Part shown: one piece after another, positions 1 through 64,000 of the stretch
Position numbering within the stretch: position 1 is the first letter of the stretch
Layout of the letters: each line of letters starts with the position of its first letter
Translations under genes and position numbers: made by a program
The notes under the pieces: generated by a model
What the model was told of the DNA's origin: nothing
Seen by the model: only the letters and a program-made list of their open reading frames with translations
The model's database searches: none
Source of the DNA: Escherichia phage FEC14
Direction: 5' to 3' (one strand)
Length of the DNA stretch: 64,000 nucleotides
Sequence record: MG383452

Positions 1-615
1 TATAATATTGATTAAACGCTCTATCTTGACATTAAACATTTGTTGAAACATGACTGAGTATAGACACAATTGAATACTATAATCTTCTATCATGCTTCGA
101 GTTTTTAGGGTGTTGGATGTTTTGAAATCGATTATGCTTGGAATTCCTTCGTAAACCCCGATGAGGTCAACACGACCAGCAAGACCCAGGACTTCGCTAT
201 ATAATGGAATCTCTTGTGCATATATCTTGCTCATTTTGTTAAGGTAGGGGAAAACCTGTTTGAACATAAACACGTATTCCCCTGCAGCTTCCAGAACTTC
301 CTTCATTGGTCTGTTTTTGAGATACAACTCACAAGCCAAATGAAGTTTTTCCCCACGGTCTGCGCAACGATGTGTTTCTATATCAGCAGCTTCATGTCCC
401 AACTTGTCCCGCCAGGCTTCTAACCATGTGTGGTCACCAGTACGCCCTAACATGGTCGTCACTGAAGTTAGTTTGACTCCAGTGGGGGAAACATAGTGAC
501 GACCATTTTCGGTAGTTACGCAAGTCAGTTCCTTAAACGGCAAGGAATATTGCTGAAATGTGTGATGACGATTTTCAAAGTCATTAAGTTTGCGCAAAGC
601 CTGTAGAGAAACCAT
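1..615 (-). CDS. PD-(D/E)XK-type nuclease-like protein, partial (C-terminus beyond window start)
   Basis: Minus-strand frame open from ATG at 615 to the window edge. My translation contains GRVDLIG...IIDFKTS, a D...(D/E)xK nuclease-like motif. Start overlaps the stop of the upstream gene (TAATG). Confidence 0.45.
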   Translation of the reverse strand, partial: MVSLQALRKLNDFENRHHTFQQYSLPFKELTCVTTENGRHYVSPTGVKLTSVTTMLGRTGDHTWLEAWRDKLGHEAADIETHRCADRGEKLHLACELYLKNRPMKEVLEAAGEYVFMFKQVFPYLNKMSKIYAQEIPLYSEVLGLAGRVDLIGVYEGIPSIIDFKTSNTLKTRSMIEDYSIQLCLYSVMFQQMFNVKIERLINII

Positions 616-1070
616 TACATCCCATCCAAATATTTTCGCCAATCAATAGCATTCTTCACTTCATATCCGAGTTTGTTCAAACGATCTAAGCAACTTTCGA
701 TGAACTTGACTTTGGCTTTCTGCTCTTGAAGCATGCTAGACAATTCGATATAATCATCATCTGCTTTTACCCATACGTCTATATCAGATTTCAGGGGGCG
801 AACTTTTAATGGACGTTCAACATAAACGTTGGGTGGCAATTCCCCTGCATAAAATCGGCGTAAATAGAGATCTATTTGGCGGAATTTGCCAGTTAGATAC
901 TCCAGATATCTTCCTTCACGAATATAATGGCGTTGCACAGTCATCCACGAACGACCAATTTTCAATGACATTTGGTCTAAGTTCATGTCTTCAGGATTTA
1001 CCGAAATAAGAGGCTCCAATTCTGCCATTATATCTTCGGTTTTCATCGTTTCAAGTTTTGTTTCGCTCAT
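615..1070 (-). CDS. hypothetical protein
   Basis: 151-aa ORF with ATG start and upstream AGGGAA; 1-nt stop/start overlap with the downstream gene. Confidence 0.5.
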   Translation of the reverse strand: MSETKLETMKTEDIMAELEPLISVNPEDMNLDQMSLKIGRSWMTVQRHYIREGRYLEYLTGKFRQIDLYLRRFYAGELPPNVYVERPLKVRPLKSDIDVWVKADDDYIELSSMLQEQKAKVKFIESCLDRLNKLGYEVKNAIDWRKYLDGM

Positions 1071-1123
1071 GATTTATTCCCTGCTGTTTCAACTCTCTGT
1101 ATTATAACTCTCTGTATTATAAC

Positions 1124-1621
1124 TTATTGTTTATCAATTTCGCGGGTGACGCGAGTCGGAGTCAGTTTCAAATATTTGAACGTGACAGTCGTGACCAGTT
1201 GGGGAACCGCAGCATCCACATCCACCAATACGTTGTCCAAAGCTGTGGGACGGGCTTCTTCCAACAACAATTGTAGACCAACAGGGCGATTCATGTTATT
1301 AAGAAGGTCGATGGTGATGTCACGGCTAACAGCTAAATCAGATCCAGCATTGGACGCAATCCAATTGTAAATCTGTTCCCAGTTGTACCAACTCTCATCG
1401 ATAACGAACGTAAATACGATGGGGTCATACGTGAGACGTTCTGAAGGTATGGAGTTGAGCACATCGCCAGGGGATGGACCCTCGATACCTTCAGAATACA
1501 CTCCAGGAATACTGAAGTCATGTATTGAACGAGTAAGCAATATCAGGTCTCCGATAGTTAAGCGCCATTTATCGGAAGCCGCGAAATTAGGATTTTCGTT
1601 TTTGAATTGTACACCTGTCAT
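1124..1621 (-). CDS. hypothetical protein
   Basis: 165-aa ORF, ATG with AAAGGTG RBS. Confidence 0.5.
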   Translation of the reverse strand: MTGVQFKNENPNFAASDKWRLTIGDLILLTRSIHDFSIPGVYSEGIEGPSPGDVLNSIPSERLTYDPIVFTFVIDESWYNWEQIYNWIASNAGSDLAVSRDITIDLLNNMNRPVGLQLLLEEARPTALDNVLVDVDAAVPQLVTTVTFKYLKLTPTRVTREIDKQ

Positions 1622-1684
1622 GTTAGCACCTTTGCTGTGGAGAACGTTTTAGTGTTCCTGACACGCGGATTCAGAAAATGGATC

Positions 1685-2305
1685 ATGACGATGATAATGG
1701 TGCTTGCACTCACAAGTTGCCGTATCTTTGTCACGTCCGTCATTTCTGTAACCGACCTCTGGGATCCTGAAATCAGAACCATACCTGTTAACATCTCAGC
1801 CGACATTGATAAATGCAATAAAAATATTCTGAATCAAGTAGTATCTGATTTTCAGAACTTTCAGACTCTTCAAGCTGTTGGTTGTTTTGATGATAACAAC
1901 CAGTCACTGAGACCATACTGGAAAACCACGATTCCCCTATTGAGGAAAGGTGACGAAGGAAAGATCCCATATCTATCCGCAAGTATTTATTACTCTCAGA
2001 ATAATAGCATCATAGCGACTTTCAACCCTTCTTTCTTTGACAAACTCAGAAGGAATACTCAAGCAAGGGACGTAGAAATCACCAGAGACGTTGCAATATC
2101 ATTTCAGATAGTTAATAACACCAAATCTCCGATCCGAATTGCCACTCAGGGTGTTTTCGTTAATGGATCTGCTGTAGGTAATGAAATGAACATCTATGAA
2201 ATAAGACCAGGCGGTAAAGTATGGATTCGAATGAGTGATGTTGGGGTGAACTCCCTGGTGATGGAAGGTATCGAACCAGTGGGAGTTCTCCCCGCTAGAC
2301 ATTGA
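1685..2305 (+). CDS. putative lipoprotein, encoded antisense to the surrounding late genes
   Basis: Only long ORF in 1622-2305. Internal ATG at 1685 gives MTMIMVLALTSC, a signal peptide ending in a lipobox-like LTSC. Track ORF starts earlier at 1607. Confidence 0.4.
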   Translation: MTMIMVLALTSCRIFVTSVISVTDLWDPEIRTIPVNISADIDKCNKNILNQVVSDFQNFQTLQAVGCFDDNNQSLRPYWKTTIPLLRKGDEGKIPYLSASIYYSQNNSIIATFNPSFFDKLRRNTQARDVEITRDVAISFQIVNNTKSPIRIATQGVFVNGSAVGNEMNIYEIRPGGKVWIRMSDVGVNSLVMEGIEPVGVLPARH

Positions 2306-3034
2306 TTATTTCAGGGACTCTTTTAATTCTGGAGTCCCTATTTTATCAATAACGCCTCCAGCACAGAGATCTTTGGCCCATTCTTCAAGAACATTCGCAA
2401 AAGAGAAGTTTAGACATTCTTTGATCATACTTTCAATATGAGCAAGTTCTGCAGCTATCCCATCGGTGATATCGTTTATAACTCCATTGACGGCGGTTAT
2501 TGCCTCATTGATATGTCCTGTTACTTCAGCAGCCAATTGCTGTAGTTTTGCCATCTCTTCTGAGGCACCTTCCATAATCATGTCATACAATTCCGATATC
2601 TTGTTTGTTACGGTCTGTAGAGCACCTTCCATAGCATTCAGCCATTGGCGTCCTAAATCCTGAACAACACCAAAAGCCTTGTTGATCAAATCACAATTGT
2701 TTGGCTCTCGTGATATACCCTTCAGACCTGATTTGTATGACACGGAAGTACCGATGCGAGAATACGCGTCATTGATACTTTGGTCGCCATATGTGTTCAG
2801 TGTCGTTATCCCCGTGTTGGCGGTGCTATACATGGTGGTGGCTGCTGTGAGTTTTTCTGGTGTTAGTCCACCAGCCGCCATAGCCGCCTGCATCTCCGGA
2901 GTCGCGTTGGCAGTTATCAATGGTATATTGGTACTACCACTGGTGATTAAATCCTGTGAGGGTCCGGAGAGGGACGGAAGCGGGTTGCTAAATGCATTAC
3001 CAGAGGAAAGGACATCGTAGATTTGTGCGTTCAT
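2306..3034 (-). CDS. hypothetical virion-associated protein
   Basis: 242-aa ORF with ATG start, preceded by a late-promoter-like box and hairpin. Confidence 0.5.
   Translation of the reverse strand: MNAQIYDVLSSGNAFSNPLPSLSGPSQDLITSGSTNIPLITANATPEMQAAMAAGGLTPEKLTAATTMYSTANTGITTLNTYGDQSINDAYSRIGTSVSYKSGLKGISREPNNCDLINKAFGVVQDLGRQWLNAMEGALQTVTNKISELYDMIMEGASEEMAKLQQLAAEVTGHINEAITAVNGVINDITDGIAAELAHIESMIKECLNFSFANVLEEWAKDLCAGGVIDKIGTPELKESLK
2313..2339. terminator. bidirectional hairpin between convergent genes
   Basis: Inverted repeat agggactc / gagtccct flanked by T-rich tracts, between the 1685..2305 (+) and 2306..3034 (-) gene ends. Confidence 0.4.
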
Positions 3035-3062
3035 AAAATACCCCCAATTTTGGGGGTATTTA
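3033..3062 (-). promoter_or_regulatory. late-promoter-like box (TATAAATAcccc) plus 5' hairpin ending in GGGGGTATTTT before ATG
   Basis: Minus strand reads ccgtgatTATAAATAcccccaaaattgggggtatttt-ATG; inverted repeat aaataccccc / gggggtattt. Confidence 0.45.
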
Positions 3063-3270
3063 TAATCACGGAAGATGATAGATAAAATTCTCGCAGAACT
3101 TTTTGGTGTATTTCTTTAGAAATATAAATTTAGGTTCGCGTGGTGTATCTTTCAGATCATTTAGTGTGATATAACTGATTCGCGCCAGAAAGTACATGGT
3201 AAAAGCGACACAAAGAATCAAAATTAATTGCAGCATAGCTAACTCCATATGGGTGTGAAGGCAAACATAT

Positions 3271-3693
3271 TTATAACAATCGTTTGGTTTTGGGTTTGCC
3301 CATGAGAGTGATATTGACATTGACACCTGCTTTTTTCATGCGGGTAATCATGTCTTGCGTCCCAGTAGACGAACCATCCCATAATGCAATTCCAAAGACC
3401 TCAAGACCTTTTTGTTTGGCCAGGGTTGTAGCTTTGTCTAACATATCTTTGTTACGTTGGTTTCCTGCGCCTTTCCCATATATCGTGTGATAATTCTTAG
3501 GGATCTCCATTGGTGTAACATGAACATAATTGATTTCACACCAATCACGAGATATCAAGTCCACACCAACCGCTTCACCTTCTATAAAAGTTTCGATCTC
3601 GTGGGGATCTAACAGTTCATCCAGTTTGGCGAAGATTTTATCCCGCTCGGTTATTGAGCGGGAACCTGTAATGAGCACGACATATTTCTTCAT
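3271..3693 (-). CDS. hypothetical protein, possibly SLOG/DUF2493-like nucleotide-binding fold
   Basis: 141 aa from the internal ATG (track ORF starts at 3738). Pattern VVLITGSRS...GIALWDGSSTGT recalls Rossmann-like SLOG proteins. Weak call. Confidence 0.3.
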   Translation of the reverse strand: MKKYVVLITGSRSITERDKIFAKLDELLDPHEIETFIEGEAVGVDLISRDWCEINYVHVTPMEIPKNYHTIYGKGAGNQRNKDMLDKATTLAKQKGLEVFGIALWDGSSTGTQDMITRMKKAGVNVNITLMGKPKTKRLL

Positions 3694-3698
3694 AGAAC

Positions 3699-4016
3699 TC
3701 ACAGCGCCCCAAGATTGCTGATGACGTACAGGCTGCACAAGGGAGTCCCTGATGAACGAGGTTCTATGCTCATTCCCGAGAGGCGGATCAGTTCCAGCAA
3801 ACCGTCGGTGGTCTGATACGCACGAGTCGAACCGTTTGGACGATATAGCTCCAACTCGGTTCGCCCTTCCTTTAATGCGTTACGGATGCGAGTGAACACA
3901 CTGTGGGCTTGATATTTTTGACGTAGAATATCTAAACGGGTGATGAGATTTCGACTGCGGCTGCGACGTCCCGTTGACGAAACAACTAATTTCATTTCTG
4001 GTGTTTTACAAGCCAT
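3699..4016 (-). CDS. hypothetical protein (Arg-rich)
   Basis: 105-aa ORF, ATG with GAGGA RBS. Confidence 0.5.
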   Translation of the reverse strand: MACKTPEMKLVVSSTGRRSRSRNLITRLDILRQKYQAHSVFTRIRNALKEGRTELELYRPNGSTRAYQTTDGLLELIRLSGMSIEPRSSGTPLCSLYVISNLGAL

Positions 4017-4084
4017 GTTATAGTCCTCTATTTGTAGGGGTCGGGTATGATTTTAACATACCCGTTCAAATGGTTTAGAACAAA

Positions 4085-4549
4085 TTACAGATCTTGGCAC
4101 TGATCGCAATATTCGTCGTATGTGAATGTCTCATCACACAGACCGTCACGCATCATATTGGCCTTGGCTTCGCCAAATATTTTCAGGGTGATAACGTTGC
4201 CGCCTAAATCTTTACGAAGTTCGTTCGGCTTGGTTTCTATGAAGTCGAACACCACAAAGAACCCTTCGGTGACATATTTGATGGTTTTGTTGCTCAGCTT
4301 ACGAATGCCACCGTTCTTTTTGAAGATAGAGGTGCGGAGGTTTTCGAATTCAGCCAGGTTGTCATCGTGATTCTTGATAGCGTTCAGCATTGCGTCAAGG
4401 TCGATTTCAGGACGAAGCATTTTGACCTGATCTTCGCGGTCATAAGAAGTGAAAGATTCTATGTTGGTGATGCCCAGAGCGTTCTTAACAAACGCGTCAA
4501 ATTTGGTGAAATTGTTGAATGCCCAGACGGAGATTTTTACGGTTGTCAT
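4085..4549 (-). CDS. hypothetical protein
   Basis: 154-aa ORF, ATG with GAAGGAA RBS. Confidence 0.5.
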   Translation of the reverse strand: MTTVKISVWAFNNFTKFDAFVKNALGITNIESFTSYDREDQVKMLRPEIDLDAMLNAIKNHDDNLAEFENLRTSIFKKNGGIRKLSNKTIKYVTEGFFVVFDFIETKPNELRKDLGGNVITLKIFGEAKANMMRDGLCDETFTYDEYCDQCQDL

Positions 4550-4652
4550 GGTGTAGTTCCTTCATTTCAGAGTCAGTGTTGTGCTGCTTATGGAATGAAG
4601 TATACGGGGTTTATTGAAGAAGTAAACCCCGTTTATTGAATAAATTTTAAAT

Positions 4653-4889
4653 TTATTTGAAGCGATCAGGAAGAGTGTCGTGAACCTCAGCGCTCAGCAC
4701 CAGGAACTTGCCGTCTTTAGTAGGGAAGCAGTAGTCTTTCTTGATGTGGCGCATGTGTTCAGCCGTAGCCGCTACACAGTCGTTAGTCACGTCGGTCTTC
4801 TCACCTACCCACATACTGGTTTTGGTATTCAATGTACCTTGGAAGATAGTGCCCGTCAACGGGCTTGCTCCAATCTTTTTGATTCTCAT
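4653..4889 (-). CDS. hypothetical protein
   Basis: Start moved to the internal ATG with GGGAGA RBS; ATGA overlap with the stop of the upstream gene. Confidence 0.45.
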   Translation of the reverse strand: MRIKKIGASPLTGTIFQGTLNTKTSMWVGEKTDVTNDCVAATAEHMRHIKKDYCFPTKDGKFLVLSAEVHDTLPDRFK

Positions 4890-5260
4890 AATTTCTCCCA
4901 AGTCCATGTTTGCGCCTTGGCTTTTCCGACTACTGGAACGTTACGGTGCATGTTTCTGAAGCTGCCTGTCTGATAAAAACAGATCCTGATGCGTTCATTT
5001 TCGGTATGCTGTGCCCAAACATGATGACCGTCTGGGTATGGGTCGTGACCAGCGCTACCTCCTTGTAGAGCTGTTTTGGTAACGACATAATGCCCTTGCA
5101 TGTAACCGAAGAATCCCTCAGGGGTGATATAACCAGAGTCCGTTTGCCAATCTCCCTTGCAATTAGAATACAAGAAATGCTTAGGCACCTGAGTTTCAAT
5201 GGTCATTTCTTCTGTGAGAACGAACACATCGCCGACTTGAAGCAGTGGTAAATTGCTCAT
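4886..5260 (-). CDS. hypothetical protein
   Basis: 124-aa ORF, ATG start. Confidence 0.5.
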   Translation of the reverse strand: MSNLPLLQVGDVFVLTEEMTIETQVPKHFLYSNCKGDWQTDSGYITPEGFFGYMQGHYVVTKTALQGGSAGHDPYPDGHHVWAQHTENERIRICFYQTGSFRNMHRNVPVVGKAKAQTWTWEKL

Positions 5261-5271
5261 ATATTAATCTC

Positions 5272-5718
5272 TCACATGTTGCTGATTTTAAATAAAGTCG
5301 GAACATAGCACGGGTGTTGTTCACAGGACATGAAGGTATCAAAACGGGAACCTTTAACCAAGCCAGGCAGTTCGCCTTTCTTCAGGAGATCACGCACTAA
5401 CTCTTGCGTGTCATACCAACTTTTTGCTGGATTGGATTGGGCTTCTGAAACTCGGATTTTCAACTCCCCAGTCGAATAATATTTACCGCTTTCCTTCATA
5501 TAATAAAGGTTGACGGTCAGATATTGAGGAGAATCTATTTCTTCCCAACCGTTATCAACCAAGTCTTGGCGGTCATTGTCGTGACTTTGATAATCAATGT
5601 CACCGCTGGCCAATTTATAGCATTTGAAAATGCGAAAACCTTCGATAGGTGTATCGATGTCGCTACGAAAAAACTGGGAACGTCCTGGACTAATAAAGAT
5701 ATAATTTTGTTTAGACAT
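5272..5718 (-). CDS. hypothetical protein
   Basis: 148-aa ORF, ATG start. Confidence 0.5.
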   Translation of the reverse strand: MSKQNYIFISPGRSQFFRSDIDTPIEGFRIFKCYKLASGDIDYQSHDNDRQDLVDNGWEEIDSPQYLTVNLYYMKESGKYYSTGELKIRVSEAQSNPAKSWYDTQELVRDLLKKGELPGLVKGSRFDTFMSCEQHPCYVPTLFKISNM

Positions 5719-5793
5719 GATGTAGTTCTCTCTTCAAAGTGTTATGTTGTGACAGTTGGGTAATGATGGTTCATTACCCATTTATTGAAAACA

Positions 5794-6108
5794 TTAACAA
5801 TTATCTTTAGACTCGTCTTCACAATTTGGGTGATAAAACGTTCCCAGTTTAGTATGGATGACGTCCATGTGAGCATTGATTCTATCGATGAAATCGTCCT
5901 GCTCTCCTTGTATGTTAAGGATAGCACCAACAAGACCTGGATTGTGTGTTGATTTTTCTTCAGAATCAGATTCGGGAAATTCACCATCTAATTGTCGACG
6001 AATATTGATCACATTAGTGAGGATGTCAAAAAGACGTTCTTTTTGGGTGCGGGAATTAATGAGGATTTGTGACACGGATTGTTCAGAGGTAATATTTCGG
6101 GTTGTCAT
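5794..6108 (-). CDS. hypothetical protein
   Basis: 104-aa ORF, ATG with AGGAG RBS. Confidence 0.5.
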   Translation of the reverse strand: MTTRNITSEQSVSQILINSRTQKERLFDILTNVINIRRQLDGEFPESDSEEKSTHNPGLVGAILNIQGEQDDFIDRINAHMDVIHTKLGTFYHPNCEDESKDNC

Positions 6109-6195
6109 GACTGATACTCCTGTTGTAAGAAAGTTATATCGTACAACAGGAATTGTTATTGAACTATTCGCGTATTAAATCGTTACGATAAACAA

Positions 6196-6432
6196 TCACG
6201 TATTTTGAGAAACATATTTCAGATATGCGTATTTGTAACCTTCCTCGGTGAGTACACACAGATGTGTATCTCGACCTTTTGGTACGTTTTTAACATCAAC
6301 TCGTTTACAAAACCCCAGGGAGGCCAATTCGGCTTCTCCAGATTTAGCAGGTATTTCCCCAGCTTCACGAGGTCCAAACCAGAAAAGAACGAATAGAGTA
6401 TCGACTGCACCGCCAGATAATTGATGAGACAT
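6196..6432 (-). CDS. hypothetical protein
   Basis: Track ORF 6196..6516 trimmed to the internal ATG preceded by AAGGAGGT; the longer version would run through the terminator hairpin. Confidence 0.45.
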   Translation of the reverse strand: MSHQLSGGAVDTLFVLFWFGPREAGEIPAKSGEAELASLGFCKRVDVKNVPKGRDTHLCVLTEEGYKYAYLKYVSQNT

Positions 6433-6480
6433 TTTAACCTCCTTTGATAAATGAGGCTTTATTATCTTACATATCCCTAT

Positions 6481-6508
6481 AAAGAAAAACCCCGCCGAAG
6501 CGGGGTTT
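6481..6508 (-). terminator. rho-independent terminator downstream of the capsid gene
   Basis: GC hairpin accccgc-cgaa-gcggggt followed by a T-tract on the minus strand. The same hairpin sequence recurs near 12845 and 33080. Confidence 0.6.
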
Positions 6509-6526
6509 GTTATCAAAACCTGTCGC

Positions 6527-7849
6527 TTAGAACAGAGATTTGATCAGACCTTTGCGGAAATACGGGTTGCTGTCTTGAGCAATACCGTCAGCAGTCACGT
6601 AAACCTGCGGGTCTTGGTTAGCCGGAATCTGTACGAACGGGTTAGCACAGATGCCGTAACGGGTTTTGAACGCCATACGCGGAGCGAAGGTGGTTTCACC
6701 CTGGGTGCGGTACATTTCCAGCGGCACATACGGTGCGAAGAAGATACCGGCATCCAGCGCAGTTGCGCCTTTGTATGCCAGGGTGATATATTCTGCTACA
6801 GCATACGGGTCAACATAGACGCGCATGCCGTTGGACAGAACACCAGCGAAGGTCTGGCCAGTCGGGTCAACAGCCAGTTTAGTGTTTTCCTGCAGAACCG
6901 GAGCATAGTCCAGCATGCCAGACATCGCCAGAGCGGATGCCACGTTCGGAGAACACAGAACACGGTTGCCTTTACCACGACGGGTGTCAACACCGATACC
7001 GTTCGCTTCAACTTCCAGCATGAAAGTCAGGAACTTCCATTTTTCCAGCGCCCAACGACCGGAGATGTCCTGCGCGATATCAACAACACCGTTGGTGCCG
7101 AATTTTTTGAAGCGAACAGCACTGAAGTTCATGGTACGGATGAATTCACGGTTCATTTCCGCCTGAATTTCAGTTACCATCACGTCAGACAGGATATTAT
7201 CCACGTCTTCGCCGTGAATTGCCATCATGTCCTGACGCAGTTCATGGCTGTAATCAGCGTACAGGCCGCGAGACTTGGCAGTAACAGTCGCTTTCTGAAC
7301 AGTGATACCAACACGCGCCCAAGGGTTGGTGGTAGTACCCAGCAGTTCAGCATCACTTGACGGCATACCTTTACCGATAGTGGTCACGCCAGAGCCGGAA
7401 CCTTCGATCTCAGCCTGACTAAAGCCAGACGGGTCGCCAGCCTGTACAGTACCATCACCGGAATAGCCGGAATCGGCTTCCTGCATGAACAGTTCTTTAC
7501 GAGACTGTGCGGTGTTGGAACTGTCACCAACGCCCTGGCGAGCGCGCAGTGCAAAGATCTGACCGTCAGGACCAGACAGCGGCTGAACACCGAAGAAGTC
7601 CATCGCGATGTTGATCGGCGCCAGACGTTTTGCCATGTCGATCAGAACTGGCTGCCATTTACCGACAGTGCTGTTCACAGAACCAGGTGCGTCAGATTCG
7701 CCCAGGTTTTTTGCGTTCCATTCAGCCTGGTTCTGCATCAGACGGATGGTTACGTTTTCGGCAGACAGAGGTTGAATAGCTTCAGATTCTTTTTGGAGAA
7801 CTGGCAGCCACTGTTTGCGCATTTCTTCGGTTACAAGTTTCTTAGTCAT
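6527..7849 (-). CDS. major capsid protein (T4 gp23-like)
   Basis: 440-aa ORF immediately downstream of the scaffold/protease/portal block, in T4 gene order; GGAACGAG RBS; followed by a strong terminator. Confidence 0.7.
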   Translation of the reverse strand: MTKKLVTEEMRKQWLPVLQKESEAIQPLSAENVTIRLMQNQAEWNAKNLGESDAPGSVNSTVGKWQPVLIDMAKRLAPINIAMDFFGVQPLSGPDGQIFALRARQGVGDSSNTAQSRKELFMQEADSGYSGDGTVQAGDPSGFSQAEIEGSGSGVTTIGKGMPSSDAELLGTTTNPWARVGITVQKATVTAKSRGLYADYSHELRQDMMAIHGEDVDNILSDVMVTEIQAEMNREFIRTMNFSAVRFKKFGTNGVVDIAQDISGRWALEKWKFLTFMLEVEANGIGVDTRRGKGNRVLCSPNVASALAMSGMLDYAPVLQENTKLAVDPTGQTFAGVLSNGMRVYVDPYAVAEYITLAYKGATALDAGIFFAPYVPLEMYRTQGETTFAPRMAFKTRYGICANPFVQIPANQDPQVYVTADGIAQDSNPYFRKGLIKSLF

Positions 7850-7940
7850 GATGCTCGTTCCTTACATTGATATTCAGTTAAGTTGAAATTACTTAGTAGT
7901 TCAAAATCAAGCCCCCTTTCGAGGGCTGTGGCTGCTAAAA

Positions 7941-8780
7941 TTAGCCGTTCAGCAAAGCACTGATCTGGCGACGGACGGCTTCGTTGACTTCTTTGCCAAC
8001 TTCGTCTTTGTCGTCATCGTCATCGTCATCATCGTCGGCTTCACCTTCTTTCTTCGGTTTTTTACCTTCTTTGATGTCTTTTTCAGACTTGTCGCCATCC
8101 GGCTTGCCTTTTTCATTGTCTTTGCCGACTTTATCAGAGAAGTCATCTTTGCCTTCTACCAGGTTACGGAAGGTGCGCACACGGGATTCAAATTCAGACT
8201 CGGTCTGGAATTCAATACCTTCCAGCAGGTTGACAACAGTGTCTTTCTTGGTGTCAACCATGCCTTCACAAATGCGATCAATTACGTCGGTGCGCTGGCG
8301 TTTAGTCTCGCTTTCTTTGAGCTGAGCCAACTCTGTATTAGCCATATTGGCGCGTTGTTCTGCTTCAGCAAGGCGACTGGTGAGGGCGGCAATCTGACCG
8401 TCTGGGTCAGTAGCGAAACTCACACCTGCTTCTTTCAGCACGTTGGAGAAACCAGTGAGGAAGCGTTCAGCAGCTTCAGTTTTGATCTGAGCGTCAATAG
8501 CTGGGGCATTTTTGTTAGCCCATTCTTCAACCACCGCGTTGAGGAATGAGTCAACTTTCCCAGCCAATTGCAGAATGAAATTTTCTTTCAGGTCGGCGAT
8601 TTCTTTCTGGTGAGATTCTACCAAATTCAGGCGCTCGACGTTGCCAGCTGCTTCGGTTTCTTGGATAGCTTTCAGACGAGCCGCTTCAACTTTCGATTCC
8701 AGCAAATTGGATACTTTATCCAGGAAATCTGGGCTGATGCCGTTAACGCCTTCAAACAGATTTTGCAATTCAGGTTTCAT
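7941..8780 (-). CDS. prohead scaffold/core protein (T4 gp22-like)
   Basis: 279 aa, highly charged, with a poly-Asp tract (ADDDDDDDDKDE), located between protease and capsid genes. Confidence 0.6.
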   Translation of the reverse strand: MKPELQNLFEGVNGISPDFLDKVSNLLESKVEAARLKAIQETEAAGNVERLNLVESHQKEIADLKENFILQLAGKVDSFLNAVVEEWANKNAPAIDAQIKTEAAERFLTGFSNVLKEAGVSFATDPDGQIAALTSRLAEAEQRANMANTELAQLKESETKRQRTDVIDRICEGMVDTKKDTVVNLLEGIEFQTESEFESRVRTFRNLVEGKDDFSDKVGKDNEKGKPDGDKSEKDIKEGKKPKKEGEADDDDDDDDDKDEVGKEVNEAVRRQISALLNG

Positions 8781-8808
8781 GATAGTTTCCTTCTGAACGA
8801 TTTTTCAG

Positions 8809-8815
8809 TATTTAG
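8809..8815 (-). promoter_or_regulatory. late-promoter-like CTAAATA box
   Basis: Minus strand reads ctcaCTAAATActg about 30 nt upstream of the scaffold ATG. Confidence 0.4.
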
Positions 8816-8826
8816 TGAGCTGAAAT

Positions 8827-9495
8827 TCAGCCCAGATGATTCAATGCTGCATCAAGGCGGCGCAGGAAATCGTCTTCAACCTGGATATTGGTTTTCACCA
8901 ACTGGTCTACAACTTTCCCTTTAACATCACGAGGCATCCAAATACCCGAAGCCTCATCAAGCTGCCATTCAACAGATTCACTCACAGCCTTAACATAACA
9001 AACTTGTCCAGAAGGACGGTCGACTGCATCAACAGCGGTGAGCATAAAGCCAGGCTGAACGTCATCATAACCGTTTACTGACTTGGTCTCACCCAGGCCA
9101 CGTGTAGACACGGCCAGATTGAAGTCTGCTTCGGCCAATGCACGTATGATTTGGCCTTTTGGTGTATTTAAAATTCGCGCCCGACCGATGGCATTAGTGC
9201 CTTCCCAGCGAAGGGATTCGGTTTTGAGCGCTGCTTCCACCAGATTAGGGAAAGGATAGTCAGGATGTGTGACTTCACCGATTGCGCGACGATCTTGGAT
9301 ATACTCTTTGTCGTATGCTTCGACAGCAGGAATACCCACTTTCTGCAGATCATAGTTACGCCCGTTACGGTTGACTTGGTTACACATCACAAACGGACCT
9401 TCGATGAACATGGCCTTCCCACCAGTTGAGGTTGTGGCCTCACCGATTTGAAGATCCTTCCCTATCGCTGTGATCTCACGCAACAGTTTCATCAT
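8827..9495 (-). CDS. prohead protease (T4 gp21-like)
   Basis: 222 aa, position between portal/core and scaffold genes as in T4; AAGGAG RBS. Confidence 0.6.
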   Translation of the reverse strand: MMKLLREITAIGKDLQIGEATTSTGGKAMFIEGPFVMCNQVNRNGRNYDLQKVGIPAVEAYDKEYIQDRRAIGEVTHPDYPFPNLVEAALKTESLRWEGTNAIGRARILNTPKGQIIRALAEADFNLAVSTRGLGETKSVNGYDDVQPGFMLTAVDAVDRPSGQVCYVKAVSESVEWQLDEASGIWMPRDVKGKVVDQLVKTNIQVEDDFLRRLDAALNHLG

Positions 9496-9502
9496 AAACT
9501 CC

Positions 9503-9820
9503 TTACTTGTTCTTACTCAGTCCCATCATTTTGCGGAACTTCATAGCCTTTTTCTTGCGGCGCTCGATTTTACGTTGATAGCCCATTCCCATACGCTTTT
9601 TAGAGCGGAGAGCTTTGCGGTTGCCGATCTTGCGAACACGACGTTCGCTGGCGTCCATAACTTCACAACGTGAACCATCAGCCGACAATTTGAACCCAGG
9701 GGCACATTTCAAGCGGCGGCGGCGTTTACCACGAGCGTTCACTTTATCGATGACTCGCTGCTCGTCCATACGAGAGGCCAGGAAATCAGCGAACGTGGCG
9801 ATCTCTGTGATTTCCATCAT
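9503..9820 (-). CDS. small basic prohead core/internal protein (gp67/68-like position)
   Basis: 105 aa, Lys/Arg-rich, between portal and protease; AAGGAGA RBS. Confidence 0.4.
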   Translation of the reverse strand: MMEITEIATFADFLASRMDEQRVIDKVNARGKRRRRLKCAPGFKLSADGSRCEVMDASERRVRKIGNRKALRSKKRMGMGYQRKIERRKKKAMKFRKMMGLSKNK

Positions 9821-9828
9821 GCATCTCC

Positions 9829-9999
9829 TTACTGGCCGTTGTTGTTTGAATTCATATCAGCTGCGATAGAATCCAGAACATATGCTGTGCCTTGGTTTAA
9901 TAGTTCTTGACTACGTGCATCAAGTTCCATGTTGCATTCTGCAACAGCAGTTTCAGTGTCACCGTCAATTACTGCACGAACGATATCAATTGCGCTCAT
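9829..9999 (-). CDS. small hypothetical protein (about 56 aa, below ORF-track cutoff)
   Basis: My own translation of the minus strand gives an ATG ORF preceded by GGAGA; coordinates approximate. Confidence 0.3.
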   Translation of the reverse strand: MSAIDIVRAVIDGDTETAVAECNMELDARSQELLNQGTAYVLDSIAADMNSNNNGQ

Positions 10000-10040
10000 G
10001 ATTTTGATCTCCGAATTAATTTTCTATATTTAGTTGAACT

Positions 10041-11723
10041 TTAAATACTATCGTCTGTTGAACCGGAGAATGGGATAGTCTCAGGTTTAAACTTCAACGG
10101 ACTAACATCTGAACCGCTATAATTGCCAGTTTCATCTGCTTGAACCTTCGGATAGAGACCTTTCTTCTTCTCTTCCGCGATCTTCGTTTGTTGTTCTTTA
10201 ACTTCTTCATCAGACATACGCAATACATTTCTCATGACGTAGTCTATGGAGAAAATGGAACCAACAAATGGCTCAACAGTGTTCAATGAAGCCAGACGAT
10301 CATTCAAGATAGCGTTTTCTTGTTGTTCACGAATGTAACTATCGGATGTGAATTCAAACTTTATAAACGGTTTGATCTTCTCATTCCAATCCTTTTCATC
10401 CGTAACGCCTTTCAAAATTAACTGGCGGCGCAAGAATTCCATGAAGAAATGGGAGTAACGGCGTCGTAACCCAGCACAGAACTTGCTGAAGCGCAGCTCT
10501 TCCTGTGTAATCTCCGCAAGGTTAGAACCCCCAATGTTAATAGATCCTTCCTCTTGGAGGCGGCTCTTAGGGATCATTAGAGCATCATAGAGTTTTTCAC
10601 GGAAATAGTTCACGTGATCCATTTCGCCCAATTGATTCCCACCCCCAACAGTCGCAATCTCTGTAGCATTCTGACCTTCGCGGCGCGGCAACCAATAATC
10701 CTCTGCAATACCCATAAGATGGGCATTACCTGTTATCTTACCAGTGGTGCGGTCATATGCGTTGCGGTTTTTGAATTTACCCATCATCATGGTCATGTAT
10801 TCTTCAGCAGATTTCTTACCGAGAGTACCGACGTCAAGATAGAATGCGCGTTTCTCAGGGGCGCGAGTGATGGCATAAATTACAGTCGCATCTTCAGTCG
10901 TAACCAGGTTGTTCAACGGACGGATAGCAGGATTTAAAAGGCCTGGGACAATACCATTGGCCAATGGCTCTTCACCACTATCGATGTAAACAATGCTTTC
11001 GTCATCGAATACGAGTTCTTGCTGTGAAGGCTGGAAGTTCTGGGAAGTACCAGATTGGCCAGTGAATTGGTTTCGATTATAATTCGGGTTGTAATAATAC
11101 TTCAATGTTACAGATTCTATTGCTTCAATACCGCCTTCACGCATCGCCTTCTCAACGATATAGACAGGACGAATGCAACGAGAATCAAGCATAACCAATT
11201 TCTTGATCCCGCCTTTTTTATTCGTGGGATCAACGATGACATGATATGCTTGTCGACCGTCAACATACCATTTCCGGATCTTCTGATATGCTGTATTGTC
11301 AAAGTCCATCAAGTGCATAACTTCTTTGAAGCATTCGGTGATAGATTCTTTAACAGTATCAGATATCCCTTCAACTTTGTCAAGGTTTACTGTCACTGGA
11401 GTTTCATCTTCCTCACAGGTGACAACGTCATTAACAATGATGTCCACAGCTTTGCGGATTTCTGGCTGCTGGGCCATGGACTGATATTCTTCCACAACTG
11501 TTTTAACGCTGAGAAGTTCACTCTCAACGCCAACATAGTTGTAGGTGTTTGCACCGCCCTGAAGGATTATAGAACCGTCTTGAGCATCGTCCAGAGCAAC
11601 AACTGTCGCCTTGGTGAGCAACAATTCATCTTGTTTTTGGGCTAACTTATCGGTGTCGACTTTGGCATTGACTAAACCGCCGCCGCCAAACAAACCGAAG
11701 AACCCTGTGCCGTATCCAGCCAT
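10041..11723 (-). CDS. portal protein (T4 gp20-like)
   Basis: 560-aa ORF between tail tube and prohead genes in T4 order; GAGGA RBS. Confidence 0.7.
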   Translation of the reverse strand: MAGYGTGFFGLFGGGGLVNAKVDTDKLAQKQDELLLTKATVVALDDAQDGSIILQGGANTYNYVGVESELLSVKTVVEEYQSMAQQPEIRKAVDIIVNDVVTCEEDETPVTVNLDKVEGISDTVKESITECFKEVMHLMDFDNTAYQKIRKWYVDGRQAYHVIVDPTNKKGGIKKLVMLDSRCIRPVYIVEKAMREGGIEAIESVTLKYYYNPNYNRNQFTGQSGTSQNFQPSQQELVFDDESIVYIDSGEEPLANGIVPGLLNPAIRPLNNLVTTEDATVIYAITRAPEKRAFYLDVGTLGKKSAEEYMTMMMGKFKNRNAYDRTTGKITGNAHLMGIAEDYWLPRREGQNATEIATVGGGNQLGEMDHVNYFREKLYDALMIPKSRLQEEGSINIGGSNLAEITQEELRFSKFCAGLRRRYSHFFMEFLRRQLILKGVTDEKDWNEKIKPFIKFEFTSDSYIREQQENAILNDRLASLNTVEPFVGSIFSIDYVMRNVLRMSDEEVKEQQTKIAEEKKKGLYPKVQADETGNYSGSDVSPLKFKPETIPFSGSTDDSI

Positions 11724-11745
11724 GATCTAAGTCCTCAACATTTTC

Positions 11746-11770
11746 TTGTAATTAGTGAGGGGGAATAACA
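11746..11770 (-). other. intergenic GC hairpin between tail tube and portal genes
   Basis: Inverted repeat gggggaat-gtta-ttccccc; possible attenuator or RNA-stability element. Confidence 0.35.
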
Positions 11771-11790
11771 TTCCCCCAGCACCGAGGACA

Positions 11791-12324
11791 TTACAATGAC
11801 TTGTCAGAAACGGCTTGGAAATAACGCAAGTCGACAGTGAACTGTGTGTAAGAGTCCATTGCCGACATATCGAGTTCCAATTGGCCGAGGTTTTGAGGCC
11901 AGCCACCCTGCAAAGTCCATGTCTTAGTCACGTTGTCATTCGCGTCCAGAAGTTCCATGATGATATCACGGAAATAATCATCTGGATTCGCGCTGGCGCG
12001 GTTGTTTTCACTACCGTTGATGAATTGCTGCCACACTTCAAAAGCATTGTATGGAGCGTTGTTCACCACGTTAATGAACGTCACAGGAAGCGCTTCGAAA
12101 CGACGATCCCCTGGGAACGGAAGTTCACGACCACCCCAGGGCACCAGAATTTCGCCCAGCTGACCTGTTGGGGTGTTGGTGGTTACAGCCAGCAAGGACA
12201 CGTCACGAATTGTGTCGGAACCAGCAACAAAAGAAGGAAAGTTTACAGTCACACGCCAGCGGTGTTGGCGTTGTACGCCGCCCCCTCGTGACATGGCTGC
12301 GCGAAACTCATTGACTGTCGCCAT
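11791..12324 (-). CDS. tail tube protein (T4 gp19-like)
   Basis: 177 aa, adjacent to the sheath gene (separated only by the endonuclease insertion). Confidence 0.6.
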   Translation of the reverse strand: MATVNEFRAAMSRGGGVQRQHRWRVTVNFPSFVAGSDTIRDVSLLAVTTNTPTGQLGEILVPWGGRELPFPGDRRFEALPVTFINVVNNAPYNAFEVWQQFINGSENNRASANPDDYFRDIIMELLDANDNVTKTWTLQGGWPQNLGQLELDMSAMDSYTQFTVDLRYFQAVSDKSL

Positions 12325-12354
12325 TTTTATATCTCCAAATAAGAGTACACAATT

Positions 12355-12813
12355 CTAATTAGTCGTCAATCTTTTAATCTTCATGGAAGAAAGATCGAAA
12401 CCATGATGAACATTACTTGAAACAGGTTCGATTTCACACAATTCCCAACGGGGATCTATGAGAGAAACAAGACCAATGTGTTCACCTGTGGATGTCAATT
12501 TTGCTGCAGTTTTACCCAGCATATGACTTCCATCATTACCGCCTTTATTCATGTTGTAACCCATCTCATAAGAATTATATTGAGCGATGAGTTGCTTCTC
12601 TAATTCCCATTTATGGACTTCATCGGTCTGAGCAATTACAACGAAAGTAAATCCAGATGTTCCATACTTACGCATAGCATCATACAATTCACTTTGGACT
12701 CCATGATGAAAAGCATTCGCAAAATGCTGATCATATCTTCGTTGTGGGTCATTGGTCACACCGATGTAGACCTTTCCATTAGTTATCGTTTCAATTTTGT
12801 ATGCGTATATCAT
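12355..12813 (-). CDS. GIY-YIG homing endonuclease (free-standing)
   Basis: N-terminal YAYKIETITNGKVYIGVT...RRYDQH matches the GIY-YIG motif with conserved Arg and His; inserted between tail tube and sheath genes. Confidence 0.7.
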   Translation of the reverse strand: MIYAYKIETITNGKVYIGVTNDPQRRYDQHFANAFHHGVQSELYDAMRKYGTSGFTFVVIAQTDEVHKWELEKQLIAQYNSYEMGYNMNKGGNDGSHMLGKTAAKLTSTGEHIGLVSLIDPRWELCEIEPVSSNVHHGFDLSSMKIKRLTTN

Positions 12814-12837
12814 TCAATAACTCAAATCAATAAGACA

Positions 12838-12866
12838 AAGGAAAACCCCGCCGAAGCGGGGTTGGT
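12838..12866 (-). terminator. rho-independent terminator downstream of the sheath gene
   Basis: aaccccgccgaagcggggtt hairpin followed by a T-tract on the minus strand. Confidence 0.55.
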
Positions 12867-12871
12867 CATTT

Positions 12872-14767
12872 TTATGAAGCAGCAACGATGCCGCCACCGG
12901 ATTCGATTTCGCTGAACTCCATATCTGGTCGAACTGCAGCAAAATCCAAATAAATCCAGTTAATGCTGTACTCAGGCTTCAACCAAATACCAGCAACCAT
13001 TTGGTTTGCCGCAATGATATCAGCAGTGTTGTTGTCTTCATCACATTTGACTTTACCATCGTAAATCGCGCCCATATTTGCCAGCTGGCGAATATATGGA
13101 CGAACCGCATTGCTGAACAGACCACGTGTAAACGCGTCATTGTTCTCACCAAGATAGTATTTGGCGATTGCGGCGATGTTCTGCTCAGCCATGATGAACA
13201 GGCCACGAACGTTGATACGGTCAAACGCCGACGGGCGGGTCAGGCCAGTTTTGTCACCATACAGGACGATGCCTTCATTGGAGAAGGTTACGATGCTGTT
13301 GATCTGGTTGCGGTACAACACAGCACGTTCATCAGAAGATGCAGACCACGCCATTCGATTATAGTTGTTGTATTTACCACGGTTGTGGAACGCCGGAGAT
13401 TTGTAGATACCCGCGATTTCAATGCTTCGCGCCCAAACACCTGCGGTGCCACCACAAGCCGGAATCCAACGCATTTTGTCGTTGTACTTGTCGTACACAT
13501 ATGCCCAGTTATCATCCATGAAGAAATAAGAAGAGTCGCGAACAAGGCTTTCACGCCAAGCAACGACATCATCCATTTCACGACCACGGTTGCCAACAAC
13601 CGTATCACGGAGCGGGGATACGAAAGATACCGTATCTTTTCGCTCAGTAGATAAGTCGATCAATGCTTGTTGCTCAATCAGTTCTTCACAGTACGCAAAT
13701 ACTGGCTTCGCATCATATGCTTCAGCATTGTTCAAGACTTGGATAGCTGCCACGCGGTTGATGTTATAATCGTCTACGCCGCCTTCTAATTCAACAACAC
13801 CTGCGGCCAGAGCGGTAGCGAAGGTGTACACCCAATTTGATGTATCATTGATGACATCTTTGAAGTACGCATTCGCGCCATCGGACTTTTTGGAACCCTG
13901 TGTGTTCTGCATGAGTTCGTATTTTTCGATAATAGAACCAGATGCGCCAACAGTGGTAATCACGGCGGTTGCAGTCAGCCCCTTATCATCTGGAACAATA
14001 GCAGTAACTGTCTGGGGACCAATAGCTTTATGGGTCACGATGACAGTGTTGGACTTCACGACAACAGAAGAATAAACACTTGTCAGGGAAGTTAGTGCTG
14101 TACCGATTTTGGTTGCCAAATCGGCTGGAGTATCAGTATCCAGATATGCGATATCTTCACCTGCCACACTGATGGTGCCAGCAGCAGTAGCCGTACCAGA
14201 AACGGAGATACGGTCAACCTGACCGACCGCGCCAGCAGAGTCGGTAATGCGACCAACTTTGTCTACGACAACTACATGGAATTCACCAGACTGAGGTGCG
14301 TATGCAAAGTTATTACGGAATTCCCAAGTTGAGAATCCAGCAGCATCACAAACATTGATAGCAATATCATTACCCAGGGAACCTGGATAACGACCAGTCC
14401 AAGTGATGGACGCCGAAGGACTTGCTGTTTCAAAATCCAGTTTGTTTTTGATCGCAATCGCTGTCTGACCTTTGGTAACAGAGTTCTTGGCCAGAGGACC
14501 AACAACACGGGTCACCCATGCCATAGAGCTGTAAGACAAAAAGTCCGCGATTACGAGAAAATCGGTCGCAGTACTGTCGTTGGGTTTGAAGAATTTCTTC
14601 ACCAAACCTGTCTCACCACCAGTCACCAGCACTGGAAGTTCAACTTCACCCCATTGAAATTTTCCGACGGTCGCGCCCTGAACAACAACGGACGGGGACG
14701 TCTGAAGCGTGGCATCACGCTCAGTCCACTGAACGGACGGCGCAACGCTGAAGCTTTGAGTTGCCAT
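12872..14767 (-). CDS. tail sheath protein (T4 gp18-like)
   Basis: 631 aa from the ATG with GAAGGA RBS (track ORF starts at 14800); directly downstream of the terminase genes as in T4. Confidence 0.7.
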   Translation of the reverse strand: MATQSFSVAPSVQWTERDATLQTSPSVVVQGATVGKFQWGEVELPVLVTGGETGLVKKFFKPNDSTATDFLVIADFLSYSSMAWVTRVVGPLAKNSVTKGQTAIAIKNKLDFETASPSASITWTGRYPGSLGNDIAINVCDAAGFSTWEFRNNFAYAPQSGEFHVVVVDKVGRITDSAGAVGQVDRISVSGTATAAGTISVAGEDIAYLDTDTPADLATKIGTALTSLTSVYSSVVVKSNTVIVTHKAIGPQTVTAIVPDDKGLTATAVITTVGASGSIIEKYELMQNTQGSKKSDGANAYFKDVINDTSNWVYTFATALAAGVVELEGGVDDYNINRVAAIQVLNNAEAYDAKPVFAYCEELIEQQALIDLSTERKDTVSFVSPLRDTVVGNRGREMDDVVAWRESLVRDSSYFFMDDNWAYVYDKYNDKMRWIPACGGTAGVWARSIEIAGIYKSPAFHNRGKYNNYNRMAWSASSDERAVLYRNQINSIVTFSNEGIVLYGDKTGLTRPSAFDRINVRGLFIMAEQNIAAIAKYYLGENNDAFTRGLFSNAVRPYIRQLANMGAIYDGKVKCDEDNNTADIIAANQMVAGIWLKPEYSINWIYLDFAAVRPDMEFSEIESGGGIVAAS

Positions 14768-14810
14768 AATATCATTCCTTCTCGGTAGAGTTTCGCTCAA
14801 TTTGAAAGAT

Positions 14811-14817
14811 ATTTAGT
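14811..14817 (-). promoter_or_regulatory. late-promoter-like CTAAATA box
   Basis: Minus strand reads atcaCTAAATAtct about 45 nt upstream of the sheath ATG, between terminase stop and sheath start. Confidence 0.4.
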
Positions 14818-14819
14818 GA

Positions 14820-17030
14820 TCAATTCTTAAACCACTCATCCATGGTCATCCCTGACATTTCGTTGAAAACTTGAATACCCCCGAAACCAGGCAAATGCTC
14901 AGTTTCGGATGGGGTGTCTCCAACGACTAAACCACCAAATGGGAATACCTGCTGAGATTCAGTTGAAGACATTCGGTTTCTCATGTCCTGAGAAATACTT
15001 GTAGATGTCAAATCACTGAACCATTCTTGTTTAACTGCCCAAGAATATAAGACCAACGGCATGACACAGTCATCGTGACAACCGTCATCGGCTTCATACC
15101 GAGCGCCTTTGAACACAAATGTACTGAGTTCATCTATCGTGTCCTGGTCTTCTATCACCAACATTTCTTTCTCAATGAGCGCTTTCAGGTTAGCACAACC
15201 GATAGATCGGACTTTTCTGTTGGTATTGATACCAGGTTCCGGTTTACGTCCACCAATCCGTTTCCCCGTCCCTTTGTTATCTGTTGATGTGAATATGATT
15301 TCTGGATATTCTATCTCTTGATAAAGAATTGTAATAACCTGACCGCCGACGTCGTTGTTTGTTTCAACAAGGACAGGGCATTCCCCGTATTCGGTGCACA
15401 TATCAGCTATCGTGTATGCATACATCATAGGAGGTATCGTGTTATTCCTGTACTTGGCTGCTATAACATGCGGATATTCAGTTATATCCAGAATTGTTAA
15501 GACGGAATAATCTCCTTCCACCCCCTTCCCAGTGTCCGCAATCCCAAAGTAGAGACGTTGTGGGTCGTATTCCTTATAAATCTTGGTGAATTCATTAGGT
15601 TCCCGATACAACTTGGACGTCATTTTATCTAAGCATTTGGCCGGAATCAATGAACCCACGGAACCACGGAACTTAATGCCAAATTCTTGATCGAAACGAG
15701 CATCCCCCAGACGGGCACGTTGTTTGGTTTCCCAATCTGGATCTTTGGTATATGCCGGAACCTTATACCATGGGACTTCAGTTAGGTGGAAGTCGTTGTA
15801 TTGTGGATGGCGCGGATCTGCTTTGGTGACAATATCATAGAACAACCCTCGCTGGCCTTTCGGAGTACTTGTCAAAATACAGCGTGATGTATCGGCAGAT
15901 GCAATGGCTGGGAAAGTTGATTCCCAAAATTCAAAGTCGTTTTCGATAAACGCGACTTCGTCAACGTACAAGAGCGATACAGAACGACCACGGATGGAGT
16001 CCGAAGACGTGGCATAAGCGTATATCTTAGAACCATTCTCAAACTCTATCAGGGTAGAACCAAACTTCTCACAACCCTGCTGAAGGAAGAATGGGAGGTC
16101 CTGATACGCCTTCCTGATACGGTCAAGAATTTCAATCGCTTGTTTCTCTTTGTTTGCCAGTACCGCGATTTCTTTGTCTGAGTGGAACATCGCATACCAA
16201 AGAAGAAACGCAGCCACGACCGTGGTATTATGGCTGAGGAACCCATTCGTGTAATAACGTTGATCGCTGGACTTGACTTGCAAGTCATACATGTGGTGGT
16301 ACTCACCAGTCTCCCAGATCTCAGAGATGAATTCTATTCCCTCCTGGGTCATTATGGCATCTCCGGCCTCCATGTCTTTAGCAAATACTTCGCGCCCATA
16401 TTCATTGAAGAACATGTGCTCATCTGCGACATGAATTGTGCGTCCGGTTTCAGTCCTGACAACGTATTCAGCGTATTCTTTCGTTTTATGAGCGGCAATA
16501 ACCGGAACCCAGCCAGTGTCGGACTCAACAAAATATCGTTTCCCGAAACGGCTGTCTACAAACTTATTGTGGTTGCCAATGGTATTCAGTGGCACAGCAT
16601 GGTTCGGTCCTTCGAAGCGCTTGTGAAGCTCTTCTATGGTGAGATGCAACTCTTGTTGACTGATTGTATCATAGACATAAACAAGAGTATCACCACGGAC
16701 GCATTTACCGGACTGACGAGCCTGGACGACCGCATTGAATCGATAGTCCTGAAAGTCGTGGAACAACTGCTTCTGATAATCATGCATATCGAAAAGGATA
16801 AAGCCCTTATCGATCGTGGTTATCTTGTAATAGTTGGCGGCGAAGTAGTGTGCATCCATAGAACATTCAACGAATTCGTCTTCTTGTTCATCTGTCAGCA
16901 TTAACTCGACTCGAGGAGCACGCACAGAAGGTTTGCGCATGAACGTTTGGTCCATACGCAATTTCACATCGTCTATTTTGAACCCCGTTTTAATTGGGGC
17001 ATATTCTATATCACGCTTCTGATACGCCAT
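14820..17030 (-). CDS. terminase large subunit (T4 gp17-like) containing a mini-intein
   Basis: Walker A is split: ...VVQARQSGK | C...intein...HN | TTVVAAFLLW. After excision it reads QSGKTTVVA, which from memory matches T4 gp17. Walker B LLYVDE is present downstream. Confidence 0.85.
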   Translation of the reverse strand: MAYQKRDIEYAPIKTGFKIDDVKLRMDQTFMRKPSVRAPRVELMLTDEQEDEFVECSMDAHYFAANYYKITTIDKGFILFDMHDYQKQLFHDFQDYRFNAVVQARQSGKCVRGDTLVYVYDTISQQELHLTIEELHKRFEGPNHAVPLNTIGNHNKFVDSRFGKRYFVESDTGWVPVIAAHKTKEYAEYVVRTETGRTIHVADEHMFFNEYGREVFAKDMEAGDAIMTQEGIEFISEIWETGEYHHMYDLQVKSSDQRYYTNGFLSHNTTVVAAFLLWYAMFHSDKEIAVLANKEKQAIEILDRIRKAYQDLPFFLQQGCEKFGSTLIEFENGSKIYAYATSSDSIRGRSVSLLYVDEVAFIENDFEFWESTFPAIASADTSRCILTSTPKGQRGLFYDIVTKADPRHPQYNDFHLTEVPWYKVPAYTKDPDWETKQRARLGDARFDQEFGIKFRGSVGSLIPAKCLDKMTSKLYREPNEFTKIYKEYDPQRLYFGIADTGKGVEGDYSVLTILDITEYPHVIAAKYRNNTIPPMMYAYTIADMCTEYGECPVLVETNNDVGGQVITILYQEIEYPEIIFTSTDNKGTGKRIGGRKPEPGINTNRKVRSIGCANLKALIEKEMLVIEDQDTIDELSTFVFKGARYEADDGCHDDCVMPLVLYSWAVKQEWFSDLTSTSISQDMRNRMSSTESQQVFPFGGLVVGDTPSETEHLPGFGGIQVFNEMSGMTMDEWFKN
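16227..16703 (-). mobile_element. mini-intein (159 aa) inserted in the terminase P-loop
   Basis: Residues 110-268: starts with Cys (CVRGDTLV), has a T..H block (TGRTIHVADEH), ends in SHN followed by +1 Thr. Too short to carry a homing endonuclease domain. Confidence 0.8.
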
Positions 17031-17691
17031 CGTCTTCTTCCTTCACATCAACTGTTTCACCATCAATGATTTCATCTTCTGGTTGTTGTGCGGCCTTTGC
17101 TTGTGCTCTTTCTTCAGCGCGGCGGCGTGCATCTTCGATCGTCTTCAATAAATCGCGAGAAGATCGCGCCTTTTTCCCAACCGATACTGTTGTTGTTCCG
17201 TCTGGTGAAGTTGTAACATCCACTGTCGTGTCATCAACAGGTGGTTCTTTATCACCTGTTACTGCCTTGATGGTTTTCTGGTTTTCCATCAAGTCTTTAT
17301 TCAGACCTCGCATGAGTTCACCCAATTCACGGAAAACAGAAAATGCTCGCGGAGCTTCTGTGGATGCAGCCAATTTAGCGGCTTGTCCCATCATGAACAT
17401 TGTGGCTTCTTGCATGGCATATGTTGTGTCGCGTATCCGTTTGTAATCCGTTGTAGCATCAGTGTCCGCAAACTCAGGTACTTTGGATTCCTTGGAAGCA
17501 ATATCCTCCAATGAAGGCGGTTCAGGAATCGGCTGATACCCTTCCGGACGTTCACCAAACCATTCACCTGTATTTTCATCGAAGTCAATACCTGGACGAG
17601 GGGCGACAGCCTCCATTGCCTCCTTCCCAACTTCGTCTCGGGCAGTCACCGCATCAAGTGTGGCGAGTAACCTTTCTGACATATTGCTCAT
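17011..17691 (-). CDS. terminase small subunit (gp16 position)
   Basis: 226 aa from the ATG with GGAGGA RBS; overlaps the large terminase start; sits between gp15-like and gp17-like genes. Confidence 0.5.
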   Translation of the reverse strand: MSNMSERLLATLDAVTARDEVGKEAMEAVAPRPGIDFDENTGEWFGERPEGYQPIPEPPSLEDIASKESKVPEFADTDATTDYKRIRDTTYAMQEATMFMMGQAAKLAASTEAPRAFSVFRELGELMRGLNKDLMENQKTIKAVTGDKEPPVDDTTVDVTTSPDGTTTVSVGKKARSSRDLLKTIEDARRRAEERAQAKAAQQPEDEIIDGETVDVKEEDDGVSEA

Positions 17692-17693
17692 GA

Positions 17694-18392
17694 TCAATCC
17701 TCCGGATGATGTATGCCGTCTTTATCAACTCGGAACCATTCAGGAAGTTCCGACCATGGCATGTTCAAATCATTAGACATTTCAATAATTATCTCTTTGA
17801 TGACGTTTGGATCCCCACCGCCCGAACCATCATCAACCCAATAATCTTCTCCATAGATGTGACCATGTAATTGAAAATTGAATGAACAATCTATGTGTGG
17901 TGATTCTGTTGCGTCTCCTTCCCAGTTGTCAGAAATCGTGTGATTTACCAACATTATCTTCACGTTCTGATCTTGAGATAAAGTGTCGTTGTCCTTTATC
18001 TGACAGTCAACAGAAGGAGTGAACACAGAATAAATTTGTTCCAACACCTGTAGCATTTCGACCAGTTTCTTCGTTCTGATGTTATATTCAAAATCTATAA
18101 TGATCGGAATTCGTTGTTTGGACCGCGCAGTTGCAGTCGATATCTGATTATGATACGACTTGGTCACCTGTTTATTGATTTCGAACTGACCAAAGGACAT
18201 TGTTGCAAATGGCAGCATATTGGCTGGCACGTTCCTGTTGAGGTCATTACGGCGGCCAATGGCCATATGCAGCGGGATTTCCATCAAGCCACGTTCGGTT
18301 TTGACTTTTAAATCCGACATGATAGCGTTGAAAACATGGATATATTTCAACAACGATTCATGGTAGAAATATTTTTCAAATGGTCTGGCCAT
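17694..18392 (-). CDS. tail/neck completion protein (gp15 position)
   Basis: 232 aa; called from T4 synteny only. Confidence 0.45.
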   Translation of the reverse strand: MARPFEKYFYHESLLKYIHVFNAIMSDLKVKTERGLMEIPLHMAIGRRNDLNRNVPANMLPFATMSFGQFEINKQVTKSYHNQISTATARSKQRIPIIIDFEYNIRTKKLVEMLQVLEQIYSVFTPSVDCQIKDNDTLSQDQNVKIMLVNHTISDNWEGDATESPHIDCSFNFQLHGHIYGEDYWVDDGSGGGDPNVIKEIIIEMSNDLNMPWSELPEWFRVDKDGIHHPED

Positions 18393-18394
18393 GA

Positions 18395-19036
18395 TTATTC
18401 CCCGAAGTCTATCTTCATTTTATTGGGCGAAAGATCTTTCTCTATTTCGTCCGCAAATTGGTTATCCGTTTGCAGGCTGGCGTCTTTGTACACACCGTCT
18501 CCTTCCAGATCCTGCAATCGTTTATCGATATCGTCTATTTCAGATACACCTGTATCGAAATCTTCGTTACCGTATTGGAACAACGTACATGGTAGGGAAT
18601 ATGTGTACCATTTCCCAAATTGCATGAATTCTTCATCGTTGTTCGGGTTATTCACTTTAAATATTTTGTTAGCCATAGGCAGATATATCAAATCACCTTC
18701 TTGAGGCATTTGTTCAAGGCCTGGACCATTACCAATAACTTCTGAAAAACGACGACGAGCAATAGTGAAGGTCACTTCATCTTGTAATTGGATACCGCCG
18801 AACTTTTCCCACATCTGTGTGTTGAAGCCTTGATAATCCTGCATATACACTTCGATGTCAAACGCTTGGTCGAATTTGTGTTCGGCCTCGTTTAAAATTG
18901 GGTATTTTTCAACAATAGAACGTGGGATATACTTGACGTCAATCCCACGCAATTGTATCATCTCGACCACCAAGTCATCAATTAATTTTTGAGTACCTTG
19001 ATGTGCTGTATAGTTGAAATATTTTGAAGTAGCCAT
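18395..19036 (-). CDS. neck protein (gp14 position)
   Basis: 213 aa; called from T4 synteny only. Confidence 0.45.
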   Translation of the reverse strand: MATSKYFNYTAHQGTQKLIDDLVVEMIQLRGIDVKYIPRSIVEKYPILNEAEHKFDQAFDIEVYMQDYQGFNTQMWEKFGGIQLQDEVTFTIARRRFSEVIGNGPGLEQMPQEGDLIYLPMANKIFKVNNPNNDEEFMQFGKWYTYSLPCTLFQYGNEDFDTGVSEIDDIDKRLQDLEGDGVYKDASLQTDNQFADEIEKDLSPNKMKIDFGE

Positions 19037-19059
19037 GACTTTACCCTCAATTTTGAAGG

Positions 19060-19066
19060 TATTTAG
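19060..19066 (-). promoter_or_regulatory. late-promoter-like CTAAATA box
   Basis: Minus strand reads tgaCTAAATAcct about 25 nt upstream of the gp14-like ATG. Confidence 0.4.
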
Positions 19067-19097
19067 TCAATCATTAATTCTTTTGAGGAATTGATAA

Positions 19098-19310
19098 ATG
19101 AAGGTTGAAGATATTAAAGAAACTCGTGACGGAAGGCGTGTGAGAATTATCTGTGTAGATGCTAAAATCGCCGATGGTTCATATAACATTGTGGGTCTTA
19201 TCAAAGGCGAAAAGGATAATGATTTTATTGAATGGTGGGACGAAAAGAACGTGGTTGATGGTTATATTCTAGCAAATTCAGATCCTTCCGGACGCGACAT
19301 CAAGTTATAA
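19098..19310 (+). CDS. small hypothetical protein on the opposite strand
   Basis: 70-aa ORF with GAGGAA RBS and ATG, followed by a hairpin; embedded between minus-strand neck genes. Confidence 0.45.
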   Translation: MKVEDIKETRDGRRVRIICVDAKIADGSYNIVGLIKGEKDNDFIEWWDEKNVVDGYILANSDPSGRDIKL

Positions 19311-19314
19311 AAAG

Positions 19315-19336
19315 AAAGGCGGGATAACCCGCCTTC
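19315..19336. terminator. bidirectional terminator hairpin
   Basis: aaggcggg-ataa-cccgcctt between convergent gene ends. Confidence 0.5.
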
Positions 19337-19338
19337 TC

Positions 19339-20091
19339 TTATCCCATCATAAAATCGATAGGGTATTGCTGACCAGTACGCAATTCTTCCTCCAGCCGCT
19401 CTATCTCGGTCTCGGCCTCACTGAACATACTATCACCATCCAGTTCGATACCACCAGGGAGACGGATGCCTCTTGCCTTCTTAAGCACCTCTGCCCAACG
19501 GCGCTTGACCAATGCAGTCGCATACGCTTTCAACCACATATCATTCCATGCTTCAGCGTTTTCTTCCGATTCGGGGTCGATATTTTGATAACAACGAAAA
19601 GCCAGAGTTTCATCAACAATGGCAGCAAACTGCGGGTAAAGGCGTCGCTGGAACTTCTTGTACACAAAATTACGGCGAACATTTAAGACGCTTGTGATAT
19701 CCGACAGGCGTTGTTGCATGGAAACATAATCAATGAGACGAATAGAAACCAGCGCTGCTTTGGGGACAAGCATTGCTTGAGCCATTTGCCATTGAGGAGT
19801 TGCCCAGTTTCCGATTGACTCAATAGGAGGTCCAGGGATAACTTCAATCACATCGTCAATATCATCGGGAAATTCTATATATCCCTTGTCGATATCTTCT
19901 TGTTTAACTTGGTACAGGAAGAACGCATCTTGGCTACCATCACGATGATATTCCCAAAATTTCTGCAGAGCATCATCGACTGCATCTTCGACTTGTGAAC
20001 TGTCAAGGTTAATTTGGATCACAGGAGCGCCCAATTTACGCAAGACATAATTCATAAAAGATTTTTTGTCTCGAATCTTATTGACGGCCAT
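19339..20091 (-). CDS. neck protein (gp13 position)
   Basis: 250 aa from the internal ATG with AAGGGGAA RBS (track ORF starts at 20148). Confidence 0.45.
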   Translation of the reverse strand: MAVNKIRDKKSFMNYVLRKLGAPVIQINLDSSQVEDAVDDALQKFWEYHRDGSQDAFFLYQVKQEDIDKGYIEFPDDIDDVIEVIPGPPIESIGNWATPQWQMAQAMLVPKAALVSIRLIDYVSMQQRLSDITSVLNVRRNFVYKKFQRRLYPQFAAIVDETLAFRCYQNIDPESEENAEAWNDMWLKAYATALVKRRWAEVLKKARGIRLPGGIELDGDSMFSEAETEIERLEEELRTGQQYPIDFMMG

Positions 20092-20419
20092 TGTTATTCC
20101 CCTTTTGCTGCAAATCAGATACAGTAATCCGCAGTGTGCGAACATCATCTGAAAGACTGCTGCTATTGAGTTTTAACTCAGCCATGTTTTGTTTGACATA
20201 TGCGAGGTCAGTATTCATGATCGCCATACGTTCACTCATGTCATTCACTTTCTGAAGAACTTGATCCATCTTGTTGGAATCTCGTTCCAATACATTCACG
20301 CGCGTTTCCATCCCGCCCATGAACCAAAGGAACGATGCTGCCGAGACCAATGCAGAAGCCACGACGGCAGTTAAGATACCACGGATGTCAAGCCCCGTTC
20401 TTTCAGCTTGCGTCGCCAT
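20078..20419 (-). CDS. hypothetical membrane-anchored coiled-coil protein
   Basis: 113 aa with a hydrophobic N-terminal segment (ILTAVVASALVSAASFLWF); strong AAGGAGGT RBS. Confidence 0.45.
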   Translation of the reverse strand: MATQAERTGLDIRGILTAVVASALVSAASFLWFMGGMETRVNVLERDSNKMDQVLQKVNDMSERMAIMNTDLAYVKQNMAELKLNSSSLSDDVRTLRITVSDLQQKGNNNGRQ

Positions 20420-20651
20420 TCTGACCTCCTTCGGGGATTTCGATCCCCAACTTTTCGGCCATCATTTTGATTGTCGCCTCCAGATTAGATATCTGGTTTG
20501 ATTGTTCAACAATGGTGGCTTCACGAGTTTCATTGCGTTGACGGGCTTGCAATGCAGCCATGCCAGCGGCGTGATCGGTGCAAATAATCGCGCCAGGGCA
20601 AGAACTGCTTCTCAACATGGATGCGTGCCCCTGTACTTTCACTCCACGCAT
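20403..20651 (-). CDS. hypothetical protein
   Basis: Internal ATG with GAGGA RBS; the track ORF starts at 20690. Confidence 0.4.
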   Translation of the reverse strand: MRGVKVQGHASMLRSSSCPGAIICTDHAAGMAALQARQRNETREATIVEQSNQISNLEATIKMMAEKLGIEIPEGGQNGDAS

Positions 20652-20703
20652 ATCTTTATCCTCTATTGGTTTGGTGGGCTTTACGCCCACCTTTCAACAT
20701 TAT

Positions 20704-23700
20704 TTATGCCAGAGCAATAAGACGGAAGTCTTTAAATGAAGGAGGAGCAACGCGGTTCCCCCGTACAAGCGCTCGGACTTTCAGGCCAACAAACGGGTTA
20801 TTGCTCGCCACAGTCTTGTCATACTCATATTCAAAGAATGTGGAACCGTCGTTAACCAGAGGCGAAGTTGGGGTGACGTCTTCCCAAGCCACACTATCCA
20901 TCTCTTGCCCTGCTCGTAGAAGTTTCACCTGCACCTTCATCGAAGACTGAGATGGGAGCATTGCACCAAAGAACAACTTCACAGTAGAACACGGATTATC
21001 AAATCCGATGTCCTTTGTCACGTATTTGAAGACATCTTCAAATGGATCCACACCGTATGAGTTGAAGATTACGCTCAGGTCATCGCCATCAATCATTGGA
21101 GCAGTGTACACGTTGTTTTCACTACGCGTCATGGTGGCTCGGATTTGGAAATCCCCGACCTGACGATAGATACCTTCAGTCGGCAATGCCACGTCAGTGT
21201 CAGTTTCAAACTCAGCCCAATCAGACATAGAATTTGAAGTGGCATCGCGATAACGGTATTCCAATTTCAGAATTGAACCTTCCAGAGCCGAATTGGTAAC
21301 GCTGGCATAGAACATATCAACCAGATAATTGCCCAAGAAAGAAGCATTATCTCCACCGATTTGTCCATTGCTGTCTGCTGCCGTACCGACGTCAATCTTG
21401 AATGAAGTATAGCTCGCATCTGTCACAGTAAACGTTTTGTTAAGTTGTTCAGGAGTAAAGCCACAACCGCCTGTCAATTCAGAAAGAGTGACATTGTTCC
21501 CAGCAACCAAACCATGACCAGGTGCAAACACAGTCACAACAGAAGACCCGCTTACGCAGTTCAGAGTGTTCAATCCCAACGGACGTTGTTTTGGCCCGAG
21601 CTTCGGATCAAATGTTACAACGTTCTGTCCAGCCGCAAAGTTGCAACGATATATGCGGAATTTCATATCGGCCATTTGGTTCGGAGACCATGTAGAACCG
21701 TTTGAAGAAGTGAAGAACACCCCTGTATACGGTTGTTTGGCGATATATTCGTTGGACAGAAGGTTTTTCTTGCCCATTTCCGCGATATACGCGTTGTAAT
21801 CCTGAGTATTCGCCAACAAAACGATAGCAAACTCAGTCGATGCTTGCAGATACACCGGATAATCAAAGGTGAACTTCGTACCGCCGGAAGAGTCTGTAGA
21901 GATCGTCACTTCAGACGGGTTCAAAGTTTTACGAGTAATGACTGTATGAGAAGGTAAGCCATTCTCCATCTCGCGAATTTCCAGAGTGATCGGAACATCA
22001 CGTGACTTGGTAGAGAAGAATACTTCCACGCCTTCGATATACTCGCCGCCATTCTTAGTCGCCACCATAAACGATTGGGCAATCGGATCACGCCATTGAT
22101 CAACAACCACTTCAGAAGTAGAAGTTTCGGTGCGAGTACTAGCAGTGTAACCCAGGACACGAGTGTTGACAAAGGTCTTTTGAATACCTTGTTTCTTACC
22201 GAAAGATTTATGAACAATTTCTGCATTGGTCAGTGTATCATCCGCAGATTTACTGTCAACAGGGCTATCCGTTAAGCGGAACACGTTGTCACCTGTGTTG
22301 AACTTGATTGTATCGTTCTGTGGAACGCGGAATACACCTTTAACAGCACCATTGGCATCAGTGGTGATTGGGTCACCGAAATTACCACCATTCGGTTTGC
22401 AATACAGATTGACGTCACGACCAGAGAAGAACGCATACATACGAGTGAAAGGTCGCAGTCCAGATGCGTCGAAAGAAATATCGATCTCGCGCATGTATGG
22501 GATAACTTGCGTCTCCACAATCTGTTCGCCAGTCATGGTCGTGGTTGTTTTGTCCGTGTATGTATATGTGGTGACATCACGGGCAGAAACAGTCGTGCGG
22601 TAACGATATCCCCACCACACACCACCAGCACCATGCGGCTCCCAAACACGATCAGAAACAGAAACAGTCCGCCATGTTCCGTACACTGAACCTTCTTGTA
22701 CAGTACCACGGGTGTTGATCGTTTCATTGATAATACGCGGTGCAACATAATAGTTTTCGAACCAGTAGTCTGTGGTCGGGTTAATCTTCAAGAAACCTTC
22801 CCAATTGAATACTGCATACGGGTTAACGTTGATCGTCGTCGTCGCATATTCTTGGTTCACTGAGATTTCAGGCGTGTAATTGCAAACCACCATCCCATCC
22901 ATCACTTTGTTCCAGCCAACAGGAGTCATGTCAACAACGTTCTGTTGTACAAACGGGCGTAGACGTCCGTTTTCGGTATCGATAGAACCCATCCAATCTT
23001 CAGACAAGTCATCAATCAACCGGAAGTCTTTGAACGGATCAGCTGCAATACCATTTTTGAAACGAGGATTACCCGTGATGGGGTCAAACACTTGCTGTGT
23101 CATCGCTGAAGATTCCAGCTGTGACAGAGAGGTATAGTATTCAACATTGGAAATACGGGTTTCCAGTTTACCGATATCGCGCATTGTATAACGACGATTA
23201 TCAATAGTTCGAATTTGGATATCATCAATATTCGGTGTATACGGCGGGATCAACAATTCATACAAACGCATGGCGTTCGCTGGGATTGCTGGAGAAGCCA
23301 GATTATTAGAACTGATGCCTCGAGCCACACCAAACACGCCGTTGTCTGCCAGATAAATCGCGTCGATACGCGGCAGATAATATTCTGTGTCCAGAATAAC
23401 TGCAGTGTTTGGACGTACCATATCTGTGTCAGAAGTTCCGTTGGTGATTTTCGGACGGAAATCTAAACTATCTGCCAGGCCGTACACCGCGCCTGATGTA
23501 GAAGATGTATAATTCGGGATATCTTTATAATCCATCGAAGTATACGAATCAGCAGAGAAGAAATCACCGGAACTGTGGGCGAAGTATTGATACACCACTG
23601 TATACGTCCCTGAGATTGCTCCAGCGCTGGATAACAAGTTAGACTTGTAATACCCTGCATCACGCTGTCCGCCATCTAGGACGAAGCTGGAGGTCACGTC

Positions 23701-25542
23701 TGCGCCAGTATCGTTTTTGACCGATACCAATTTCCAACCATCGTGATTCGCCAAAGGACGGCTGGTCTGCGATGTGAACGTCACTGTTTCAGTTGTTTCA
23801 GTGATGGTCTTCGTTTTAATTGTGGCCGTGGTACGAATCATCAGCGCCAGCAAATTGATTGACTGGTTAGCATTACCACTACCCAGAGAAATCTGCAGCG
23901 CCGAACCGACCGGAGAACCAGTCAAAGACAAAGAGCCAGAGATATCGAACTGCGCTTCCGAACCATCTGATTTCGCTGCAGAGTACAACGAAAATTCTGG
24001 GGAAAAACTATATCCCAGCGGGGCTGAAATAGAACCAGAACCGCTGCTGTCTAGCGTCACCTTATAAGTTCTGAGGACTGTGTAGTTGATATCCACGGAA
24101 CCTGTTGGCGCTAATGTTTTAACACCGAAGACCGGAAGAGAGAAGATCAGGTCTACCATAGAACTCTGGTTAAACTGGTTGGATTCCAGTTCAGCAGAAA
24201 ACATGGTGATCCCACTTTCTTCATAAGACACTTTGGTGATAGTGGACGCGTCCCCAGTCACAACTAAATCACGCATATACAGGCGGAATTCAGTTGAATT
24301 GCGTTCAGCGGATATACACAACGCCGTGGCTTGAGTAGCGCCGGATGCGTTCAATAACTTGTATCGCACAGTGCGAGATATTACTGGAACACCTTTGGAG
24401 TTCTTGGTGACCAGATAATTCCCTGTAGCAACTGCGACAGGCGTGTTATTCAGGACATCGGTATCCCGTGCCTTGTCAACGATCACCAACTCTTCCCCGA
24501 CGTTTTCGATACGACGACCGCGAACATAGGAAATACCTGGTTTCATTACAGACACGAATTTACTTTCGTCGCCGCCATCAGCAGCATTGAATACACCACC
24601 GTTGTTATTGACTTTCAGGTGTTCGCGGATGTCGATCTGATGCGTTGAAACGTTGTAATCGCCGTTGGTTTCATACGTCCGTTGAGCCAACGTGTCTTCC
24701 AGAATATTATAGGTGGACTGAGTCACCATAGACTGGATTTTACCATCACGAACTTTGGCCAGTTCAACAAAGTCTTCAACCACAGCATCATAATCAAATC
24801 GAGATAAGACCAGATCTATTCGAAGACGATGAGCGCCTGGGGCTTTGGAGTTAATCGTTCCCTGAGCATTTGAATAAAGGGATTCGTCTTCAGATTCAGT
24901 CACGATGGTTTCAGTGACTTTAAATCCGACGCGGTGGGAAGACGTGTTCGAAGTTTTATCAACGATAAGAGTCGCGTCATCAACGTCTAGGAACATCCCA
25001 CGAATGAAGTAAACGCCTTTCGTCATACGAGCAACGATAGAACCAGTTACAGCAGCCGCGATCCCATAACCAATACGAATGAAATTATCATTCACGTCGT
25101 AAGTCTGGAAATACAGATTATCGTTAACATGGAATCCGTCAGCATTACCCGCTTCAGTCATCTCAAGGATGGCCAACATCGTATCAGGAGCAGACAGATC
25201 ACGTTCAAGAGACAACACACGCGCTTTGGCGTTATTGTCTTTCCCCAAAACGTAGAGTTCAGAAATACCTTCCAGATCGGTGAATTCAGTACCACCCGCC
25301 AAAGTGAATTTCAAAGAGACTGCGGCATTGGTGATCGTCAGACCGCCAGGGATAACCATAGAACCATCTTTGAACAGATGGTTGCCCAGTTTTTCAATTT
25401 GATCCTGAAGAATAGTCTGCATCTGGTTCAGTTCGCGAGTCTGAACCTTGATAGGCATCGGACGAAAAAGAATCCGTGAAAAACGTTTCCCAGGATTCCA
25501 GTCATCCCAATACGGGCGACGGTTTAAATTTGTAGATTGCAT
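20704..25542 (-). CDS. large virion structural protein (1612 aa), putative baseplate/tail-fibre-associated
   Basis: Single uninterrupted 4.8-kb ORF with GGAG RBS and a late-promoter box, immediately downstream of four tailspike genes. Confidence 0.55.
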   Translation of the reverse strand: MQSTNLNRRPYWDDWNPGKRFSRILFRPMPIKVQTRELNQMQTILQDQIEKLGNHLFKDGSMVIPGGLTITNAAVSLKFTLAGGTEFTDLEGISELYVLGKDNNAKARVLSLERDLSAPDTMLAILEMTEAGNADGFHVNDNLYFQTYDVNDNFIRIGYGIAAAVTGSIVARMTKGVYFIRGMFLDVDDATLIVDKTSNTSSHRVGFKVTETIVTESEDESLYSNAQGTINSKAPGAHRLRIDLVLSRFDYDAVVEDFVELAKVRDGKIQSMVTQSTYNILEDTLAQRTYETNGDYNVSTHQIDIREHLKVNNNGGVFNAADGGDESKFVSVMKPGISYVRGRRIENVGEELVIVDKARDTDVLNNTPVAVATGNYLVTKNSKGVPVISRTVRYKLLNASGATQATALCISAERNSTEFRLYMRDLVVTGDASTITKVSYEESGITMFSAELESNQFNQSSMVDLIFSLPVFGVKTLAPTGSVDINYTVLRTYKVTLDSSGSGSISAPLGYSFSPEFSLYSAAKSDGSEAQFDISGSLSLTGSPVGSALQISLGSGNANQSINLLALMIRTTATIKTKTITETTETVTFTSQTSRPLANHDGWKLVSVKNDTGADVTSSFVLDGGQRDAGYYKSNLLSSAGAISGTYTVVYQYFAHSSGDFFSADSYTSMDYKDIPNYTSSTSGAVYGLADSLDFRPKITNGTSDTDMVRPNTAVILDTEYYLPRIDAIYLADNGVFGVARGISSNNLASPAIPANAMRLYELLIPPYTPNIDDIQIRTIDNRRYTMRDIGKLETRISNVEYYTSLSQLESSAMTQQVFDPITGNPRFKNGIAADPFKDFRLIDDLSEDWMGSIDTENGRLRPFVQQNVVDMTPVGWNKVMDGMVVCNYTPEISVNQEYATTTINVNPYAVFNWEGFLKINPTTDYWFENYYVAPRIINETINTRGTVQEGSVYGTWRTVSVSDRVWEPHGAGGVWWGYRYRTTVSARDVTTYTYTDKTTTTMTGEQIVETQVIPYMREIDISFDASGLRPFTRMYAFFSGRDVNLYCKPNGGNFGDPITTDANGAVKGVFRVPQNDTIKFNTGDNVFRLTDSPVDSKSADDTLTNAEIVHKSFGKKQGIQKTFVNTRVLGYTASTRTETSTSEVVVDQWRDPIAQSFMVATKNGGEYIEGVEVFFSTKSRDVPITLEIREMENGLPSHTVITRKTLNPSEVTISTDSSGGTKFTFDYPVYLQASTEFAIVLLANTQDYNAYIAEMGKKNLLSNEYIAKQPYTGVFFTSSNGSTWSPNQMADMKFRIYRCNFAAGQNVVTFDPKLGPKQRPLGLNTLNCVSGSSVVTVFAPGHGLVAGNNVTLSELTGGCGFTPEQLNKTFTVTDASYTSFKIDVGTAADSNGQIGGDNASFLGNYLVDMFYASVTNSALEGSILKLEYRYRDATSNSMSDWAEFETDTDVALPTEGIYRQVGDFQIRATMTRSENNVYTAPMIDGDDLSVIFNSYGVDPFEDVFKYVTKDIGFDNPCSTVKLFFGAMLPSQSSMKVQVKLLRAGQEMDSVAWEDVTPTSPLVNDGSTFFEYEYDKTVASNNPFVGLKVRALVRGNRVAPPSFKDFRLIALA

Positions 25543-25575
25543 TTTGATGCTCCATCTAGTGCCATTTTATAGAGA

Positions 25576-25582
25576 TATTTAG
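25576..25582 (-). promoter_or_regulatory. late-promoter-like CTAAATA box
   Basis: Minus strand reads gtataCTAAATAtctc about 35 nt upstream of the 1612-aa gene ATG. Confidence 0.4.
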
Positions 25583-25681
25583 TATACAGCCAACAAACAG
25601 ATAGAAATAAAAACCCAGTTCCTCCACCTGATAGTTTTGAACTTCCAGTTCCTGTCAGGTTAACGAGACATAGCAAAAGAA

Positions 25682-25700
25682 AGCCCCCTTATTGGGGGCT
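25682..25700 (-). terminator. terminator hairpin downstream of tailspike 1
   Basis: agccccc-ttatt-gggggct with flanking T-tracts. Confidence 0.5.
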
Positions 25701-25706
25701 TGTATT

Positions 25707-27941
25707 TTAGATTGTTACGTTAGCAATACTTTCCGTGAACCAACCAGATGGAGTCTTAACTAAAGTAACCATCATCTTAGTTGCATAGTCTACCCTCAAA
25801 GCAGTAAAGGCTCCTGCCACATTAAAGTGGAATCTGTCCGTTACAGTAGGCAATGTTGTATCAGCACGTTTAAGCACTACCCCACCACCAGATGAATCAG
25901 AGATAACTGTCACACGCTGGCCCATATATCCACCGCTAAACCCACTAAGGGTAAGAGTAATACCGGAACCAGTGACTAATACAATATCAACACCATCTAC
26001 AGGAATAGATGCTAGGGTCTGAGTTGTAGTGTACTTATCAACAGCATTCTGACTAACCCCCAATTGCTGAATCTTAACTGGAGTACCGTTGCGGTTGAAG
26101 TTAATTAGGTTGGAGTCTTTGTTTACGTAAAAAGAGTAGTTAGGAATAGCGCCGGATGCGAGCATTGCTGTTTCATCTACTGACTCTAATTCTCGCAACT
26201 CTTTGTGATAGCGGTTGTAGTTTCTGTTCTGGATATACTTAGCATTCCATTGAGTAAACCAAATACCACCAAAACCACCTGATTCAGATGTAGAGATTAC
26301 ATAACCATCATCACCACCAGGCATTGATGCGATGTACCCAACAGAATCACTTGTGTTGATATCCCCAGTAGGAGCTAACCCCCAAGTAACTAGGTCACGA
26401 CTAATCCATACTCGGTAGTTAGTACGACCAATAGAATTATCACCTACACCATTAGCACAAGTAAACGCCCAAGTAAGAACACCATTAACCCCATCAAAAA
26501 TAGGAACCAGGTCACCCTTACTATCCGATGTAACTAAATCAGATAAGTGCTGCCAGTTCTTAAACTGATGATCACTGATATAGAATTTCTGAAGCCCTTT
26601 AAGGTCTGTGGTGTGGTAAGCACGAGAGTTCATCACCATACGACCATCCGGCAAAAGGTTCAGTCCGACTTCCCCACCAGATTCTTCGGAACTAAGTACG
26701 TAGTCCATGCTGTACTTAATGTCATACTTCATGATGGTAAGGAAAGAATCAACCCGTGAACCAGTGACGGTAGACACAATCATTGCCATCTTACCATCCG
26801 GTAAAACAACTGGTTTAGTTGGTGAAGTCCAGATAAAATCTGCCGTTGCTGGCTTAAGGGTAGCAGTAATGTTAGCTGGTGTACGCCATATAGTAGGAGC
26901 TTCCGCATCACAGTAGGTAACATATATCTGGGATGATGTATTAGGGTCATTGCCTGGCTGTGAGTATCCCCAACCCAACTGGCCTTTGCAGGAAGTAAAG
27001 TAACAGTATACCCGACCATCTACTGGGTTATACACAGCAGCAATCTCACCGTTCTGATACGTAGCCCCAAAGTTAGCTACCACTACCTTAGCCGACCAAG
27101 ACCACCCATTATCAATGGAGTATTTCATAACGATATTACATTGCTGATCTGGAGTAGCACCAATATCTGTATTGTTACCATGCAACTCATTACAGAAAAT
27201 CATCAGAGTACCATCACCAGTTTTAACAATCTGGGGCATACGGTAGAAGACGGTATCCGTAGGGTTAAGTTTATCAATAGCAACGTCTGGAGCAGACCAT
27301 GCTAAGTTTTTACCAGAGTGACGCTGAACGCCACGGATATGGTGATAAACATTAGGAATAACGGTTCTCACCATATTCTCTTGGTTCTGCCATGCAGCTT
27401 CTTCGGCAAATTCTTCTTCAATGGTTTTGCCATTAGCCAGTACTACCATGGATGCACCACTGGTACTGTTAAGCTGTTCCTTCAGATAAGAAGCACCCAA
27501 GCCAATCCAATTATCATCACTGGATGGTAAAGAGTTCTGAGGTACAACTTTAGGTAATGAACCATTCCAACGATACTGGATACCATTGTGGGTAAGTACA
27601 TCATTCTTTGTGGATACTATTGCACCAGTAGTAAAAGAACCAGGTAATACATTATATTCATTGCGTTGGGAAGCTAGTTCGCCCAGGTCTACAGAACCCC
27701 CAGAGTGTACAAGCAGAGCACTGGCGCTAAGGCTAATAGCCGTGGTTCCTGCTGGAATATCTACAGGCAAGGAATACGCTCTCTGTGTTTCCTTGTCATA
27801 AATAACCTTATATCCAGACAAGGACTGTCCTGATTTCGCATAAACGACTTCCGACTTTTTACACCCAAATTTACGAGCAATACTGTCTTTGTTCGATTCT
27901 TTTGAAGTAGAACCTTTTGGTTGAGCAAATTGCGGATTCAT
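25707..27941 (-). CDS. tailspike protein 1, with sialidase-like (BNR/Asp-box) domain
   Basis: N-terminus MNPQFAQPKGSTSKESNKDSIARKFG... is a module shared with the other tailspikes. Asp-box-like motifs YSIDNGWSW and SRDLVTW are present. Confidence 0.7.
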   Translation of the reverse strand: MNPQFAQPKGSTSKESNKDSIARKFGCKKSEVVYAKSGQSLSGYKVIYDKETQRAYSLPVDIPAGTTAISLSASALLVHSGGSVDLGELASQRNEYNVLPGSFTTGAIVSTKNDVLTHNGIQYRWNGSLPKVVPQNSLPSSDDNWIGLGASYLKEQLNSTSGASMVVLANGKTIEEEFAEEAAWQNQENMVRTVIPNVYHHIRGVQRHSGKNLAWSAPDVAIDKLNPTDTVFYRMPQIVKTGDGTLMIFCNELHGNNTDIGATPDQQCNIVMKYSIDNGWSWSAKVVVANFGATYQNGEIAAVYNPVDGRVYCYFTSCKGQLGWGYSQPGNDPNTSSQIYVTYCDAEAPTIWRTPANITATLKPATADFIWTSPTKPVVLPDGKMAMIVSTVTGSRVDSFLTIMKYDIKYSMDYVLSSEESGGEVGLNLLPDGRMVMNSRAYHTTDLKGLQKFYISDHQFKNWQHLSDLVTSDSKGDLVPIFDGVNGVLTWAFTCANGVGDNSIGRTNYRVWISRDLVTWGLAPTGDINTSDSVGYIASMPGGDDGYVISTSESGGFGGIWFTQWNAKYIQNRNYNRYHKELRELESVDETAMLASGAIPNYSFYVNKDSNLINFNRNGTPVKIQQLGVSQNAVDKYTTTQTLASIPVDGVDIVLVTGSGITLTLSGFSGGYMGQRVTVISDSSGGGVVLKRADTTLPTVTDRFHFNVAGAFTALRVDYATKMMVTLVKTPSGWFTESIANVTI

Positions 27942-27960
27942 AATAAGAATCTCCTGTTTT

Positions 27961-28000
27961 TCTCTAGTAAATACCCTCCGAAGAGGGGTATATTTTTAAA
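27961..28000 (-). promoter_or_regulatory. intergenic hairpin upstream of tailspike 1 (variant of the tailspike promoter-hairpin element)
   Basis: taccctc-cgaa-gaggggta hairpin, then AGGAG RBS and ATG on the minus strand. Confidence 0.35.
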
Positions 28001-30761
28001 TAGAAGAATCCAATATACGGTAACTAATTAACTTAGTAGGGTCTACAGGATTAATCAGGTTGTAGTACCGTGAAGCTACATAATCATTCTCAGAAGAGAA
28101 CATACCAACATACACTTTAGCACCTACACCAGAACAGGCATCCCCACCAGCATTGCTATCCGAGAAGAATGTTAATGAAGAAGTTAATCCGAATATAGAA
28201 TTAAATGGTACAGCTAAATAAGCGCCTCGGAATGACCGTCTGATTCTCTTACCCGTCTGAATATTAAGAATACTCCACCAGAAATATCCAGGTTTAGCAC
28301 CAATAGCTATATGATATGGCACACCACTTTGTAGTTTAAGGTCGTTAGGTAAATCCCCAGATAAAATTTGGGTTGTACCATCGCCCCCCAATAGCAAAGC
28401 AATTGTTTGTTTTCCAGAAGCGTCTATAACTAATTGAAGATGAAGACTGTTGGATGTATCACTAAACCCTGAACCAATGGCCATGAAGTTAAATACTTCA
28501 GCTCCAGATATGGTGGGTACTACAACAGCAGCCATGGTAATACCTTCTGGACCTGCTGTTCTTGAATACAGTAATTTATCTTTGTTGGCTTGTGATAGTC
28601 TCAGACCATTTACTTGCCCTACAGAAGATGGGACACTTACATAAACAGGTGTAGTGCTAACACCATCAAATGTAGGGGTCTCGTTCATGGTTTGCAAACC
28701 AGTCTTGGAATAATTAACCAATCCGTTAATGCTCAGGTCGGAATTGGTGGGGTTGATAATATTGTTATCACCAATAAAGTTAATGCCCATATAACCAGTC
28801 TCAACCACACCATTAATGGTGACACTACAATCATTAGACAGGAACTGAAAATTGCCTGCACTAGAGTTAGCACCTGAACCACTATTCGCGGCATAATTGA
28901 GTCCTACGAATCCGTTGATAACTGCATCACTTTTGTTAAATACGATGTTGTAGAAAGTGTTGTTAGCATTGATGCCGTTACGATTGGTGTTCAATCCGTT
29001 CATGGAAATTGAATATGACTCGCTAATCTCAATACCATTCCCGCCACAATCTTGTACCTCAATACCATTAATAACCATATTCTGGCTGTTATTAATAGTA
29101 ATGCCTGGAAACTGTCCTACTGTACCATAAGGTTGCCAGTTAGCCCAAATGAATTTACCGCCAATAATACGACCATTACCACAACCATCAAGAACTAGAC
29201 ATTGTTTACCGCAGGTATTAACCTGGATATTTGTCCAAGTCCAATCAGTAGTAGCACAACGGACACCCACCTGATTGATGTGGTTGACTAAAAGAGAATC
29301 TGTAGTAACACTAAAGTTACCACTATCAATATTTAACCCATATTCATCAAAACCTGCTATATGGACCTTAGAAATACACAAGTCCCGTCTTGGGTCTGCG
29401 GTAGTGTGGAACGGATAATCGGCTGAGAGACCTGAAGGAGTTTCTACATAGATACCTGTTGTGCCCGCAGTAAATGACGTGCCTTGTTGTGCACCTGTGC
29501 CATATACCCCAAAGGCGTCTAATACAATAAGGGAGCATGTATCTTTTATGGTAATACAATTCCCAGTAGCAGAAGGCAACTGATGCAACCTTGAGTAATG
29601 TAATCCAGACCCATAAATAGACGACGTATTATATTTTAACTGGATATTGCTAACGTAATGTACACCAGTTAATTGTGTGGCCTTACCACTATCCACACAA
29701 GATTGTACTGGAATAGTATCATCATTAGAACCACCCAAAGCACCAAACATGAATGGGTTAACTCTATCAGCATTAACACGTAACCATGCTGCGCCGCCAA
29801 CAGTTTTGATCACAGTACCGTTATTATCAGTCTTTCCTGTACCATCAATTAACGCACGGAATACCCCTCCACCAAGAAGAGTACCCGCAGTGTGTTGCTT
29901 AAGAATAATGCGTTGTCCATCCATAGTGGGTTCAGTATTCCTGAGATCAGCAACAGAATGGCATTCTCCAATATACTTGGCACCATCATTGCGCCCCAGA
30001 GTGTTTATCACATTAATAAATGAATCTTCTAAAGGCAACAAATCAACCTGCACATCACCTGGGTTGTAATTCAATTTCCCAGCAGATACAGAAGAAATGA
30101 CAGAACCATCAGGAATGGTTGGTAAACCATAACTGGTTTGCGTCGCTATATCATAAACAACTTTCTTCCCATCCAACAAAGATATGGTGTCCGTACTAAC
30201 GATGACTTCAGAGTCTTTTACATTAGCAGAACGGGCGATTTCTTGAATACTTCGGTCAAACGCCGGACTGATATTCGGTTGTTTAACAGACATTTCAGCG
30301 ACTACCCAAACGCCTGCAGTCAGTGCAGTTTGCAAAGACACTTTCCCTGTCGTGCTGTTATAGGAATATTCAATTTCGGGTGTTTTGTACTCGCCACCGA
30401 TATAAAGAGATTGGACACCATAGGATGTGAAATCAGGAGTGAACTCGGTTTCACCCCCTACGGCTTGAAATTTGTATATGCGGATACCTTTGGCTGTATC
30501 TTCTGGCGAAAGAATTTTATCGAATAAGCAATACACAACATCGCCTTTGGACAATGCGCGCCCGAGATTCAACGTATTTCCTTCGATTTCAAAGTTGTCT
30601 AACGGAACTTGCATACCACCGTTGATTGTGACTACGCCAGTGACAGGATAGAACGGCAAGGAAAGGAAAGTTTCTCCACCAACATTTGATTTATACGTGA
30701 AAGGAATCTGGTGGGGAGCTGTGATTACGCCGCCGAATAATTCTTCTACATTTCTGGTCAT
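27996..30761 (-). CDS. tailspike protein 2 (right-handed beta-helix-like)
   Basis: 921 aa from the ATG preceded by GGGGTATTTTCAA, matching the start context of the other tailspikes. Gly/Asn-rich repeats (GGKFIWANW...NGIEVQDCGGNGIEI) typical of beta-helix fibres. Confidence 0.7.
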   Translation of the reverse strand: MTRNVEELFGGVITAPHQIPFTYKSNVGGETFLSLPFYPVTGVVTINGGMQVPLDNFEIEGNTLNLGRALSKGDVVYCLFDKILSPEDTAKGIRIYKFQAVGGETEFTPDFTSYGVQSLYIGGEYKTPEIEYSYNSTTGKVSLQTALTAGVWVVAEMSVKQPNISPAFDRSIQEIARSANVKDSEVIVSTDTISLLDGKKVVYDIATQTSYGLPTIPDGSVISSVSAGKLNYNPGDVQVDLLPLEDSFINVINTLGRNDGAKYIGECHSVADLRNTEPTMDGQRIILKQHTAGTLLGGGVFRALIDGTGKTDNNGTVIKTVGGAAWLRVNADRVNPFMFGALGGSNDDTIPVQSCVDSGKATQLTGVHYVSNIQLKYNTSSIYGSGLHYSRLHQLPSATGNCITIKDTCSLIVLDAFGVYGTGAQQGTSFTAGTTGIYVETPSGLSADYPFHTTADPRRDLCISKVHIAGFDEYGLNIDSGNFSVTTDSLLVNHINQVGVRCATTDWTWTNIQVNTCGKQCLVLDGCGNGRIIGGKFIWANWQPYGTVGQFPGITINNSQNMVINGIEVQDCGGNGIEISESYSISMNGLNTNRNGINANNTFYNIVFNKSDAVINGFVGLNYAANSGSGANSSAGNFQFLSNDCSVTINGVVETGYMGINFIGDNNIINPTNSDLSINGLVNYSKTGLQTMNETPTFDGVSTTPVYVSVPSSVGQVNGLRLSQANKDKLLYSRTAGPEGITMAAVVVPTISGAEVFNFMAIGSGFSDTSNSLHLQLVIDASGKQTIALLLGGDGTTQILSGDLPNDLKLQSGVPYHIAIGAKPGYFWWSILNIQTGKRIRRSFRGAYLAVPFNSIFGLTSSLTFFSDSNAGGDACSGVGAKVYVGMFSSENDYVASRYYNLINPVDPTKLISYRILDSSI

Positions 30762-30770
30762 TTGAAAATA

Positions 30771-30810
30771 CCCCATAAAGGATTTGCCAATATGGGGTAT
30801 TTAGGCTGAA
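30771..30810 (-). promoter_or_regulatory. late promoter CTAAATAcccc fused to a 5' hairpin whose 3' arm GGGGTATTT precedes the ATG
   Basis: Minus strand reads cagcCTAAATAccccatattggcaaatcctttatggggtattttcaaATG; inverted repeat taccccata / tatggggta. Confidence 0.5.
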
Positions 30811-30866
30811 CTAATAAAATTTATAATAAGATCCCCCCGCTTTTGGCGAGGAGGGATGGTTGTTAA

Positions 30867-32999
30867 TCATATCAATCCGTAAATGACATTGTGTATTGCG
30901 ATACCACCAACAATAGAGGAAACATTGAAATTAATTTCAGCTTTGTAAGCTCCTGGCGGAACGCAATCCACCAAAGCATAAAAGTTGAACGTGTTTCCTA
31001 CTGGGATGTTATATCCTATGGAATCCGCGACAGCATTTCCTTGCTGGTCCAGGAATCTAATTGATGCCAGGGTGGTGGTTGTATTTTTAGCCCAAAAACC
31101 AAGTTGAAAATAACGCCCAGGCTCACAGTCAATGATTGTCTGGGTGAAATTAGCCGCTGCACCCACTGATGGTACGGATAAGACAAAAGAAGTTGAAAAC
31201 ATTAAATCATTAGGGACATCATTTCCTACAGTAGCGGTGACAACGCCGGATCCAGTTTGTGACAGCGCCCAGTTAGATATATTATTAAACTGTCCTGAAC
31301 CGTTACTAATACTGTTTATATGAGGGCTTACAATGCATCCTAAATCCCAGTTACTTGTGATAAATCCTGCGCGTGGATAGCAACCTCTAGACATTACTTT
31401 TTTACTTAATCCGCCTATCAACTGCCTTGTGGCAAATCCAGTAGCAATCGTTGTATTCCCATAGAGTGGTAGCGAACAATTATTTAGAATAACAACCCCA
31501 TCCCCGTTGTTTACAATAGGTACTGTAGAATAATCATTTGGCAACAGTATCGTCGAATCACTGATGCTTAATCGTGAACTACCATCCACAGTAAACCCAA
31601 CGAAACTCTGACCTGGTTGATACTCAATGTTACCGTTTGTGAAAACCATAGTTGCGTTATCAGATAACGCGACAACAGGGTCAAAATATCCTGATTTTTT
31701 ACCTGCTGGCAGAGAGCAGCTATCGAATATAAATTGACCATTAACAAACGTGAAAGGTCCACCGTTGTCAACCATCCAACAATGATTAAATTTTATAACC
31801 TCACCGGAATTCGCTGGTGAATTGAAAATAACAGAATTTGTAAAACTTCTGGACAACGTACATTTATCAAAAAGAATACGATATGCATTATCAAGAAACT
31901 CAATTCCGGCAGTTGAGATAAACCCGCAATTAGATATTCTTAACTCTGAGACTTCTCCACTGGTAGAACCACCGATCGCCAATTTCCTGGTCCCTTTTCC
32001 AACAAATGACACTCCAGTCATTAACGCAGTTGCGTTAATTACATCTCTATTGGTGTAATCCGTGTCTGTATTAACAATGGTTAGATAGTAGCCGCCCGTT
32101 GCAGATGCAGATTCTATTAGAGTACATTTATTTTTTCCAATAAGTGCACCTTTTGCTATATCAAAAATAATCGGTGTTGTTATCTCACCAGAAACAGGGA
32201 CTACACAGTCAAATCCGACGGCATTTATTTTATTGATGAATATAGCCAAATCTCCGGTTCCTGTATAACCAGCTTCGTACACATCCACCACACCGTTGAA
32301 TAATTTCCTTTTCCAAACGACACCATTGCCTTGGAAAGTAACGATATTATCTACCACAGTATCTGAGTTAACAGCCACCATAACACCGCCACCAAGATTA
32401 AACCCGTCAACATACGAATCAAGAATTATAGAATCACCAATTAATCCTGCTATTGATGATAATTCAGAAACTGATGATACGGTTCCTATATAAGATAAGC
32501 CATTCGGTTTATTTAAATTACTTTTCAGAGATGCAACACCAACACTCAACCATGCACCTAAACCAACGCCACCAGATGTTTCAGGTGTTGAGCCAGCATC
32601 GACAGTTTTAGGAAGTGAACCATCCCATCGATATTTTTTATCATCGTGAACAAGAAGTTCATTTTTCACATTAATGATATGGCCGAAATTAAAAGAACCA
32701 GGTAAAGTCACATATTCTTCGCGGCTTACTGCTAATTCCCCAAGGTCAACAGAGCCAGCGGAATGAGTGAGGATGGCTTGTTCGTTCAGGCTTATCGCAG
32801 TCGTTCCTGAAACAATACCCGAAGGAAGAGAATAAGCCCGTTGGGTAGACTCATCATAAATTACTTTAAATCCACCGAGATCAATACCGACAGTGAAATA
32901 AATGACTTCGTCTTCTTTGACACCGAAATTTCGAGCGATAGATTGTTTGTTAACTTCTATGGAAGTGGAGCCGCGTGGTTGATTGAATTGAGAAATCAT
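30867..32999 (-). CDS. tailspike protein 3
   Basis: N-terminus MISQFNQPRGSTSIEVNKQSIARNFG... is paralogous to the tailspike 1 N-terminal module; beta-helix-like body. Confidence 0.7.
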   Translation of the reverse strand: MISQFNQPRGSTSIEVNKQSIARNFGVKEDEVIYFTVGIDLGGFKVIYDESTQRAYSLPSGIVSGTTAISLNEQAILTHSAGSVDLGELAVSREEYVTLPGSFNFGHIINVKNELLVHDDKKYRWDGSLPKTVDAGSTPETSGGVGLGAWLSVGVASLKSNLNKPNGLSYIGTVSSVSELSSIAGLIGDSIILDSYVDGFNLGGGVMVAVNSDTVVDNIVTFQGNGVVWKRKLFNGVVDVYEAGYTGTGDLAIFINKINAVGFDCVVPVSGEITTPIIFDIAKGALIGKNKCTLIESASATGGYYLTIVNTDTDYTNRDVINATALMTGVSFVGKGTRKLAIGGSTSGEVSELRISNCGFISTAGIEFLDNAYRILFDKCTLSRSFTNSVIFNSPANSGEVIKFNHCWMVDNGGPFTFVNGQFIFDSCSLPAGKKSGYFDPVVALSDNATMVFTNGNIEYQPGQSFVGFTVDGSSRLSISDSTILLPNDYSTVPIVNNGDGVVILNNCSLPLYGNTTIATGFATRQLIGGLSKKVMSRGCYPRAGFITSNWDLGCIVSPHINSISNGSGQFNNISNWALSQTGSGVVTATVGNDVPNDLMFSTSFVLSVPSVGAAANFTQTIIDCEPGRYFQLGFWAKNTTTTLASIRFLDQQGNAVADSIGYNIPVGNTFNFYALVDCVPPGAYKAEINFNVSSIVGGIAIHNVIYGLI

Positions 33000-33005
33000 G
33001 ATAAT

Positions 33006-33045
33006 ACCCCATAAAGGATGACCAATATGGGGTATTTAGTCTGAA
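33006..33045 (-). promoter_or_regulatory. late promoter CTAAATAcccc plus hairpin plus GGGGTATTATC-ATG
   Basis: Minus strand reads cagaCTAAATAccccatattggtcatcctttatggggtattatcATG. Confidence 0.5.
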
Positions 33046-33069
33046 CTAATCAAATTTATGAACAAAGGT

Positions 33070-33100
33070 ATAATAAGAACCCCGCCGAAGCGGGGTTCTT
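33070..33100 (-). terminator. terminator hairpin downstream of tailspike 4
   Basis: gaaccccgccgaagcggggttc followed by a T-rich tract. Confidence 0.55.
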
Positions 33101-33101
33101 A

Positions 33102-36100
33102 TTATGATTCTATAATTTTATAGGATAGAGAAACATTACCATCAACTGGAGCAGCATCGATTCCTGTCGGTCTTGTTGCGGTCTTAACCATGACACCAGC
33201 GATAGTTTGTCCAGCAGTTGCACCAATATACTTAGAGCAATTTACTGAATAAAATAATTGCCTGTATTCAATATTACCTTGAACCTCACTTAGAACAACA
33301 TAGGCCGCACCAGCATTAACTGAACAGTTTGTGTGTATGTTTACCTTCTCCCCTGTGGACACTCTGAACATATGACCACCATCTGTAGATATTCCAGAAA
33401 GGCCGATTAGTGATAATGTGCCACCTGCTTTAATAAGGAAACTACTACCAGAATTTGCTTTTAAGCTCCCAGGACCTTCAAACACCACCATCGGCAGTTC
33501 TGTGTTAGATGTAATAACTGATTCTCCAGCATTAAGGTAAACACTTTTACACCTAAAAAGCTGGCATATTTTCGCAATATTAGTTAATTCACGTATAGGT
33601 TTAGTTCCATTGGTCCCCCAGTTATAATTATTACCATTCACTGGGTCTATATAAAGAGTATCTGCTTTTACACCAACAACATCTTTGATATAGAAAATGT
33701 CACCAACTTCCCCAAATTGGAATTGACTTCCCATGTTTGTACAGTCCAGTACCAATGTGGGGTAATTACCAGTACCCCTAACGAGTTTTACGCCACTTAC
33801 TGGCATTTGTCCTCTAACAACATTTCTGGCAGTTTCTGGGCAGTTTTTAAGGAAGTACATACTATCTAGATCAGGGTCTTGTCCTGAAAGACCCACTCCT
33901 GACAACGTAACATCCGAACTGGTATTGATAAGATAGAAACTATGTTTTTTCTTCCCGCCAGATGACTCAATATGGGGTTTATCAACCATAAATAAACCAT
34001 AGGAATCAGTATCTCGACCAGCGTGAACAAAGTCGAAGGATGCTTGTTCGATGATTGGGCTATTAAACTTAACCTCTGAACCTGCAAACTGAGTGACGGC
34101 AACATCACCTACCTCAGTAAATCCTGCTGGTTTATACACCGCTTGTTCCAACTCACCATTAGTATTACCAAGGCGAGAAATGTAAGCATTGTTTACAGCA
34201 GCACCGCCATTAGAGTCAATGAACACTGCGCCCTGAGTTTTATACAGGATACGTAGATTTTCATGAACAGAACCCCATGATGCTGACTGCAACAATCCTA
34301 CTCTTGGCAGTCTTGCTGTTGTAATATCGCTCCCTGTATTCTCCCCAATGGATAACCCTTTTGTAGTGCAACCTGCCCCACCTATCCATTTAACACCAAC
34401 CTTTACACCTGGTGCTGTAATCAGGTTAAGGTTACTAATATCAATTTTTCTGGCACATGTTACAGCGTCCCCATTATCAATATCTAACCCAGTAGGATAA
34501 TAATCTACATCTTTATTGAGTTTGTATGAACCATCAGGCTGTTTACGGTACACCATTAAGCTGATTGCTGCTGTATTCTTATCTACTGGGTCATAAAACA
34601 ATCCTTGCTTACACTCACGAGTAAAAAAGTTTGGTGCAGGCATTTCAATTGAAACACCTGGAGGTATGTATAGCGTCTCTGTGAAACGGTATAACTTGGT
34701 CAGGTTAATTTTTACTGCTACTTTCTCCATGTACGAGTTTACAGCCGCAGCATCAGGAAGTGTTTCAGGAACGTTGTTTATGTCTGAAAGCATTTCTTTT
34801 AATTTTGAAGTATCGTCAGCTATTCCGTCGCCTACCGCATTGTACTGTTCAGGTGTGCGTACAGTTAATACATTATTTAGCGTCCCGTGCGGATGAACTC
34901 CAATCAACGATCCATTACCGTTTGCCAGTTGTGTTCTCAATGAGGCATCACCAACACTAATCCATGCGCCAACACCAACGCCGCCTGTTGTCGCAGGAGT
35001 TGAGCCAGGAGCAACGGTTTTAGGAAGTGTACCATCCCAACGATACTTTCCATCCGTGTGAGTGAGTAATTCATTTTTAACATTGATGACAGCACCAGAA
35101 TCAAATGTCCCAGACAATGTTACGTATTCTTCACGAGATACAGCTAATGCGCCCAGATCAACACTACCAGCAGAATGCACAAGTACAGCCGAAGAACTAA
35201 GGCTGACTGCCGTGGTTCCAGTCGGTAGCTCTGGAATAAAATATGATCTCTGTGTTACTTTATCATAGATAACTTTATATCCACTTAACACAGCACCAAC
35301 ACTAAAATAAATGACCTCTGTATCTTTAACATTGGTTACACGAGCCACTTCCCGCAAAGTATAATCAATTTGATTATAGATGTTTGGCGTTCCATTGATA
35401 ATTACAACAACTTCATCCTCCGCATCCAGTTCTTGCGCAAGAGTGATTTTACTGGTTAATGGATCGAATGTGAACCCCAGATTTTTATACTGGCGACTTC
35501 CGTTTATATCAATGGCCGGAACATCATCAACAACGATGTCTAGCGTTATTTCGGTTTCGCCACCGATAGCGGATCCGCCATTGTAAATCCAGGTGATTGC
35601 AGAAGCGCCCGAACCCCCGCCGCCAGTGCCCAATTGAATAGGAGTATATTCAATCACCTGAAGTTCTGTGTTGGCTGGCAAAGAAGGACTGAAAGTGATT
35701 ACATTCCCATCTAGTGAATATTTGGATTCCGCAAGACGTTTTCCGTCAGTATACACGTCCACGATTGTTGGTGGAGTATTGAGAGTGACAGCACTTGTTT
35801 CAGACGCCAAAATTTGTGTAAAGATTTCACGACTGTAGACACGGCCTTGGCCAAGACCGACGCCGGATGTGATAACCCAACCTTGTTCAGGTCCAGACCA
35901 AGTGAACGTTGCTGATACGTTATCAGTTGTTATAGCCATGTCTTCAGTGGAGCCATACAAATTATTTCCAGAAGGAGACACGGTCAATGGGTAAGTGGCA
36001 AATTTCCCATAAGCATCACAAATAGTAACGGAATCCCCAATACGCGTAGGGGAAGGGAGAACCACTGTAGATGTCCCTGTGGTATTATTAATGAGATATC

Positions 36101-36392
36101 CACGACCTTCTAACAAATTGCTAGAGGGAGCGTGAGGGAGCGTTTCCCAGCGTATTCCACCACCCCCCAAAGACAACCAACCACCGTTTTCGTAATAACC
36201 TTCAAATTCATCACTATCAGGATTGTAACGCACAGAAGATGGAAGACCTGTAACTTCAGTATCTTCAGGAAATGTCATTACGGCACCAGGGGAATGCTCA
36301 ATAGTGCCGGAGTTGTTGAAGCCTTTTATGTTCGAAGACTCAGAAGTTTCTAAACCCAAAGGGAAAAGAGGCTGTGTTGGTTTGTTGGCCAT
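33102..36392 (-). CDS. tailspike protein 4 (1096 aa) carrying an internal copy of the shared tailspike module
   Basis: Residues about 335-480 (VKDTEVIYFSVGAVLSGYKVIYDKVTQRSYFIP...) repeat the N-terminal module of tailspikes 1 and 3. Confidence 0.7.
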   Translation of the reverse strand: MANKPTQPLFPLGLETSESSNIKGFNNSGTIEHSPGAVMTFPEDTEVTGLPSSVRYNPDSDEFEGYYENGGWLSLGGGGIRWETLPHAPSSNLLEGRGYLINNTTGTSTVVLPSPTRIGDSVTICDAYGKFATYPLTVSPSGNNLYGSTEDMAITTDNVSATFTWSGPEQGWVITSGVGLGQGRVYSREIFTQILASETSAVTLNTPPTIVDVYTDGKRLAESKYSLDGNVITFSPSLPANTELQVIEYTPIQLGTGGGGSGASAITWIYNGGSAIGGETEITLDIVVDDVPAIDINGSRQYKNLGFTFDPLTSKITLAQELDAEDEVVVIINGTPNIYNQIDYTLREVARVTNVKDTEVIYFSVGAVLSGYKVIYDKVTQRSYFIPELPTGTTAVSLSSSAVLVHSAGSVDLGALAVSREEYVTLSGTFDSGAVINVKNELLTHTDGKYRWDGTLPKTVAPGSTPATTGGVGVGAWISVGDASLRTQLANGNGSLIGVHPHGTLNNVLTVRTPEQYNAVGDGIADDTSKLKEMLSDINNVPETLPDAAAVNSYMEKVAVKINLTKLYRFTETLYIPPGVSIEMPAPNFFTRECKQGLFYDPVDKNTAAISLMVYRKQPDGSYKLNKDVDYYPTGLDIDNGDAVTCARKIDISNLNLITAPGVKVGVKWIGGAGCTTKGLSIGENTGSDITTARLPRVGLLQSASWGSVHENLRILYKTQGAVFIDSNGGAAVNNAYISRLGNTNGELEQAVYKPAGFTEVGDVAVTQFAGSEVKFNSPIIEQASFDFVHAGRDTDSYGLFMVDKPHIESSGGKKKHSFYLINTSSDVTLSGVGLSGQDPDLDSMYFLKNCPETARNVVRGQMPVSGVKLVRGTGNYPTLVLDCTNMGSQFQFGEVGDIFYIKDVVGVKADTLYIDPVNGNNYNWGTNGTKPIRELTNIAKICQLFRCKSVYLNAGESVITSNTELPMVVFEGPGSLKANSGSSFLIKAGGTLSLIGLSGISTDGGHMFRVSTGEKVNIHTNCSVNAGAAYVVLSEVQGNIEYRQLFYSVNCSKYIGATAGQTIAGVMVKTATRPTGIDAAPVDGNVSLSYKIIES

Positions 36393-36397
36393 TTGTA

Positions 36398-36436
36398 ATA
36401 CCCCTAAATGTATTCATGTCATCTAGGGGTATTTAG
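36398..36436 (-). promoter_or_regulatory. late promoter CTAAATAcccc plus hairpin plus GGGGTATTACAA-ATG
   Basis: Minus strand reads aaaaCTAAATAcccctagatgacatgaatacatttaggggtattacaaATG. Confidence 0.5.
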
Positions 36437-36438
36437 TT

Positions 36439-37629
36439 TTAGAAAGAAGCTGCAATAGAATAGTCGACAGAACAAGCAGTTGTCGTGTTTGCATTAACAA
36501 CGGAAATTCTCAATTTACCACCCACCACAGCCCCTGTGAACGTCACTGTACCGCTCGTACTTTTCTGAACCAACAACTCTGTTTTGATCGTTCCGTCACG
36601 AGTTATGGTTACTCGATATGTGTCAACAACGTTACCTGTCCCCCATTGCGCAGTTACCAGTATTTGACAAAGGTTCACCAAATCAAAATCTGGAAGAGCC
36701 GTCGTTCCAGAAGCCGAAACCGTGTATGACGACAAATTCGTTTTGGTACGATAAACGGCGTTCCCCAAACTATTGTCGATAGAGGTCATCTTGGCATTAT
36801 ACGTTGATACACTAACTTTATCACTGGAAAGAGAACTGATGCTGTTATCCAGAGATGTCATCTTCGTGTTGTACGTGCTAACCTCGACTTTATTACCCAG
36901 AGACGTATTGATATTGGAGATACTCAAATCCAATGACGCCATCTTAGTGTTGTAAGTCGAGGTGTTGACTTTCCCGTTCAACGACGTGTTGATGTTATTA
37001 ATCTGGGACTCTAAACTCAGCATATCTGCATCATACGCTGTCGTTGTCACATATCCATTAAATCGGTTATCTGCAAACAACGCATCAAAAAATGCAGTCA
37101 TTGTCCAATAACGCGCTCCAGAATCTGTTTGCACTGGAACTGAAGTCGGCAACGTTGGTCCGGTATACGCAGACAATCTGGTGAAATCCAAATTGAATTT
37201 GTAATATCCGGATGTCAACAACTCCCCAGCCAAACCAGAACCAGGCGGGGTAGTGTCTTCACTGACGCCATGCTTTCTCAACATGCTCAGGTTAACACCA
37301 TCTGTCGAGTTCGTTGGTTCATCTGTGATTGAAACGGATTTTCCAGCAGGGACTTGTATACCCCCATTGGTCACCAACAAAGCATTGAAAGTCTTTTTGC
37401 CATTGATTGTTTGTTCACCACTATCTGTCCGAATAACTTTGTTGGCCAAAGTATCATTGATTGTGTCAACAGATCTTTTCAACTCGTATGTCAGGCGAGC
37501 AGACGGTGGAAACAATGGGTCGCTGACTTCAAAATCATCAATGACGTCGTTTTTACTTACTTTGTCGTCAACAGAACCCAATATCTGATCTATCTGCTGA
37601 CCTGTATATTGACTCAGGAAATCGGCCAT
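36439..37629 (-). CDS. tail fibre-like protein with internal tandem repeats
   Basis: 396 aa with repeated ...STYNTKM(A/T)SLD.SISN... units and an AAGGAG RBS. Confidence 0.55.
   Translation of the reverse strand: MADFLSQYTGQQIDQILGSVDDKVSKNDVIDDFEVSDPLFPPSARLTYELKRSVDTINDTLANKVIRTDSGEQTINGKKTFNALLVTNGGIQVPAGKSVSITDEPTNSTDGVNLSMLRKHGVSEDTTPPGSGLAGELLTSGYYKFNLDFTRLSAYTGPTLPTSVPVQTDSGARYWTMTAFFDALFADNRFNGYVTTTAYDADMLSLESQINNINTSLNGKVNTSTYNTKMASLDLSISNINTSLGNKVEVSTYNTKMTSLDNSISSLSSDKVSVSTYNAKMTSIDNSLGNAVYRTKTNLSSYTVSASGTTALPDFDLVNLCQILVTAQWGTGNVVDTYRVTITRDGTIKTELLVQKSTSGTVTFTGAVVGGKLRISVVNANTTTACSVDYSIAASF
36785..37010 (-). repeat. about 57-bp tandem repeats (3-4 copies) inside the tail-fibre gene
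   Basis: Repeated DNA units ...catcttggcattatacgttgatac... / ...catcttcgtgttgtacgtgctaac... / ...catcttagtgttgtaagtcgaggt... corresponding to 19-aa protein repeats. Confidence 0.5.
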
Positions 37630-37631
37630 TT

Positions 37632-38486
37632 TTAGCTCCTTGTGCTTTCTAGGAATACAGTAAATCCAGCAGGATGAAAATGCTGACGGAAGACGCGCTC
37701 AAACACACCTTCAAAATCAGATACGTCGCCTGGGACTCCTATAACATAAGTGTATTCATCATAATAGTAATCATCACGCATCCCTGTCGTGCCGTCACAT
37801 TCAAAATTTCCGTCCAGACCGCCTATGTCTTCTTTCGTAAAATAGACGCTGACTGGACAACCGAAATATATCCAAAAGAACAATTCAATCGCTTTCTTTG
37901 TTCCACGTATTTTATAGATGTGTTTCAACAATTTCAGCCAACGCGGATGATCCAGAGTTCTCCGTTTCGTTCCTTCGATATAAACAGAGAACGTATCGCC
38001 CGTGGCCGTCAATAAAGAATCCGAACCGACTGGGATAAAATGTCCAAATTCTTGAAATGATTTATCAACAGTTCGTTGGAAACCAAAATCATTATACCAG
38101 TCATCTATCTGTTTGTTCTTATCTTCTATTGACAATAGCGGCCTTCCGTCGGCATCTAAAAGTTCTTCGGCATCCAGAGCCATCATGTTCTCAAAGGTAC
38201 GAACCAAGAATTTATCAGACAAATAATCCTTGGCCTCTGAGCCTGGAGTCTTGTCAGCCTTTAAATCAATCAGCTGTTTAACCGGAGAATCTTCACTCTC
38301 GGGATTCATCCAACTAGACGTATCTGCCAGATATGCCAAGATCTCTTCTTGAGTGAACCCCTGCTGTCTATACAGCCAATTGAAGAACGTGTCCATAAAT
38401 TCTATGAACAGAGGGAAATCATTCTGGTAGAACAACGGGGTTTCATACTTAACCCCGTTGTGTCCATTATTAAGATCTTTGGACAT
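37632..38486 (-). CDS. putative baseplate component
   Basis: Internal ATG (MSKDLNNG...) chosen; sits between the baseplate wedge-like and tail-fibre genes. Confidence 0.4.
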   Translation of the reverse strand: MSKDLNNGHNGVKYETPLFYQNDFPLFIEFMDTFFNWLYRQQGFTQEEILAYLADTSSWMNPESEDSPVKQLIDLKADKTPGSEAKDYLSDKFLVRTFENMMALDAEELLDADGRPLLSIEDKNKQIDDWYNDFGFQRTVDKSFQEFGHFIPVGSDSLLTATGDTFSVYIEGTKRRTLDHPRWLKLLKHIYKIRGTKKAIELFFWIYFGCPVSVYFTKEDIGGLDGNFECDGTTGMRDDYYYDEYTYVIGVPGDVSDFEGVFERVFRQHFHPAGFTVFLESTRS

Positions 38487-40251
38487 AGCGCACCTCTGGC
38501 GTAACAACCACATCACCAATCTTGAATACTTGGTTTTGTGTAGCCTGTATGTTCTGGTTCAGTCCATCCGGTAACACGACTATGGTCACCCCTTCAGGGT
38601 TATAGTTAGAGACCGTGATCTGCTGAAGGTCTACAACCCCATTTGCATAATCCACAACCCCTGTTTTTTGAACTAAAAACTCTTTTGTCGTGTCATTGTT
38701 ATTCACTTTATACATGTTCAAATCGCCATTATTGTCGCGCATGTAGTAAGTGAAATCCACCTCGGCAGGAAGCGGTTTGAACCCCGTTATTTTCACAGAA
38801 CCAGGTTTGATACTTCGTCCATAACTGAATGTGAAACTGTCTAAGACTCCATAATCAGGTTTGAAATGGCGTTTATAACCAACCGAAGTAATATTCGAGT
38901 TAATAGAACGCTCCATTTTTGTAATTGCTTCCTGCAATATTTCTTTGTCAAACAATTGATCAAATCCGCCGAGATTATTTTCACCCCATTTAACGATACT
39001 GTTTCCAACAACAACTTTCATCTGTTCTTCAACGTAGACTGTAGAAGTAGGATCCCAAAATATAGTCGTTGAGACTTGGATATATGTGATCTCGGAGTCT
39101 ACTACTTTGGGGGTAATAGATCCCACATTATACTTGTCCAGAGCAGCAACGATATCGGCCTTCTCAGCGTCCGAAAGTGTCTCACCAACAGAAGGTATAA
39201 CAGCGATGTAAACATAGCCAGAATCAGGAGGAGACAGCGTGTCACCACCATATGATTTAGCTCGGGAGACGTTGGAGAATAACCTTTCAGTCAATACACC
39301 ATAATCTGTTTCTGTAACCGCCGCACCATCAGCCTGATAAGCTAAAGGAGCCAACCGTTTAGTGTCCTCAATAGATTCTGGATCGTCTCCACCTGCGCTA
39401 CGTTCGGAAACCAATTCTACGTCGACCTGGTTAAACCCGCCTATGGATGACGCTGATGACAGGCTTGTAATATCATTCCCATCAGCACCAGAAGTTTCTA
39501 AGTATTGAAGGAATATGACGTTCCCATCTTCTACTCGACGCGAAAGATAACCATCTCCGAATTCAAACACATACAGACCATCAATACCCAATTCTACGAA
39601 ATACAGGTAGGCATATTGGCTCAGATCAAATGGACTGTTGTAACGTTGATATGTCGTCGAAACGTCGGAAGACTCTGATTCTTGTACTTGCACGACCATA
39701 TGATTGATATCGACATTCCCAGAAGGAATCGTATATGTTGAAATCGCGCTTCCTTCAACATCATATGTCTTGTACAACCAATTCCCCTGTACCAACTTTA
39801 CATTGTTGAACATGTAATAACCGTCTGCAGTCAACGTTGCCGACACTGGTTTCTCAACAGTAAAGTTGTAGGAACTGCCGTCTTTTGCCCCAACGAACAT
39901 TACGCGCCGATCCATGATGATCTCATTGGGGGCTGTGCTGGCGTCATAAGGCGTAACTTTGATGTTGACATACATGTATGCTGCCCGATAGTTGTCAGGC
40001 GTGTAGGAAAGAAATGCAGCAGATAAACCGACGTTTGAACGTTGATTTGCTGTCTTCAAATGGCCTTCACCATTAAGCATGTTTTGCATAAAGGCTATGG
40101 CGTTCGCGTCAGATGCCAACAAACGAATAATCGCACTAAGACCAGAACCTTCAAAGTCATAATCTTTAAAGGTGGGATCAGCTTTCATTCGCTGTTTAAT
40201 AATGTATTCAAATGCTCTGACGTCGAGTGAAGGAACTGTTTGCGTGGCCAT
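38470..40251 (-). CDS. baseplate wedge-like protein (gp6 position)
   Basis: 593 aa from the ATG with GGAGA RBS; the track ORF start at 40302 is a non-ATG codon that overlaps the promoter box. Confidence 0.45.
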   Translation of the reverse strand: MATQTVPSLDVRAFEYIIKQRMKADPTFKDYDFEGSGLSAIIRLLASDANAIAFMQNMLNGEGHLKTANQRSNVGLSAAFLSYTPDNYRAAYMYVNIKVTPYDASTAPNEIIMDRRVMFVGAKDGSSYNFTVEKPVSATLTADGYYMFNNVKLVQGNWLYKTYDVEGSAISTYTIPSGNVDINHMVVQVQESESSDVSTTYQRYNSPFDLSQYAYLYFVELGIDGLYVFEFGDGYLSRRVEDGNVIFLQYLETSGADGNDITSLSSASSIGGFNQVDVELVSERSAGGDDPESIEDTKRLAPLAYQADGAAVTETDYGVLTERLFSNVSRAKSYGGDTLSPPDSGYVYIAVIPSVGETLSDAEKADIVAALDKYNVGSITPKVVDSEITYIQVSTTIFWDPTSTVYVEEQMKVVVGNSIVKWGENNLGGFDQLFDKEILQEAITKMERSINSNITSVGYKRHFKPDYGVLDSFTFSYGRSIKPGSVKITGFKPLPAEVDFTYYMRDNNGDLNMYKVNNNDTTKEFLVQKTGVVDYANGVVDLQQITVSNYNPEGVTIVVLPDGLNQNIQATQNQVFKIGDVVVTPEVRYVQRS

Positions 40252-40291
40252 GATAATCTCCATCACCTGAGTTTGAATATGGTGTTGAAGA

Positions 40292-40298
40292 TATTTAG
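40292..40298 (-). promoter_or_regulatory. late-promoter-like CTAAATA box
   Basis: Minus strand reads ttggCTAAATAtcttc about 45 nt upstream of the ATG at 40251. Confidence 0.4.
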
Positions 40299-40368
40299 CC
40301 AACGGGAATCAAAACGCTCGCGCGCGTTTAATTTATTCGAATATACTCGCGAGGGGGCTGACGCCCTC

Positions 40369-40618
40369 GCTCGTAACACCGCCTTGACAGGCAGTCCCAT
40401 TCCACAGCCATGGAGGCTGCTTCTCGTTGTTCGTTAACACTCACAACTCGAAGGGCACCGCGTTAAGATACAGTTTCTTGATGTTGTAGAAAAGCTCGTA
40501 ACACCGCCTTGACAGGCAGTCCCATTCCACAGCCATGGAGGCTGCTTCTCGTTGTTCGTTAACACTCACAACTCGAAGGGCACCGCGTTAAGATACAGTT
40601 TCTTGATGTTGTAGAAAA
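40369..40618. repeat. 125-bp direct tandem repeat, two near-identical copies
   Basis: gctcgtaacaccgccttgacaggcag...gatgttgtagaaaag occurs twice head-to-tail, preceded by hairpin gcgaggg-ggctgacg-ccctcgc; lies in the divergent intergenic region 40303-40728. Confidence 0.8.
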
Positions 40619-40728
40619 GTAGTTTTTACCTATTAATAAATCACGCTCCTATTTTGTTGGCCTTTAATTCAATAACACTTGTACGAATATAATAGTTTGG
40701 ACAAACAACCGTTATCAAGGAACCTCTC

Positions 40729-41301
40729 ATGCATATCAACACTGCTGTATTAAAACATATCATCCCTTTGTTAGAAAAATATGAAGGGAAAGTAATGTCT
40801 GAAGTGCCATTTGAGAAAATTCGCACCGAAATAAAGCGTCTGACAAATAAAGATGTCAATTACCGTCGTGTCCTTTCTTCTGGGGTAGAACTTGCAAAGT
40901 CTGACTTCAAAACATCTTCGACATTCTCTTTTAATATCGATGCCACTGCGACACTAATGGGTGAATTAATGCAGTCAACACAATCTCGCCGTGACCGCTT
41001 TCGTCATTTATGTGTTGCTAATGATTTACCGATCACCCGCGTTGGAATCAAATTGGAGGCAATCCGTTCTGACACTTGCTTCACGATAAATTATATTGTC
41101 GAGCCAGGCTCTCAACACATTTATTTTGCCGCCGTGATCGGTTTCTACGGCACCTCCATCAATGGGTGGGCTGAGCGCGTTGAATTAAAAGAGACACTGA
41201 ATAAACACAGCACTCCTTCCACTCATTATATGTCACAGGCCGCCGCCCGTGAATATGTGTATCTGATTGAGCGCGATGTGAAGTTAAAAGTGGTAAAATA
41301 A
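40729..41301 (+). CDS. hypothetical protein
   Basis: 190-aa ORF, AAGGAA RBS and ATG; first gene of the rightward cluster. Confidence 0.5.
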   Translation: MHINTAVLKHIIPLLEKYEGKVMSEVPFEKIRTEIKRLTNKDVNYRRVLSSGVELAKSDFKTSSTFSFNIDATATLMGELMQSTQSRRDRFRHLCVANDLPITRVGIKLEAIRSDTCFTINYIVEPGSQHIYFAAVIGFYGTSINGWAERVELKETLNKHSTPSTHYMSQAAAREYVYLIERDVKLKVVK

Positions 41302-41358
41302 CGCTTTATTCAATAAATAATTGTAGTAAAGTTAGTTGCATGGAAGGGAGGGAACACT

Positions 41359-41505
41359 ATGTTTTACATGATGTTACTCCTCATCCTCCTGATCGGGATT
41401 ACCTGCTCTCTCCTGGGTCTACCTGATCAGTCCGGTAAACAGTTGCCCACTTCGGCGCATCCGGTTTTGAGTGAAGGTTCGTCCGCACTGCTGTGGGCAG
41501 TGTAG
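41359..41505 (+). CDS. small hydrophobic peptide (about 48 aa)
   Basis: Strong GGAAGGGAGGG RBS then ATG; my translation gives MFYMMLLLILLIGITCSLLG... Below ORF-track cutoff. Confidence 0.3.
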   Translation: MFYMMLLLILLIGITCSLLGLPDQSGKQLPTSAHPVLSEGSSALLWAV

Positions 41506-43775
41506 CTCAAAGGGGAGAGGACTTTTCAAATTAGCTGGGCTGCGGTAAAGTATTAAACATGAGGGAAATAACACAGTGGGAGTCGGGTTTGCAGCCCAAA
41601 ACCAGTTAACCCCTAGTCTCAGGGGCTTGTGTGAATAGAGGCGTAATAGCCACCTCGCTGGTGTCAGTGGACGCACTTGACCGTCGGAGAACGAAACTCC
41701 CTGTTGTAGCGTGATTAGCTCAGAAAAACGAGAGCACCCCGTTGGCAAGTCGACACCAACATATAAGGGGAGGTCGGGGGCGCTAATCTCCATCACGCCG
41801 ACAACATTATGAATCTTCATAGAGGGTTCATAATGTTGCGTCAAAGGGCAACAAGAGGATTCCTGTTGGTTGAATTAACTTGATTCATAGTTCCTGCTGA
41901 TCTTCCCGGATTCAGAAGAACACCGACAGGACGAGGCCGGATGCGTAAGTTCCGGCAAATCGATGGTGAGGTGGTGAGGTGGTGCATTGGTGACACGGGG
42001 TAGCGCTCAGAAGTTTGGTTCGATTCCGCACCCTCTCCAACAAAAATAAAAGGTTTTATCAATAACGGGTTACAAAGTATAGTTAACTCACTGAACGGCA
42101 AGCTGTTTGAGTCCTGGCCACTCATAGCGATGTGAGACCAAGACAGGTAGGTTTAGGACTCAAACAGGTTTTCGTTCTCGTTGCTTGCGACTTTGCGGGT
42201 TTTTAGAAACTGACCACAAAGATAAATGCAAACGATAACACGTTCCTGGCAGTAGCTTAACAGCCATACACCAGTGAGGTCTTCCGATTCCTCATCACCA
42301 AATTCGGCGCACTAAAATAGACGGGAGGGTGTGATTAATAATCTCCCGTCGACAATGAGCGGAGCGTGTACTTAATAGGTCGATGGGAGCAGACTACTTC
42401 TGAGAAATCAGGAGCGTACATGAGAAGGTTCGAGTCCTTCCTCCAATCCCAACGCCGTTATATCTGACTGTCCAAAGGGGATAAGCTCCTGAGTAGGCAG
42501 AGGTGGGTTGCCTAAGTCAGATGGGATGTAAGGTCAGCGCTGGCCAAGCATTTGGGTTCGACTCCCTAAAACGGCTCCATATCTTTGAGGGCATTCCGCG
42601 TCAGACGCGAGACTGTATGGAGTTTCAGGAGAAAGGCAACTTAAATCCGAGGCAGTAATGCCCTATGAAATATCGGAGCCTGTTGTACACTGAGTGCCCT
42701 CAAAGATGTGTCTCACAGCGCATCAGTTTGCAGTTATGCAAGCTTCAATAAGTTAAAACGCGCCTCGGGCGTTATGGGATAAAGCCTTAAACAGTGGAAT
42801 CCCCAGGGCTAGCAATCCCTGTCAAAGAAGTAGCCGTGTGGGGGGGTTTGCCCCCACAACGCAAATCGAAGTTCTCTGGGTATATCTTTTAACCCTCAAG
42901 GTCTGTACACAGAAGTGGCCGTCCCATGAGTAAGTTAGGCGATATACAACATGTTGGGTCGAACCTGTTAAGCCCAGAGAACTTCGATTTGCGTACTTGA
43001 GAGAGCGTTGTATGAAATAGGGCAATGCCTTGCAGACCTCGACGCCTACACATTCTAGACACTGGTGGGCGCTGGCGAAGATCTCAATATAAGCTGGTCA
43101 TCAAGGGTAGCTCCCTGACTAGACGAACAATGAGAGGCCGAACTAAGGGGAAACCCGAGACAGGCGCAGTATTCTCGAGTTCGCAAAACAGTGATCATCT
43201 GACAAGTGTGATCACTCTTCGATAGAGACATTACATCGTGGCCATCAACCACATCCTCGCTCTAGTGATGAGTGGTGTTATGTTTCTGTCGGCCAGCCTC
43301 GTTTGGTCCGAGCGATAGAGGACAAGTATTCGGTGTGACGAAGACATTGAATGCGAGTTGTGACATTTGGTTGCAACTTTGATGGCTCTGGATTTCATAA
43401 ACCATGTCTATGGGTGACGCGGGATCTTTAGTACCAGAGCCATCAAAGTTGTGTCCAACCCGATCTTGCAAGCCCGTATCCCTGTATGGTCAAGACTTGC
43501 AAGTGGAAAGCCCTGGAAAAATAAACGCCTGTGGTGAGGCTACGGTGCAAGCCAAAGACCCACAGAAGCGCGTTGCCGTGAGGCGCACAAACAGGCATGC
43601 ATGAACTGATCATGTACAAACGGGATAAAGGGTTGAGAGACCTTGGTTGGTCACACAATAAATTATGGGGCGATAGTTTAAGGGACAGCTGTCCGGACAG
43701 CGAGTCCCCAGAGAGAACAGGCTGGCGGCCAAACCAGCAAGGAGAGGTGAAAATCCTCAGACCCCGCCAAATTTT

Positions 43776-43851
43776 GGCCCCGTAGCTCAGTGGTTAGAGC
43801 AGTCGACTCATAATCGATTGGTCGCTGGTTCAAGTCCAGCCAGGGTCACCA
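43776..43851 (+). tRNA. tRNA-Met (anticodon CAT)
   Basis: Folds by hand into a cloverleaf: acceptor ggccccg/cagggtc, D-arm gctc-agtggtt-agagc, anticodon loop ctCATaa, T-arm gctgg-ttcaagt-ccagc, 3' CCA encoded. Confidence 0.8.
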
Positions 43852-43858
43852 CTAAATA
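43852..43858 (+). promoter_or_regulatory. CTAAATA late-promoter-like box on the plus strand
   Basis: ctaaataaacc immediately 3' of the tRNA-Met CCA end, about 35 nt upstream of the small ORF ATG at 43889. Confidence 0.35.
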
Positions 43859-43888
43859 AACCAGTTGTTCAATAAACAATTGGTGAGT

Positions 43889-44089
43889 ATGATGAAAACG
43901 TTCGGTGATTTTCTTACTGAGTGGGATGGTCTCGCTACCGACAACAAAGAGATTGTTGAGTTTGTTGAAAAGCGAGGCGATAAGTGGGTTGTCCTTGACC
44001 ACACCAAGACTAAAGTTCTTGGGACACATGACACCAAAGCTGACGCGGACGCCCAATTAAGGGCGATCGAAGCGAATAAACATAGTTGA
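43889..44089 (+). CDS. small hypothetical protein
   Basis: ATGATG start with GGTGAG upstream; lies between two tRNA genes. Confidence 0.4.
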   Translation: MMKTFGDFLTEWDGLATDNKEIVEFVEKRGDKWVVLDHTKTKVLGTHDTKADADAQLRAIEANKHS

Positions 44090-44102
44090 AGGGTTCTATA
44101 TT

Positions 44103-44237
44103 ATGAAGAATATTTGGGTGGTAATTTCCAACAGAATTCGCGCTAGTTGGGAAGGTCGGATGGTGAGCATCAAGAACGGGTCTCATCCAAAAACTTACGA
44201 TCGTTATGATCCTGCCCTGGGTCTTCATGCAGAATAA
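44103..44237 (+). CDS. small hypothetical protein (about 44 aa)
   Basis: Short ATG ORF from my own reading of the plus strand; below ORF-track cutoff. Confidence 0.2.
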   Translation: MKNIWVVISNRIRASWEGRMVSIKNGSHPKTYDRYDPALGLHAE

Positions 44238-44263
44238 AGAGTGTTTACGAAAGTAAGAATAGA

Positions 44264-44339
44264 GACGATGTAGTTCAGTCGGTAGAACGGCGGTCTGTTA
44301 AATCGTATGTCGCAGGTTCAAGTCCTGCCATCGTCGCCA
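44264..44339 (+). tRNA. tRNA-Asn (anticodon GTT)
   Basis: Acceptor gacgatg/catcgtc pairs perfectly; D-arm gttc-agtcggta-gaac; anticodon loop ctGTTaa; T-arm gcagg-ttcaagt-cctgc; CCA encoded. Confidence 0.8.
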
Positions 44340-45006
44340 GGATTATGTCGGGCCTTGCAGGATGGAATAGAGATCCTGTTTTGATGTCCAGGGGAGTCTA
44401 GTATTCAAAGTGAACATATGATAGCTTTGAAGAAACACAAACTAAAGATTGGGGTTTGAATCCCCCGCCCGACGACAAACAATGGGTGTGAAACGAAAGC
44501 AAGTAAGCACGAAGTACGCGAACGACAAGTTCTCTCGAGCGACGTCTAATAGCCGAACGGAATCTGAACCCGACGAAAGTAACGCCCACCAAATTCAGAG
44601 TGTAGAGGCTACAGTAGTGCGCACCTCACGGAAAGCTACACCGGACACTCTGATACAAATCTATCACTGCGTGGATTAGCTGAGGAAGGATGGCCGATGT
44701 CCTCAAGCGTGGCCCAGCACGTGGTGGTAGACCAAACACAGTAAGCGTTGCAGCCAGCTGTGTATAAAATGGGGTGACTCCACATCGAAAACGATGCCCC
44801 AACTTCCAGAAATGGTCGGGCGCGAAGCCTGTAAAGTTCCAGGAGATCGAACCAGAAGGCACTGGTGCCAGTTAACCAATCGGCGCTGATAAGCGCGGGG
44901 AGTTGGGCTACGGCAGATCAAATGCACAATCGGGTGTGAAGCCCGTCCTAATTTCGCGGGAGCCATAGGGGTTGGCCAGTAGCTGACTGCTCTCCCGCTC
45001 CAAATT

Positions 45007-45095
45007 GGAAGGTTGCCCGAGAGGTTTAAGGGACTCGACTGCTAATCGAGTGGGGCTTTTAGCCCCCGAAGGTTCGAATCCTTCACCTTCCGCCA
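45007..45095 (+). tRNA. tRNA-Ser (anticodon GCT), long variable arm
   Basis: Acceptor ggaaggt/accttcc; anticodon stem ctcga/tcgag with loop ctGCTaa; 17-nt variable arm tggggcttttagccccc; T-arm gaagg-ttcgaat-ccttc; CCA encoded. Confidence 0.8.
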
Positions 45096-45098
45096 AAT

Positions 45099-45184
45099 TG
45101 CTTCATAGCTCGAGTGGTAGAGCGCAGGAAAGTTTCGAGAGAACAAGGTGCCTGAGGTCACTGGTTCGAATCCAGTTGAAGCAA
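45099..45184 (+). ncRNA. tRNA-like element with non-canonical anticodon region
   Basis: Acceptor tgcttca/tgaagca (7/7 pairs), canonical D-arm and T-arm actgg-ttcgaat-ccagt, but the 35 nt between them do not fold into a standard anticodon arm by hand. Confidence 0.3.
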
Positions 45185-45479
45185 TCAGAATAATGAGTGT
45201 GACTTCCTGAAGATGAAGAAGGTGTGCATGCCGACTTCATAACAATCTGGGGTTAAGGAAGTTAAGAAAGTCGCAGGATATGCAAGTGAAATGCAAATAG
45301 CTTTCAACGTCCTGACGATTTCGGGTTCGATTCCCGACGCACTCTCCCAAACGCCTAATACTAGAAATTGCTGTGAGTAGTCTTTCCATCCCCACGATGG
45401 TTTAACCATAGCCCGATCAGGAAGATCGGGCTTCTTTTTGTCTATAATAAATAGATCTGGCTTGTAAAGGAGGTCTATT

Positions 45480-45713
45480 ATGGCAACTGCTAAGATCACA
45501 CCAAACGCAAGTACATGGACGCAAGTCTCAGACGGCACATCTTTGAAAACTCTTCAAGTGACTCACGGTTCTGTGTATCTGTGTGATAGCCCCAGCGCTC
45601 CAACGGGTAATAACGCGCATATCATATATCAAGGAAATATGGTCGTTTTAACCCCGCCGACGGTGGGATGGGTTAAGGCAATTAATTCTGATGCGACAGT
45701 TATCGTTTCTTAA
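45480..45713 (+). CDS. hypothetical protein
   Basis: 77-aa ORF, AAGGAGG RBS. Confidence 0.5.
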   Translation: MATAKITPNASTWTQVSDGTSLKTLQVTHGSVYLCDSPSAPTGNNAHIIYQGNMVVLTPPTVGWVKAINSDATVIVS

Positions 45714-45722
45714 GGAGGGAGT

Positions 45723-46241
45723 ATGGCTATTTTGACATCTCCCTATTTGGGGAATATGCTTCAGACCCACCGCATTAAAACAGAAGTCAGATTTTCTGGA
45801 TTGTCACAACTGCTAACTTCTGGGGCAACTGGAATAGATTTGTTAACTGTGTTGGATGGAAAGACACCAAACCTTTCTTCTCCTACTGGTTTGGCTCCGT
45901 TCTTTAAATTATCAGATCACAAATTTCATGCGTTTCCCTATGATTCTATTCTTCCTGTGAAGGTTAATATTGTCGGATCATGGTCTGGGTCTACTTCTAA
46001 TAGAACCATGATATTAGATTTTGTGGGTTCTGTGGGGAACCAGTTATCAAGAAGTCGTGATGCTAGCGTACCGCCGCCGGACACTTTGTCTTTCATTACG
46101 TTCTTCAGTGTTGACAAGGATGGGAACCTGGCGACCAACGGGGCGCAAATGAAACTGTACTCTTATGGTGGTGACTTTACCATTACCGAGGTCGTGTTGA
46201 TCGCTGAGCAGGTTGTCCCACTCTATATGACTAGTATTTGA
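45723..46241 (+). CDS. hypothetical protein
   Basis: 172-aa ORF, AAGGAGGGAG RBS. Confidence 0.5.
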   Translation: MAILTSPYLGNMLQTHRIKTEVRFSGLSQLLTSGATGIDLLTVLDGKTPNLSSPTGLAPFFKLSDHKFHAFPYDSILPVKVNIVGSWSGSTSNRTMILDFVGSVGNQLSRSRDASVPPPDTLSFITFFSVDKDGNLATNGAQMKLYSYGGDFTITEVVLIAEQVVPLYMTSI

Positions 46242-46312
46242 TTTGTTCAATGAGGAAGAGGGGTTTAAAATTTAACCGTTTATAAACCCCTTCATTGATT
46301 TGAGGAAACAAC

Positions 46313-47014
46313 ATGCGTAATGTTACGATTTGGGATTACAACGATGTCGTTTGTGACCTGCCTCCATTTGCTCGCCTGTACACATACAAAGGGAACAAAC
46401 GTACTCTGAATGAGTTCTTGTATCCGGCATATATCTATCGGGACGGGCATCTTGCTCCGCGATCACTTGAAGAAACTGGTGTGTGCACTCCTTTTGATAT
46501 CAACAAGAAAGGGCAAGCGGTATTCATTGGTTATTCCAGCGAAGACGACATGGTAAATGGTCGACGCGGTCTGTATATGGTGTTCAATACATTTGAGCAA
46601 GCCGTGAATTGGTTATTCAAAAATGGTTATGATTTCTATGGTGAAGAGAGTTCTACTGCTCGCCGCCGTAAAGTAAAGAATGTTGATTTCTACGCAGAGC
46701 GCAAGAAATATCTGGATATCGCTCATCAATATGAGCAATCTAAGAAATCCGTTCTAATCAAACCATGCGTTACGGTCGGTGAAGAAGTGAGTGTCGTGGA
46801 CAATTCCTATTTGGATCAGGCAATTAAATCTTTGAAGCCAACTCCTCTGGCCAGTGGTGCTCCGGTTGTTAAACATGACAGTTCAATCCCGACACCGCCT
46901 ACTCCTCCGGCCAGTCGTGTTCTGAATGATCAGGGCGCTCCGGTAAAACAAAAGGTCGAGAAGCCGACTTTCATGGATAACATGATGAAGTTCCTTCGTC
47001 TGTTCAAGAAGTAA
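46313..47014 (+). CDS. hypothetical protein
   Basis: 233-aa ORF, GAGGAAA RBS. Confidence 0.5.
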   Translation: MRNVTIWDYNDVVCDLPPFARLYTYKGNKRTLNEFLYPAYIYRDGHLAPRSLEETGVCTPFDINKKGQAVFIGYSSEDDMVNGRRGLYMVFNTFEQAVNWLFKNGYDFYGEESSTARRRKVKNVDFYAERKKYLDIAHQYEQSKKSVLIKPCVTVGEEVSVVDNSYLDQAIKSLKPTPLASGAPVVKHDSSIPTPPTPPASRVLNDQGAPVKQKVEKPTFMDNMMKFLRLFKK

Positions 47015-47083
47015 TCCGAGATTCTCCTTTTCTATACTCCTGTAGATACGCTATGATAAGCCAATGCCTACAGGAGAAATAGA

Positions 47084-48277
47084 ATGAACAAAACCATCTT
47101 CGATACCCTTTCCCTCGACCGTAATCTGGTTCACTGGGAAGATTATCTCTACAAACACACCCCTTGCGAACTCATTGCCAATCCAGAAACCAATCAGCAG
47201 GTTTGGTTCAAACGTGAAGATTACTTCGCGCCTTTGTCATGCTATATGAATGGCAAGCAGGGGATCAATGGCAGCAAACTCCGTCAGGCCATCTGGCTCA
47301 TGATGGAGCATCTGAAAGCGGGAGGATCCCCAGATCTTATCCATGGTACTGTCGTTGGTAGTCCGCAGTCCCCTATGGCGACGGCAGTCTCACGGCATTT
47401 CGGCGGCAAGACAACCACTGTGCTGGGTGCCACTAAACCAACCACATGCATGAATCATGATATGGTTTCAATGTCAGCATGGTTTGGTAGTGAGTTCAAC
47501 TTTGTTGGATCTGGTTACAATAGCACCATTCAGCCGCGCTGTAAGAAACTCATTGAACAATTAAATCCAAAGGCGTATTATCTGGAATATGGCATTACAT
47601 TGGATCATACCGTTCATTCACCAGAACGCATTGCTGGATTCCATATGCTGGGCGGGGAGCAGGTTGCCAACATCCCTGACCATATTACCGATCTAATTAT
47701 CCCTGCTGGTTCTTGTAACTCATGTACAAGCATCCTGACCGGACTGGCAATGCATCCGAAACCAAATCTGAAGAATGTCTATCTGATCGGGATTGGACCA
47801 AACCGATTAGATTTCATTGAAAGTCGTTTGCGCATTATCGGTAAGCAAGCAAACCTCCCTCACATAACTGATTTCACTCGTCGCTATCACGACAACCCAG
47901 ACTATGTGTATGGTAAGAAGGATCTCCAGCATGCCTCTAAGAGCGTTTCGCTGGCTGGCCTCCTAAGTGGTATCAGGCCAAAGAACGAGCCGGATATCGT
48001 GCTTCCTCGTTTTGAGGTACACCATTGGGATCTTCATACCACTAATTGGGTTCGTTACAACGACCTCATGGATTACCAGTGGGGAGATATTGAGTTGCAT
48101 CCTCGTTATGAAGGGAAGGTGATGACATGGATACAGGAACACAAACCAGAATTGCTTAATGAGAACTCATTGTTTTGGATCGTGGGTAGCAAGCCATATC
48201 TGGAAGCGATGAAAGCTGCTTGTCCTGAATTATCAATACCTGAACATGTCCCTGTGAATGAGTTTGTCCCCAGCTAA
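47084..48277 (+). CDS. putative PLP-dependent enzyme (ACC-deaminase / D-cysteine-desulfhydrase-like fold)
   Basis: N-terminal WFKREDYFAPLSCYMNGKQGINGSKLRQ resembles, from memory, the conserved region of that family that carries the PLP-binding Lys. AGGAGA RBS. Confidence 0.45.
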   Translation: MNKTIFDTLSLDRNLVHWEDYLYKHTPCELIANPETNQQVWFKREDYFAPLSCYMNGKQGINGSKLRQAIWLMMEHLKAGGSPDLIHGTVVGSPQSPMATAVSRHFGGKTTTVLGATKPTTCMNHDMVSMSAWFGSEFNFVGSGYNSTIQPRCKKLIEQLNPKAYYLEYGITLDHTVHSPERIAGFHMLGGEQVANIPDHITDLIIPAGSCNSCTSILTGLAMHPKPNLKNVYLIGIGPNRLDFIESRLRIIGKQANLPHITDFTRRYHDNPDYVYGKKDLQHASKSVSLAGLLSGIRPKNEPDIVLPRFEVHHWDLHTTNWVRYNDLMDYQWGDIELHPRYEGKVMTWIQEHKPELLNENSLFWIVGSKPYLEAMKAACPELSIPEHVPVNEFVPS

Positions 48278-48283
48278 TCCATC

Positions 48284-48316
48284 CTAAATACCCCATACGA
48301 CCAGTGTGGGGTATCT
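48284..48316 (+). promoter_or_regulatory. late promoter CTAAATAcccc plus hairpin plus GGGGTATCT-ATG (plus-strand copy of the tailspike element)
   Basis: atcCTAAATAccccatacgaccagtgtggggtatctATG. Confidence 0.45.
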
Positions 48317-48766
48317 ATGAAAACCTTTCTAGAATTTTATCGCGAATCAACGTTACCTGATTTTACGAATATCGTTTTGTATCATGGGTCTAATGTTGAA
48401 TTCGATATCTTTGATTTTGAAAAATTTGGCCAGACTGACTCTGGTACGATGGGTGCTGGGTTTTACCTGACGGGGGATCCAGAAAAGGCACAGATCTACG
48501 CAGAAAATGCCGTGCGCTATCGTCAATCTGGTGAACCTATTGTCATGGCATTTCGTGTCAAGGCCAAGAAGACTCTTGTAATAGATTCCAACAATGTTTC
48601 GGTGTGGGAAAATAAAATGCGTGAGTTGGGGATAAAGCCTGGTAAGATACATGATAATGTGAAAGAACTTATCAACAAAGGGTTCGATTCCATAGCCTCT
48701 ATGAGTGCCAATAACGTTGAGGAAATGGTGGTGTTTAAGCCAGGGCTGGCGACCAGAGAAGCCTAA
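48317..48766 (+). CDS. hypothetical protein
   Basis: 149-aa ORF directly after the promoter-hairpin element. Confidence 0.5.
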   Translation: MKTFLEFYRESTLPDFTNIVLYHGSNVEFDIFDFEKFGQTDSGTMGAGFYLTGDPEKAQIYAENAVRYRQSGEPIVMAFRVKAKKTLVIDSNNVSVWENKMRELGIKPGKIHDNVKELINKGFDSIASMSANNVEEMVVFKPGLATREA

Positions 48767-48801
48767 ATAGTCCAAAGCAGTTTATTCAAGAGGACATTAC
48801 C

Positions 48802-49260
48802 ATGCCAATTTCGAAATTATTTGAAGCGGATTCCCCAGCAGACATGCCTATTTGGACTGGTGTTCAAGACGGGACTACGATTGAATTCTTTGAGCGCGGG
48901 GAAACAGGTGCTGAAGAGATTTATGCTTCCGTGCAAGGGACAGACGTCGTCCGCGCCGCCGTAGCTCTTGCTACATTTTTAGAGGACGCCCCGATTGACG
49001 GTATCCCGTTTGAAGCCCATGTGGACCCAGAAGACCCGACGTCTATCATCATTACAGTCCAGGGTGCTGAATATACATCTTACAGTATTGAGCACGATGA
49101 AGAAACAGGAGCGCTGTTTATAGCCACGGATCTTCAATTGGAAGATGACGAAATTGAATATCTGAAACAGAATGGTCGTCTCCCTGAATATTCTGATGAA
49201 GAATTGGATTCAGCGTTTGACAACGTAGACGATGATGACGATTTCTGGGACGGGAAATAA
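48802..49260 (+). CDS. highly acidic hypothetical protein
   Basis: 152 aa, very rich in Asp/Glu with a C-terminal DNVDDDDDFWDGK; AAGAGGA RBS. Confidence 0.5.
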   Translation: MPISKLFEADSPADMPIWTGVQDGTTIEFFERGETGAEEIYASVQGTDVVRAAVALATFLEDAPIDGIPFEAHVDPEDPTSIIITVQGAEYTSYSIEHDEETGALFIATDLQLEDDEIEYLKQNGRLPEYSDEELDSAFDNVDDDDDFWDGK

Positions 49261-49287
49261 ACAAGGGGGGCTATTGCCCCCTTGTTT
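49261..49287. terminator. bidirectional terminator (perfect palindromic hairpin)
   Basis: caagggggg-ctatt-gcccccttg between convergent genes. Confidence 0.6.
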
Positions 49288-49831
49288 ATGCTTTGACCTT
49301 TCTTGTTGGATATTGGTTAAAAATTTTGCCGAGTTTCGACACGTTGATGATCGTGTGTGTCTTCCAATATTCAATTCCCTCTGGTGTAGTCACTTCCAGA
49401 ATCGAATAATCCCAGATATGGGAACCCTTTAAGATTGCATCACTGTGCCCACCGATTTTATTTTCTAGTTTAATGATGAATGCTTCATATTGAAATGCAG
49501 CGTTACGACGAGCTTCATCAATAAATCGTTTTTGACGGTCTGGGTCGCGCTTAACAATTTCTGGTTTACCAGGCTGATATGTTGAAGAAACGAGTTGAAC
49601 CAATGAATGATACAATGTGTGTTTAGATTTCATGCTCACGTAATCTGGATGACCAAGTCTTATCCCTACGCTGGACGGCCATGGAGCACAAGCATTAATA
49701 TCCCAGCCGTGAGATTCTAAATCTTCCATGACTTTGTTAATAATATTCGTTGCCGACATGACTGCGGCGTCTTCAGCCTGGGACAACAGAGGCTCAACTG
49801 CGATACGGACAGGAGTTTTTGGCATATTCAT
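49286..49831 (-). CDS. hypothetical protein
   Basis: 181-aa ORF, ATG start. Confidence 0.5.
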   Translation of the reverse strand: MNMPKTPVRIAVEPLLSQAEDAAVMSATNIINKVMEDLESHGWDINACAPWPSSVGIRLGHPDYVSMKSKHTLYHSLVQLVSSTYQPGKPEIVKRDPDRQKRFIDEARRNAAFQYEAFIIKLENKIGGHSDAILKGSHIWDYSILEVTTPEGIEYWKTHTIINVSKLGKIFNQYPTRKVKA

Positions 49832-49881
49832 GATATAGTCCTTCAGTTTTCAAGGTAAGCCCCCGAAGGGGCTTTGTCATA

Positions 49882-50439
49882 TTAGAGGCGGGAATCCAAC
49901 CATGCGTTCTTTTCATTCTGCCATTCCCAAGCGGCCTGACCACCTGCCATGATAACTTCCAGAGAAGGAGTATTGTCATCCTCGCCGCCGTGAAGATCTG
50001 GATCAAATCCATCATCTTCCGGATCATCTTCACATTCGTTCTGATATGCGGAATATTCAATATAATGCGCTTCGGCTTCGCAATCCATGTCTCCCAGAGC
50101 AGTCTCAAGAGTCATTTTACCTTCGGCAATCAGCTCAGCCGTTGCGTCGTCCAGACCTGCGTCTTTCGCTTCAACAAAGAGTTCATGACGTTTCTGGAAG
50201 AGAAAGAATTGCATGGCGGCAGAACGTGAATCAAAGAATTCTTGACGAGGAGCGGTGATATCACGCCCATCAATTTTACTTACCATCACGACACGAGAAC
50301 CGTACTCAACCAGGAAGCGACCGCCTTTTACGGGGTTGCTGCCGTCAACTGTGCCCAAAGTGGTGATTACACGGCCTTCTTCGGTGCCGAACAATACAGT
50401 TTTGCCGGATTTGGATTGAGCGATAATTTCGATTGCCAT
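49882..50439 (-). CDS. hypothetical protein with acidic C-terminus
   Basis: 185 aa from the internal ATG with AAGGA RBS; the track ORF extends upstream to 50619. Confidence 0.45.
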   Translation of the reverse strand: MAIEIIAQSKSGKTVLFGTEEGRVITTLGTVDGSNPVKGGRFLVEYGSRVVMVSKIDGRDITAPRQEFFDSRSAAMQFFLFQKRHELFVEAKDAGLDDATAELIAEGKMTLETALGDMDCEAEAHYIEYSAYQNECEDDPEDDGFDPDLHGGEDDNTPSLEVIMAGGQAAWEWQNEKNAWLDSRL

Positions 50440-50534
50440 GATGTATTTCCTTCTCTTCAGATTGTTGTTTGTTCGTACTACAATTAGAAGTATACGCCAG
50501 TTATTGAAGAAGTAAACTTTATTCAATAAATATT

Positions 50535-50747
50535 TTAATAAATTTTGAATTCTGCTCCTTTGTACACTGCTTTCCCTCGTTCTATGAGGCCGTCGGGGAC
50601 AACCACCTTTGTGGGCCATCCGCCGTCCGGTGCTTTGACAGTCAGGCGTGTCTTATGATCACCCAGCTGAATCTGTTCGTAAATCCTTCCTCTCACTATC
50701 GTCGCCCCGCCTTGGGTAACGAGCAATCTCTTGTTTACCACTTTCAT
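50535..50747 (-). CDS. hypothetical protein
   Basis: 70-aa ORF. Confidence 0.4.
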   Translation of the reverse strand: MKVVNKRLLVTQGGATIVRGRIYEQIQLGDHKTRLTVKAPDGGWPTKVVVPDGLIERGKAVYKGAEFKIY

Positions 50748-50788
50748 TCCTTAACACCAAAAGAAAGGGGAGTTTCCTCCCCTCTAAC

Positions 50789-51361
50789 TTATTTCTTCAG
50801 ATCAGGCCACGCACCAGAGGTCGCAGTAGACCCAGCTGGGGGAGCAGACTCAAGATCGGGAGAACCCGACTGAGTAACAACAGTGGGATCTTTGTTAACC
50901 ACTTTGACCCCAAACTGCTTGAGAGCATCCACAGCTTGCGCCTTCCGGCTGTTGCTTTTGTAATGGTTATACCCCTTGATACCGAATGATGCACTAATTG
51001 CTGTCAATAACGAATAGGTATACCATTCAGGTGCGGTATCGAGCGCCTGGAGGCCGCCGATTACTGCTTTGATGAAATCCCCTTTATGATACTCATCAGG
51101 GAACAGAATTAGTTCCACAACCGGAGCAGTCATGACGAGGATAGCGGGTACGGCCAACACGATAGTCCAGAATTCGTCTTTCCAAGACCCGCCGACTTCG
51201 GTGATCTTAGACAGCTCCCAATCTGAGGAGGACTTGATAGCCTCTAGCTTGACATCGTGTTTTGCCTGAACAACTTCCCGCTTGTATTGGATCAAATCAG
51301 TCCCGAGGTTCCAGAGTTGCTTTAGCGCCCCTGGGATAATACTCACAAAGGGGATTGCCAT
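50789..51361 (-). CDS. hypothetical membrane protein
   Basis: 190 aa from the ATG with perfect AAGGAG RBS; hydrophobic segment FWTIVLAVPAILVMTAPVV; divergent from the DNA polymerase gene. Confidence 0.45.
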   Translation of the reverse strand: MAIPFVSIIPGALKQLWNLGTDLIQYKREVVQAKHDVKLEAIKSSSDWELSKITEVGGSWKDEFWTIVLAVPAILVMTAPVVELILFPDEYHKGDFIKAVIGGLQALDTAPEWYTYSLLTAISASFGIKGYNHYKSNSRKAQAVDALKQFGVKVVNKDPTVVTQSGSPDLESAPPAGSTATSGAWPDLKK

Positions 51362-51440
51362 AATAAACTCCTTGGTCATTGAACGTTCCTCGGCTAAATT
51401 ACGGGGACGTGCTAACGGCACGGTTAACCGGAGACAAACA

Positions 51441-54437
51441 ATGACTGTTTTCTATACGAACGTTGCCCGACAGGGTAACGACCTTCTGATTCGTATTGCA
51501 GACGACAACGGCAATCGCCGTATGTTGCGTAAGAAATTCGAACCCACCTTGTATTTACCCACAGCCGATTATTCCAAAGTTGAAAAGATTGGCCTCCTCA
51601 ATGAACCGTTGGTGTCTAAAAAATTTGCGTCAATGCGTGACGCCGACAACTATCTGGAGGAATATAAGGAGGTCGAAGGCGCTGCCGTTTACGGACAAAC
51701 GGATTATGCATATCAATTCATAGCGCATAGTTTTCCTGGGATGATTACCCCCGATTACTCAAATATTCACATCGCCAACGTGGATATCGAAGTTTTCTCG
51801 GCTGGGTGGCGCGATGGAGAAATGACTAAAGGCCCATTTCCTCACGCGACGATTGAATCCCACACGTTTAAGGGGAGCGAGGCGCGTGTTCGCCGATTCC
51901 ATAAGCAAGTGTTGGCCAACCATGATTTCGTTCGAGAGCATTTCCCAGGTTCCTTTATTTCCAACAACGTGACTGACCAGTTCCCTATCATTGATAGTAA
52001 TGGTAAGATCACACAGAACATGAATGCAGCCTTCCCTATTACGCTCATCCAGCTTCAAGACATGAACACCAACAAGTTCTATGTCTGGGGTATGCCGTGC
52101 TCTAAGGATCGCCATAAATTCAAATATGATCCAAATGATGAAGAGATAGGTGGTCTTGAGGTTGAATACAAAGAATACACTACTGAACAAGAACTTCTTC
52201 GCGCTTTCTTAGATTATTGGTCTGAACGTCAATTTGATGGTTGGACTGGCTGGAACATCGAAACGTTTGATAGCCCGTACTTGGTTGAACGTATTACGCA
52301 GGTTCTCGGCGAAACCCAGGCAGAGCGCCTCAGTCCTTGGGGCAAACTCAAGAAACGTTTCATCAAAGACCGTAAAGGCGACGTGACTTCTTATCAATTC
52401 GTGGGTTGTCCTATGATGGACTACATGCAAGTTTACAAGAAACACACGTACACAACCCGCGAAAAATACTCACTGGATTGGATCGCTTATTGTGAACTCG
52501 GTGAGAAGAAGTTGGATTATAGTGAAAGCAAGTCATTGTATGATCTATATTTTAATGATTATTGCAAACACACCCGATATGGTATCAAAGACGTCAAACT
52601 CGTGTGGCGTTTAGAACAAAAGCTGCGTTTGATACAGCTGATGTTCGTATTGGCGTATCGCACCAAATCTAACTATGAAGACGGTCTTGGGACTGTAGCA
52701 CCATGGCTGGCGATGTGTTACTATCGTCTTTATGAAAAGGGGATTGTCCCTAAAATACAGCGTGTGTATGATGGTCCAACGGACTTTGAAGGCGCATATG
52801 TCATGGAGGTTGCACCAGGGATATATTTCTGGGTATTCTCTGAGGACTTAAACTCCCTGTATCCCCACATCATACAGCAATACAACCTTGGTCCTGAGAC
52901 TATCGTATCTGACAAGCACACACGTCGCGATATCATTGAGTCCATGTGTGAGGAATTAACCAAAGCGATGAATGATATGACAACGCCTATGAACAAGCGC
53001 CGTCATCTCAAAAATCTTCACGACAAGCTGCAGCGTGCTATTGATGAACGCATACAAGTTGTTGATGAATTGGTCGCGCTGGGTGAATTCCATTTTGAAA
53101 CATTACGTCGATATAACGTTTCGTTTACCCCGAACGTTCAGTTCTTCAGTAATGAGAAGATGTCCTTCCTTTCCGAAATTATGCGAGGCATATACGCTGA
53201 CCGTAAAGGAGAGAAAGCAACTGGCCTGAAGTATGAGCAATGGGCTGGTTGGTGTAAGGAAATGTCTAAAGGTGATTTCCACCTTGAATCCGCCATGAAG
53301 TCTCGTTTCTACGATCCTGAATGGTATGAAGAACACAAGCATATCGACCTTGATCACCTGACTGAAGTCATGCACAAGTGGGAAGATTTGGGAGTTGCCC
53401 AAGATACGTTACAACAAGGTCTGAAGATCTTGATGAACGCAGGATATGGTGCAATTTCTAACGTCTGGTTTAAAGAATACTTCAACATCAACATCGCTGA
53501 AGCAATTACCACTTCCGGCCAGCTGATCAACAAATGGAATAAACGACACACCGACGATTACCTCAACAAACTCTGTGGCACCACTGGTCAGGATTTTGTT
53601 ATCGCGGGTGATACTGACTCCAACTACATTTGCATTGAACGCCTGGTCAAGCAATTGTGGCCTGAAGAAAAGGACCATCACAAACTCGTTGATAACATTG
53701 ACCAATGGATCAAAGAGAATTACCAGCCAAAAACCAGTGAATGGGCGCAGTTGTTGTGTAATACCATGAACGGGTTTGAGCAGCGCATGGTCTGGGAACG
53801 TGAGGTCATCGCATCGTCTGCTGTATGGCGAGCCAAGAAGATGTATTGTATGGCAGTATACGATAGCGAAGGCATCAAGTATGAGAAACCAAAGATCAAA
53901 TTCAAAGGTCTGGAAGCGCGTAAATCAACCACTCCTGAGTGGTGTCGTGAGCGTCTGGTTAAATGTTATGAGAAAGTCCTGCTCGGTACTGAGGCAGAGG
54001 TTCAGGAATTAATCGCTGGATACAAAAAGGAATATATGGAACTCACCGTGGATGATATCGCTCAGGCATCTGGTGTGAGCGATATTGAGAAGTGGTTAGA
54101 CGCGAACGGGAATTACATCAGCGGTACGCACTTTGCTGCCAAGGCTTGTATTATGTACAACAAGTTGATCGATAAGCACGAAGATCTCGGTCTTCCCCCT
54201 ATCGAATCCGGTGATAAGGTTAAAATCATCAACCTGAAACCTGGCAATCCTGTGGGGAATGATCGCATAGCCTTCCCTGACTTCCTTCCTCCAGAATTGG
54301 GATTGGATAAATGGGTGGATTACCACACCACGTTTGAAAAGACCTTTATAGAGCCAATTCAGTCTATCTTGGATGTGGTTGGTTGGTCTCATAAACGTCG
54401 AGTTAACCTGTTGTCCATGATGGGCAAGAAAGGTTGA
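51441..54437 (+). CDS. DNA polymerase, family B (T4 gp43-like)
   Basis: Exo I DIEV, motif A DLNSLYPHII, motif B KILMNAGYG, motif C IAGDTDS. Start set at the ATG with GGAG RBS (track ORF begins upstream at 51282). Confidence 0.85.
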   Translation: MTVFYTNVARQGNDLLIRIADDNGNRRMLRKKFEPTLYLPTADYSKVEKIGLLNEPLVSKKFASMRDADNYLEEYKEVEGAAVYGQTDYAYQFIAHSFPGMITPDYSNIHIANVDIEVFSAGWRDGEMTKGPFPHATIESHTFKGSEARVRRFHKQVLANHDFVREHFPGSFISNNVTDQFPIIDSNGKITQNMNAAFPITLIQLQDMNTNKFYVWGMPCSKDRHKFKYDPNDEEIGGLEVEYKEYTTEQELLRAFLDYWSERQFDGWTGWNIETFDSPYLVERITQVLGETQAERLSPWGKLKKRFIKDRKGDVTSYQFVGCPMMDYMQVYKKHTYTTREKYSLDWIAYCELGEKKLDYSESKSLYDLYFNDYCKHTRYGIKDVKLVWRLEQKLRLIQLMFVLAYRTKSNYEDGLGTVAPWLAMCYYRLYEKGIVPKIQRVYDGPTDFEGAYVMEVAPGIYFWVFSEDLNSLYPHIIQQYNLGPETIVSDKHTRRDIIESMCEELTKAMNDMTTPMNKRRHLKNLHDKLQRAIDERIQVVDELVALGEFHFETLRRYNVSFTPNVQFFSNEKMSFLSEIMRGIYADRKGEKATGLKYEQWAGWCKEMSKGDFHLESAMKSRFYDPEWYEEHKHIDLDHLTEVMHKWEDLGVAQDTLQQGLKILMNAGYGAISNVWFKEYFNINIAEAITTSGQLINKWNKRHTDDYLNKLCGTTGQDFVIAGDTDSNYICIERLVKQLWPEEKDHHKLVDNIDQWIKENYQPKTSEWAQLLCNTMNGFEQRMVWEREVIASSAVWRAKKMYCMAVYDSEGIKYEKPKIKFKGLEARKSTTPEWCRERLVKCYEKVLLGTEAEVQELIAGYKKEYMELTVDDIAQASGVSDIEKWLDANGNYISGTHFAAKACIMYNKLIDKHEDLGLPPIESGDKVKIINLKPGNPVGNDRIAFPDFLPPELGLDKWVDYHTTFEKTFIEPIQSILDVVGWSHKRRVNLLSMMGKKG

Positions 54438-54469
54438 TTCAATAAACCAAAGGGGGATATAATTCCCCC
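54434..54469 (+). promoter_or_regulatory. sigma70-like promoter overlapping a hairpin (-35 TTGATT, 17-nt spacer, -10 TATAAT)
   Basis: ggTTGATTcaataaaccaaagggggaTATAATtccccc; the -10 sits in the loop of the gggggatataattccccc hairpin, directly after the polymerase stop. Confidence 0.4.
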
Positions 54470-54497
54470 TGTTATCCCTTTGACAACAGGTATTGTT

Positions 54498-54842
54498 ATG
54501 AAACTCAATAAGATTCTTCTGGTGTGTGCTCTGGCTTTCTCTACCACTGCATGCTCTACCCTTCTGGACGTTGCGTCTACTGTTGACCTCGATGCGCCGA
54601 CGTTCACCAATCAGCAAGCGGTGAATAAGATGGAAGACACCATCAAGGCACATGCGGCTTTGGACAACACCGCTCCTGGTCCGTTGCAAACTGTTTGCAA
54701 TTATGATGATTCCATCCAGGAAGATGAAACCTATCACTGCACCACTTACGTGAAGGAATCTTCTGTGGTTCTGTATGCAGATTGCACAGAAGAGCAATGC
54801 ACCGCAACTGGTTATGATCAAGTGGAGAAGTCTGATGAATAA
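54498..54842 (+). CDS. putative lipoprotein
   Basis: MKLNKILLVCALAFSTTAC: signal peptide ending in Cys with a lipobox-like context. Confidence 0.45.
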   Translation: MKLNKILLVCALAFSTTACSTLLDVASTVDLDAPTFTNQQAVNKMEDTIKAHAALDNTAPGPLQTVCNYDDSIQEDETYHCTTYVKESSVVLYADCTEEQCTATGYDQVEKSDE

Positions 54843-55617
54843 TCATGTTGGTCTGTATGATGCCAATTCTAAAATCGGTGGAATGTATCGTATCCTGGTA
54901 GACGTAGACTTGACTTTGGTTGATAGCCTCTCCCCTTGGGTGGATTGGTTTAATATTTCCAATTCAAAAGCTGCTGCGGAAAACATGGGTTGCCATGATT
55001 ATCCCAATGATTTCCAGCGTATCACCAAAGAGTGCTATATGGCTCATGCTGGTGATTTGGCGATCCTCATGCGGGAACGCGCTCACCCAGCATGGTTGAC
55101 ACGCCGTGTGTTTGTTGCTGGTCAATGGATGGATTCACCTACAGGACGTGATCCTATGGATTGGTGGCGCATGCCGGACCTGTATGCCAAGATGAACCCG
55201 CTTCCAGGCGCTTACGAGTTCCTGGTGAATCTGAAGAAGATCCTTCTCGAAGACTTTGAAAATGTTGAATTGATCGCAGTATCTAAGTGTGAGCCAGAAC
55301 ACGAGCGCAGCAAGCGCCAGTTTGTCTATGACAAGTTCCCTGGCATCTTCAACGGGTTCGTCAGCACCGACGAAAAGCATCTTTTGGCAGGTGATGTTTT
55401 AATTGATGATAACCCGAAATACGTTGAACCCTGTGCGATGAACAATATTTTTGTCATCTTTGTTCCCCAGGGAAATTATGAAAAACTGGATCTTTCGAAC
55501 TCGGAAGATATGCTTTATATTAAACCAGTCGAAGGCCAGAACCACTTCGACTTCCTGAACCGCAATATTGTCGAAGTGGTGAACCGCCTGATTGGCCATT
55601 ATCAATACGTCCATTGA
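54835..55617 (+). CDS. HAD-superfamily hydrolase-like protein (possible nucleotidase)
   Basis: ILVDVDLTLVD matches HAD motif I (DxDxT). ATG overlaps the upstream stop (ATGAATAA). Confidence 0.4.
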   Translation: MNNHVGLYDANSKIGGMYRILVDVDLTLVDSLSPWVDWFNISNSKAAAENMGCHDYPNDFQRITKECYMAHAGDLAILMRERAHPAWLTRRVFVAGQWMDSPTGRDPMDWWRMPDLYAKMNPLPGAYEFLVNLKKILLEDFENVELIAVSKCEPEHERSKRQFVYDKFPGIFNGFVSTDEKHLLAGDVLIDDNPKYVEPCAMNNIFVIFVPQGNYEKLDLSNSEDMLYIKPVEGQNHFDFLNRNIVEVVNRLIGHYQYVH

Positions 55618-55627
55618 GGAGGACATC

Positions 55628-55933
55628 GTGCAAGAACAATCCAAGTTTGGGGAAACCCCAGACAAGCGTTCCGGTGATAGCGATATGGATGGCGTTATTA
55701 TCCATGTGAACAACTTCATTCGTAAACAAACCACACCCACTTCCGTTGGTGCGGCGCTGGAGTTAAAGCGTGTTCTGATAGAAAACGGTATGGCACCAGA
55801 TGACGATGAAATTTTCTATAACTTCGACGACCAGTATAAAGTGAAGTTTGTAGAAAACGATCGCCCACAGGTTGCTGTTTTCTGGTCTCCCTGGTTGGGC
55901 GGTGTGAGCTGGCGTATTGAGGAAGATGCATAA
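55628..55933 (+). CDS. hypothetical protein (GTG start)
   Basis: GAGGAGGA RBS 6 nt upstream of GTG; the track ORF begins at a non-ATG codon at 55592. Confidence 0.4.
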   Translation: MQEQSKFGETPDKRSGDSDMDGVIIHVNNFIRKQTTPTSVGAALELKRVLIENGMAPDDDEIFYNFDDQYKVKFVENDRPQVAVFWSPWLGGVSWRIEEDA

Positions 55934-56838
55934 TGGCTAAAATAATTGTAGTGAAAGGAACAAGTGGCGTGGGCAAGGGTACGAGAGTAGTCCAGTTCAT
56001 CGAATGGCTCCGCACTAAGCTGGAGCCTACTGAACTCACCTACACCATTGGTGACAAGACGCGCCCATTCGGCCTGAAATTCGAAGAGCTGAAGTTAATC
56101 TTCGTCGGCCAGTATACTGTGTCCAACAAATCCGGTCTGGCTTCCTGGACTTCCATGGATGCTATTCATGCTGCCACAGGCTCGGGTGATATCGCCCGTG
56201 ATCTGGTCAAAGGCTGGCTGGCTCAGGGTTACACTTTGGTGTGCGAGGGTGAACCCCTCATGCTATCGGATAAATGGCGTCCTGAATGGATGTTCAAGAA
56301 CTATCCGATTGAATCTCTGGCGTTGCTTTATTTTGCATACCCAGACCGCTATCAGTATGATGCGCGCATCCGTGGTCGCTCTGGTAAGGAAGCGGGGGAC
56401 TCCGGCTGGTCACGCAACGAATCTTACTCCAAGGAGTTTGAGAAGTCGAAGACTGAAATGCTGGCGCTGGGTTGGGAAGTGGTGGTCAATGATTACAGCG
56501 GTCAAGACGTGTTGTATCGCCAATCGTCTACAAACACTCAAGAATTCAAAACAGGAAATGATAGCGAATTAGCCATGATGCCGTTTGATGCACCTTTGTG
56601 GGTGATTGGCAACGCTATTCATCATCAAATGCGTGGTGAGTTTCACGCCATGGGTCTGGACATCAAAGATTTCTACGGATTCTGTGAAACTGACCCAATG
56701 ACGCGTGAAGTCGGTGGGGATGATCCTCTAGCGCATCGAGTCCCTGAGAAGGCGACCAAATCTAAAACCAAGGCGAGCGCCAAGGGAGAGGTAACAAAGT
56801 CCTCTGTATCCCTTCTCGGCCTGTTGAGTAAGGGTTAG
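55933..56838 (+). CDS. P-loop kinase-like protein (candidate DNA/nucleotide kinase)
   Basis: Walker A VKGTSGVGKGT near the N-terminus; 301 aa; GAGGAAGA RBS. Confidence 0.55.
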   Translation: MAKIIVVKGTSGVGKGTRVVQFIEWLRTKLEPTELTYTIGDKTRPFGLKFEELKLIFVGQYTVSNKSGLASWTSMDAIHAATGSGDIARDLVKGWLAQGYTLVCEGEPLMLSDKWRPEWMFKNYPIESLALLYFAYPDRYQYDARIRGRSGKEAGDSGWSRNESYSKEFEKSKTEMLALGWEVVVNDYSGQDVLYRQSSTNTQEFKTGNDSELAMMPFDAPLWVIGNAIHHQMRGEFHAMGLDIKDFYGFCETDPMTREVGGDDPLAHRVPEKATKSKTKASAKGEVTKSSVSLLGLLSKG

Positions 56839-56840
56839 AA

Positions 56841-57044
56841 ATGAAACAGATGTCTAAATATTTTGTGTTCGTCGGATTGGTGATGTGTATCACAGCTGTG
56901 CTTGTCGGTGTCATGAAATATTTGGGCATCGTTGAGTTGGATTCAACCGAAATATTGAACGTTTACGCGTTATATTATTTGGGGGGTGCTATCTTATTAA
57001 CGCCTTTCGTCTATAACATAATTCAGAGTTTCAAAAGGAATTAA
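56841..57044 (+). CDS. small membrane protein
   Basis: 67 aa, mostly hydrophobic (two predicted helices). Confidence 0.45.
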   Translation: MKQMSKYFVFVGLVMCITAVLVGVMKYLGIVELDSTEILNVYALYYLGGAILLTPFVYNIIQSFKRN

Positions 57045-57045
57045 A

Positions 57046-57432
57046 ATGAAAATCCTCATTCCACGCAACGTTGTCGCTGTTGCTATTGATTACCGTGGTG
57101 ATGCGAAGATGATTAACGCTGTCCGTTATTATCCGGAACAGAATAAAATCGTCCCACAATTTCAACTGAATACCAATCCTTCTTCTAAGGATTTCGGTTC
57201 TTGGCGTCAGGTGGGTTTGGCTCGTACCCAAGTCAATGCCCAGCATTTTATTTCCGAAAAGACGAAAACCGCCAAGCAAATTTGGTTGGTGACGAATGAT
57301 CGTCGTTTCCTGCCTATCTGGTCTCTGGGACAGCCCGTAGTAAGCCCCGAAGAAATTCAGCTGGCTCCCGAAGCTGAGCCTGAAGTTGTTTCTCCTGTAG
57401 AGGAAGCGAAAGATGAAAATCAAGCAGGTTGA
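57046..57432 (+). CDS. hypothetical protein
   Basis: 128-aa ORF, AAAGGAA RBS. Confidence 0.5.
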   Translation: MKILIPRNVVAVAIDYRGDAKMINAVRYYPEQNKIVPQFQLNTNPSSKDFGSWRQVGLARTQVNAQHFISEKTKTAKQIWLVTNDRRFLPIWSLGQPVVSPEEIQLAPEAEPEVVSPVEEAKDENQAG

Positions 57433-57598
57433 TTTTATCTTCATGATGTTGATGTTCGTTATCTTTACGGTTTCGCTGGTCGGCGTCATGGTCACAGAAG
57501 GGGTGCAACAGCGCCCATTCTTGGTGATATGTCCTGTATCGATCGCCACTTTCTTCTATCTGGCGTTCCGTGTTGAACTCGGGAGTAAAATCGGATGA
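57413..57598 (+). CDS. small membrane protein
   Basis: 61 aa, hydrophobic; GAGGAAG RBS. Confidence 0.45.
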   Translation: MKIKQVDFIFMMLMFVIFTVSLVGVMVTEGVQQRPFLVICPVSIATFFYLAFRVELGSKIG

Positions 57599-58830
57599 TA
57601 CACATTTCTAAAATGCCGCAGGGATATAAAGCCCCTGAAAAATGGAAATACCCGATTGATCTGGCAGTAGATTATCGTAAGCCAGAAAATCGCATGTACC
57701 TGCTCAAGGCATGGGTGGAGGCGCTATCCTACACTGAAGAGCATAACCAGCAAGTCCGTCTGATGGATTATGCCATAGAGGTTACAGAAGGCATCACACA
57801 GCTCGAGAAGATCGAGCGCAAGATTTGGATGGCCTTTTTGTGGGGTTGTTGCTATAATGGGATTGGACCATGGACAATTTACAGTGAATTTCCTGTACCC
57901 CCACAATCTCCGAAAGAGTTTCAGCGATTTTCTGATTGGTATAACCTGAACTTTGATCGTATGCGCTTCGATACAGATTGTCGTTATCGTAAGTCGAAGA
58001 TGATTCCGTGCGTTCAGTCCTATATCGATTGGTTGGGTGGTAAAACCCAAATGGATTCTTTTCGTTGGATGTTGGAATGCACTACCAAGGAAGACCAGTT
58101 CACTGAACTGTGGAATACGGCGATGTCATGGAAATACTTCGGTCGCCTGAGCGCATGGAACTTCCTGGAAGCCCTGAACATGGTCTTCGGTAACATATGG
58201 GATATAGACGTCCCTGGTTTCATGTTGCGTGACCGTGATGGTAGCGAATCCAATCGTAACGGCGCGGCATTCTTATCCAACCGTGATGATTGGGTGACCA
58301 AGCACGGGAAGAAAAAGATCAACGGTTGTCCTATTACAGACGAAGAATGTGATATACTCGAAACCGACCTTGAGAAAGCGTTTCAGGAATGCGTTGAAGA
58401 GTTTGGCCACATCACGTTTATCAATCGTCTGAACTTTGAGACCTCCGGTGCTTGTTGGCTGAAGAAATTCTTCCGACTGAAGAATACCCGTTACATCGGG
58501 TGGGACGCCGAGCGTACATGGGACGAGATCGATTATATGGAACGTATTTGGCCTGAATACTCCTGTAAGGCATTATGGGAAGCCCGTTCACTCTGGCTAC
58601 CAGATACCCTGTTGTGCGAAAAAGCTCCTGCAGGGCACGTTCCTGGCGTCCAGAAGTGGAAGATGCCTGTGTTCTTTGAGACGGGTGTTCCTCTACATAT
58701 ATGGCATTTACAGCAGGGTACGCGTTGGGAACCATCTGAGGTTTACACTAATCTGAAAATGCCCGTCCGAAAGATAGAGGACAATCCGAAGTCGACCAGT
58801 GTAAACCTCATGTCTTTGTTGAAGCGCTGA
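57595..58830 (+). CDS. hypothetical protein (411 aa), candidate DNA-modification enzyme
   Basis: Large Trp/Cys-rich ORF two genes downstream of the P-loop kinase. I see no motif; the function is a guess from context only. Confidence 0.45.
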   Translation: MIHISKMPQGYKAPEKWKYPIDLAVDYRKPENRMYLLKAWVEALSYTEEHNQQVRLMDYAIEVTEGITQLEKIERKIWMAFLWGCCYNGIGPWTIYSEFPVPPQSPKEFQRFSDWYNLNFDRMRFDTDCRYRKSKMIPCVQSYIDWLGGKTQMDSFRWMLECTTKEDQFTELWNTAMSWKYFGRLSAWNFLEALNMVFGNIWDIDVPGFMLRDRDGSESNRNGAAFLSNRDDWVTKHGKKKINGCPITDEECDILETDLEKAFQECVEEFGHITFINRLNFETSGACWLKKFFRLKNTRYIGWDAERTWDEIDYMERIWPEYSCKALWEARSLWLPDTLLCEKAPAGHVPGVQKWKMPVFFETGVPLHIWHLQQGTRWEPSEVYTNLKMPVRKIEDNPKSTSVNLMSLLKR

Positions 58831-58866
58831 TATAAATATCCTCACCTATAAAGTGAGGATATTATC

Positions 58867-59034
58867 ATGTTACAAGATCTGTTGGTGTACGCGCTTCCTG
58901 GCGTTGTTGTCGGCTTCGTAGCTGGCGCTCTGGTCTTCCGTAAACACGCGCAAGACGGTGAAGTGATTGTTCAGAAGGGTAAAGACATCCTGGAACAAAT
59001 CGAAGCCAAACTGGACGAGCTGAAGAAAAAGTAA
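58867..59034 (+). CDS. small membrane protein (about 55 aa)
   Basis: My translation gives MLQDLLVYALPGVVVGFVAGALVF... followed by a charged tail; below ORF-track cutoff. Confidence 0.35.
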   Translation: MLQDLLVYALPGVVVGFVAGALVFRKHAQDGEVIVQKGKDILEQIEAKLDELKKK

Positions 59035-59050
59035 TCTGATTGCGATTGCG

Positions 59051-59100
59051 TTCTTCAATAAAGGGGAATGGGTTATTATTAGCCCGTTCCCCTTTCTTTT
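59051..59100 (+). promoter_or_regulatory. composite terminator-promoter (TTCTTCAATAAA box, hairpin with -10 TATTAT in the loop, T-tract)
   Basis: cgTTCTTCaataaaggggaatgggtTATTATtagcccgttcccctttcttttt; 17-nt spacing between TTCTTC and TATTAT. Confidence 0.4.
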
Positions 59101-59115
59101 TGCAAGGATTGATTT

Positions 59116-59307
59116 ATGACACCTCAATACAAAATATTGGTCACCAGCCGTTGTTATGCTTATGGACAGGGTGAAGCAATATCAGTACACACAGTTGTAG
59201 TTGATTTTGAAAACAAAGAACAAGCAGATTTGGCATTCTATAATATGCAGCAGAGCACGGCTCCTGCCGATATTGGCGTTAAACAAGTTTATACGAAATT
59301 ATACTGA
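59116..59307 (+). CDS. hypothetical protein
   Basis: 63-aa ORF, AAGGA RBS. Confidence 0.45.
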   Translation: MTPQYKILVTSRCYAYGQGEAISVHTVVVDFENKEQADLAFYNMQQSTAPADIGVKQVYTKLY

Positions 59308-59318
59308 GGTCCTATATC

Positions 59319-59540
59319 ATGGCAATGCAACGAATTGAAGACATGTCTGTGCTCGATATGGAAGCGACATTTGGCGACTATTTTGAATCTACCCCGAAAC
59401 AAGAAAAGGGTCATCTGGTAGTGTCGGAAGAGTTCGCACAAAAAGTTCAAGATACGCTTCCGACTAAATTGAACGGTGGGCAAGGCGGTTTCCGTCGCGG
59501 TGAACTGAATATCATCTGTGCCGGAGGGATTACGAGATGA
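59319..59540 (+). CDS. hypothetical protein
   Basis: 73-aa ORF. Confidence 0.45.
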   Translation: MAMQRIEDMSVLDMEATFGDYFESTPKQEKGHLVVSEEFAQKVQDTLPTKLNGGQGGFRRGELNIICAGGITR

Positions 59541-59923
59541 AGCGCCCCGAATACAAACAATATTTGTACGATCTGTTCATGAAAGAAACAGACGGCGTGT
59601 TACATCCTAAGAAAGCGACTATTGTTAAATTGCATTCTGAAGGTGATTTGTCTATAGCATATATCCGAAAAGAACTCGATTTGATGGGAATCGAATACGA
59701 AGACCACATCACGGATACACGTGCTTTAAAAAGAGAAACAGCAATCGTTCTTCATACCGTTGCAACAATTATGCATCGCCACCATGTTTCTTTTGACGAT
59801 GCAATAACTCCACAGTACCACGAAGAGCGCTGGGGACTGTTGTTGCAAAACGGTGCCAATCCCGAGCACAAAGATCAACTCCTTGGAATGACCAAGGCTC
59901 AACTTGTGGATGGTGTGTTATGA
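59537..59923 (+). CDS. hypothetical protein
   Basis: 128-aa ORF, GGAGGG RBS; ATGA overlap with the upstream stop. Confidence 0.5.
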   Translation: MKRPEYKQYLYDLFMKETDGVLHPKKATIVKLHSEGDLSIAYIRKELDLMGIEYEDHITDTRALKRETAIVLHTVATIMHRHHVSFDDAITPQYHEERWGLLLQNGANPEHKDQLLGMTKAQLVDGVL

Positions 59924-61029
59924 TCTACCTCCTGTTTGGTGTGCCACTGATACTAGCCATCCTGTTTGTGGTCTACCACCGCAAGACCCATGAGCCGAAA
60001 GAGACTCTGATGGCGACCGCGATTGTAGTGGTGCTGTCCTGTCTTATCCAGGCGGGAGCATACGCTGCATTTTCCCTGGGTAGTTCGGGAGATGTTGAAA
60101 TTTTGAATGGGTACGTTACTGACAAGCAACGAAATAAGGTGGGTTGTAGCCATTCTTATGAATGTATGTGCTATTACACAACTTCTTGCTCTGGTTCAGG
60201 AAATAACCGATCTTGTACACAAACGCGTCATTGCAGCACATGCTATGAGCACTCTTATGACGTTGATTGGGACGTATTAACAACCGTCGGTGATCTGAGC
60301 ATTGACCGTATTGATCGTCAGGGTACTACAGAGCCTCCGCGTTGGGCACAAGTTAAAATCGGGGAACCTGCGGCACGTGAACATTCATATATGAATTATG
60401 TGCTGGGCAACAAAGATTCATTATTCTCTAAATCTGACCAGCAATTCGCCGAGAAGTTCAAAGAGCATATCCCTTCATATCCGAGGGTGTATGATTATTA
60501 CCGAGTAACTCGTGTTCTGAATATGTCAGGGATGGACATTCCTGTTGATTACTGGAATGATTATCTGAACAATACTCTGAAAACATTAGGTGCTTCACGT
60601 CAAGTTAATATCGTTTGGGTTGTGACTTCTGGCCAGCCTGTTGAATATTTTCAGGGACTTCTATATGCATGGTCTGGCGGTAAAAAGAACGATGTTATTG
60701 TAGTCACCGATATTTCAAAGGATATGAAAATTAATTGGGGTAAGTCTACGTCATTTGCCGACGGCATGAACAACATGGAACTCCATTCTCGTAACGGACT
60801 TTCATTGACTGGGAAACCAATGGGCATATCAGTATTCCAAGAAGTTGCAGTCAATATAAGCAAAGGCTATAACCGCGTTGAAATGAAGGAAATGGATTAT
60901 CTGAAATGGCGTGACCTCAAGACATGGGAAGTGATTATCGTCGTTTTATTAGGTTGTGTTCCGTTTACCGCAATTTTCATATTAGGCCATATGCAGTACA
61001 ATGGTCGCACTTACAAACGTTTGTTTTAA
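59920..61029 (+). CDS. membrane protein with Cys-rich extracytoplasmic domain
   Basis: Hydrophobic segments at both ends (LLFGVPLILAILFVV... and ...VIIVVLLGCVPFTAIFILG) and a Cys-rich stretch CSHSYECMCYYTTSCSGSGNNRSCTQTRHCSTCYEH. Confidence 0.5.
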   Translation: MIYLLFGVPLILAILFVVYHRKTHEPKETLMATAIVVVLSCLIQAGAYAAFSLGSSGDVEILNGYVTDKQRNKVGCSHSYECMCYYTTSCSGSGNNRSCTQTRHCSTCYEHSYDVDWDVLTTVGDLSIDRIDRQGTTEPPRWAQVKIGEPAAREHSYMNYVLGNKDSLFSKSDQQFAEKFKEHIPSYPRVYDYYRVTRVLNMSGMDIPVDYWNDYLNNTLKTLGASRQVNIVWVVTSGQPVEYFQGLLYAWSGGKKNDVIVVTDISKDMKINWGKSTSFADGMNNMELHSRNGLSLTGKPMGISVFQEVAVNISKGYNRVEMKEMDYLKWRDLKTWEVIIVVLLGCVPFTAIFILGHMQYNGRTYKRLF

Positions 61030-61044
61030 CAAGAGGAAGTAAAG

Positions 61045-61614
61045 ATGTCGCAGCGTAAAGGTATTTCAATTGGTTGGATCATCGGTTTGGCGATTCTGGC
61101 TTTTGTTGTAATCTGTGTTGGTAGTTCCGTCAGTTATTTCAACGACTTCAACCGCACTGAGCAGCAGGTCAAGAAGTTCAACAAAGACTCCGAGAACTAC
61201 CTGAGCAACTACACGCTCAAAGTTCAGGAAACGGCGCAGATTCCTGACATGTACAAAGACGGCCTGAAGGAAGTGATCAAAGGTACATTCGAAGGGCGTT
61301 ATGGCGCTGATGGTTCCAAGGCTGTGATGCAGTGGATCCAGGAACAGAACATTCAGTTCGATTCCAGCCTGTACAAAGAGATCCAGGTTGTCATCAGCTC
61401 AGGCCGCGATGAGTTCCGTATCAGCCAGACCAAGAAGCTGGATATCTGTGCGATGTACGAGACCAAGCTGGCTCAGTTCCCTGGTTCGTTGATTGCTGGC
61501 GTGTTTGGATACCCGCGCATCGATCTTGACAAGACCTGCCAGGTGGTGAGCGATACCCGTACCCAGGCTGCGTTCGACGCCGGAATTCAGAAACCGATCA
61601 GCTTTAAAGGCTAA
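61045..61614 (+). CDS. LemA-like membrane protein
   Basis: N-terminal TM helix; C-terminal YETKLAQFPGSLIAGVFGYP resembles, from memory, the conserved C-terminal motif of the LemA family. Confidence 0.45.
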   Translation: MSQRKGISIGWIIGLAILAFVVICVGSSVSYFNDFNRTEQQVKKFNKDSENYLSNYTLKVQETAQIPDMYKDGLKEVIKGTFEGRYGADGSKAVMQWIQEQNIQFDSSLYKEIQVVISSGRDEFRISQTKKLDICAMYETKLAQFPGSLIAGVFGYPRIDLDKTCQVVSDTRTQAAFDAGIQKPISFKG

Positions 61615-61663
61615 TTCACAGTTAGCTCCAGGTGGAGCTAACCAAACCGAGTAAGGTGCTGTT

Positions 61664-61861
61664 ATGCCCACTGATAAATTTAGCTCTGTGTACACGACGC
61701 CTGCCAAGGAAACTTTGGTGAGCTTAGACCCCAGGGGAGTGGTGATAAAGCAGGTTGGGAGTGACGACAACGGGCGTCTTTATGACACCATTCTGTTGGA
61801 CATTGAATCTGCAAAGCATTTGCATGCTGTCCTTGGTGAAATTCTTAACTTAAAAGGCTGA
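61664..61861 (+). CDS. hypothetical protein
   Basis: 65-aa ORF. Confidence 0.45.
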   Translation: MPTDKFSSVYTTPAKETLVSLDPRGVVIKQVGSDDNGRLYDTILLDIESAKHLHAVLGEILNLKG

Positions 61862-61865
61862 TATC

Positions 61866-62294
61866 ATGAGCGTGAAACTGACTGAAGAAACTGCGTTGAC
61901 TTTGGTCCAACAGCAGATGTTCCTCGACGAAGTGGTTATCTCTGCGATCAAGCAGGGGATCATCCGTGACGACACACTGATCAACCGCCCGGAGATGATC
62001 CATCACCTGGTGGTGTGCCTGGGTGAAGCCAATCACCCTCGCAAGAAGATCGTGTTGTTCACTGATGGTGTGATTCATCCGAGCGGGAACTGCGCGTTCT
62101 TGGATGTGGTTGAACATCCGAACACGAAGGGTAAAGAGATCAAGACCTCTGTTCCGGTGACCCCATACACTGAGGGTGTTGACCAGCTGTCTTGGTTTGA
62201 GACGATCAACACCATCTATGTGATGGCGGTGGGTGGTCGACCTGTCCAAGACCTGCGCGGCGCTATTAAACCAGAGCCGAAAACTGAAGTCTAA
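61866..62294 (+). CDS. hypothetical protein
   Basis: 142-aa ORF. Confidence 0.5.
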   Translation: MSVKLTEETALTLVQQQMFLDEVVISAIKQGIIRDDTLINRPEMIHHLVVCLGEANHPRKKIVLFTDGVIHPSGNCAFLDVVEHPNTKGKEIKTSVPVTPYTEGVDQLSWFETINTIYVMAVGGRPVQDLRGAIKPEPKTEV

Positions 62295-62297
62295 TCG

Positions 62298-62343
62298 TTC
62301 TTCAATAAAAGGGGATAGGGTATTATTGCTCTATCCCCTTTTT
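62298..62343 (+). promoter_or_regulatory. composite terminator-promoter (TTCTTCAATAAA box, hairpin with -10 TATTAT, T-tract)
   Basis: cgTTCTTCaataaaaggggatagggTATTATtgctctatcccctttttc; same architecture as at 59051. Confidence 0.4.
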
Positions 62344-62344
62344 C

Positions 62345-62728
62345 ATGGACAGGAACATGACAGACAAGCCAAGAAAGATTGCGATTGTTGGAGCCGGACT
62401 GGGCTCTCGTACTATGGCCATTATCCTTCAAGAAAAGTTGAAAGGTGTTGAAGTAGAATGTATCAGTGTAGACGATATTCCTAAACGTCGTTGTGAACCA
62501 GGTGAACGCATGATAATTTGTGATGATCTGGTAGAAAGTGAACGCAAAACATTGGTATCTCAAGCGGTGGCTCAGTTACGGAAGGCAGATATTTCGTATT
62601 GTGAAGCAGAAGCCGATTACAGGGACATAATTGCGTCACAACGTTATCAAAAGCCGCCGCGCCTATATGGAGCCGCCCAACATAAACGTCAGGCTAAGAA
62701 ATATAAAAATCGGAGTAAACGAAAATGA
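62345..62728 (+). CDS. hypothetical protein with N-terminal GxGxxG-like motif
   Basis: KIAIVGAGLGS near the N-terminus, but the protein is too short for a full Rossmann domain. Start could be the second ATG at 62357. Confidence 0.4.
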   Translation: MDRNMTDKPRKIAIVGAGLGSRTMAIILQEKLKGVEVECISVDDIPKRRCEPGERMIICDDLVESERKTLVSQAVAQLRKADISYCEAEADYRDIIASQRYQKPPRLYGAAQHKRQAKKYKNRSKRK

Positions 62729-63171
62729 CTACTCAAAAACCAACTTATGAGGAATTGGCCACTGCGTTGATCCACATGGATGATGCCTTCCAAGATCTCT
62801 TTGGCCAAGTATGCTCTAATCCAGTGATGAATGCTTGGGGCAAGCCCGTTAACTTTGCTGTTATGAACAAACACCGCGAACAGGCAAGTTCAACTATTAG
62901 CAATTTGCGTCAAACGATGGATGTAAAACAACCAAGCATCCAACGGTATCTTGAAAACTTCGATGAGTATTCTTTCAAAGACCTTCTGTTCAAAGATCTA
63001 GTCGAGCAAGAGCAACGCAGACAGAGTAAGAACTGCTCTGAAGTACAATCTTCTGATGAAATTCGCCAGAACATAGAACAAGAATTCGACAATGCATACG
63101 ATCCTATCGGTTTGGCTGTTATGATCGTAAAAGCTCTGTCGTATGCATCAAAAGGAGAAACAAATGTCTAA
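62725..63171 (+). CDS. hypothetical protein
   Basis: 148-aa ORF, GGAG RBS; ATGA overlap. Confidence 0.5.
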   Translation: MTTQKPTYEELATALIHMDDAFQDLFGQVCSNPVMNAWGKPVNFAVMNKHREQASSTISNLRQTMDVKQPSIQRYLENFDEYSFKDLLFKDLVEQEQRRQSKNCSEVQSSDEIRQNIEQEFDNAYDPIGLAVMIVKALSYASKGETNV

Positions 63172-63370
63172 ACCATTATCTGCTGCGGCTGTAGCAACCC
63201 TTGCTTTGTCCGCCATGGCTGAAGATATGACGCATAATGGTCGTCTCTGGGATGATCATCGTTATGCACAAGGGTGTACCCCTGGGGAACCTGGGCATGC
63301 TCGTCCTTCCGTCAGTCGTCCTAAAAAGGCCAAGACCCATGGAAAGAACAAAAAGAAACGCCGTAAATGA
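63164..63370 (+). CDS. small hypothetical protein with basic C-terminus
   Basis: AAGGAGA RBS before the internal ATG; ends KKAKTHGKNKKKRRK. Confidence 0.4.
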   Translation: MSKPLSAAAVATLALSAMAEDMTHNGRLWDDHRYAQGCTPGEPGHARPSVSRPKKAKTHGKNKKKRRK

Positions 63371-63539
63371 TGTCATCCCCGAATATCGCCTTCACGCATT
63401 ATCGGAAGGTGAACCCAGATCATCACGATGTCATGTTATGTTTCAAGAAGGTAAAATGATGGCCGATGAAATCCTCTTCCTTCGAGCAGAGGTGATCCGT
63501 TTAAGTAACAATAAACCCCCAAAGAAATGAGGATATGTC

Positions 63540-63893
63540 ATGAGTTCTATTGAACAGCTGATCACACCACAATATGTTTACAGCAATATTGTAGAGCACC
63601 TCCGCTCTCAATTGAATGTGAAGCAGTTGAACAGCTCTGAATTGAGTGGTTTAGAAATAACAGAAGTTGAAGTTGCGGCCTTCGGTAGTCGTTATCATTT
63701 TGTTGTCAATCACACTCAGGTTGAACAAGTCACTTCGAGCATTATTGACCTCGGCGCAACGAAGCCTTCCCGCGCAGAGCCGAAATCTGTGACACGCAAT
63801 ATTGTGGGTTATCTGGAAGAGACGTTAGAGCCAGGTGCCACCCACCCGATATTCAATTTCAACGCCACCGTTGTAAACGTTCAGGGAAGTTAA
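63540..63893 (+). CDS. hypothetical protein
   Basis: 117-aa ORF, GAGGA RBS. Confidence 0.5.
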   Translation: MSSIEQLITPQYVYSNIVEHLRSQLNVKQLNSSELSGLEITEVEVAAFGSRYHFVVNHTQVEQVTSSIIDLGATKPSRAEPKSVTRNIVGYLEETLEPGATHPIFNFNATVVNVQGS

Positions 63894-63902
63894 TCCTGAT
63901 TA

Positions 63903-63930
63903 AAGCCTCCGATTGGAGGCTTTTCTATTG
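63903..63930 (+). terminator. rho-independent terminator
   Basis: aagcctcc-gatt-ggaggctt hairpin followed by ttctatt. Confidence 0.45.
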
Positions 63931-64000
63931 AACCACCCGCCAGTATCATAACCTTACCCAATAATGTGTTCTTCTTTGATCTGAACAGGAATTCTATACT

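Follow-up and report, generated by a model that had tools for sequence, protein, structure and literature searches.

I-TevI, the endonuclease encoded by the td intron of phage T4, is a protein of 245 aa that contains a long linker, a zinc finger, a minor-groove helix and a helix-turn-helix (HTH). T4 also has the Seg proteins (SegA-G), GIY-YIG endonucleases encoded by free-standing genes, which bring about intron-less homing and marker exclusion (PMC2988022). Kutter et al. (2011) listed orf195 among two putative homing endonucleases of phage CBA120 (PMC3184105). The gene considered here, which separates the tail sheath gene from the tail tube gene, is the same gene as CBA120 orf195, Vi01_159c and PHROG 5123, with a protein identity of 96-100% and an unchanged position. 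It is already known under the label "homing endonuclease with GIY-YIG motif", and the GenBank records that annotate it number well above one hundred; its presence is therefore an ordinary finding. Its missing DNA-binding module, its overlap with the tube promoter and the alternative occupants of its locus are unmentioned in the CBA120 and Vi01 records and in PMC3184105. The new detail is that a copy without the DNA-recognition half is nevertheless intact across three phage genera.

The window, a stretch of 64,000 nt from Escherichia phage FEC14 (MG383452), is of the Vi1-like genus Kuttervirus (Ackermannviridae). The gene and its neighbors have the following positions in it:

11791 to 12324, minus strand: tail tube gene (gp19-like), the downstream flank
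12355 to 12813, minus strand: 152-aa short-form GIY-YIG endonuclease ORF (ATG at 12811-12813, TAG at 12355-12357)
12872 to 14767, minus strand: tail sheath gene (gp18-like), the upstream flank

The translation of the ORF starts with MIYAYKIETITNGKVYIGVTNDPQRRYDQH. The preliminary description had given exactly this ORF of 152 aa, and its N-terminal quotation matches; it had also described an insertion between the tube and sheath genes in an otherwise T4-like order, which is what we find, the order TerL, sheath, ORF, tube, portal being that of T4 genes 17-18-19-20. In T4, 116 bp lie between genes 18 and 19, and there is no gene there. The sheath start at ATG 14767 was chosen by analogy with the 631-aa Vi01 protein, the ORF listing having an upstream TTG. 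The ORF is an outlier in composition, with a GC content of 37.9% and a GC3 of 32%, compared with 51% and 54% for the tube gene and 48% and 47% for the sheath gene. An identical protein (100%) is encoded by Salmonella phage PST-D24. When the family HMM was run on the window, the 152-aa ORF was the sole match, and no paralogues were found within the window.

The protein divides into two parts, which were delimited by alignment with homologues and with longer relatives, by the I-TevI profile, by an AF2 model and by Foldseek:

12529 to 12813, minus strand: GIY-YIG catalytic domain, residues 1-95
12358 to 12528, minus strand: residues 96-152, a conserved linker followed by a low-confidence tail

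The GIY-YIG domain proposed in the preliminary description was recovered far beyond chance by profile searches, with a Pfam match to PF01541 over residues 2-87 (E=2.5e-11, its 44.1 bits being well over the cutoff of 22.6) and a full-length match to PHROG 5123 (E=8e-94). A profile search against the PDB matched I-TevI (1MK0) over residues 1-92 with E=1.8e-18, and the Y, Y, R, H, E and N of the two proteins correspond. The constellation of catalytic residues, comprising the two Tyr of GIY and YIG, Arg, His/Tyr, the metal ligand Glu, and Asn, is complete: Y5, Y16, R26, H30, E72 and N87 are invariant among 67 homologous sequences, and all six positions are intact. The I-TevI counterparts are presumably Y6, Y17, R27, E75 and N90, a numbering with which the mutant PDB chains of I-TevI agree for E75 and R27. 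The AF2 model (pLDDT 84.9, and 89-97 over residues 1-90) predicts a three-stranded antiparallel sheet flanked by helices, and Foldseek superimposes this predicted fold on 1LN0 and 1MK0 with a target-normalised TM of 0.82-0.84 and an rmsd of 1.7-2.0 A, 1LN0 being the best (0.84, 1.7 A). The 152-aa ORF thus belongs to the I-TevI/Seg lineage of homing endonucleases, as a free-standing gene for a GIY-YIG endonuclease, and it resembles I-TevI in its catalytic domain, both by profile and by predicted fold (PDB 1LN0/1MK0). Membership in the T4 endonuclease II (DenA)-like group was rejected, as the PDB profile search at E<=1 gave I-TevI only and EndoII was absent from the top 50 Foldseek matches.

The locus also resembles those of the T4 Seg proteins, which are likewise free-standing between conserved genes, in the orientation of their neighbors and with poor translation signals; in both, an essential gene downstream has its promoter overlapping the endonuclease gene, and the flanking co-conversion of Seg may have a counterpart here in a co-conversion-like tract (PMC2988022). 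The suggested search of Seg-like families confirmed a related lineage but no orthology with SegD, the match to which covers 69 aa at 28% identity (E=5e-4); SegE is 26% identical over 110 aa. Orthology with SegD is also rejected by position, since in T4 segD is found on the opposite strand, between genes 23 and 24, and nothing occupies the 18-19 junction. The label "SegD homolog" in the CBA120 annotation is loose and is corrected here.

Unlike I-TevI, the protein of the window is free-standing and has 152 aa, in which the catalytic domain is followed by no more than a short beta-hairpin linker and a tail. Seg proteins have 205-223 aa and a C-terminal DNA-binding region, which the window protein does not have. 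In the model, the linker consists of a beta-hairpin at residues 101-117 (STGEHIGLVSLIDPRW) and a short helix at 121-124, and the tail has low pLDDT; residues 96-152 gave no match in the Foldseek search against the PDB, in which only the catalytic domain matched, and the Pfam search of the protein returned nothing beyond GIY-YIG. Full-length GIY-YIG endonucleases occur at the same junction in Menlow (230 aa), in pertopsoe, ChubbyThor and SKML-39 (235 aa), in rabagast (245 aa) and in Mansal and Se-J (264 aa). Landing pad and GIY-YIG domain are common to them and the short form, as is the STGEHIG..DPRW linker hairpin, and over approximately 130 aa the Menlow protein and the short form are 58% identical. 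They differ from it in an extra basic module of approximately 85-100 aa, in passing TIGR01453 and in their near-identity across genera. Alignments with five long forms (Menlow, 230 aa; pertopsoe, 235; rabagast, 245; RPN242, 237; Mansal, 264) show that the short form ends after the shared beta-hairpin linker and is without the basic C-terminal module present in all full-length relatives at the locus.

We call the module of the long forms DNA-binding because of its weak Pfam matches to NUMOD3 and HTH, its predicted HTH-like helices, its basic charge and the alignment of the long forms with SegD, which runs end to end. The long-form model adds a helix at 143-156 and an HTH-like pair at 184-190 and 195-200. 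In a full-chain Foldseek search, this module gave no significant match, to the solved I-TevI DNA-binding domain or otherwise, and a weak one to I-HmuI (probability 0.51). The long-form C-terminal parts carry a net charge of +4 to +9, whereas the tail of the short form has a net charge of 0 (pI of the protein, 6.4). On the TIGR01453 profile ("group I intron endonuclease"), the long forms at the junction score 60-65 bits, above the cutoff of 56.05; the short form scores 49.2 bits and covers profile positions 5-93 of 215. As the C-terminal module is absent and the score is below the cutoff, the 152-aa allele falls outside the canonical homing endonucleases, and the original designation as a free-standing homing endonuclease stands for its lineage but not for its form. 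Lacking an HTH and having a neutral tail, the protein may be a poor DNA binder.

Comparison of genomes shows the sheath-tube junction to be a landing pad at which endonuclease genes settle throughout the family. No gene is present there in T4, four Agtrevirus phages or EspM4VN (the named genomes are P46FS4, Gloob, MK-13, Ag3, EspM4VN and T4), at least six other arrangements occur elsewhere, and the states seen are empty, single, double, replaced and inverted. This presence, absence and replacement across relatives bears out the earlier suggestion of a recombination hot spot. The short allele is present at >=80% aa identity in approximately 196 of the approximately 258 matching phage records listed, and within them the allele is close to fixation in Kuttervirus and in Taipeivirus. 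Among the 60 best-ranked records, empty sites were limited to Agtrevirus and EspM4VN, and no Kuttervirus had one; nor, among the records examined, was the junction found empty in Taipeivirus, which with Kuttervirus is the home of the short allele. The expectation that relatives may lack the gene thus holds for Agtrevirus and EspM4VN, but the gene is not sporadic in close relatives. A side effect of near-fixation, with no empty Kuttervirus junction seen, is that few naive homing targets are on offer.

The longer endonuclease genes beside or replacing the short allele are the elements that visibly come and go. They show clear presence and absence within Agtrevirus, and the long form of pertopsoe, a Kuttervirus, is 94.5% identical to that of ChubbyThor, an Agtrevirus, whereas the flanks are approximately 80% identical across these genera. 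In the Kutterviruses Mansal, pertopsoe and KE31, the short allele has been replaced by another endonuclease gene, and since these phages are viable, the short allele is dispensable. In the rabagast and bering/EP75 types, long forms are inserted beside the short allele, which therefore does not exclude them. The full-length genes are the currently mobile elements of the junction.

The signals around the gene are as follows:

12332 to 12336, minus strand: GGAGA, ribosome-binding site of the tube gene, from the sequence
12356 to 12363, minus strand: late-promoter-like motif ACTAATTA for the tube gene, overlapping the endonuclease stop codon
12821 to 12823, minus strand: GAG, weak Shine-Dalgarno sequence 7 nt upstream of the ORF ATG, read directly from the sequence
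12844 to 12863, minus strand: G+C-rich terminator-like hairpin AACCCCGCTTCGGCGGGGTT, after the sheath stop and upstream of the endonuclease gene

The weak ribosome-binding site noted in the preliminary description is thus present, as GAG only, compared with GGAGA for the tube gene. Two types of junction hairpin were seen across genomes, and the Menlow record annotates its hairpin as a terminator. The motif ACTAATTA has 11 matches against 4.0 expected, and all nine minus-strand copies lie 31-45 nt upstream of start codons of late structural genes (the distance for the sheath gene being measured to ATG 14767). It belongs to a block of 20 nt, ACTAATTAGAATTGTGTA(A)C, which is found in empty and occupied junctions alike and encodes LIRIV* in the long forms and TN* in the short form. 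Scanning the region for sigma-70 promoters yielded internal, near-background matches only. The endonuclease gene lies in a conserved site between the terminator-like hairpin of the sheath gene and the late-promoter-like motif of the tube gene. Since it lacks a late-promoter motif, is preceded by a terminator-like hairpin and has a Shine-Dalgarno sequence of 3 nt, we suggest that small amounts of the protein are made when transcription of the sheath gene reads through. The junction, delimited by a terminator hairpin and a late promoter, is a well-resolved natural landing pad with varied occupants.

The embedded promoter raises the question of whether the gene is a non-functional relic, a decaying remnant retained since the essential tube promoter overlaps its 3' end and constrains deletion. 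The truncated architecture would fit the degeneration phase of a homing cycle, the tube late-promoter motif does overlap the stop codon, and retention of seg genes is favored by embedded promoters (PMC2988022). However, between genera the gene has a dN/dS of 0.086 overall (0.086 for the N-terminal part and 0.067 for the C-terminal part), both halves are constrained, the catalytic residues are all invariant, and a frameshift-like break was found in only one of approximately 150 Kuttervirus copies (SE14). Amino-acid conservation over 459 nt is beyond what a promoter overlap can explain, and the promoter block stands alone in empty junctions, so that clean loss is possible. A decaying pseudogene is rejected on this evidence, and we regard retention as a mere relic as very improbable. 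The near-fixation of the short allele and its strong purifying selection indicate instead that the protein is still used.

Kuttervirus, Taipeivirus, Miltonvirus and, at a greater distance, a metagenomic contig all have short-form orthologues at this locus (MDA2066, 3M and the metagenomic contig P0009 are examples). The dS between genera is 1.30 for the endonuclease gene, 1.90 for the tube gene and 1.59 for the sheath gene, values so near saturation that they support vertical inheritance only approximately. Between the window and Vi01, dS is 0.067 for the endonuclease gene and 0.358 and 0.775 for the flanks, and a near-identical block at approximately 12201-12700, consisting of the gene and the first approximately 100 nt of the tube gene, lies in surroundings that are 8-15% divergent. 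As the whole 19-kb comparison with Vi01 is mosaic, approximately 18% of its 200-nt bins being equally similar, the low dS, which looks like recent spread, was not taken as proof of recent homing.

This block, together with the intact catalytic residues and the low GC of the gene, could be read as the mark of a fully autonomous and currently mobile homing endonuclease, in which the beta-hairpin and tail of the linker suffice for site recognition and which spreads by cleaving junctions without the gene. Small functional homing enzymes exist, such as T4 MobE. MobE is listed as mobile (PMC2988022). The locus, moreover, is a proven landing site of endonucleases with empty alleles in Agtrevirus. Nevertheless, the DNA-binding module is missing and the TIGR01453 cutoff is not reached, no presence/absence polymorphism of the short allele was seen in close relatives among the 60 best-ranked records, the dS between genera is similar to that of the flanks, which suggests long co-residence over repeated invasion, and long forms invade beside the short allele. 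We therefore consider autonomous mobility quite unlikely.

We suggest, with a probability of roughly 55%, that the gene is an old, truncated but still selected resident nuclease of homing-endonuclease descent at the landing pad, with a proposed activity in mixed infection. An internal deletion in a full-length ancestor would have removed the NUMOD3/HTH module and produced the short allele, whose reading frame would since then end inside the tube promoter block; that the change ran from long to short, by deletion, is what parsimony favors. The short allele would be old, given its presence at the same locus in several genera, its near-fixation and its strong purifying selection. The 152-aa protein is probably still a nuclease, one whose cutting or nicking of DNA during mixed infection with related phages would be relaxed in its targeting or depend on a partner. 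Such cutting would stimulate break repair in favor of its own junction haplotype, as in intron-less homing or marker exclusion.

The same observations are open to explanation by domestication, in which the nuclease has lost its sequence-specific DNA-binding module and is kept for a benefit to the phage. It might, for example, nick or degrade unmodified host or competitor DNA in a relaxed manner while its own DNA with hypermodified thymidine is spared, functionally like T4 endonuclease II, or it might stimulate recombination-dependent replication. Purifying selection over the whole protein across genera, near-fixation at an identical locus in three genera, the lost targeting module and the non-basic tail would all agree with this, as would the use of a modified thymidine (hmdU-type) by the Vi1-like family (Kutter et al. 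2011; PMC3184105) and precedents among homing endonuclease genes such as Odn in ICP1 (PMC10448857). As in ICP1 Odn and the defunct T4 I-TevIII, the targeting part has been lost or exchanged and the gene retained (PMC2988022; PMC10448857); unlike I-TevIII, the window gene keeps all its catalytic residues and is under purifying selection, and unlike Odn, the protein has gained no new DNA-binding domain. On the other hand, the catalytic domain is of the I-TevI type, with EndoII outside the top 50 Foldseek matches, a terminator upstream and a weak ribosome-binding site in a late structural operon point to a leaky selfish gene rather than an early host-shutoff enzyme, phages with a replacement are viable, and GC3 is still foreign-like. 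Domestication is consequently a possible explanation, which we hold as a minority view. Its variant in which a Seg-like derivative, kept by selection in Kuttervirus, Taipeivirus and Miltonvirus, acts as a general or partner-guided nuclease, perhaps telling phage DNA with hypermodified thymidine from unmodified DNA of the host or a rival, and as the fixed "anchor" of a landing pad for transient full-length genes seems to us unlikely. Compared with these, a truncated resident of homing-endonuclease descent remains our preferred reading. The commonest occupant of the junction is a truncated allele without a DNA-binding module under strong purifying selection, which raises the question of what has maintained a "headless" homing endonuclease for so long.

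The landing pad is also accompanied by a divergent tract in the neighboring sheath gene:

12872 to 13071, minus strand: 3'-terminal approximately 200 nt of the sheath gene, a hyper-divergent tract that differs by type of occupant

Among Kutterviruses, identity in this tract is 80-85%, compared with 91-97% further upstream, and the protein is nearly identical; between genomes with different occupants, the approximately 20% divergence is almost all synonymous. The tract is co-conversion-like and may stem from long-form neighbors as well as from the short-form enzyme. An essential structural gene of these phages thus carries co-conversion-like synonymous tracts.

The preliminary description placed a free-standing GIY-YIG homing endonuclease gene with a weak ribosome-binding site at a T4-like junction of tail tube and tail sheath genes. 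The position and N-terminus it gave for the gene were reproduced. The gene order in the window is terminase, sheath, ORF, tube and portal, the same as that of T4 genes 17-18-19-20; in T4, genes 18 and 19 are separated by just 116 bp with no gene between them.

Features of the sheath-tube junction
11791..12324, minus strand: tail tube gene, on one flank of the ORF
12355..12813, minus strand: endonuclease ORF of 152 aa, start ATG, stop TAG, translation beginning MIYAYKIETITNGKVYIGVTNDPQRRYDQH
12844-12863: terminator-like hairpin upstream of the endonuclease gene, annotated as a terminator in Menlow
12872..14767, minus strand: tail sheath gene, on the other flank

The ribosome-binding site is indeed weak, with GAG, 7 nt upstream of the ATG, as the only Shine-Dalgarno-like element. 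The composition of the ORF is foreign (GC 37.9%, GC3 32%, against 48-51% and 47-54% in the flanking genes). The surrounding 2.5 kb is 99.4% identical to Salmonella phage FrontPhageNews, 98.5% to E. coli phage CBA120 and 92% to Salmonella phage Vi01, all three belonging to Kuttervirus (Ackermannviridae), and the gene corresponds to CBA120 orf195 and Vi01_159c. Many records label it "GIY-YIG endonuclease" or "homing endonuclease with GIY-YIG motif", phage PST-D24 encodes the identical protein, and Kutter et al. (2011) described orf195 as "a homolog of T4 segD" and one of only two putative homing endonucleases in CBA120 (PMC3184105); the gene and its family assignment are therefore already known. 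Two records that are 98-99% identical to this region, OR844942.1 ("Enterococcus phage Efm 3-10") and MN871475.1 ("Pseudomonas phage Pa-sanjiao"), bear implausible-looking host labels, which may reflect contamination or mislabelling.

The GIY-YIG assignment held in profile searches with Pfam GIY-YIG (44.1 bits, cutoff 22.6, E=2.5e-11) and PHROG 5123 (full-length match, E=8e-94). An alignment of 67 sequences, with identities as low as 26%, shows no variation at Y5, Y16, G18, R26, H30, E72 or N87, and its profile, searched against all PDB sequences, matched only the catalytic domain of I-TevI (E=1.8e-18, residues 1-92). The AlphaFold model of the protein (mean pLDDT 84.9; residues 1-90 at 89-97) superposes on 1LN0/1MK0 with a target-normalised TM of 0.82-0.84 and an rmsd of 1.7-2.0 A; its structural matches to UvrC and Slx1 were much weaker, and T4 EndoII was not in the list of matches. 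The 152-aa protein (the short form) has a GIY-YIG catalytic domain of the I-TevI type with its active-site residues intact. In direct BLASTP, T4 SegD aligned at 28% over 69 aa (E=5e-4), which makes "SegD homolog" a loose label, and T4 SegE at 26% over 110 aa. An HMM of the endonuclease family found no second member in the 64-kb window.

In other Ackermannviridae, full-length GIY-YIG genes (the long forms) occupy precisely this junction, as in Menlow (230 aa), pertopsoe (235 aa), RPN242 (237 aa), rabagast (245 aa) and Mansal (264 aa). All five share with the window protein the catalytic domain and a conserved linker (…STGEHIG.V…DPRW…), modelled in both forms as a confident beta-hairpin followed by a short helix, but they run ~85-100 residues further (F.L.SP.G.E.E..GN…GL.YS…Y…GW.L.RI). 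In the long-form model (mean pLDDT 87.3) this extension forms a helix (143-156), two strands and a pair of HTH-like helices (184-190 and 195-200), and Pfam gave weak NUMOD3 and HTH matches to this stretch. The Menlow long form can be aligned with T4 SegD from end to end, the HTH-like segment LSYSTINNYIN / VSPKTIRNWIN included. The long forms pass the cutoff of NCBIfam TIGR01453 (group I intron endonuclease; 60-65 bits, cutoff 56.05), whereas the short form scores 49.2 bits and covers profile positions 5-93 of 215. With a pI of 6.4 the short protein is slightly acidic, and its net charge after the catalytic domain is 0, compared with +4 to +9 in the long forms. The C-terminal module is absent from the short form. 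At the DNA level, short forms match long forms through …CEIEPV, a gap of ~190-240 nt follows, and the two rejoin in the final ~15-30 nt ahead of a common block, ACTAATTAGAATTGTGTAAC, which encodes …LIRIV* in the long forms and, in a different frame, …TN* in the short form. Internal deletion of the DNA-binding module would be the most parsimonious origin of the short form.

The empty junction of Agtrevirus P46FS4, with a sheath-tube spacing of just 78 bp, consists successively of the sheath stop, a G+C-rich hairpin, ~14 nt, ACTAATTAGAATTGTGTAAC, a GGAG ribosome-binding site and the tube ATG. Every endonuclease gene at the junction lies between this hairpin and the 20-nt block. The window contains 11 copies of the motif ACTAAWTA (4.0 expected). 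Each of the nine on the minus strand is located 31-45 nt upstream of the start codon of a late structural gene (for the sheath, measured to the ATG at 14767), the genes concerned including those for sheath, tube and portal and several for neck and tail proteins.

Minus-strand copies of ACTAA(A/T)TA
8809, 10027, 11749, 12356, 14810, 19060, 25576, 33033, 36430

Several copies extend to ACTAAATACC(CC). The motif probably serves this phage family as its late promoter, as TATAAATA does in T4. A late motif of the CTAAATAcCcc type has reportedly been proposed for Vi1-like phages. In Kutter 2011 the late promoter was still listed as unidentified (PMC3184105). With a copy ahead of it, the tube gene retains its own putative promoter, overlapping the endonuclease stop (12355-12363). 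No such motif was found for the endonuclease gene itself, and considering also the upstream hairpin and the weak ribosome-binding site, we infer that it is expressed at a low level by read-through. This parallels the T4 seg genes, which have poor translation signals and whose retention is favoured by the promoters embedded in them (PMC2988022).

An inert relic kept in place by the promoter overlap is highly improbable and is contradicted by the dN/dS values.

Nei-Gojobori estimates, window against Klebsiella phage MDA2066
Endonuclease, whole: dN/dS 0.086, dS 1.30
Endonuclease, residues 1-95: dN/dS 0.086
Endonuclease, residues 96-end: dN/dS 0.067
Tube: dN/dS 0.014, dS 1.90
Sheath 3' part: dN/dS 0.023, dS 1.59

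Against Serratia phage 3M, synonymous sites are saturated and dN is 0.38. These values indicate that the short form is old and that its divergence has roughly kept pace with that of its neighbours; strong purifying selection acts along the entire protein, which rules out a decaying relic. Truncation and conservation together are a small, testable curiosity. We suggest, with a probability of roughly 55%, that the short form is an endonuclease descended from homing enzymes that, though truncated, has long been resident and remains under selection, with putative continuing nuclease activity. In mixed infections it would probably still favour its own junction haplotype through break-induced inheritance, its targeting being relaxed or assisted, and the full-length neighbour genes would be the currently mobile elements. 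Domestication as a nuclease serving the phage, for which the hypermodified thymidine DNA of the family would permit self/non-self discrimination, is a more doubtful alternative.

It had also been proposed that the gene might be absent from close relatives.

Junction states in relatives
Short form, at least 80% aa identity: ~196 of ~258 phage records matching the region (Kuttervirus, Taipeivirus)
Short form, 56-63% identity, same locus: Serratia Miltonvirus 3M and one metagenomic contig
Empty: Agtrevirus P46FS4, Gloob, MK-13 and Ag3; Enterobacter phage EspM4VN; T4
Long-form insert of ~725 bp, flanks ~95% identical: Agtrevirus ChubbyThor, SKML-39
Long form in place of short form, same strand: pertopsoe
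Long form in place of short form, opposite strand: Mansal, Se-H/I/J
DUF7487 + DUF559/MTES_1575 endonuclease (560-600 aa) on opposite strand, with 120-aa ORF: KE31, PH4
Short form with 245-aa long form upstream, 4-nt overlap: rabagast, S115, S118
Short form with 262-aa Mansal-like gene, opposite strand: bering, EP75, PhaxI, Det7 types

Empty junctions occur in four Agtrevirus phages, EspM4VN and T4; no Kuttervirus or Taipeivirus with an empty junction was found among the matches listed, and the position of the short form is conserved across genera. Salmonella phage SE14 (MK972690.1 90980-91434; 91.5% identity) gave the sole two-piece short-form alignment among these matches, its frameshift-like break reflecting either an error in sequencing or pseudogenisation of a rare copy. 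The occupants in Salmonella phage KE31 (703-2988 of comparison locus L004) and Escherichia phage PH4 (676-2894 of L005) comprise a large protein with DUF7487 repeats and a DUF559/MTES_1575 (Vsr-like) nuclease domain, and a conserved ORF of ~120 aa without a family match. The large protein probably belongs to the "Hef-like" type of endonuclease, which in LIMEstone1 has been listed on the upstream side of the tail tube gene (PMC3296691).

The 235-aa long form is 94.5% identical between pertopsoe (Kuttervirus; L003 1353-2057) and Shigella phage ChubbyThor (Agtrevirus; OL615013.1 141067-141771), which belong to two subfamilies, whereas the structural-gene flanks of the two genera share merely ~80-85%. 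The long form has clearly moved horizontally, by recent cross-genus transfer into the same junction.

The junction is a polymorphic landing pad with co-conversion-like tracts. Identity among Kuttervirus sheath genes is 91-97% from -1100 to -300 nt relative to the stop codon. Where the junction occupants differ, it drops over the final 200 nt to 80-85%, the between-genera level, the encoded protein being nearly unchanged. In rabagast the divergent tract is ~450 nt and is accompanied by the other hairpin type, and in KE31 the replacement also takes in the initial 300 nt of the tube gene. Against Vi01, the endonuclease gene and the first ~100 nt of the tube form a near-identical block (dS 0.067; tube 0.358, sheath 0.775). 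However, the 19-kb comparison (window 6473-25616 against Vi01, locus L013) is a mosaic with a mean divergence of 7.2%, made up of many near-identical patches (0-2 differences in each 200 nt) and, between them, blocks 10-19% divergent, so the block alone is no proof of homing by the short form. The mosaic indicates that Kutterviruses recombine pervasively across the structural module. Taken together, the tracts, the block and the mosaic support the recombination hot spot of the preliminary description, without pointing to any one enzyme as the source of the breaks, and agree with the published view that nuclease genes mark the borders of exchanged segments (PMC10448857). The observation in the preliminary description is confirmed and its interpretation supported in part; the fully autonomous homing endonuclease that it proposed is unlikely.

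Another near-identical patch against Vi01, at 16001-16600, lies in the large terminase gene (14820-17030), inside which a mini-intein of ~159 aa (residues 110-268; 16227-16703, minus strand) splits the Walker A motif (...ARQSGK / CVRGDTLV...FLSHN / TTVVAAF). Pfam Intein_splicing scored 27.3 bits on the terminase, under its cutoff of 35.8. The terminase length of 736 aa recurs in Vi01 and P46FS4, and a metagenomic relative has a terminase of 735 aa with an intein match.

Follow-up and report, generated by a model that had tools for sequence, protein, structure and literature searches.

The window analysed here, a 64,000-nucleotide stretch of Escherichia phage FEC14 (MG383452), a Kuttervirus of the Vi1-like type, harbours a large terminase gene of the T4 gp17 type, terL, whose coding sequence is interrupted in frame by a segment with the characteristics of an intein (Table 1). 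The genes around terL follow the T4 order, gp14, gp15, gp16 (terS), gp17 (terL) and gp18. The flanks of the insert matched the Pfam families Terminase_6N (PF03237, E 3e-16) and Terminase_6C (PF17289), and the terL product combines an N-terminal ATPase carrying a Walker A motif with a C-terminal RNase H-like nuclease, as is characteristic of Terminase_6. At the DNA level terL has 100% nucleotide identity to its counterpart in Escherichia phage vB_EcoM_JN03 and is 94–99% identical to those of many Kuttervirus (Ackermannviridae) phages; 257 phage records matched it in a nucleotide search and the reading frame is intact in them. An open reading frame of 240 aa on the plus strand (16182..16904) was dismissed, since it only shadows the reading frame of terL.

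Table 1. Features of the terL locus of FEC14. Positions refer to the window; residues in the block rows are counted from the first residue of the intein (Cys1 = Cys110 of TerL).
Feature	Coordinates	Strand	Remarks
terL precursor ORF	14820..17030	minus	736 aa + stop; large terminase of the T4 gp17 type, intein included
N-extein, aa 1-109	16704..17030	minus	ends in ARQSGK (codons 16721..16704), with which Walker A begins
C-extein, aa 269-736	14823..16226	minus	starts at Thr269 (TTVVAAF)
terS (small terminase)	17011..17697	minus	overlaps the terL start; homologous annotation in CBA120 and Marshall
Class-1 mini-intein (almost certain), 159 aa (TerL aa 110-268)	16227..16703	minus	profiles, fold, conservation, annotation in Marshall and Magnus
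Block A: Cys1, N-S acyl shift nucleophile	16701..16703	minus	invariant in the 23-sequence alignment
Block B: A93-D94-E95-H96 (ADxH variant of TxxH)	16416..16427	minus	A, D and H invariant; E not among the invariant residues
Block F: M138-Y-D140-L-Q-V	16275..16292	minus	M138 and D140 invariant
Block G: S157-H158-N159, terminal Asn cyclises	16227..16235	minus	L156, S157, H158 and N159 invariant
Recombination tract: Marshall-type allele in CBA120-type backbone	16053..16719	minus	informative-site analysis

The insert separates the Lys and the Thr of the Walker A motif at GK/T (the slash marks the insertion site here and below). The translation reads AVVQARQSGK-C110...SHN268-T269TVVAAFLL, and when the codons of Cys110 (16703-16701) and Asn268 (16229-16227) were mapped, the boundaries that had been proposed by a sequence-only reading of this DNA proved exact. 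The Cys start and the His-Asn end before a Thr, on which that reading had relied, are both present (Cys110; H158-N159 of the segment followed by Thr269), and Thr269 occupies the position of the +1 splice nucleophile and of the Walker A Thr at once. When the 159 residues are cut out, a 577-aa protein remains that reads ARQSGKTTVVAAF and pairs with SRQLGKTTVVAIF of T4 gp17 (3EZK/3CPE). As the spliced protein aligns across the junction without a gap, the proposal that deletion of residues 110-268 would restore the gp17 P-loop was correct. The conceptually spliced TerL aligned with the T4 gp17 structure 3EZK over residues 28-516 (E 1.4e-76). A GKC...HN[STC]T pattern was found in 0 of 2000 shuffles of the terL protein.

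The insert is almost certainly a class-1 mini-intein without a homing endonuclease, placed between the Walker A Lys and Thr of TerL, and this identity is supported by profiles, catalytic residues, predicted fold, colinear intein-less alleles and purifying selection. In an alignment of 23 sequences, which included the equivalent segments from 22 homologous terminases at 32–79% identity, the residues C1, K47, F48, G64, T74, A93, D94, H96, M138, D140, T152, L156, S157, H158 and N159 were invariant. A comparison with intein blocks A, B, F and G and with profiles, as had been suggested, located the catalytic positions of all four blocks with the exception of the block-B Thr. The internal T..H block claimed earlier is absent: a regular-expression search returned no T..H in the insert, and the sole [STA]..H match is A93-D94-E95-H96, which constitutes block B. 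Ala stands at the usual block-B Thr position throughout this TerL intein family, which thereby departs from the TxxH consensus. In a phmmer alignment with PDB sequences ADEH lined up with SEEH of the gp41-1 intein, with the His falling on the block-B His, and since this solved intein has a Ser at the position in question the Thr is dispensable. The first residue of the C-extein is Thr in all relatives except P0087, in which it is Ser; Thr is less common as a +1 nucleophile than Cys or Ser.

When searched alone, the insert scored above the cut-off of TIGR01445 intein_Nterm (25.5 bits; cut-off 24.5), slightly below the gathering score of Pfam PF14890 Intein_splicing (E 3.6e-8; 33.8 bits, gathering score 35.8) and below the cut-off of TIGR01443 intein_Cterm (14.1 bits; cut-off 15.6). 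The top phmmer matches among PDB sequences were inteins only, with gp41-1 as the best and PabCDC21-1, consensus Cat and VidaL as the others. An AlphaFold2 model of the intein, built with the 23-sequence alignment, predicted one compact beta-rich domain (mean pLDDT 93, pTM 0.86) with a short helical excursion of lower confidence at residues 23-47 (pLDDT ~76). Of 70 Foldseek hits to this model in the PDB at E <= 1e-3, the first 38 were all inteins, and the top 50 were either inteins or BIL domains, the latter at ranks 39-47. VidaL was the best match (E 2.4e-10), and the mini-inteins of NpuDnaB, Mtu RecA, gp41-1, Pho RadA and TFIIB came next; the TM-scores reached 0.85. The modelled segment shares the HINT fold (TM-scores 0.65–0.85) and the class-1 catalytic layout of VidaL (6VGV), NpuDnaB (4O1R), Mtu RecA (3IFJ), gp41-1 (6QAZ) and Pho RadA (4E2T), whereas its sequence identity to them is just 14–23%. 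That 159 residues leave no room for a homing endonuclease, as had been supposed, agrees with the single HINT domain of the model and with the Pfam search, which gave only Intein_splicing and no LAGLIDADG, HNH or GIY-YIG domain in the insert. In pairs with enough divergence, dN/dS was 0.02–0.10 for the intein and 0.005–0.04 for the exteins, indicative of strong purifying selection. The intein showed no foreign composition relative to the rest of terL, either in GC content (46.1% vs 44.6%) or in GC3 (50.3% vs 46.5%).

An intein is present at the identical site in every enterobacterial Ackermannviridae terL that was examined, covering the genera Kuttervirus, Taipeivirus, Agtrevirus, Limestonevirus and Miltonvirus, and Vibrio phage VP-1 (Vapseptimavirus) carries a version that is 33% identical. 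The same intein family, in the arrangement Lys/Cys...His-Asn/Thr and at the same site, extends to distant T4-like terminases, including those of Campylobacter phages CP21 and IBB_35, Vibrio phage VP-1, Salicola phage SCTP-2 and many metagenomic gp17 homologues (32–43% identity). These inteins have the ADxH, MxD and LSHN motifs that are invariant with FEC14 but vary in the loop that links the block-A region to the conserved KF motif, so that their overall length is 150–183 aa and in some ~445 aa; no homing endonuclease was recognised in the ~445-aa relatives, as Pfam returned no match in their extra ~290 residues. Intein-less alleles, with which a comparison had also been proposed, were found in Vibrio phage YC (Campanilevirus, Ackermannviridae), which reads CRQSGK/TTVVAAF, and in the metagenomic proteins P0015-P0019, whose exteins are 74–85% identical to those of FEC14; all of these are continuous across the site, as is gp17 of RB32. 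The intein-less alleles differ by exactly the 159-residue segment.

The terL intein of FEC14 is already known, and the present analysis agrees with an annotation that was in place before and with a textbook site of insertion. In the GenBank record of Salmonella phage Marshall (KF669653) the product of Marshall_50 is described as an [quoted passage not shown] with separate mat_peptide features, and the same annotation is found in the records of Maynard, Mooltan and Klebsiella phage Magnus. Between FEC14 and these Kuttervirus (Marshall, Maynard, Mooltan) and Taipeivirus (Magnus) phages, the element, its site and its boundaries Cys110-Asn268 are the same, and the intein of FEC14 is 99.4% identical in amino acids to that of Marshall and 84.3% identical to that of Magnus. 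There is essentially no difference, except that terL of FEC14 joins a CBA120-type extein to a Marshall-type intein allele. The excised "intein" is an entry of its own in NCBI nr (the Marshall/Maynard mat_peptide). An intein-only query of an index of 5.8 billion proteins retrieved two entries, this mat_peptide and a fragment, and the relatives described here from that index were obtained with full-length TerL as the query. Many records of the family name the gene just "terminase large subunit" or "hypothetical protein", and in the record of Dickeya phage phiD3 terL is mislabelled as a "pretoxin HINT domain protein". The terL intein has been stated in three genome announcements (PMC3853055, PMC6486243, PMC6763660), and for Campylobacter phage IBB_35 a related intein in its T4-like terminase was reported in 2012 (PMC3322345). 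Terminases are a common target of inteins according to reviews (PMC4760082), and Lys/Thr has been called a "classic" P-loop insertion (PMC5050341).

Protein splicing of the TerL precursor may be expected to follow the standard class-1 pathway. The 736-aa precursor would be translated first, and Cys1 would attack the Lys109-Cys110 peptide bond in an N-S acyl shift with help from His96 of block B. Trans-esterification would then move the N-extein to the side chain of Thr+1, and cyclisation of Asn159, aided by His158 and the block-F Asp140, would release the 159-aa intein. A final O-N shift would leave a native Lys-Thr bond, the ATP-binding loop ARQSGKTT and an active terminase of 577 aa. With 159 residues between the Lys and the Thr of GKT the precursor would have no nucleotide-binding loop, so that we infer it to be unable to bind ATP or to package DNA before splicing, and packaging should depend on this event. 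Kelley et al. (2016) drew the same inference of splicing dependence for P-loop inteins in mycobacteriophage TerL (PMC5050341). For TerL1-a these authors infer, as is done here, that splicing is needed for the active site, and also for the pentamer, while splicing itself was shown at other sites (TerL1-b, -c and -e, TerL6-f and Pham3880-g) and not for TerL1-a. The protein that carries TerL1-a is a member of Terminase_1 in contrast to the Terminase_6/T4 gp17 type of FEC14, the intein sequences are unrelated and the phages have actinobacterial hosts; furthermore, active endonucleases occur in several of the terminase inteins studied there but not in the FEC14 intein. We found no splicing experiments on this TerL intein family in the Ackermannviridae papers, and a proteomics paper on a Vi01-like phage reports four terminase spectra only and nothing on the splice junction.

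Other explanations for a HINT-like segment in the P-loop were considered. A constitutive insertion that does not splice, or an autoprocessing domain of the BIL/Hedgehog type that only cleaves, would be compatible with the occurrence of the segment in all close relatives, with a Pfam score under the threshold and with the presence of BIL domains among the PDB fold matches. A Walker A GK/T with 159 residues inserted should be unable to bind nucleotide, however, and cutting the terminase without rejoining it would eliminate an enzyme that is essential and present in a single copy. True inteins moreover head the list of fold matches, all residues needed for splicing, the His-Asn end and the +1 nucleophile among them, are invariant, and the intein-less alleles lack precisely this segment, all of which renders a non-splicing domain highly improbable. 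In the homing-cycle model, loss of the endonuclease is the usual step before intein decay, and the lost endonuclease domain could therefore be read as the mark of a decaying, inactive intein in a terL pseudogene that is complemented from elsewhere. Such decay is effectively refuted by the selection analysis and must be regarded as extremely improbable, as the low dN/dS of the intein is accompanied by invariant catalytic residues, terL remains open in all of the 257 matching phage records, and the annotation of the 50 kb around terL in Marshall lists a single large-terminase gene.

The position of the intein in the P-loop, which would make TerL activity strictly dependent on splicing, also raises the question of a conditional switch, by which splicing gated by for example redox state, temperature or DNA would allow terminase ATPase activity only late or under permissive conditions. 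Retention of the intein under purifying selection in every enterobacterial Ackermannviridae terL examined would fit this role, and regulatory P-loop inteins have been argued for by Belfort and colleagues (PMC4760082; PMC5050341). Purifying selection is to be expected just as much of a selfish element lodged in an essential gene, however; the alignment offers no conserved second Cys able to form a redox trap with Cys1, and the close relatives P0015 and phage YC do without the intein, which makes a switch seem distinctly unlikely. The intein rather behaves as a long-resident selfish element in the enterobacterial Ackermannviridae, kept competent for splicing because terL is essential.

Another observation is that the ancestries of the intein and the exteins in terL of FEC14 are in conflict. 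The exteins of FEC14 and CBA120 are 100% identical in protein with a dS of 0.07, whereas their inteins share only 78.6% protein and 72.5% DNA identity and are saturated at synonymous sites. Relative to Marshall the situation is reversed, with a dS of 0.01 for the intein and 0.77 for the exteins. A Marshall-type tract spans nucleotides 324-936 of the coding sequence (16707-16095), where 147 of 148 informative sites match Marshall, and is flanked by sequence matching CBA120 at 33/34 and 125/125 informative sites. The 5' breakpoint maps to 16719-16707, inside the P-loop coding sequence and 4–16 nt upstream of the Cys1 codon, and the 3' breakpoint to 16095-16053, which is 132–174 nt into the C-extein. 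A second and independent swap is found in a Logan metagenome contig (L013, encoding protein P0005), in which an Agtrevirus-like backbone, with terL flanks ~85–100% identical to phage MK-13, carries a CBA120-type intein. Here the intein is 97.5% identical to that of CBA120 in protein and 93.9% in DNA, against 77.5% DNA identity in the exteins, and the 5' breakpoint likewise lies at the intein junction. In both of these independent swaps the 5' breakpoint is thus situated within ~16 nt or less of the insertion site. Intein alleles, accordingly, do cross lineages.

About five Marshall-like patches of 400–800 nt lie in a CBA120-like backbone over the initial 25.6 kb of the window. These patches at other sites rule out that the intein swap was an isolated recombination event, and the allele swaps are therefore most simply read as ordinary mosaic recombination for which the conserved P-loop coding sequence served as an anchor. 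That the mini-intein instead still spreads from one Ackermannviridae lineage to another by targeted gene conversion, and not by random mosaicism, we consider rather unlikely. Speculatively, a free-standing homing endonuclease acting in trans could drive the exchange of inteins by cleaving the P-loop coding sequence or DNA close to it. Some relatives (barely, SKML-39 and phiD3) have a free-standing gene with a NUMOD3 motif between terS and terL, upstream of the intein site by ~330 nt; it is labelled a homing endonuclease and its product in barely is 293 aa long. FEC14 is without it, and the terS-terL interval of the FEC14 genome contains no free-standing endonuclease gene. This NUMOD3-motif gene and a SegD-like gene 2 kb downstream (12355..12813 of the window) may be named, as speculation, as candidate driver nucleases. 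A group I intron of cyanophage psbA that lacks an endonuclease is the case for which "collaborative homing" has been described, and nuclease-driven exchange, if true, would constitute its intein counterpart.

The pattern of allele swaps is a modest lead. Being compact (159 aa), of the Cys1/Thr+1 type and available in several allelic forms in nature, the intein may become of interest to protein engineering once its splicing is measured. Since the intein and the exteins differ in history, trees derived from unspliced terL would be distorted, and since many records leave the intein unmarked or the gene mislabelled, residues 110-268 should be stripped before terminase phylogenies or clustering are attempted in the Ackermannviridae.

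The intein allele carried by terL in the window is a swapped one. The Marshall-like stretch, contained in a tract that corresponds to nucleotides 312-978 of the terL CDS, comprises the intein together with about 130-170 nt of the C-extein, with CBA120-like sequence on both flanks, and its 5' breakpoint lies 4-16 nt ahead of the codon for Cys1. Nucleotide identity between the window and CBA120 was 72.5% in the intein as opposed to 98.6% in the exteins. The reverse distribution was found in L013, a Logan metagenome contig (SRR13243541_351), where a CBA120-type intein is set in an Agtrevirus-like backbone and identity to CBA120 was 93.9% in the intein versus 77.5% in the exteins. The transferred tract in this contig covers approximately CDS nucleotides 327-740, and its 5' end coincides with the intein junction, as in the window. 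L013 is a second intein transfer, independent of the one in the window.

Putative endonuclease genes are found near terL. Some phages of the genera Kuttervirus, Agtrevirus and Limestonevirus carry, inserted between terS and terL, a free-standing gene of 293 aa with the Pfam NUMOD3 motif, which is labelled homing endonuclease in the SKML-39 record and lies upstream of the intein site at a distance of about 330 nt. The window harbours no NUMOD3-motif gene between terS and terL, which overlap there. The window contains an ORF of 152 aa that separates the tail sheath gene from the tail tube gene, roughly 2 kb downstream of terL; its counterpart in CBA120 and Marshall is annotated as a SegD-like or GIY-YIG homing endonuclease.

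Coordinates of features in the window and in related sequence records (L-handles)
Record	Feature	Coordinates	Strand
Window	Swapped tract	16053-16719	
Window	Marshall-like patch	2984-3726	
Window	Marshall-like patch	8547-8947	
Window	Marshall-like patch	10986-11193	
Window	Marshall-like patch	18042-18162	
Window	Marshall-like patch	24018-24802	
Window	152-aa ORF	12355-12813	-
Window	Antisense ORF, 240 aa, spanning the intein region	16182-16904	+
L013	terL	2501-4711	
L013	Intein	about 2828-3304	
'barely', L030	NUMOD3-motif gene	630-1511	
phiD3, L004	NUMOD3-motif gene	809-1687	
phiD3, L004	Large terminase	1677-3884	
SKML-39, L012	NUMOD3-motif gene	809-1687	
Vibrio phage VP-1, L006	terL	1985-4201	
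Vibrio phage VP-1, L006	Adjoining CDS	4290-5327	

Among the homologous terminases from the protein search, four metagenomic T4-like TerL of 948-1010 aa (P0056, P0083, P0087 and P0111) have a P-loop intein of the same family as that of the window, enlarged to about 445 aa. The additional, putatively coding segment of about 290 residues is charged and of low complexity, had no Pfam match, and is inserted N-terminally in the intein ahead of a conserved [RK]KF motif (KFIDS in P0056 and P0083), an atypical location for an endonuclease domain. Two other terminases, P0050 with 838 aa and P0100 with 970 aa, harbour besides the P-loop intein a second one at the Walker B region, with the junctions ...IRGKS|C...HN|CALLYLDE, and a SegE-like GIY-YIG domain is present within the second intein of P0100. 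In VP-1, and likewise in P0054, P0080 and P0112, a GIY-YIG endonuclease fused in frame appears to fracture terL after FDQE[YF]xC, the remainder of the terminase forming a separate ORF downstream. VP-1 therefore appears to combine the P-loop intein with a gene-splitting endonuclease.

The large terminase of Dickeya phage phiD3 (KM209228) is misannotated as 'pretoxin HINT domain protein' because of its intein, and in several other records terL is called 'hypothetical protein'. The antisense ORF was rejected as a gene, being a shadow ORF of terL without independent support.

Mosaicism in the window is not confined to the intein. When positions 1-25600 were compared with CBA120 and Marshall, the backbone was found to be CBA120-like with several further Marshall-like patches, and this multiplicity indicates that short-patch recombination is frequent among Kutterviruses.

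Follow-up and report, generated by a model that had tools for sequence, protein, structure and literature searches.

Tailspike clusters of the Ackermannviridae comprise at most four adjacent tsp genes, with vriC on one side and baseplate wedge genes on the other (PMC10892097). The closest described system is the TSP1-TSP4 complex of phage CBA120 (PDB 4OJ5, 5W6P/6W4Q, 5W6F/6NW9, 5W6H, and 7REJ/7RFO), whose TSP2 is an O157-specific beta-helix. Escherichia phage FEC14, its tailspike subtype assignments, and its body swaps are already published. The passages searched of Sørensen et al. 2021 list FEC14 as TSP2-1, TSP3-3, and TSP4-7 with predicted targets O157, O78, and O21, report TSP1-1/TSP4-7 and TSP3-3/TSP4-2 body swaps (in agreement with the present data), place both the onset of similarity and the proposed recombination site at GTTAVSL (aa 65/391), and contain no mention of sialidase, BNR, or propeller. 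A protein identical to FEC14 TSP1 is already annotated as an exo-alpha-sialidase in other Kutterviruses (subtype TSP1-20 in PMC10892097). Here, we describe the tailspike region of FEC14 (MG383452) within a 64,000-nucleotide stretch of DNA (the window); TSP1, TSP3, and TSP4 agree exactly with the FEC14 protein entries ATW66765.1, ATW66763.1, and ATW66762.1, respectively. With a probability of roughly 90%, we read this region as a Kuttervirus (Ackermannviridae) TSP1-TSP4 receptor-binding cluster encoding a branched, mosaic complex with specificity carried by each spike. This reading draws on the order of the genes, on sequence identities and fold, on the conserved catalytic residues, and on the mapped recombination junctions. 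The cluster and its flanks were laid out as follows.

20704-25542, minus strand: VriC/VrlC-like gene (DUF4815), the conserved downstream neighbor of Ackermannviridae TSP clusters
25681-25701: strong bidirectional terminator hairpin (8-bp stem, 6 GC) at the cluster end, downstream of TSP1
25707-27941, minus strand: TSP1, 744 aa
27942-27995, minus strand: TSP2/TSP1 spacer with a short hairpin (27974-27987) and an AGGAG ribosome-binding site, without TAAATACCCC
27996-30761, minus strand: TSP2, 921 aa counted from M6 (the CBA120 TSP2 start)
30762-30866, minus strand: TSP3/TSP2 spacer with a terminator (30833-30853), then TAAATACCCC (30794-30803)
30867-32999, minus strand: TSP3, 710 aa (ATW66763.1; subtype TSP3-3)
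33000-33101, minus strand: TSP4/TSP3 spacer with a terminator (33070-33105, 16-bp stem), then TAAATACCCC (33029-33038)
33102-36392, minus strand: TSP4, 1096 aa (ATW66762.1; subtype TSP4-7)
35376-36392, minus strand: baseplate anchor plus XD1-XD3 of TSP4, aa 1-339 (7rej/7rfo, E 8e-218)
36426-36435, minus strand: TAAATACCCC with a hairpin upstream of TSP4, at the cluster start
36439-37629, minus strand: homologue of CBA120 orf215 (putative tail fiber), the upstream flank, followed by baseplate wedge genes

A first-pass annotation of this DNA, made from the sequence alone, had described four large minus-strand open reading frames separated by short hairpin-bearing spacers; both were present, as were the N-terminal peptides it quoted. 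The TSP2 frame becomes 926 aa (27996-30776) if the first in-frame ATG (30776) is taken. The four genes followed the order of CBA120 orf210-213, with collinearity extending over orf209-217, and the VriC and baseplate genes on either side were also those of CBA120; the adjacent tsp genes are bounded as in other Kuttervirus TSP1-4 clusters. GC content was 0.39-0.41 over the spike bodies versus ~0.45 in the flanks. Spacers between spikes measured 54-105 bp, and each stop codon was followed by a terminator-like hairpin. The Ackermannviridae motif TAAATACCCC lay 5' of TSP2, TSP3, and TSP4 (5 sites in the window versus 0.11 expected), its place before the TSP1 start being taken by an AGGAG Shine-Dalgarno sequence. 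At 30794-30803, it formed the 5' arm of a hairpin (-20.5 kcal/mol) that stops directly before the TSP2 start codon, and at 33029-33038 it was enclosed in a -20.7 kcal/mol hairpin.

The spikes shared an N-terminal module far above chance (blastp E 1e-38 to 1e-54), and PF18668 (Tail_spike_N) exceeded its gathering score in TSP1, TSP3, and TSP4. The heads of TSP1 and TSP3, previously called near-identical, are homologous but only 54% identical; TSP1/TSP4 and TSP3/TSP4 shared 49% and 62.5%, respectively (all over ~155-170 aa), so that the heads overall fell at 49-62%. The motif GTTA[VI]SL was found at aa 65 in TSP1 and TSP3 and at aa 392 in TSP4. That TSP4 carries the head internally proved correct, with the TD head spanning aa 340 to ~480. 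TSP2 also contained a diverged, partial head copy (residues 166-268; 35-41% identity over 71-118 aa), which the earlier reading had missed.

The proposed beta-helix depolymerase bodies of tailspikes 2 and 3 were borne out by 89.6-99.5% identity to crystallized CBA120 spikes, and TSP4 behaved likewise. TSP2 was 99.5% identical to CBA120 TSP2 over its full length (PDB 6w4q, E 0; 5w6p), with five substitutions (D135N, S148T, D366G, A367V, and I747V) and the published catalytic residues D506/E568/D571 conserved; by this identity, its domain plan is an N-terminal XD2-XD3 with one TD module. The TSP3 head (aa 1 to ~150) was 91% identical to that of CBA120 TSP3, and the TSP3 body matched the TSP4 beta-helix of CBA120 and PhaxI (O78 type; 5w6h), at 89.6% amino acid identity to CBA120 and 99.7% DNA identity to PhaxI. 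Residues 1-498 of TSP4 were 96% identical to CBA120 TSP4 (96-100% in the anchor/XD region), and the remaining body was a CBA120 TSP1-type beta-helix (Salmonella O21 type; 4oj5; 93.6% identical) in which E782/E809 are the conserved equivalents of catalytic E456/E483. Judged by sequence identity, the three bodies are right-handed beta-helix O-antigen depolymerases, near-copies of crystallized ones shuffled between positions. TSP2 is predicted to target Escherichia coli O157, TSP3 O78, and TSP4 Salmonella O21; the last two specificities are predictions because the bodies are only 89.6% and 93.6% identical to the CBA120 proteins.

The junction between head and body mapped to aa 140-160 in TSP3 and, in TSP4, to aa 460-480, both within YRWDGxLPKxV..GGVGxGAW.SVG.ASL. 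A junction at the published GTTAVSL was considered and rejected for FEC14, in which the lineage switch falls ~80 aa downstream, at the end of TD2. We read the cluster as a mosaic that arose by recombination within the conserved terminal part of the head module. The first-pass annotation had not recorded the exchange of TSP3 and TSP4 bodies relative to CBA120.

A branched multispike apparatus had been proposed from the sequence; it agrees with the CBA120-like gene order and with the match of the TSP4 N terminus to the crystallized anchor/XD region. From identity to the CBA120 assembly domains, we infer four trimers in one baseplate-attached complex. By homology with CBA120, the N-terminal anchor domain of TSP4, which would also bear XD1-3, would attach to the baseplate, TSP2 would bind TSP4 via XD2-XD2 contacts, and TSP1 and TSP3, both short-headed, would dock through their TD1/TD2 heads, the former on XD3 of TSP4 and the latter on XD3 of TSP2. 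The net charge of +3 over TSP1 aa 1-96 is consistent with a TSP1-type head docking on XD3 of TSP4. The outcome would be four trimeric spikes, branched and independent in specificity, each body binding and cleaving its own surface polysaccharide.

TSP1 differed from the other spikes in its body, with the following features.

25710-26195, minus strand: C-terminal all-beta domain (~aa 583-744), kept in all full-length homologues
26235-27317, minus strand: predicted six-bladed beta-propeller (~aa 209-569) with YRMP (R234), D259, E424, R440, R506, and Y536
27465-27941, minus strand: head, TD1/TD2 (aa 1-159), with GTTAISL at aa 65

The AlphaFold model of TSP1 built with 42 sequences (pLDDT 90.1, pTM 0.81) replaced one built with nine homologues (pLDDT 68). 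Foldseek searches of the PDB with this model gave a best E value of 2.7e-19 (probability 1.0), the best 50 matches all being GH33 sialidases or KDNases, with TM scores up to 0.80 (normalized to 1eur) and 13-20% identity to true sialidases. The earlier suggestion of a sialidase-type beta-propeller, for which structure prediction had been named as the check, is thereby upheld, and the set of catalytic residues is complete. Single-sequence phmmer against sialidases returned E 1.5e-9 and a phage-only profile E 4.9e-11; the claim of homology rests on these two because a third profile, A2 (E 1e-85 against the PDB), includes bacterial sialidases and is partly circular. TSP1 lies under curated cutoffs (Pfam BNR_2, 15.4 versus 31.4 bits; NCBIfam neuraminidase NF052328, 38 versus 900), and its C-terminal ~160 aa had no family match.

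Both of the Asp-box-like motifs pointed out earlier were present, and the body was aligned motif by motif to 4fj6 and 6mrv. SIDNGWSW at aa 275 (S275-W282) is a canonical Asp-box, the sole one among four positions; SRDLVTW (aa 514-520) falls opposite a true Asp-box in the 4fj6 alignment, lacks the Gly, and is degenerate, as are the two other positions. YRMP at aa 233 is FRIP-like. Relative to 4fj6, R234 corresponds to FRIP, R440 to NMRD, R506 to KGRNH, Y536 to GYSCL, E424 to TTEAQ, and D259 to VDL. Across 42 homologues, down to ~20% identity, E424, R440, and Y536 were present in 42/42, D259 and R506 in 41/42, and R234 in 33/42. On alignment and predicted structure, the TSP1 body is a GH33-type propeller with all six catalytic positions conserved. 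It is predicted to act on a glycan that includes a sugar of the sialic-acid type (2-keto-3-deoxy-ulosonic acid), and cleavage would follow a retaining GH33-type mechanism, with Tyr536/Glu424 as the nucleophile, Asp259 as the acid/base, and Arg234/440/506 holding the carboxylate. Any relationship to GH58 endosialidases (K1F type) is much more distant: no GH58 enzyme occurred among the best 50 PDB Foldseek matches or in the sequence searches, and in BFVD the K1E spike came no higher than rank 41 (E 1.6e-6, TMq 0.38).

TSP1 (ATW66765.1 in FEC14) was identical (744/744) to ECML-4 AFO10353.1 (gp189), FrontPhageNews gp214, and Sajous1 gp139, and its body was 100% identical in at least 13 independently isolated phages. 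Presence in virions, also named earlier as a check, is indicated by the abundance of the identical protein in CsCl-purified Sajous1 particles (113 spectra; PMC10892097), a result that shows incorporation of TSP1 into virions only. A podovirus-like prophage of Enterobacter hormaechei, the one informative prophage context in the scan of bacterial genomes, encoded a 45%-identical homologue as its only tailspike, adjoining an acyltransferase-3 gene of the kind that modifies O antigens; as the sole tailspike, it marks the propeller module as a genuine receptor-binding body. Other homologues were carried on T7-like and gp10-like adaptor N termini. The module had no match in 5,426 complete E. coli genomes (blastn, distant mode), and none of 102 pattern matches in GTDB species representatives was confirmed. 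Our literature search found no assigned receptor for the sialidase-type TSP1, no characterized GH33 tailspike, and no published hydrolysis assay, and the receptor table of a 2024 review has no entry for it.

The boldest reading, at somewhat less than even odds, is an active retaining GH33 enzyme that depolymerizes a nonulosonic-acid-containing enterobacterial O or K antigen. Candidate antigens include the Neu5Ac-containing Salmonella O48 and E. coli O104/O145/O24/O56, or those containing Leg/Pse.

The same fold could serve an active enzyme with a substrate other than N-acetylneuraminic acid, for example Kdo (capsules, LPS core), Kdn, or legionaminic/pseudaminic derivatives of enterobacterial O/K antigens. 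Such a substrate is possible, at odds distinctly short of even: KDNases (7p1v, 7p1q, and 4m4n) are among the close structural matches, identity to true sialidases is low, the arginine triad requires merely a carboxylated ulosonic acid, and a related module occurs in the Enterobacter prophage, although the best sequence and structure matches are Neu5Ac-specific gut and oral sialidases. It is improbable that the propeller is a lectin-like binder or noncatalytic relic, with the TSP1 head alone counting, as a structural part of the complex. Gil et al. 2023 noted that some Kuttervirus TSP bodies have no detectable host and raised the possibility that such bodies are nonfunctional, the literature assigns no host to this subtype, and three of four Asp-box positions are degenerate. 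However, Asp-boxes are structural rather than catalytic, the six GH33 positions are kept (five of them invariant or nearly so across the 42 homologues), the body is unchanged among 13 independent phages, and homologues provide other phages and prophages with their only tailspike. Very improbable is a role on mucin sialoglycans of the animal host (gut mucus penetration or adherence) in place of a bacterial receptor, which would suit the nearest solved relatives, mucin-foraging Bacteroidota and oral sialidases (Sialidase26, P. distasonis, P. gingivalis, and T. forsythia NanH), and the missing host assignment, but not the canonical receptor-binding position of TSP1 in the spike complex, the Enterobacter prophage with its single such tailspike beside acyltransferase-3, or the T7-like and gp10-like adaptors of other homologues.

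The cluster is expected to set the host range of FEC14, an O157:H7 biocontrol-type phage, and offers a clear natural case of receptor-binding bodies relocated among four branched-spike positions, as engineers now do in Kutterviruses. What remains of interest is the sialidase-type spike, TSP1, which at least 13 phages share without change, which is abundant in virions, and which has an apparently complete GH33 active site; knowledge of its substrate would help to complete the prediction of Kuttervirus host range and might bring a new enzyme class to the tailspike repertoire. If the reading of an active GH33 depolymerase is true, TSP1 would be the first characterized GH33 tailspike, with a mechanism distinct from that of the inverting GH58 K1 endosialidases, and a ready module to retarget Kuttervirus reporter or therapy phages at sialylated serogroups.

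FEC14 resembles CBA120 in genus, gene order, and flanks, and the two have the TD1/TD2 heads and spacer motifs in common. The O78 body sits on TSP4 in CBA120 and on TSP3 in FEC14, whereas the O21 body sits on TSP1 in CBA120 and on TSP4 in FEC14; the CBA120 TSP3 (O77) body is absent from FEC14, and the predicted sialidase propeller of FEC14 TSP1 stands where CBA120 TSP1 has a beta-helix. From the exo-alpha-sialidase TSP1 of ECML-4, FrontPhageNews, and Sajous1, FEC14 TSP1 shows no sequence difference; added here are a confident fold model, a map of catalytic residues, and an account of where the module occurs.

With GH33 exo-sialidases (P. gingivalis PG_0352, 8FEB; Sialidase26, 6MRV; M. viridifaciens, 1EUR), modeled TSP1 has in common the six-bladed propeller, a FRIP-like motif, one canonical Asp-box, and, at canonical spacing, the Tyr/Glu nucleophile pair, the Asp acid/base, and the arginine triad. 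Unlike those enzymes, TSP1 joins its propeller to a tailspike head, a helical neck, and a ~160-aa C-terminal beta domain, is presumably trimeric, and has mostly degenerate Asp-boxes. The GH58 endosialidases (K1F, K1E, and phi92) are likewise phage tailspikes built on a sialidase-type propeller, with an acidic nonulosonic-acid polymer as the target, a likeness that for TSP1 is predicted. TSP1 appears to have kept the full retaining GH33 residue set, whereas the GH58 enzymes are inverting and have neither the Tyr nucleophile nor the Asp acid/base.

The region belongs to Kuttervirus (megablast; 250 phage records match, with the reference phage CBA120, whose TSP1-4 have been crystallised, as best hit), and ORFs A, C, and D are exact matches to Escherichia phage FEC14 proteins ATW66765.1, ATW66763.1, and ATW66762.1, respectively, encoded on a 158,639-bp contig. 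The four tailspike genes lie exactly where the first-pass annotation had placed them:

25707-27941, minus strand, ORF A (TSP1), 744 aa
27996-30776, minus strand, ORF B (TSP2), 926 aa (first in-frame ATG) or 921 aa (M6, 30761)
30867-32999, minus strand, ORF C (TSP3), 710 aa
33102-36392, minus strand, ORF D (TSP4), 1096 aa

All four products fall within PHROG tail families. For TSP2, CBA120 and the crystal structure begin at M6, 30761 (921 aa); annotation is inconsistent between records, with the 926-aa form in FrontPhageNews and BPS3 and the 921-aa form in CBA120. Gene order is collinear with CBA120 orf209-217, the cluster is flanked by a VriC/DUF4815 gene on one side and an orf215-like gene and baseplate wedge genes on the other, and GC content is 0.39-0.41 across the spike bodies versus ~0.45 in the flanks. 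The orf215-like gene upstream of TSP4 (36439-37629, minus strand) encodes a 396-aa putative tail fibre with several tandem ~22-aa repeats (…STYNTKM(A/T)SLD(L/N)SIS…L(G/S)…KV…) and a sub-threshold match to the lactococcal BppL_N baseplate domain.

A shared N-terminal module was identified with blastp (E, 1e-38 to 1e-54) and Pfam (PF18668, Tail_spike_N, over threshold in ORFs A, C, and D), with a diverged partial copy in ORF B (aa 166-268, 35-41% identity). The module described earlier is thus real, but "near-identical" overstates it: head identities (blastp) were 54% (A-C), 49% (A-D), and 62.5% (C-D), so the copies are homologous only. The quoted peptides are also present, as are the two TSP1 motifs (SIDNGWSW at aa 275, SRDLVTW at aa 514), together with a previously overlooked FRIP-like YRMP at aa 233. 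Overall, the observation is confirmed and its interpretation supported.

Intergenic spacers measure 54, 90-105, and 102 bp, and a terminator-like hairpin follows every stop codon of the cluster. The motif TAAATACCCC, a known Ackermannviridae regulatory element (PMC7283392), lies upstream of ORFs B, C, and D, with five sites in the window against 0.11 expected:

3053-3062, minus strand, TAAATACCCC site
30794-30803, minus strand, TAAATACCCC site
33029-33038, minus strand, TAAATACCCC site
36426-36435, minus strand, TAAATACCCC site
48285-48294, plus strand, TAAATACCCC site

At all five, a strong hairpin (−17.8 to −20.7 kcal/mol) has the motif as its 5' arm; the 3' arm, GGGGTAT, stops 2-7 nt ahead of an ATG start codon, and no canonical Shine-Dalgarno sequence was found at these sites. 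The first in-frame ATG of TSP2 (30776, minus strand) is inside such a 3' arm. Should the motif act as a late promoter, only transcripts reading through from upstream could fold into the hairpin, suggesting that promoter use and translation initiation are coupled to some extent. TSP1 is the sole spike gene lacking this cassette, with a weak 5-bp hairpin in its spacer (27942-27995, minus strand) and an AGGAG ribosome-binding site in place of TAAATACCCC, and so may be cotranscribed with TSP2.

The branched multi-tailspike apparatus proposed in the first-pass annotation is supported, by homology, by the collinear gene order, the same flanks, and the anchor and assembly domains (XD1-3) of TSP4, which matched 7rej/7rfo (E, 8e-218; 96% identity to CBA120 TSP4 over aa 1-498). 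Following CBA120 (Plattner 2019 and Chao 2022, reviewed in PMC11721090), TSP4 would anchor to the baseplate, TSP2 would bind TSP4 via XD2-XD2 contacts, TSP1 would dock on XD3 of TSP4, and TSP3 would dock on XD3 of TSP2. The TSP1 head (TD1/TD2, aa 1 to ~160) shares 54-55% identity with the heads of CBA120 TSP1 and TSP3; the net charge of aa 1-96 is +3, versus 0 in CBA120 TSP1 and −5 in TSP3-type heads, and fits the electrostatic docking on XD3 of TSP4 reported in PMC11721090. Each trimeric body would bind and cleave its own polysaccharide, and the phage would thereby have several alternative hosts.

The TSP1 body was suggested earlier to be a beta-propeller sialidase or glycosidase, and several independent lines of analysis agree with a sialidase. 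It matched GH33 sialidases by single-sequence phmmer (E, 1.5e-9 to 8gn6/8feb) and with a profile built from phage homologues only (E, 4.9e-11); curated Pfam and NCBIfam sialidase models remained below threshold. An exhaustive HMMER search yielded no more than 142 representatives with E<1e-3, 11 of them with E<1e-30. Structure prediction, proposed previously as a check on the C-terminal domains, was run for TSP1 (AlphaFold2, 42-sequence alignment; pLDDT 90.1, pTM 0.81) and gave a confident model, in which a neck of helices, a propeller with six blades (about aa 209-569), and an all-beta domain at the C terminus can be told apart. GH33 sialidases and KDNases accounted for every one of the best 50 Foldseek PDB matches (E, 2.7e-19; probability, 1.0; TM of 0.80 on normalisation to the M. 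viridifaciens enzyme), and the K1-type GH58 endosialidase was much further away (BFVD rank 41; E, 1.6e-6). In the 42-sequence alignment, which includes bacterial sialidases, E424, R440, Y536, and the Asp-box serine S275 are kept in 42/42 sequences, D259 and R506 in 41/42, and R234 (YRMP) in 33/42, a pattern that corresponds exactly to the GH33 catalytic set. These motifs line up with FRIP, VDL, TTEAQ, NMRD, KGRNH, and GYSCL of 4fj6 and 6mrv, with the same spacings (25, 16, 66, and 30 residues) as in Salmonella NanH. SRDLVTW aligns with a true Asp-box, and a further two sites of this motif are degenerate. In 7 of the 42 homologues R234, the first of the triad (FRIP Arg), is Tyr and the other five catalytic positions are kept, which may mark a subfamily with another substrate or mechanism.

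A retaining GH33 mechanism on a glycan with a sialic-acid-type ulosonic acid would follow for TSP1, with exo or endo cleavage and with Neu5Ac, Kdn, Kdo, Leg, and Pse as predicted candidate sugars. That the substrate is an ulosonic acid other than Neu5Ac is a possibility, though less likely than not, and a refinement of the sialidase reading rather than an alternative to it; KDNases are among the close structural matches. A body that is non-catalytic or a relic is unlikely, with the degenerate Asp-box positions on one side and the conserved catalytic positions on the other. Action on animal mucin is highly improbable. The TSP1 C-terminal domain (25710-26195, minus strand; ~160 aa, all-beta, pLDDT about 90) is kept in all full-length homologues and has no Pfam family match; pieces of it occur as stand-alone predicted proteins of 126-133 aa (P0033 and P0034). 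Carbohydrate binding, trimerisation, and chaperone activity are its candidate roles.

The TSP1 body (25707-27464, minus strand) is present at 99.3-100% protein identity in 14 of 50,697 phage records (13 phages, all Kuttervirus); five more match at <30%, and none falls between 99% and 30%. This distribution indicates that one allele has spread recently within Kuttervirus. The 13 phages come from independent groups, with Salmonella and E. coli O157:H7 as hosts and the USA and UK among the countries. Several records annotate the protein as exo-alpha-sialidase. Sajous1 gp139 is identical to ORF A (744/744) and among the five most abundant proteins of CsCl-purified Sajous1 virions (113 spectra; PMC10892097), so virion proteomics, where absence had been named as refuting evidence, gives a positive answer for TSP1. 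Relatives with 44-78% identity, found in metagenome assemblies, sit on very different N-terminal adaptors, one homologue lies within a multi-spike phage contig, and a podovirus-like prophage of Enterobacter hormaechei (GCA_051844395.1, JBPXEV010000002.1, L005 8001-11503) has a sialidase-type tailspike of 45% identity as its only spike. Together these contexts argue for the TSP1 module as a mobile, genuine receptor-binding body. In the prophage, T7_gp14-like and SLT internal proteins lie upstream of the spike, and an Acyl_transf_3 gene directly follows, then a lysis cassette; this matches the classic seroconverting layout, an O-antigen acetylase beside the spike for the same antigen. Targeted literature searches found no receptor for the TSP1 body, and a 2024 review table has no entry for it.

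Spike anatomy was determined from sequence searches against solved structures and with blastp. Spikes 2 and 3, previously read as beta-helix proteins, are indeed near-copies of crystallised CBA120 spikes. ORF B is 99.5% identical to CBA120 TSP2 (6w4q/5w6p), in agreement with the published figure for FEC14 orf169, and keeps the catalytic residues established by experiment, D506, E568, and D571. ORF C joins a head of TSP3 type (aa 1-163, 91% identity to CBA120 TSP3) to the C-terminal beta-helix of CBA120 TSP4 (5w6h; 89.6% protein identity over aa 8-710), its body DNA being 99.7% identical to PhaxI TSP4 over 1767 bases. The ORF D body is the CBA120 TSP1 beta-helix (4oj5; 93.6% identical), with the E456/E483 catalytic equivalents kept; full-length ORF D also occurs in Se-E (98.9% DNA identity), SF02, SS3, and SS9.

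The cluster is an already described member of a well-studied kind, with FEC14 subtypes and swaps published. In Sørensen et al. 2021 (PMC8432352), 99 Ackermannviridae phages were typed, FEC14 was assigned TSP2-1, TSP3-3, and TSP4-7 (as the only phage with TSP3-3), bodies were common to TSP1-1/TSP4-7 and to TSP3-3/TSP4-2, and O157, O78, and O21 recognition was predicted for its spikes. Compared with CBA120, TSP3 has taken over the O78 body of TSP4, and TSP4 the O21 body of TSP1; the O77 body is missing, and the O157 body remains on TSP2. Sliding-window identity and a seven-way head alignment put the lineage switch of each of these two spikes where TD2 ends (aa 140-160 in ORF C, aa 460-480 in ORF D), inside the conserved block YRWDGxLPKxV..GSTP..GGVGxGAW.SVG.ASL. 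This crossover position, ~80 residues downstream of GTTAVSL, the recombination site proposed in PMC8432352, is the only nuance added here to the published body swaps.
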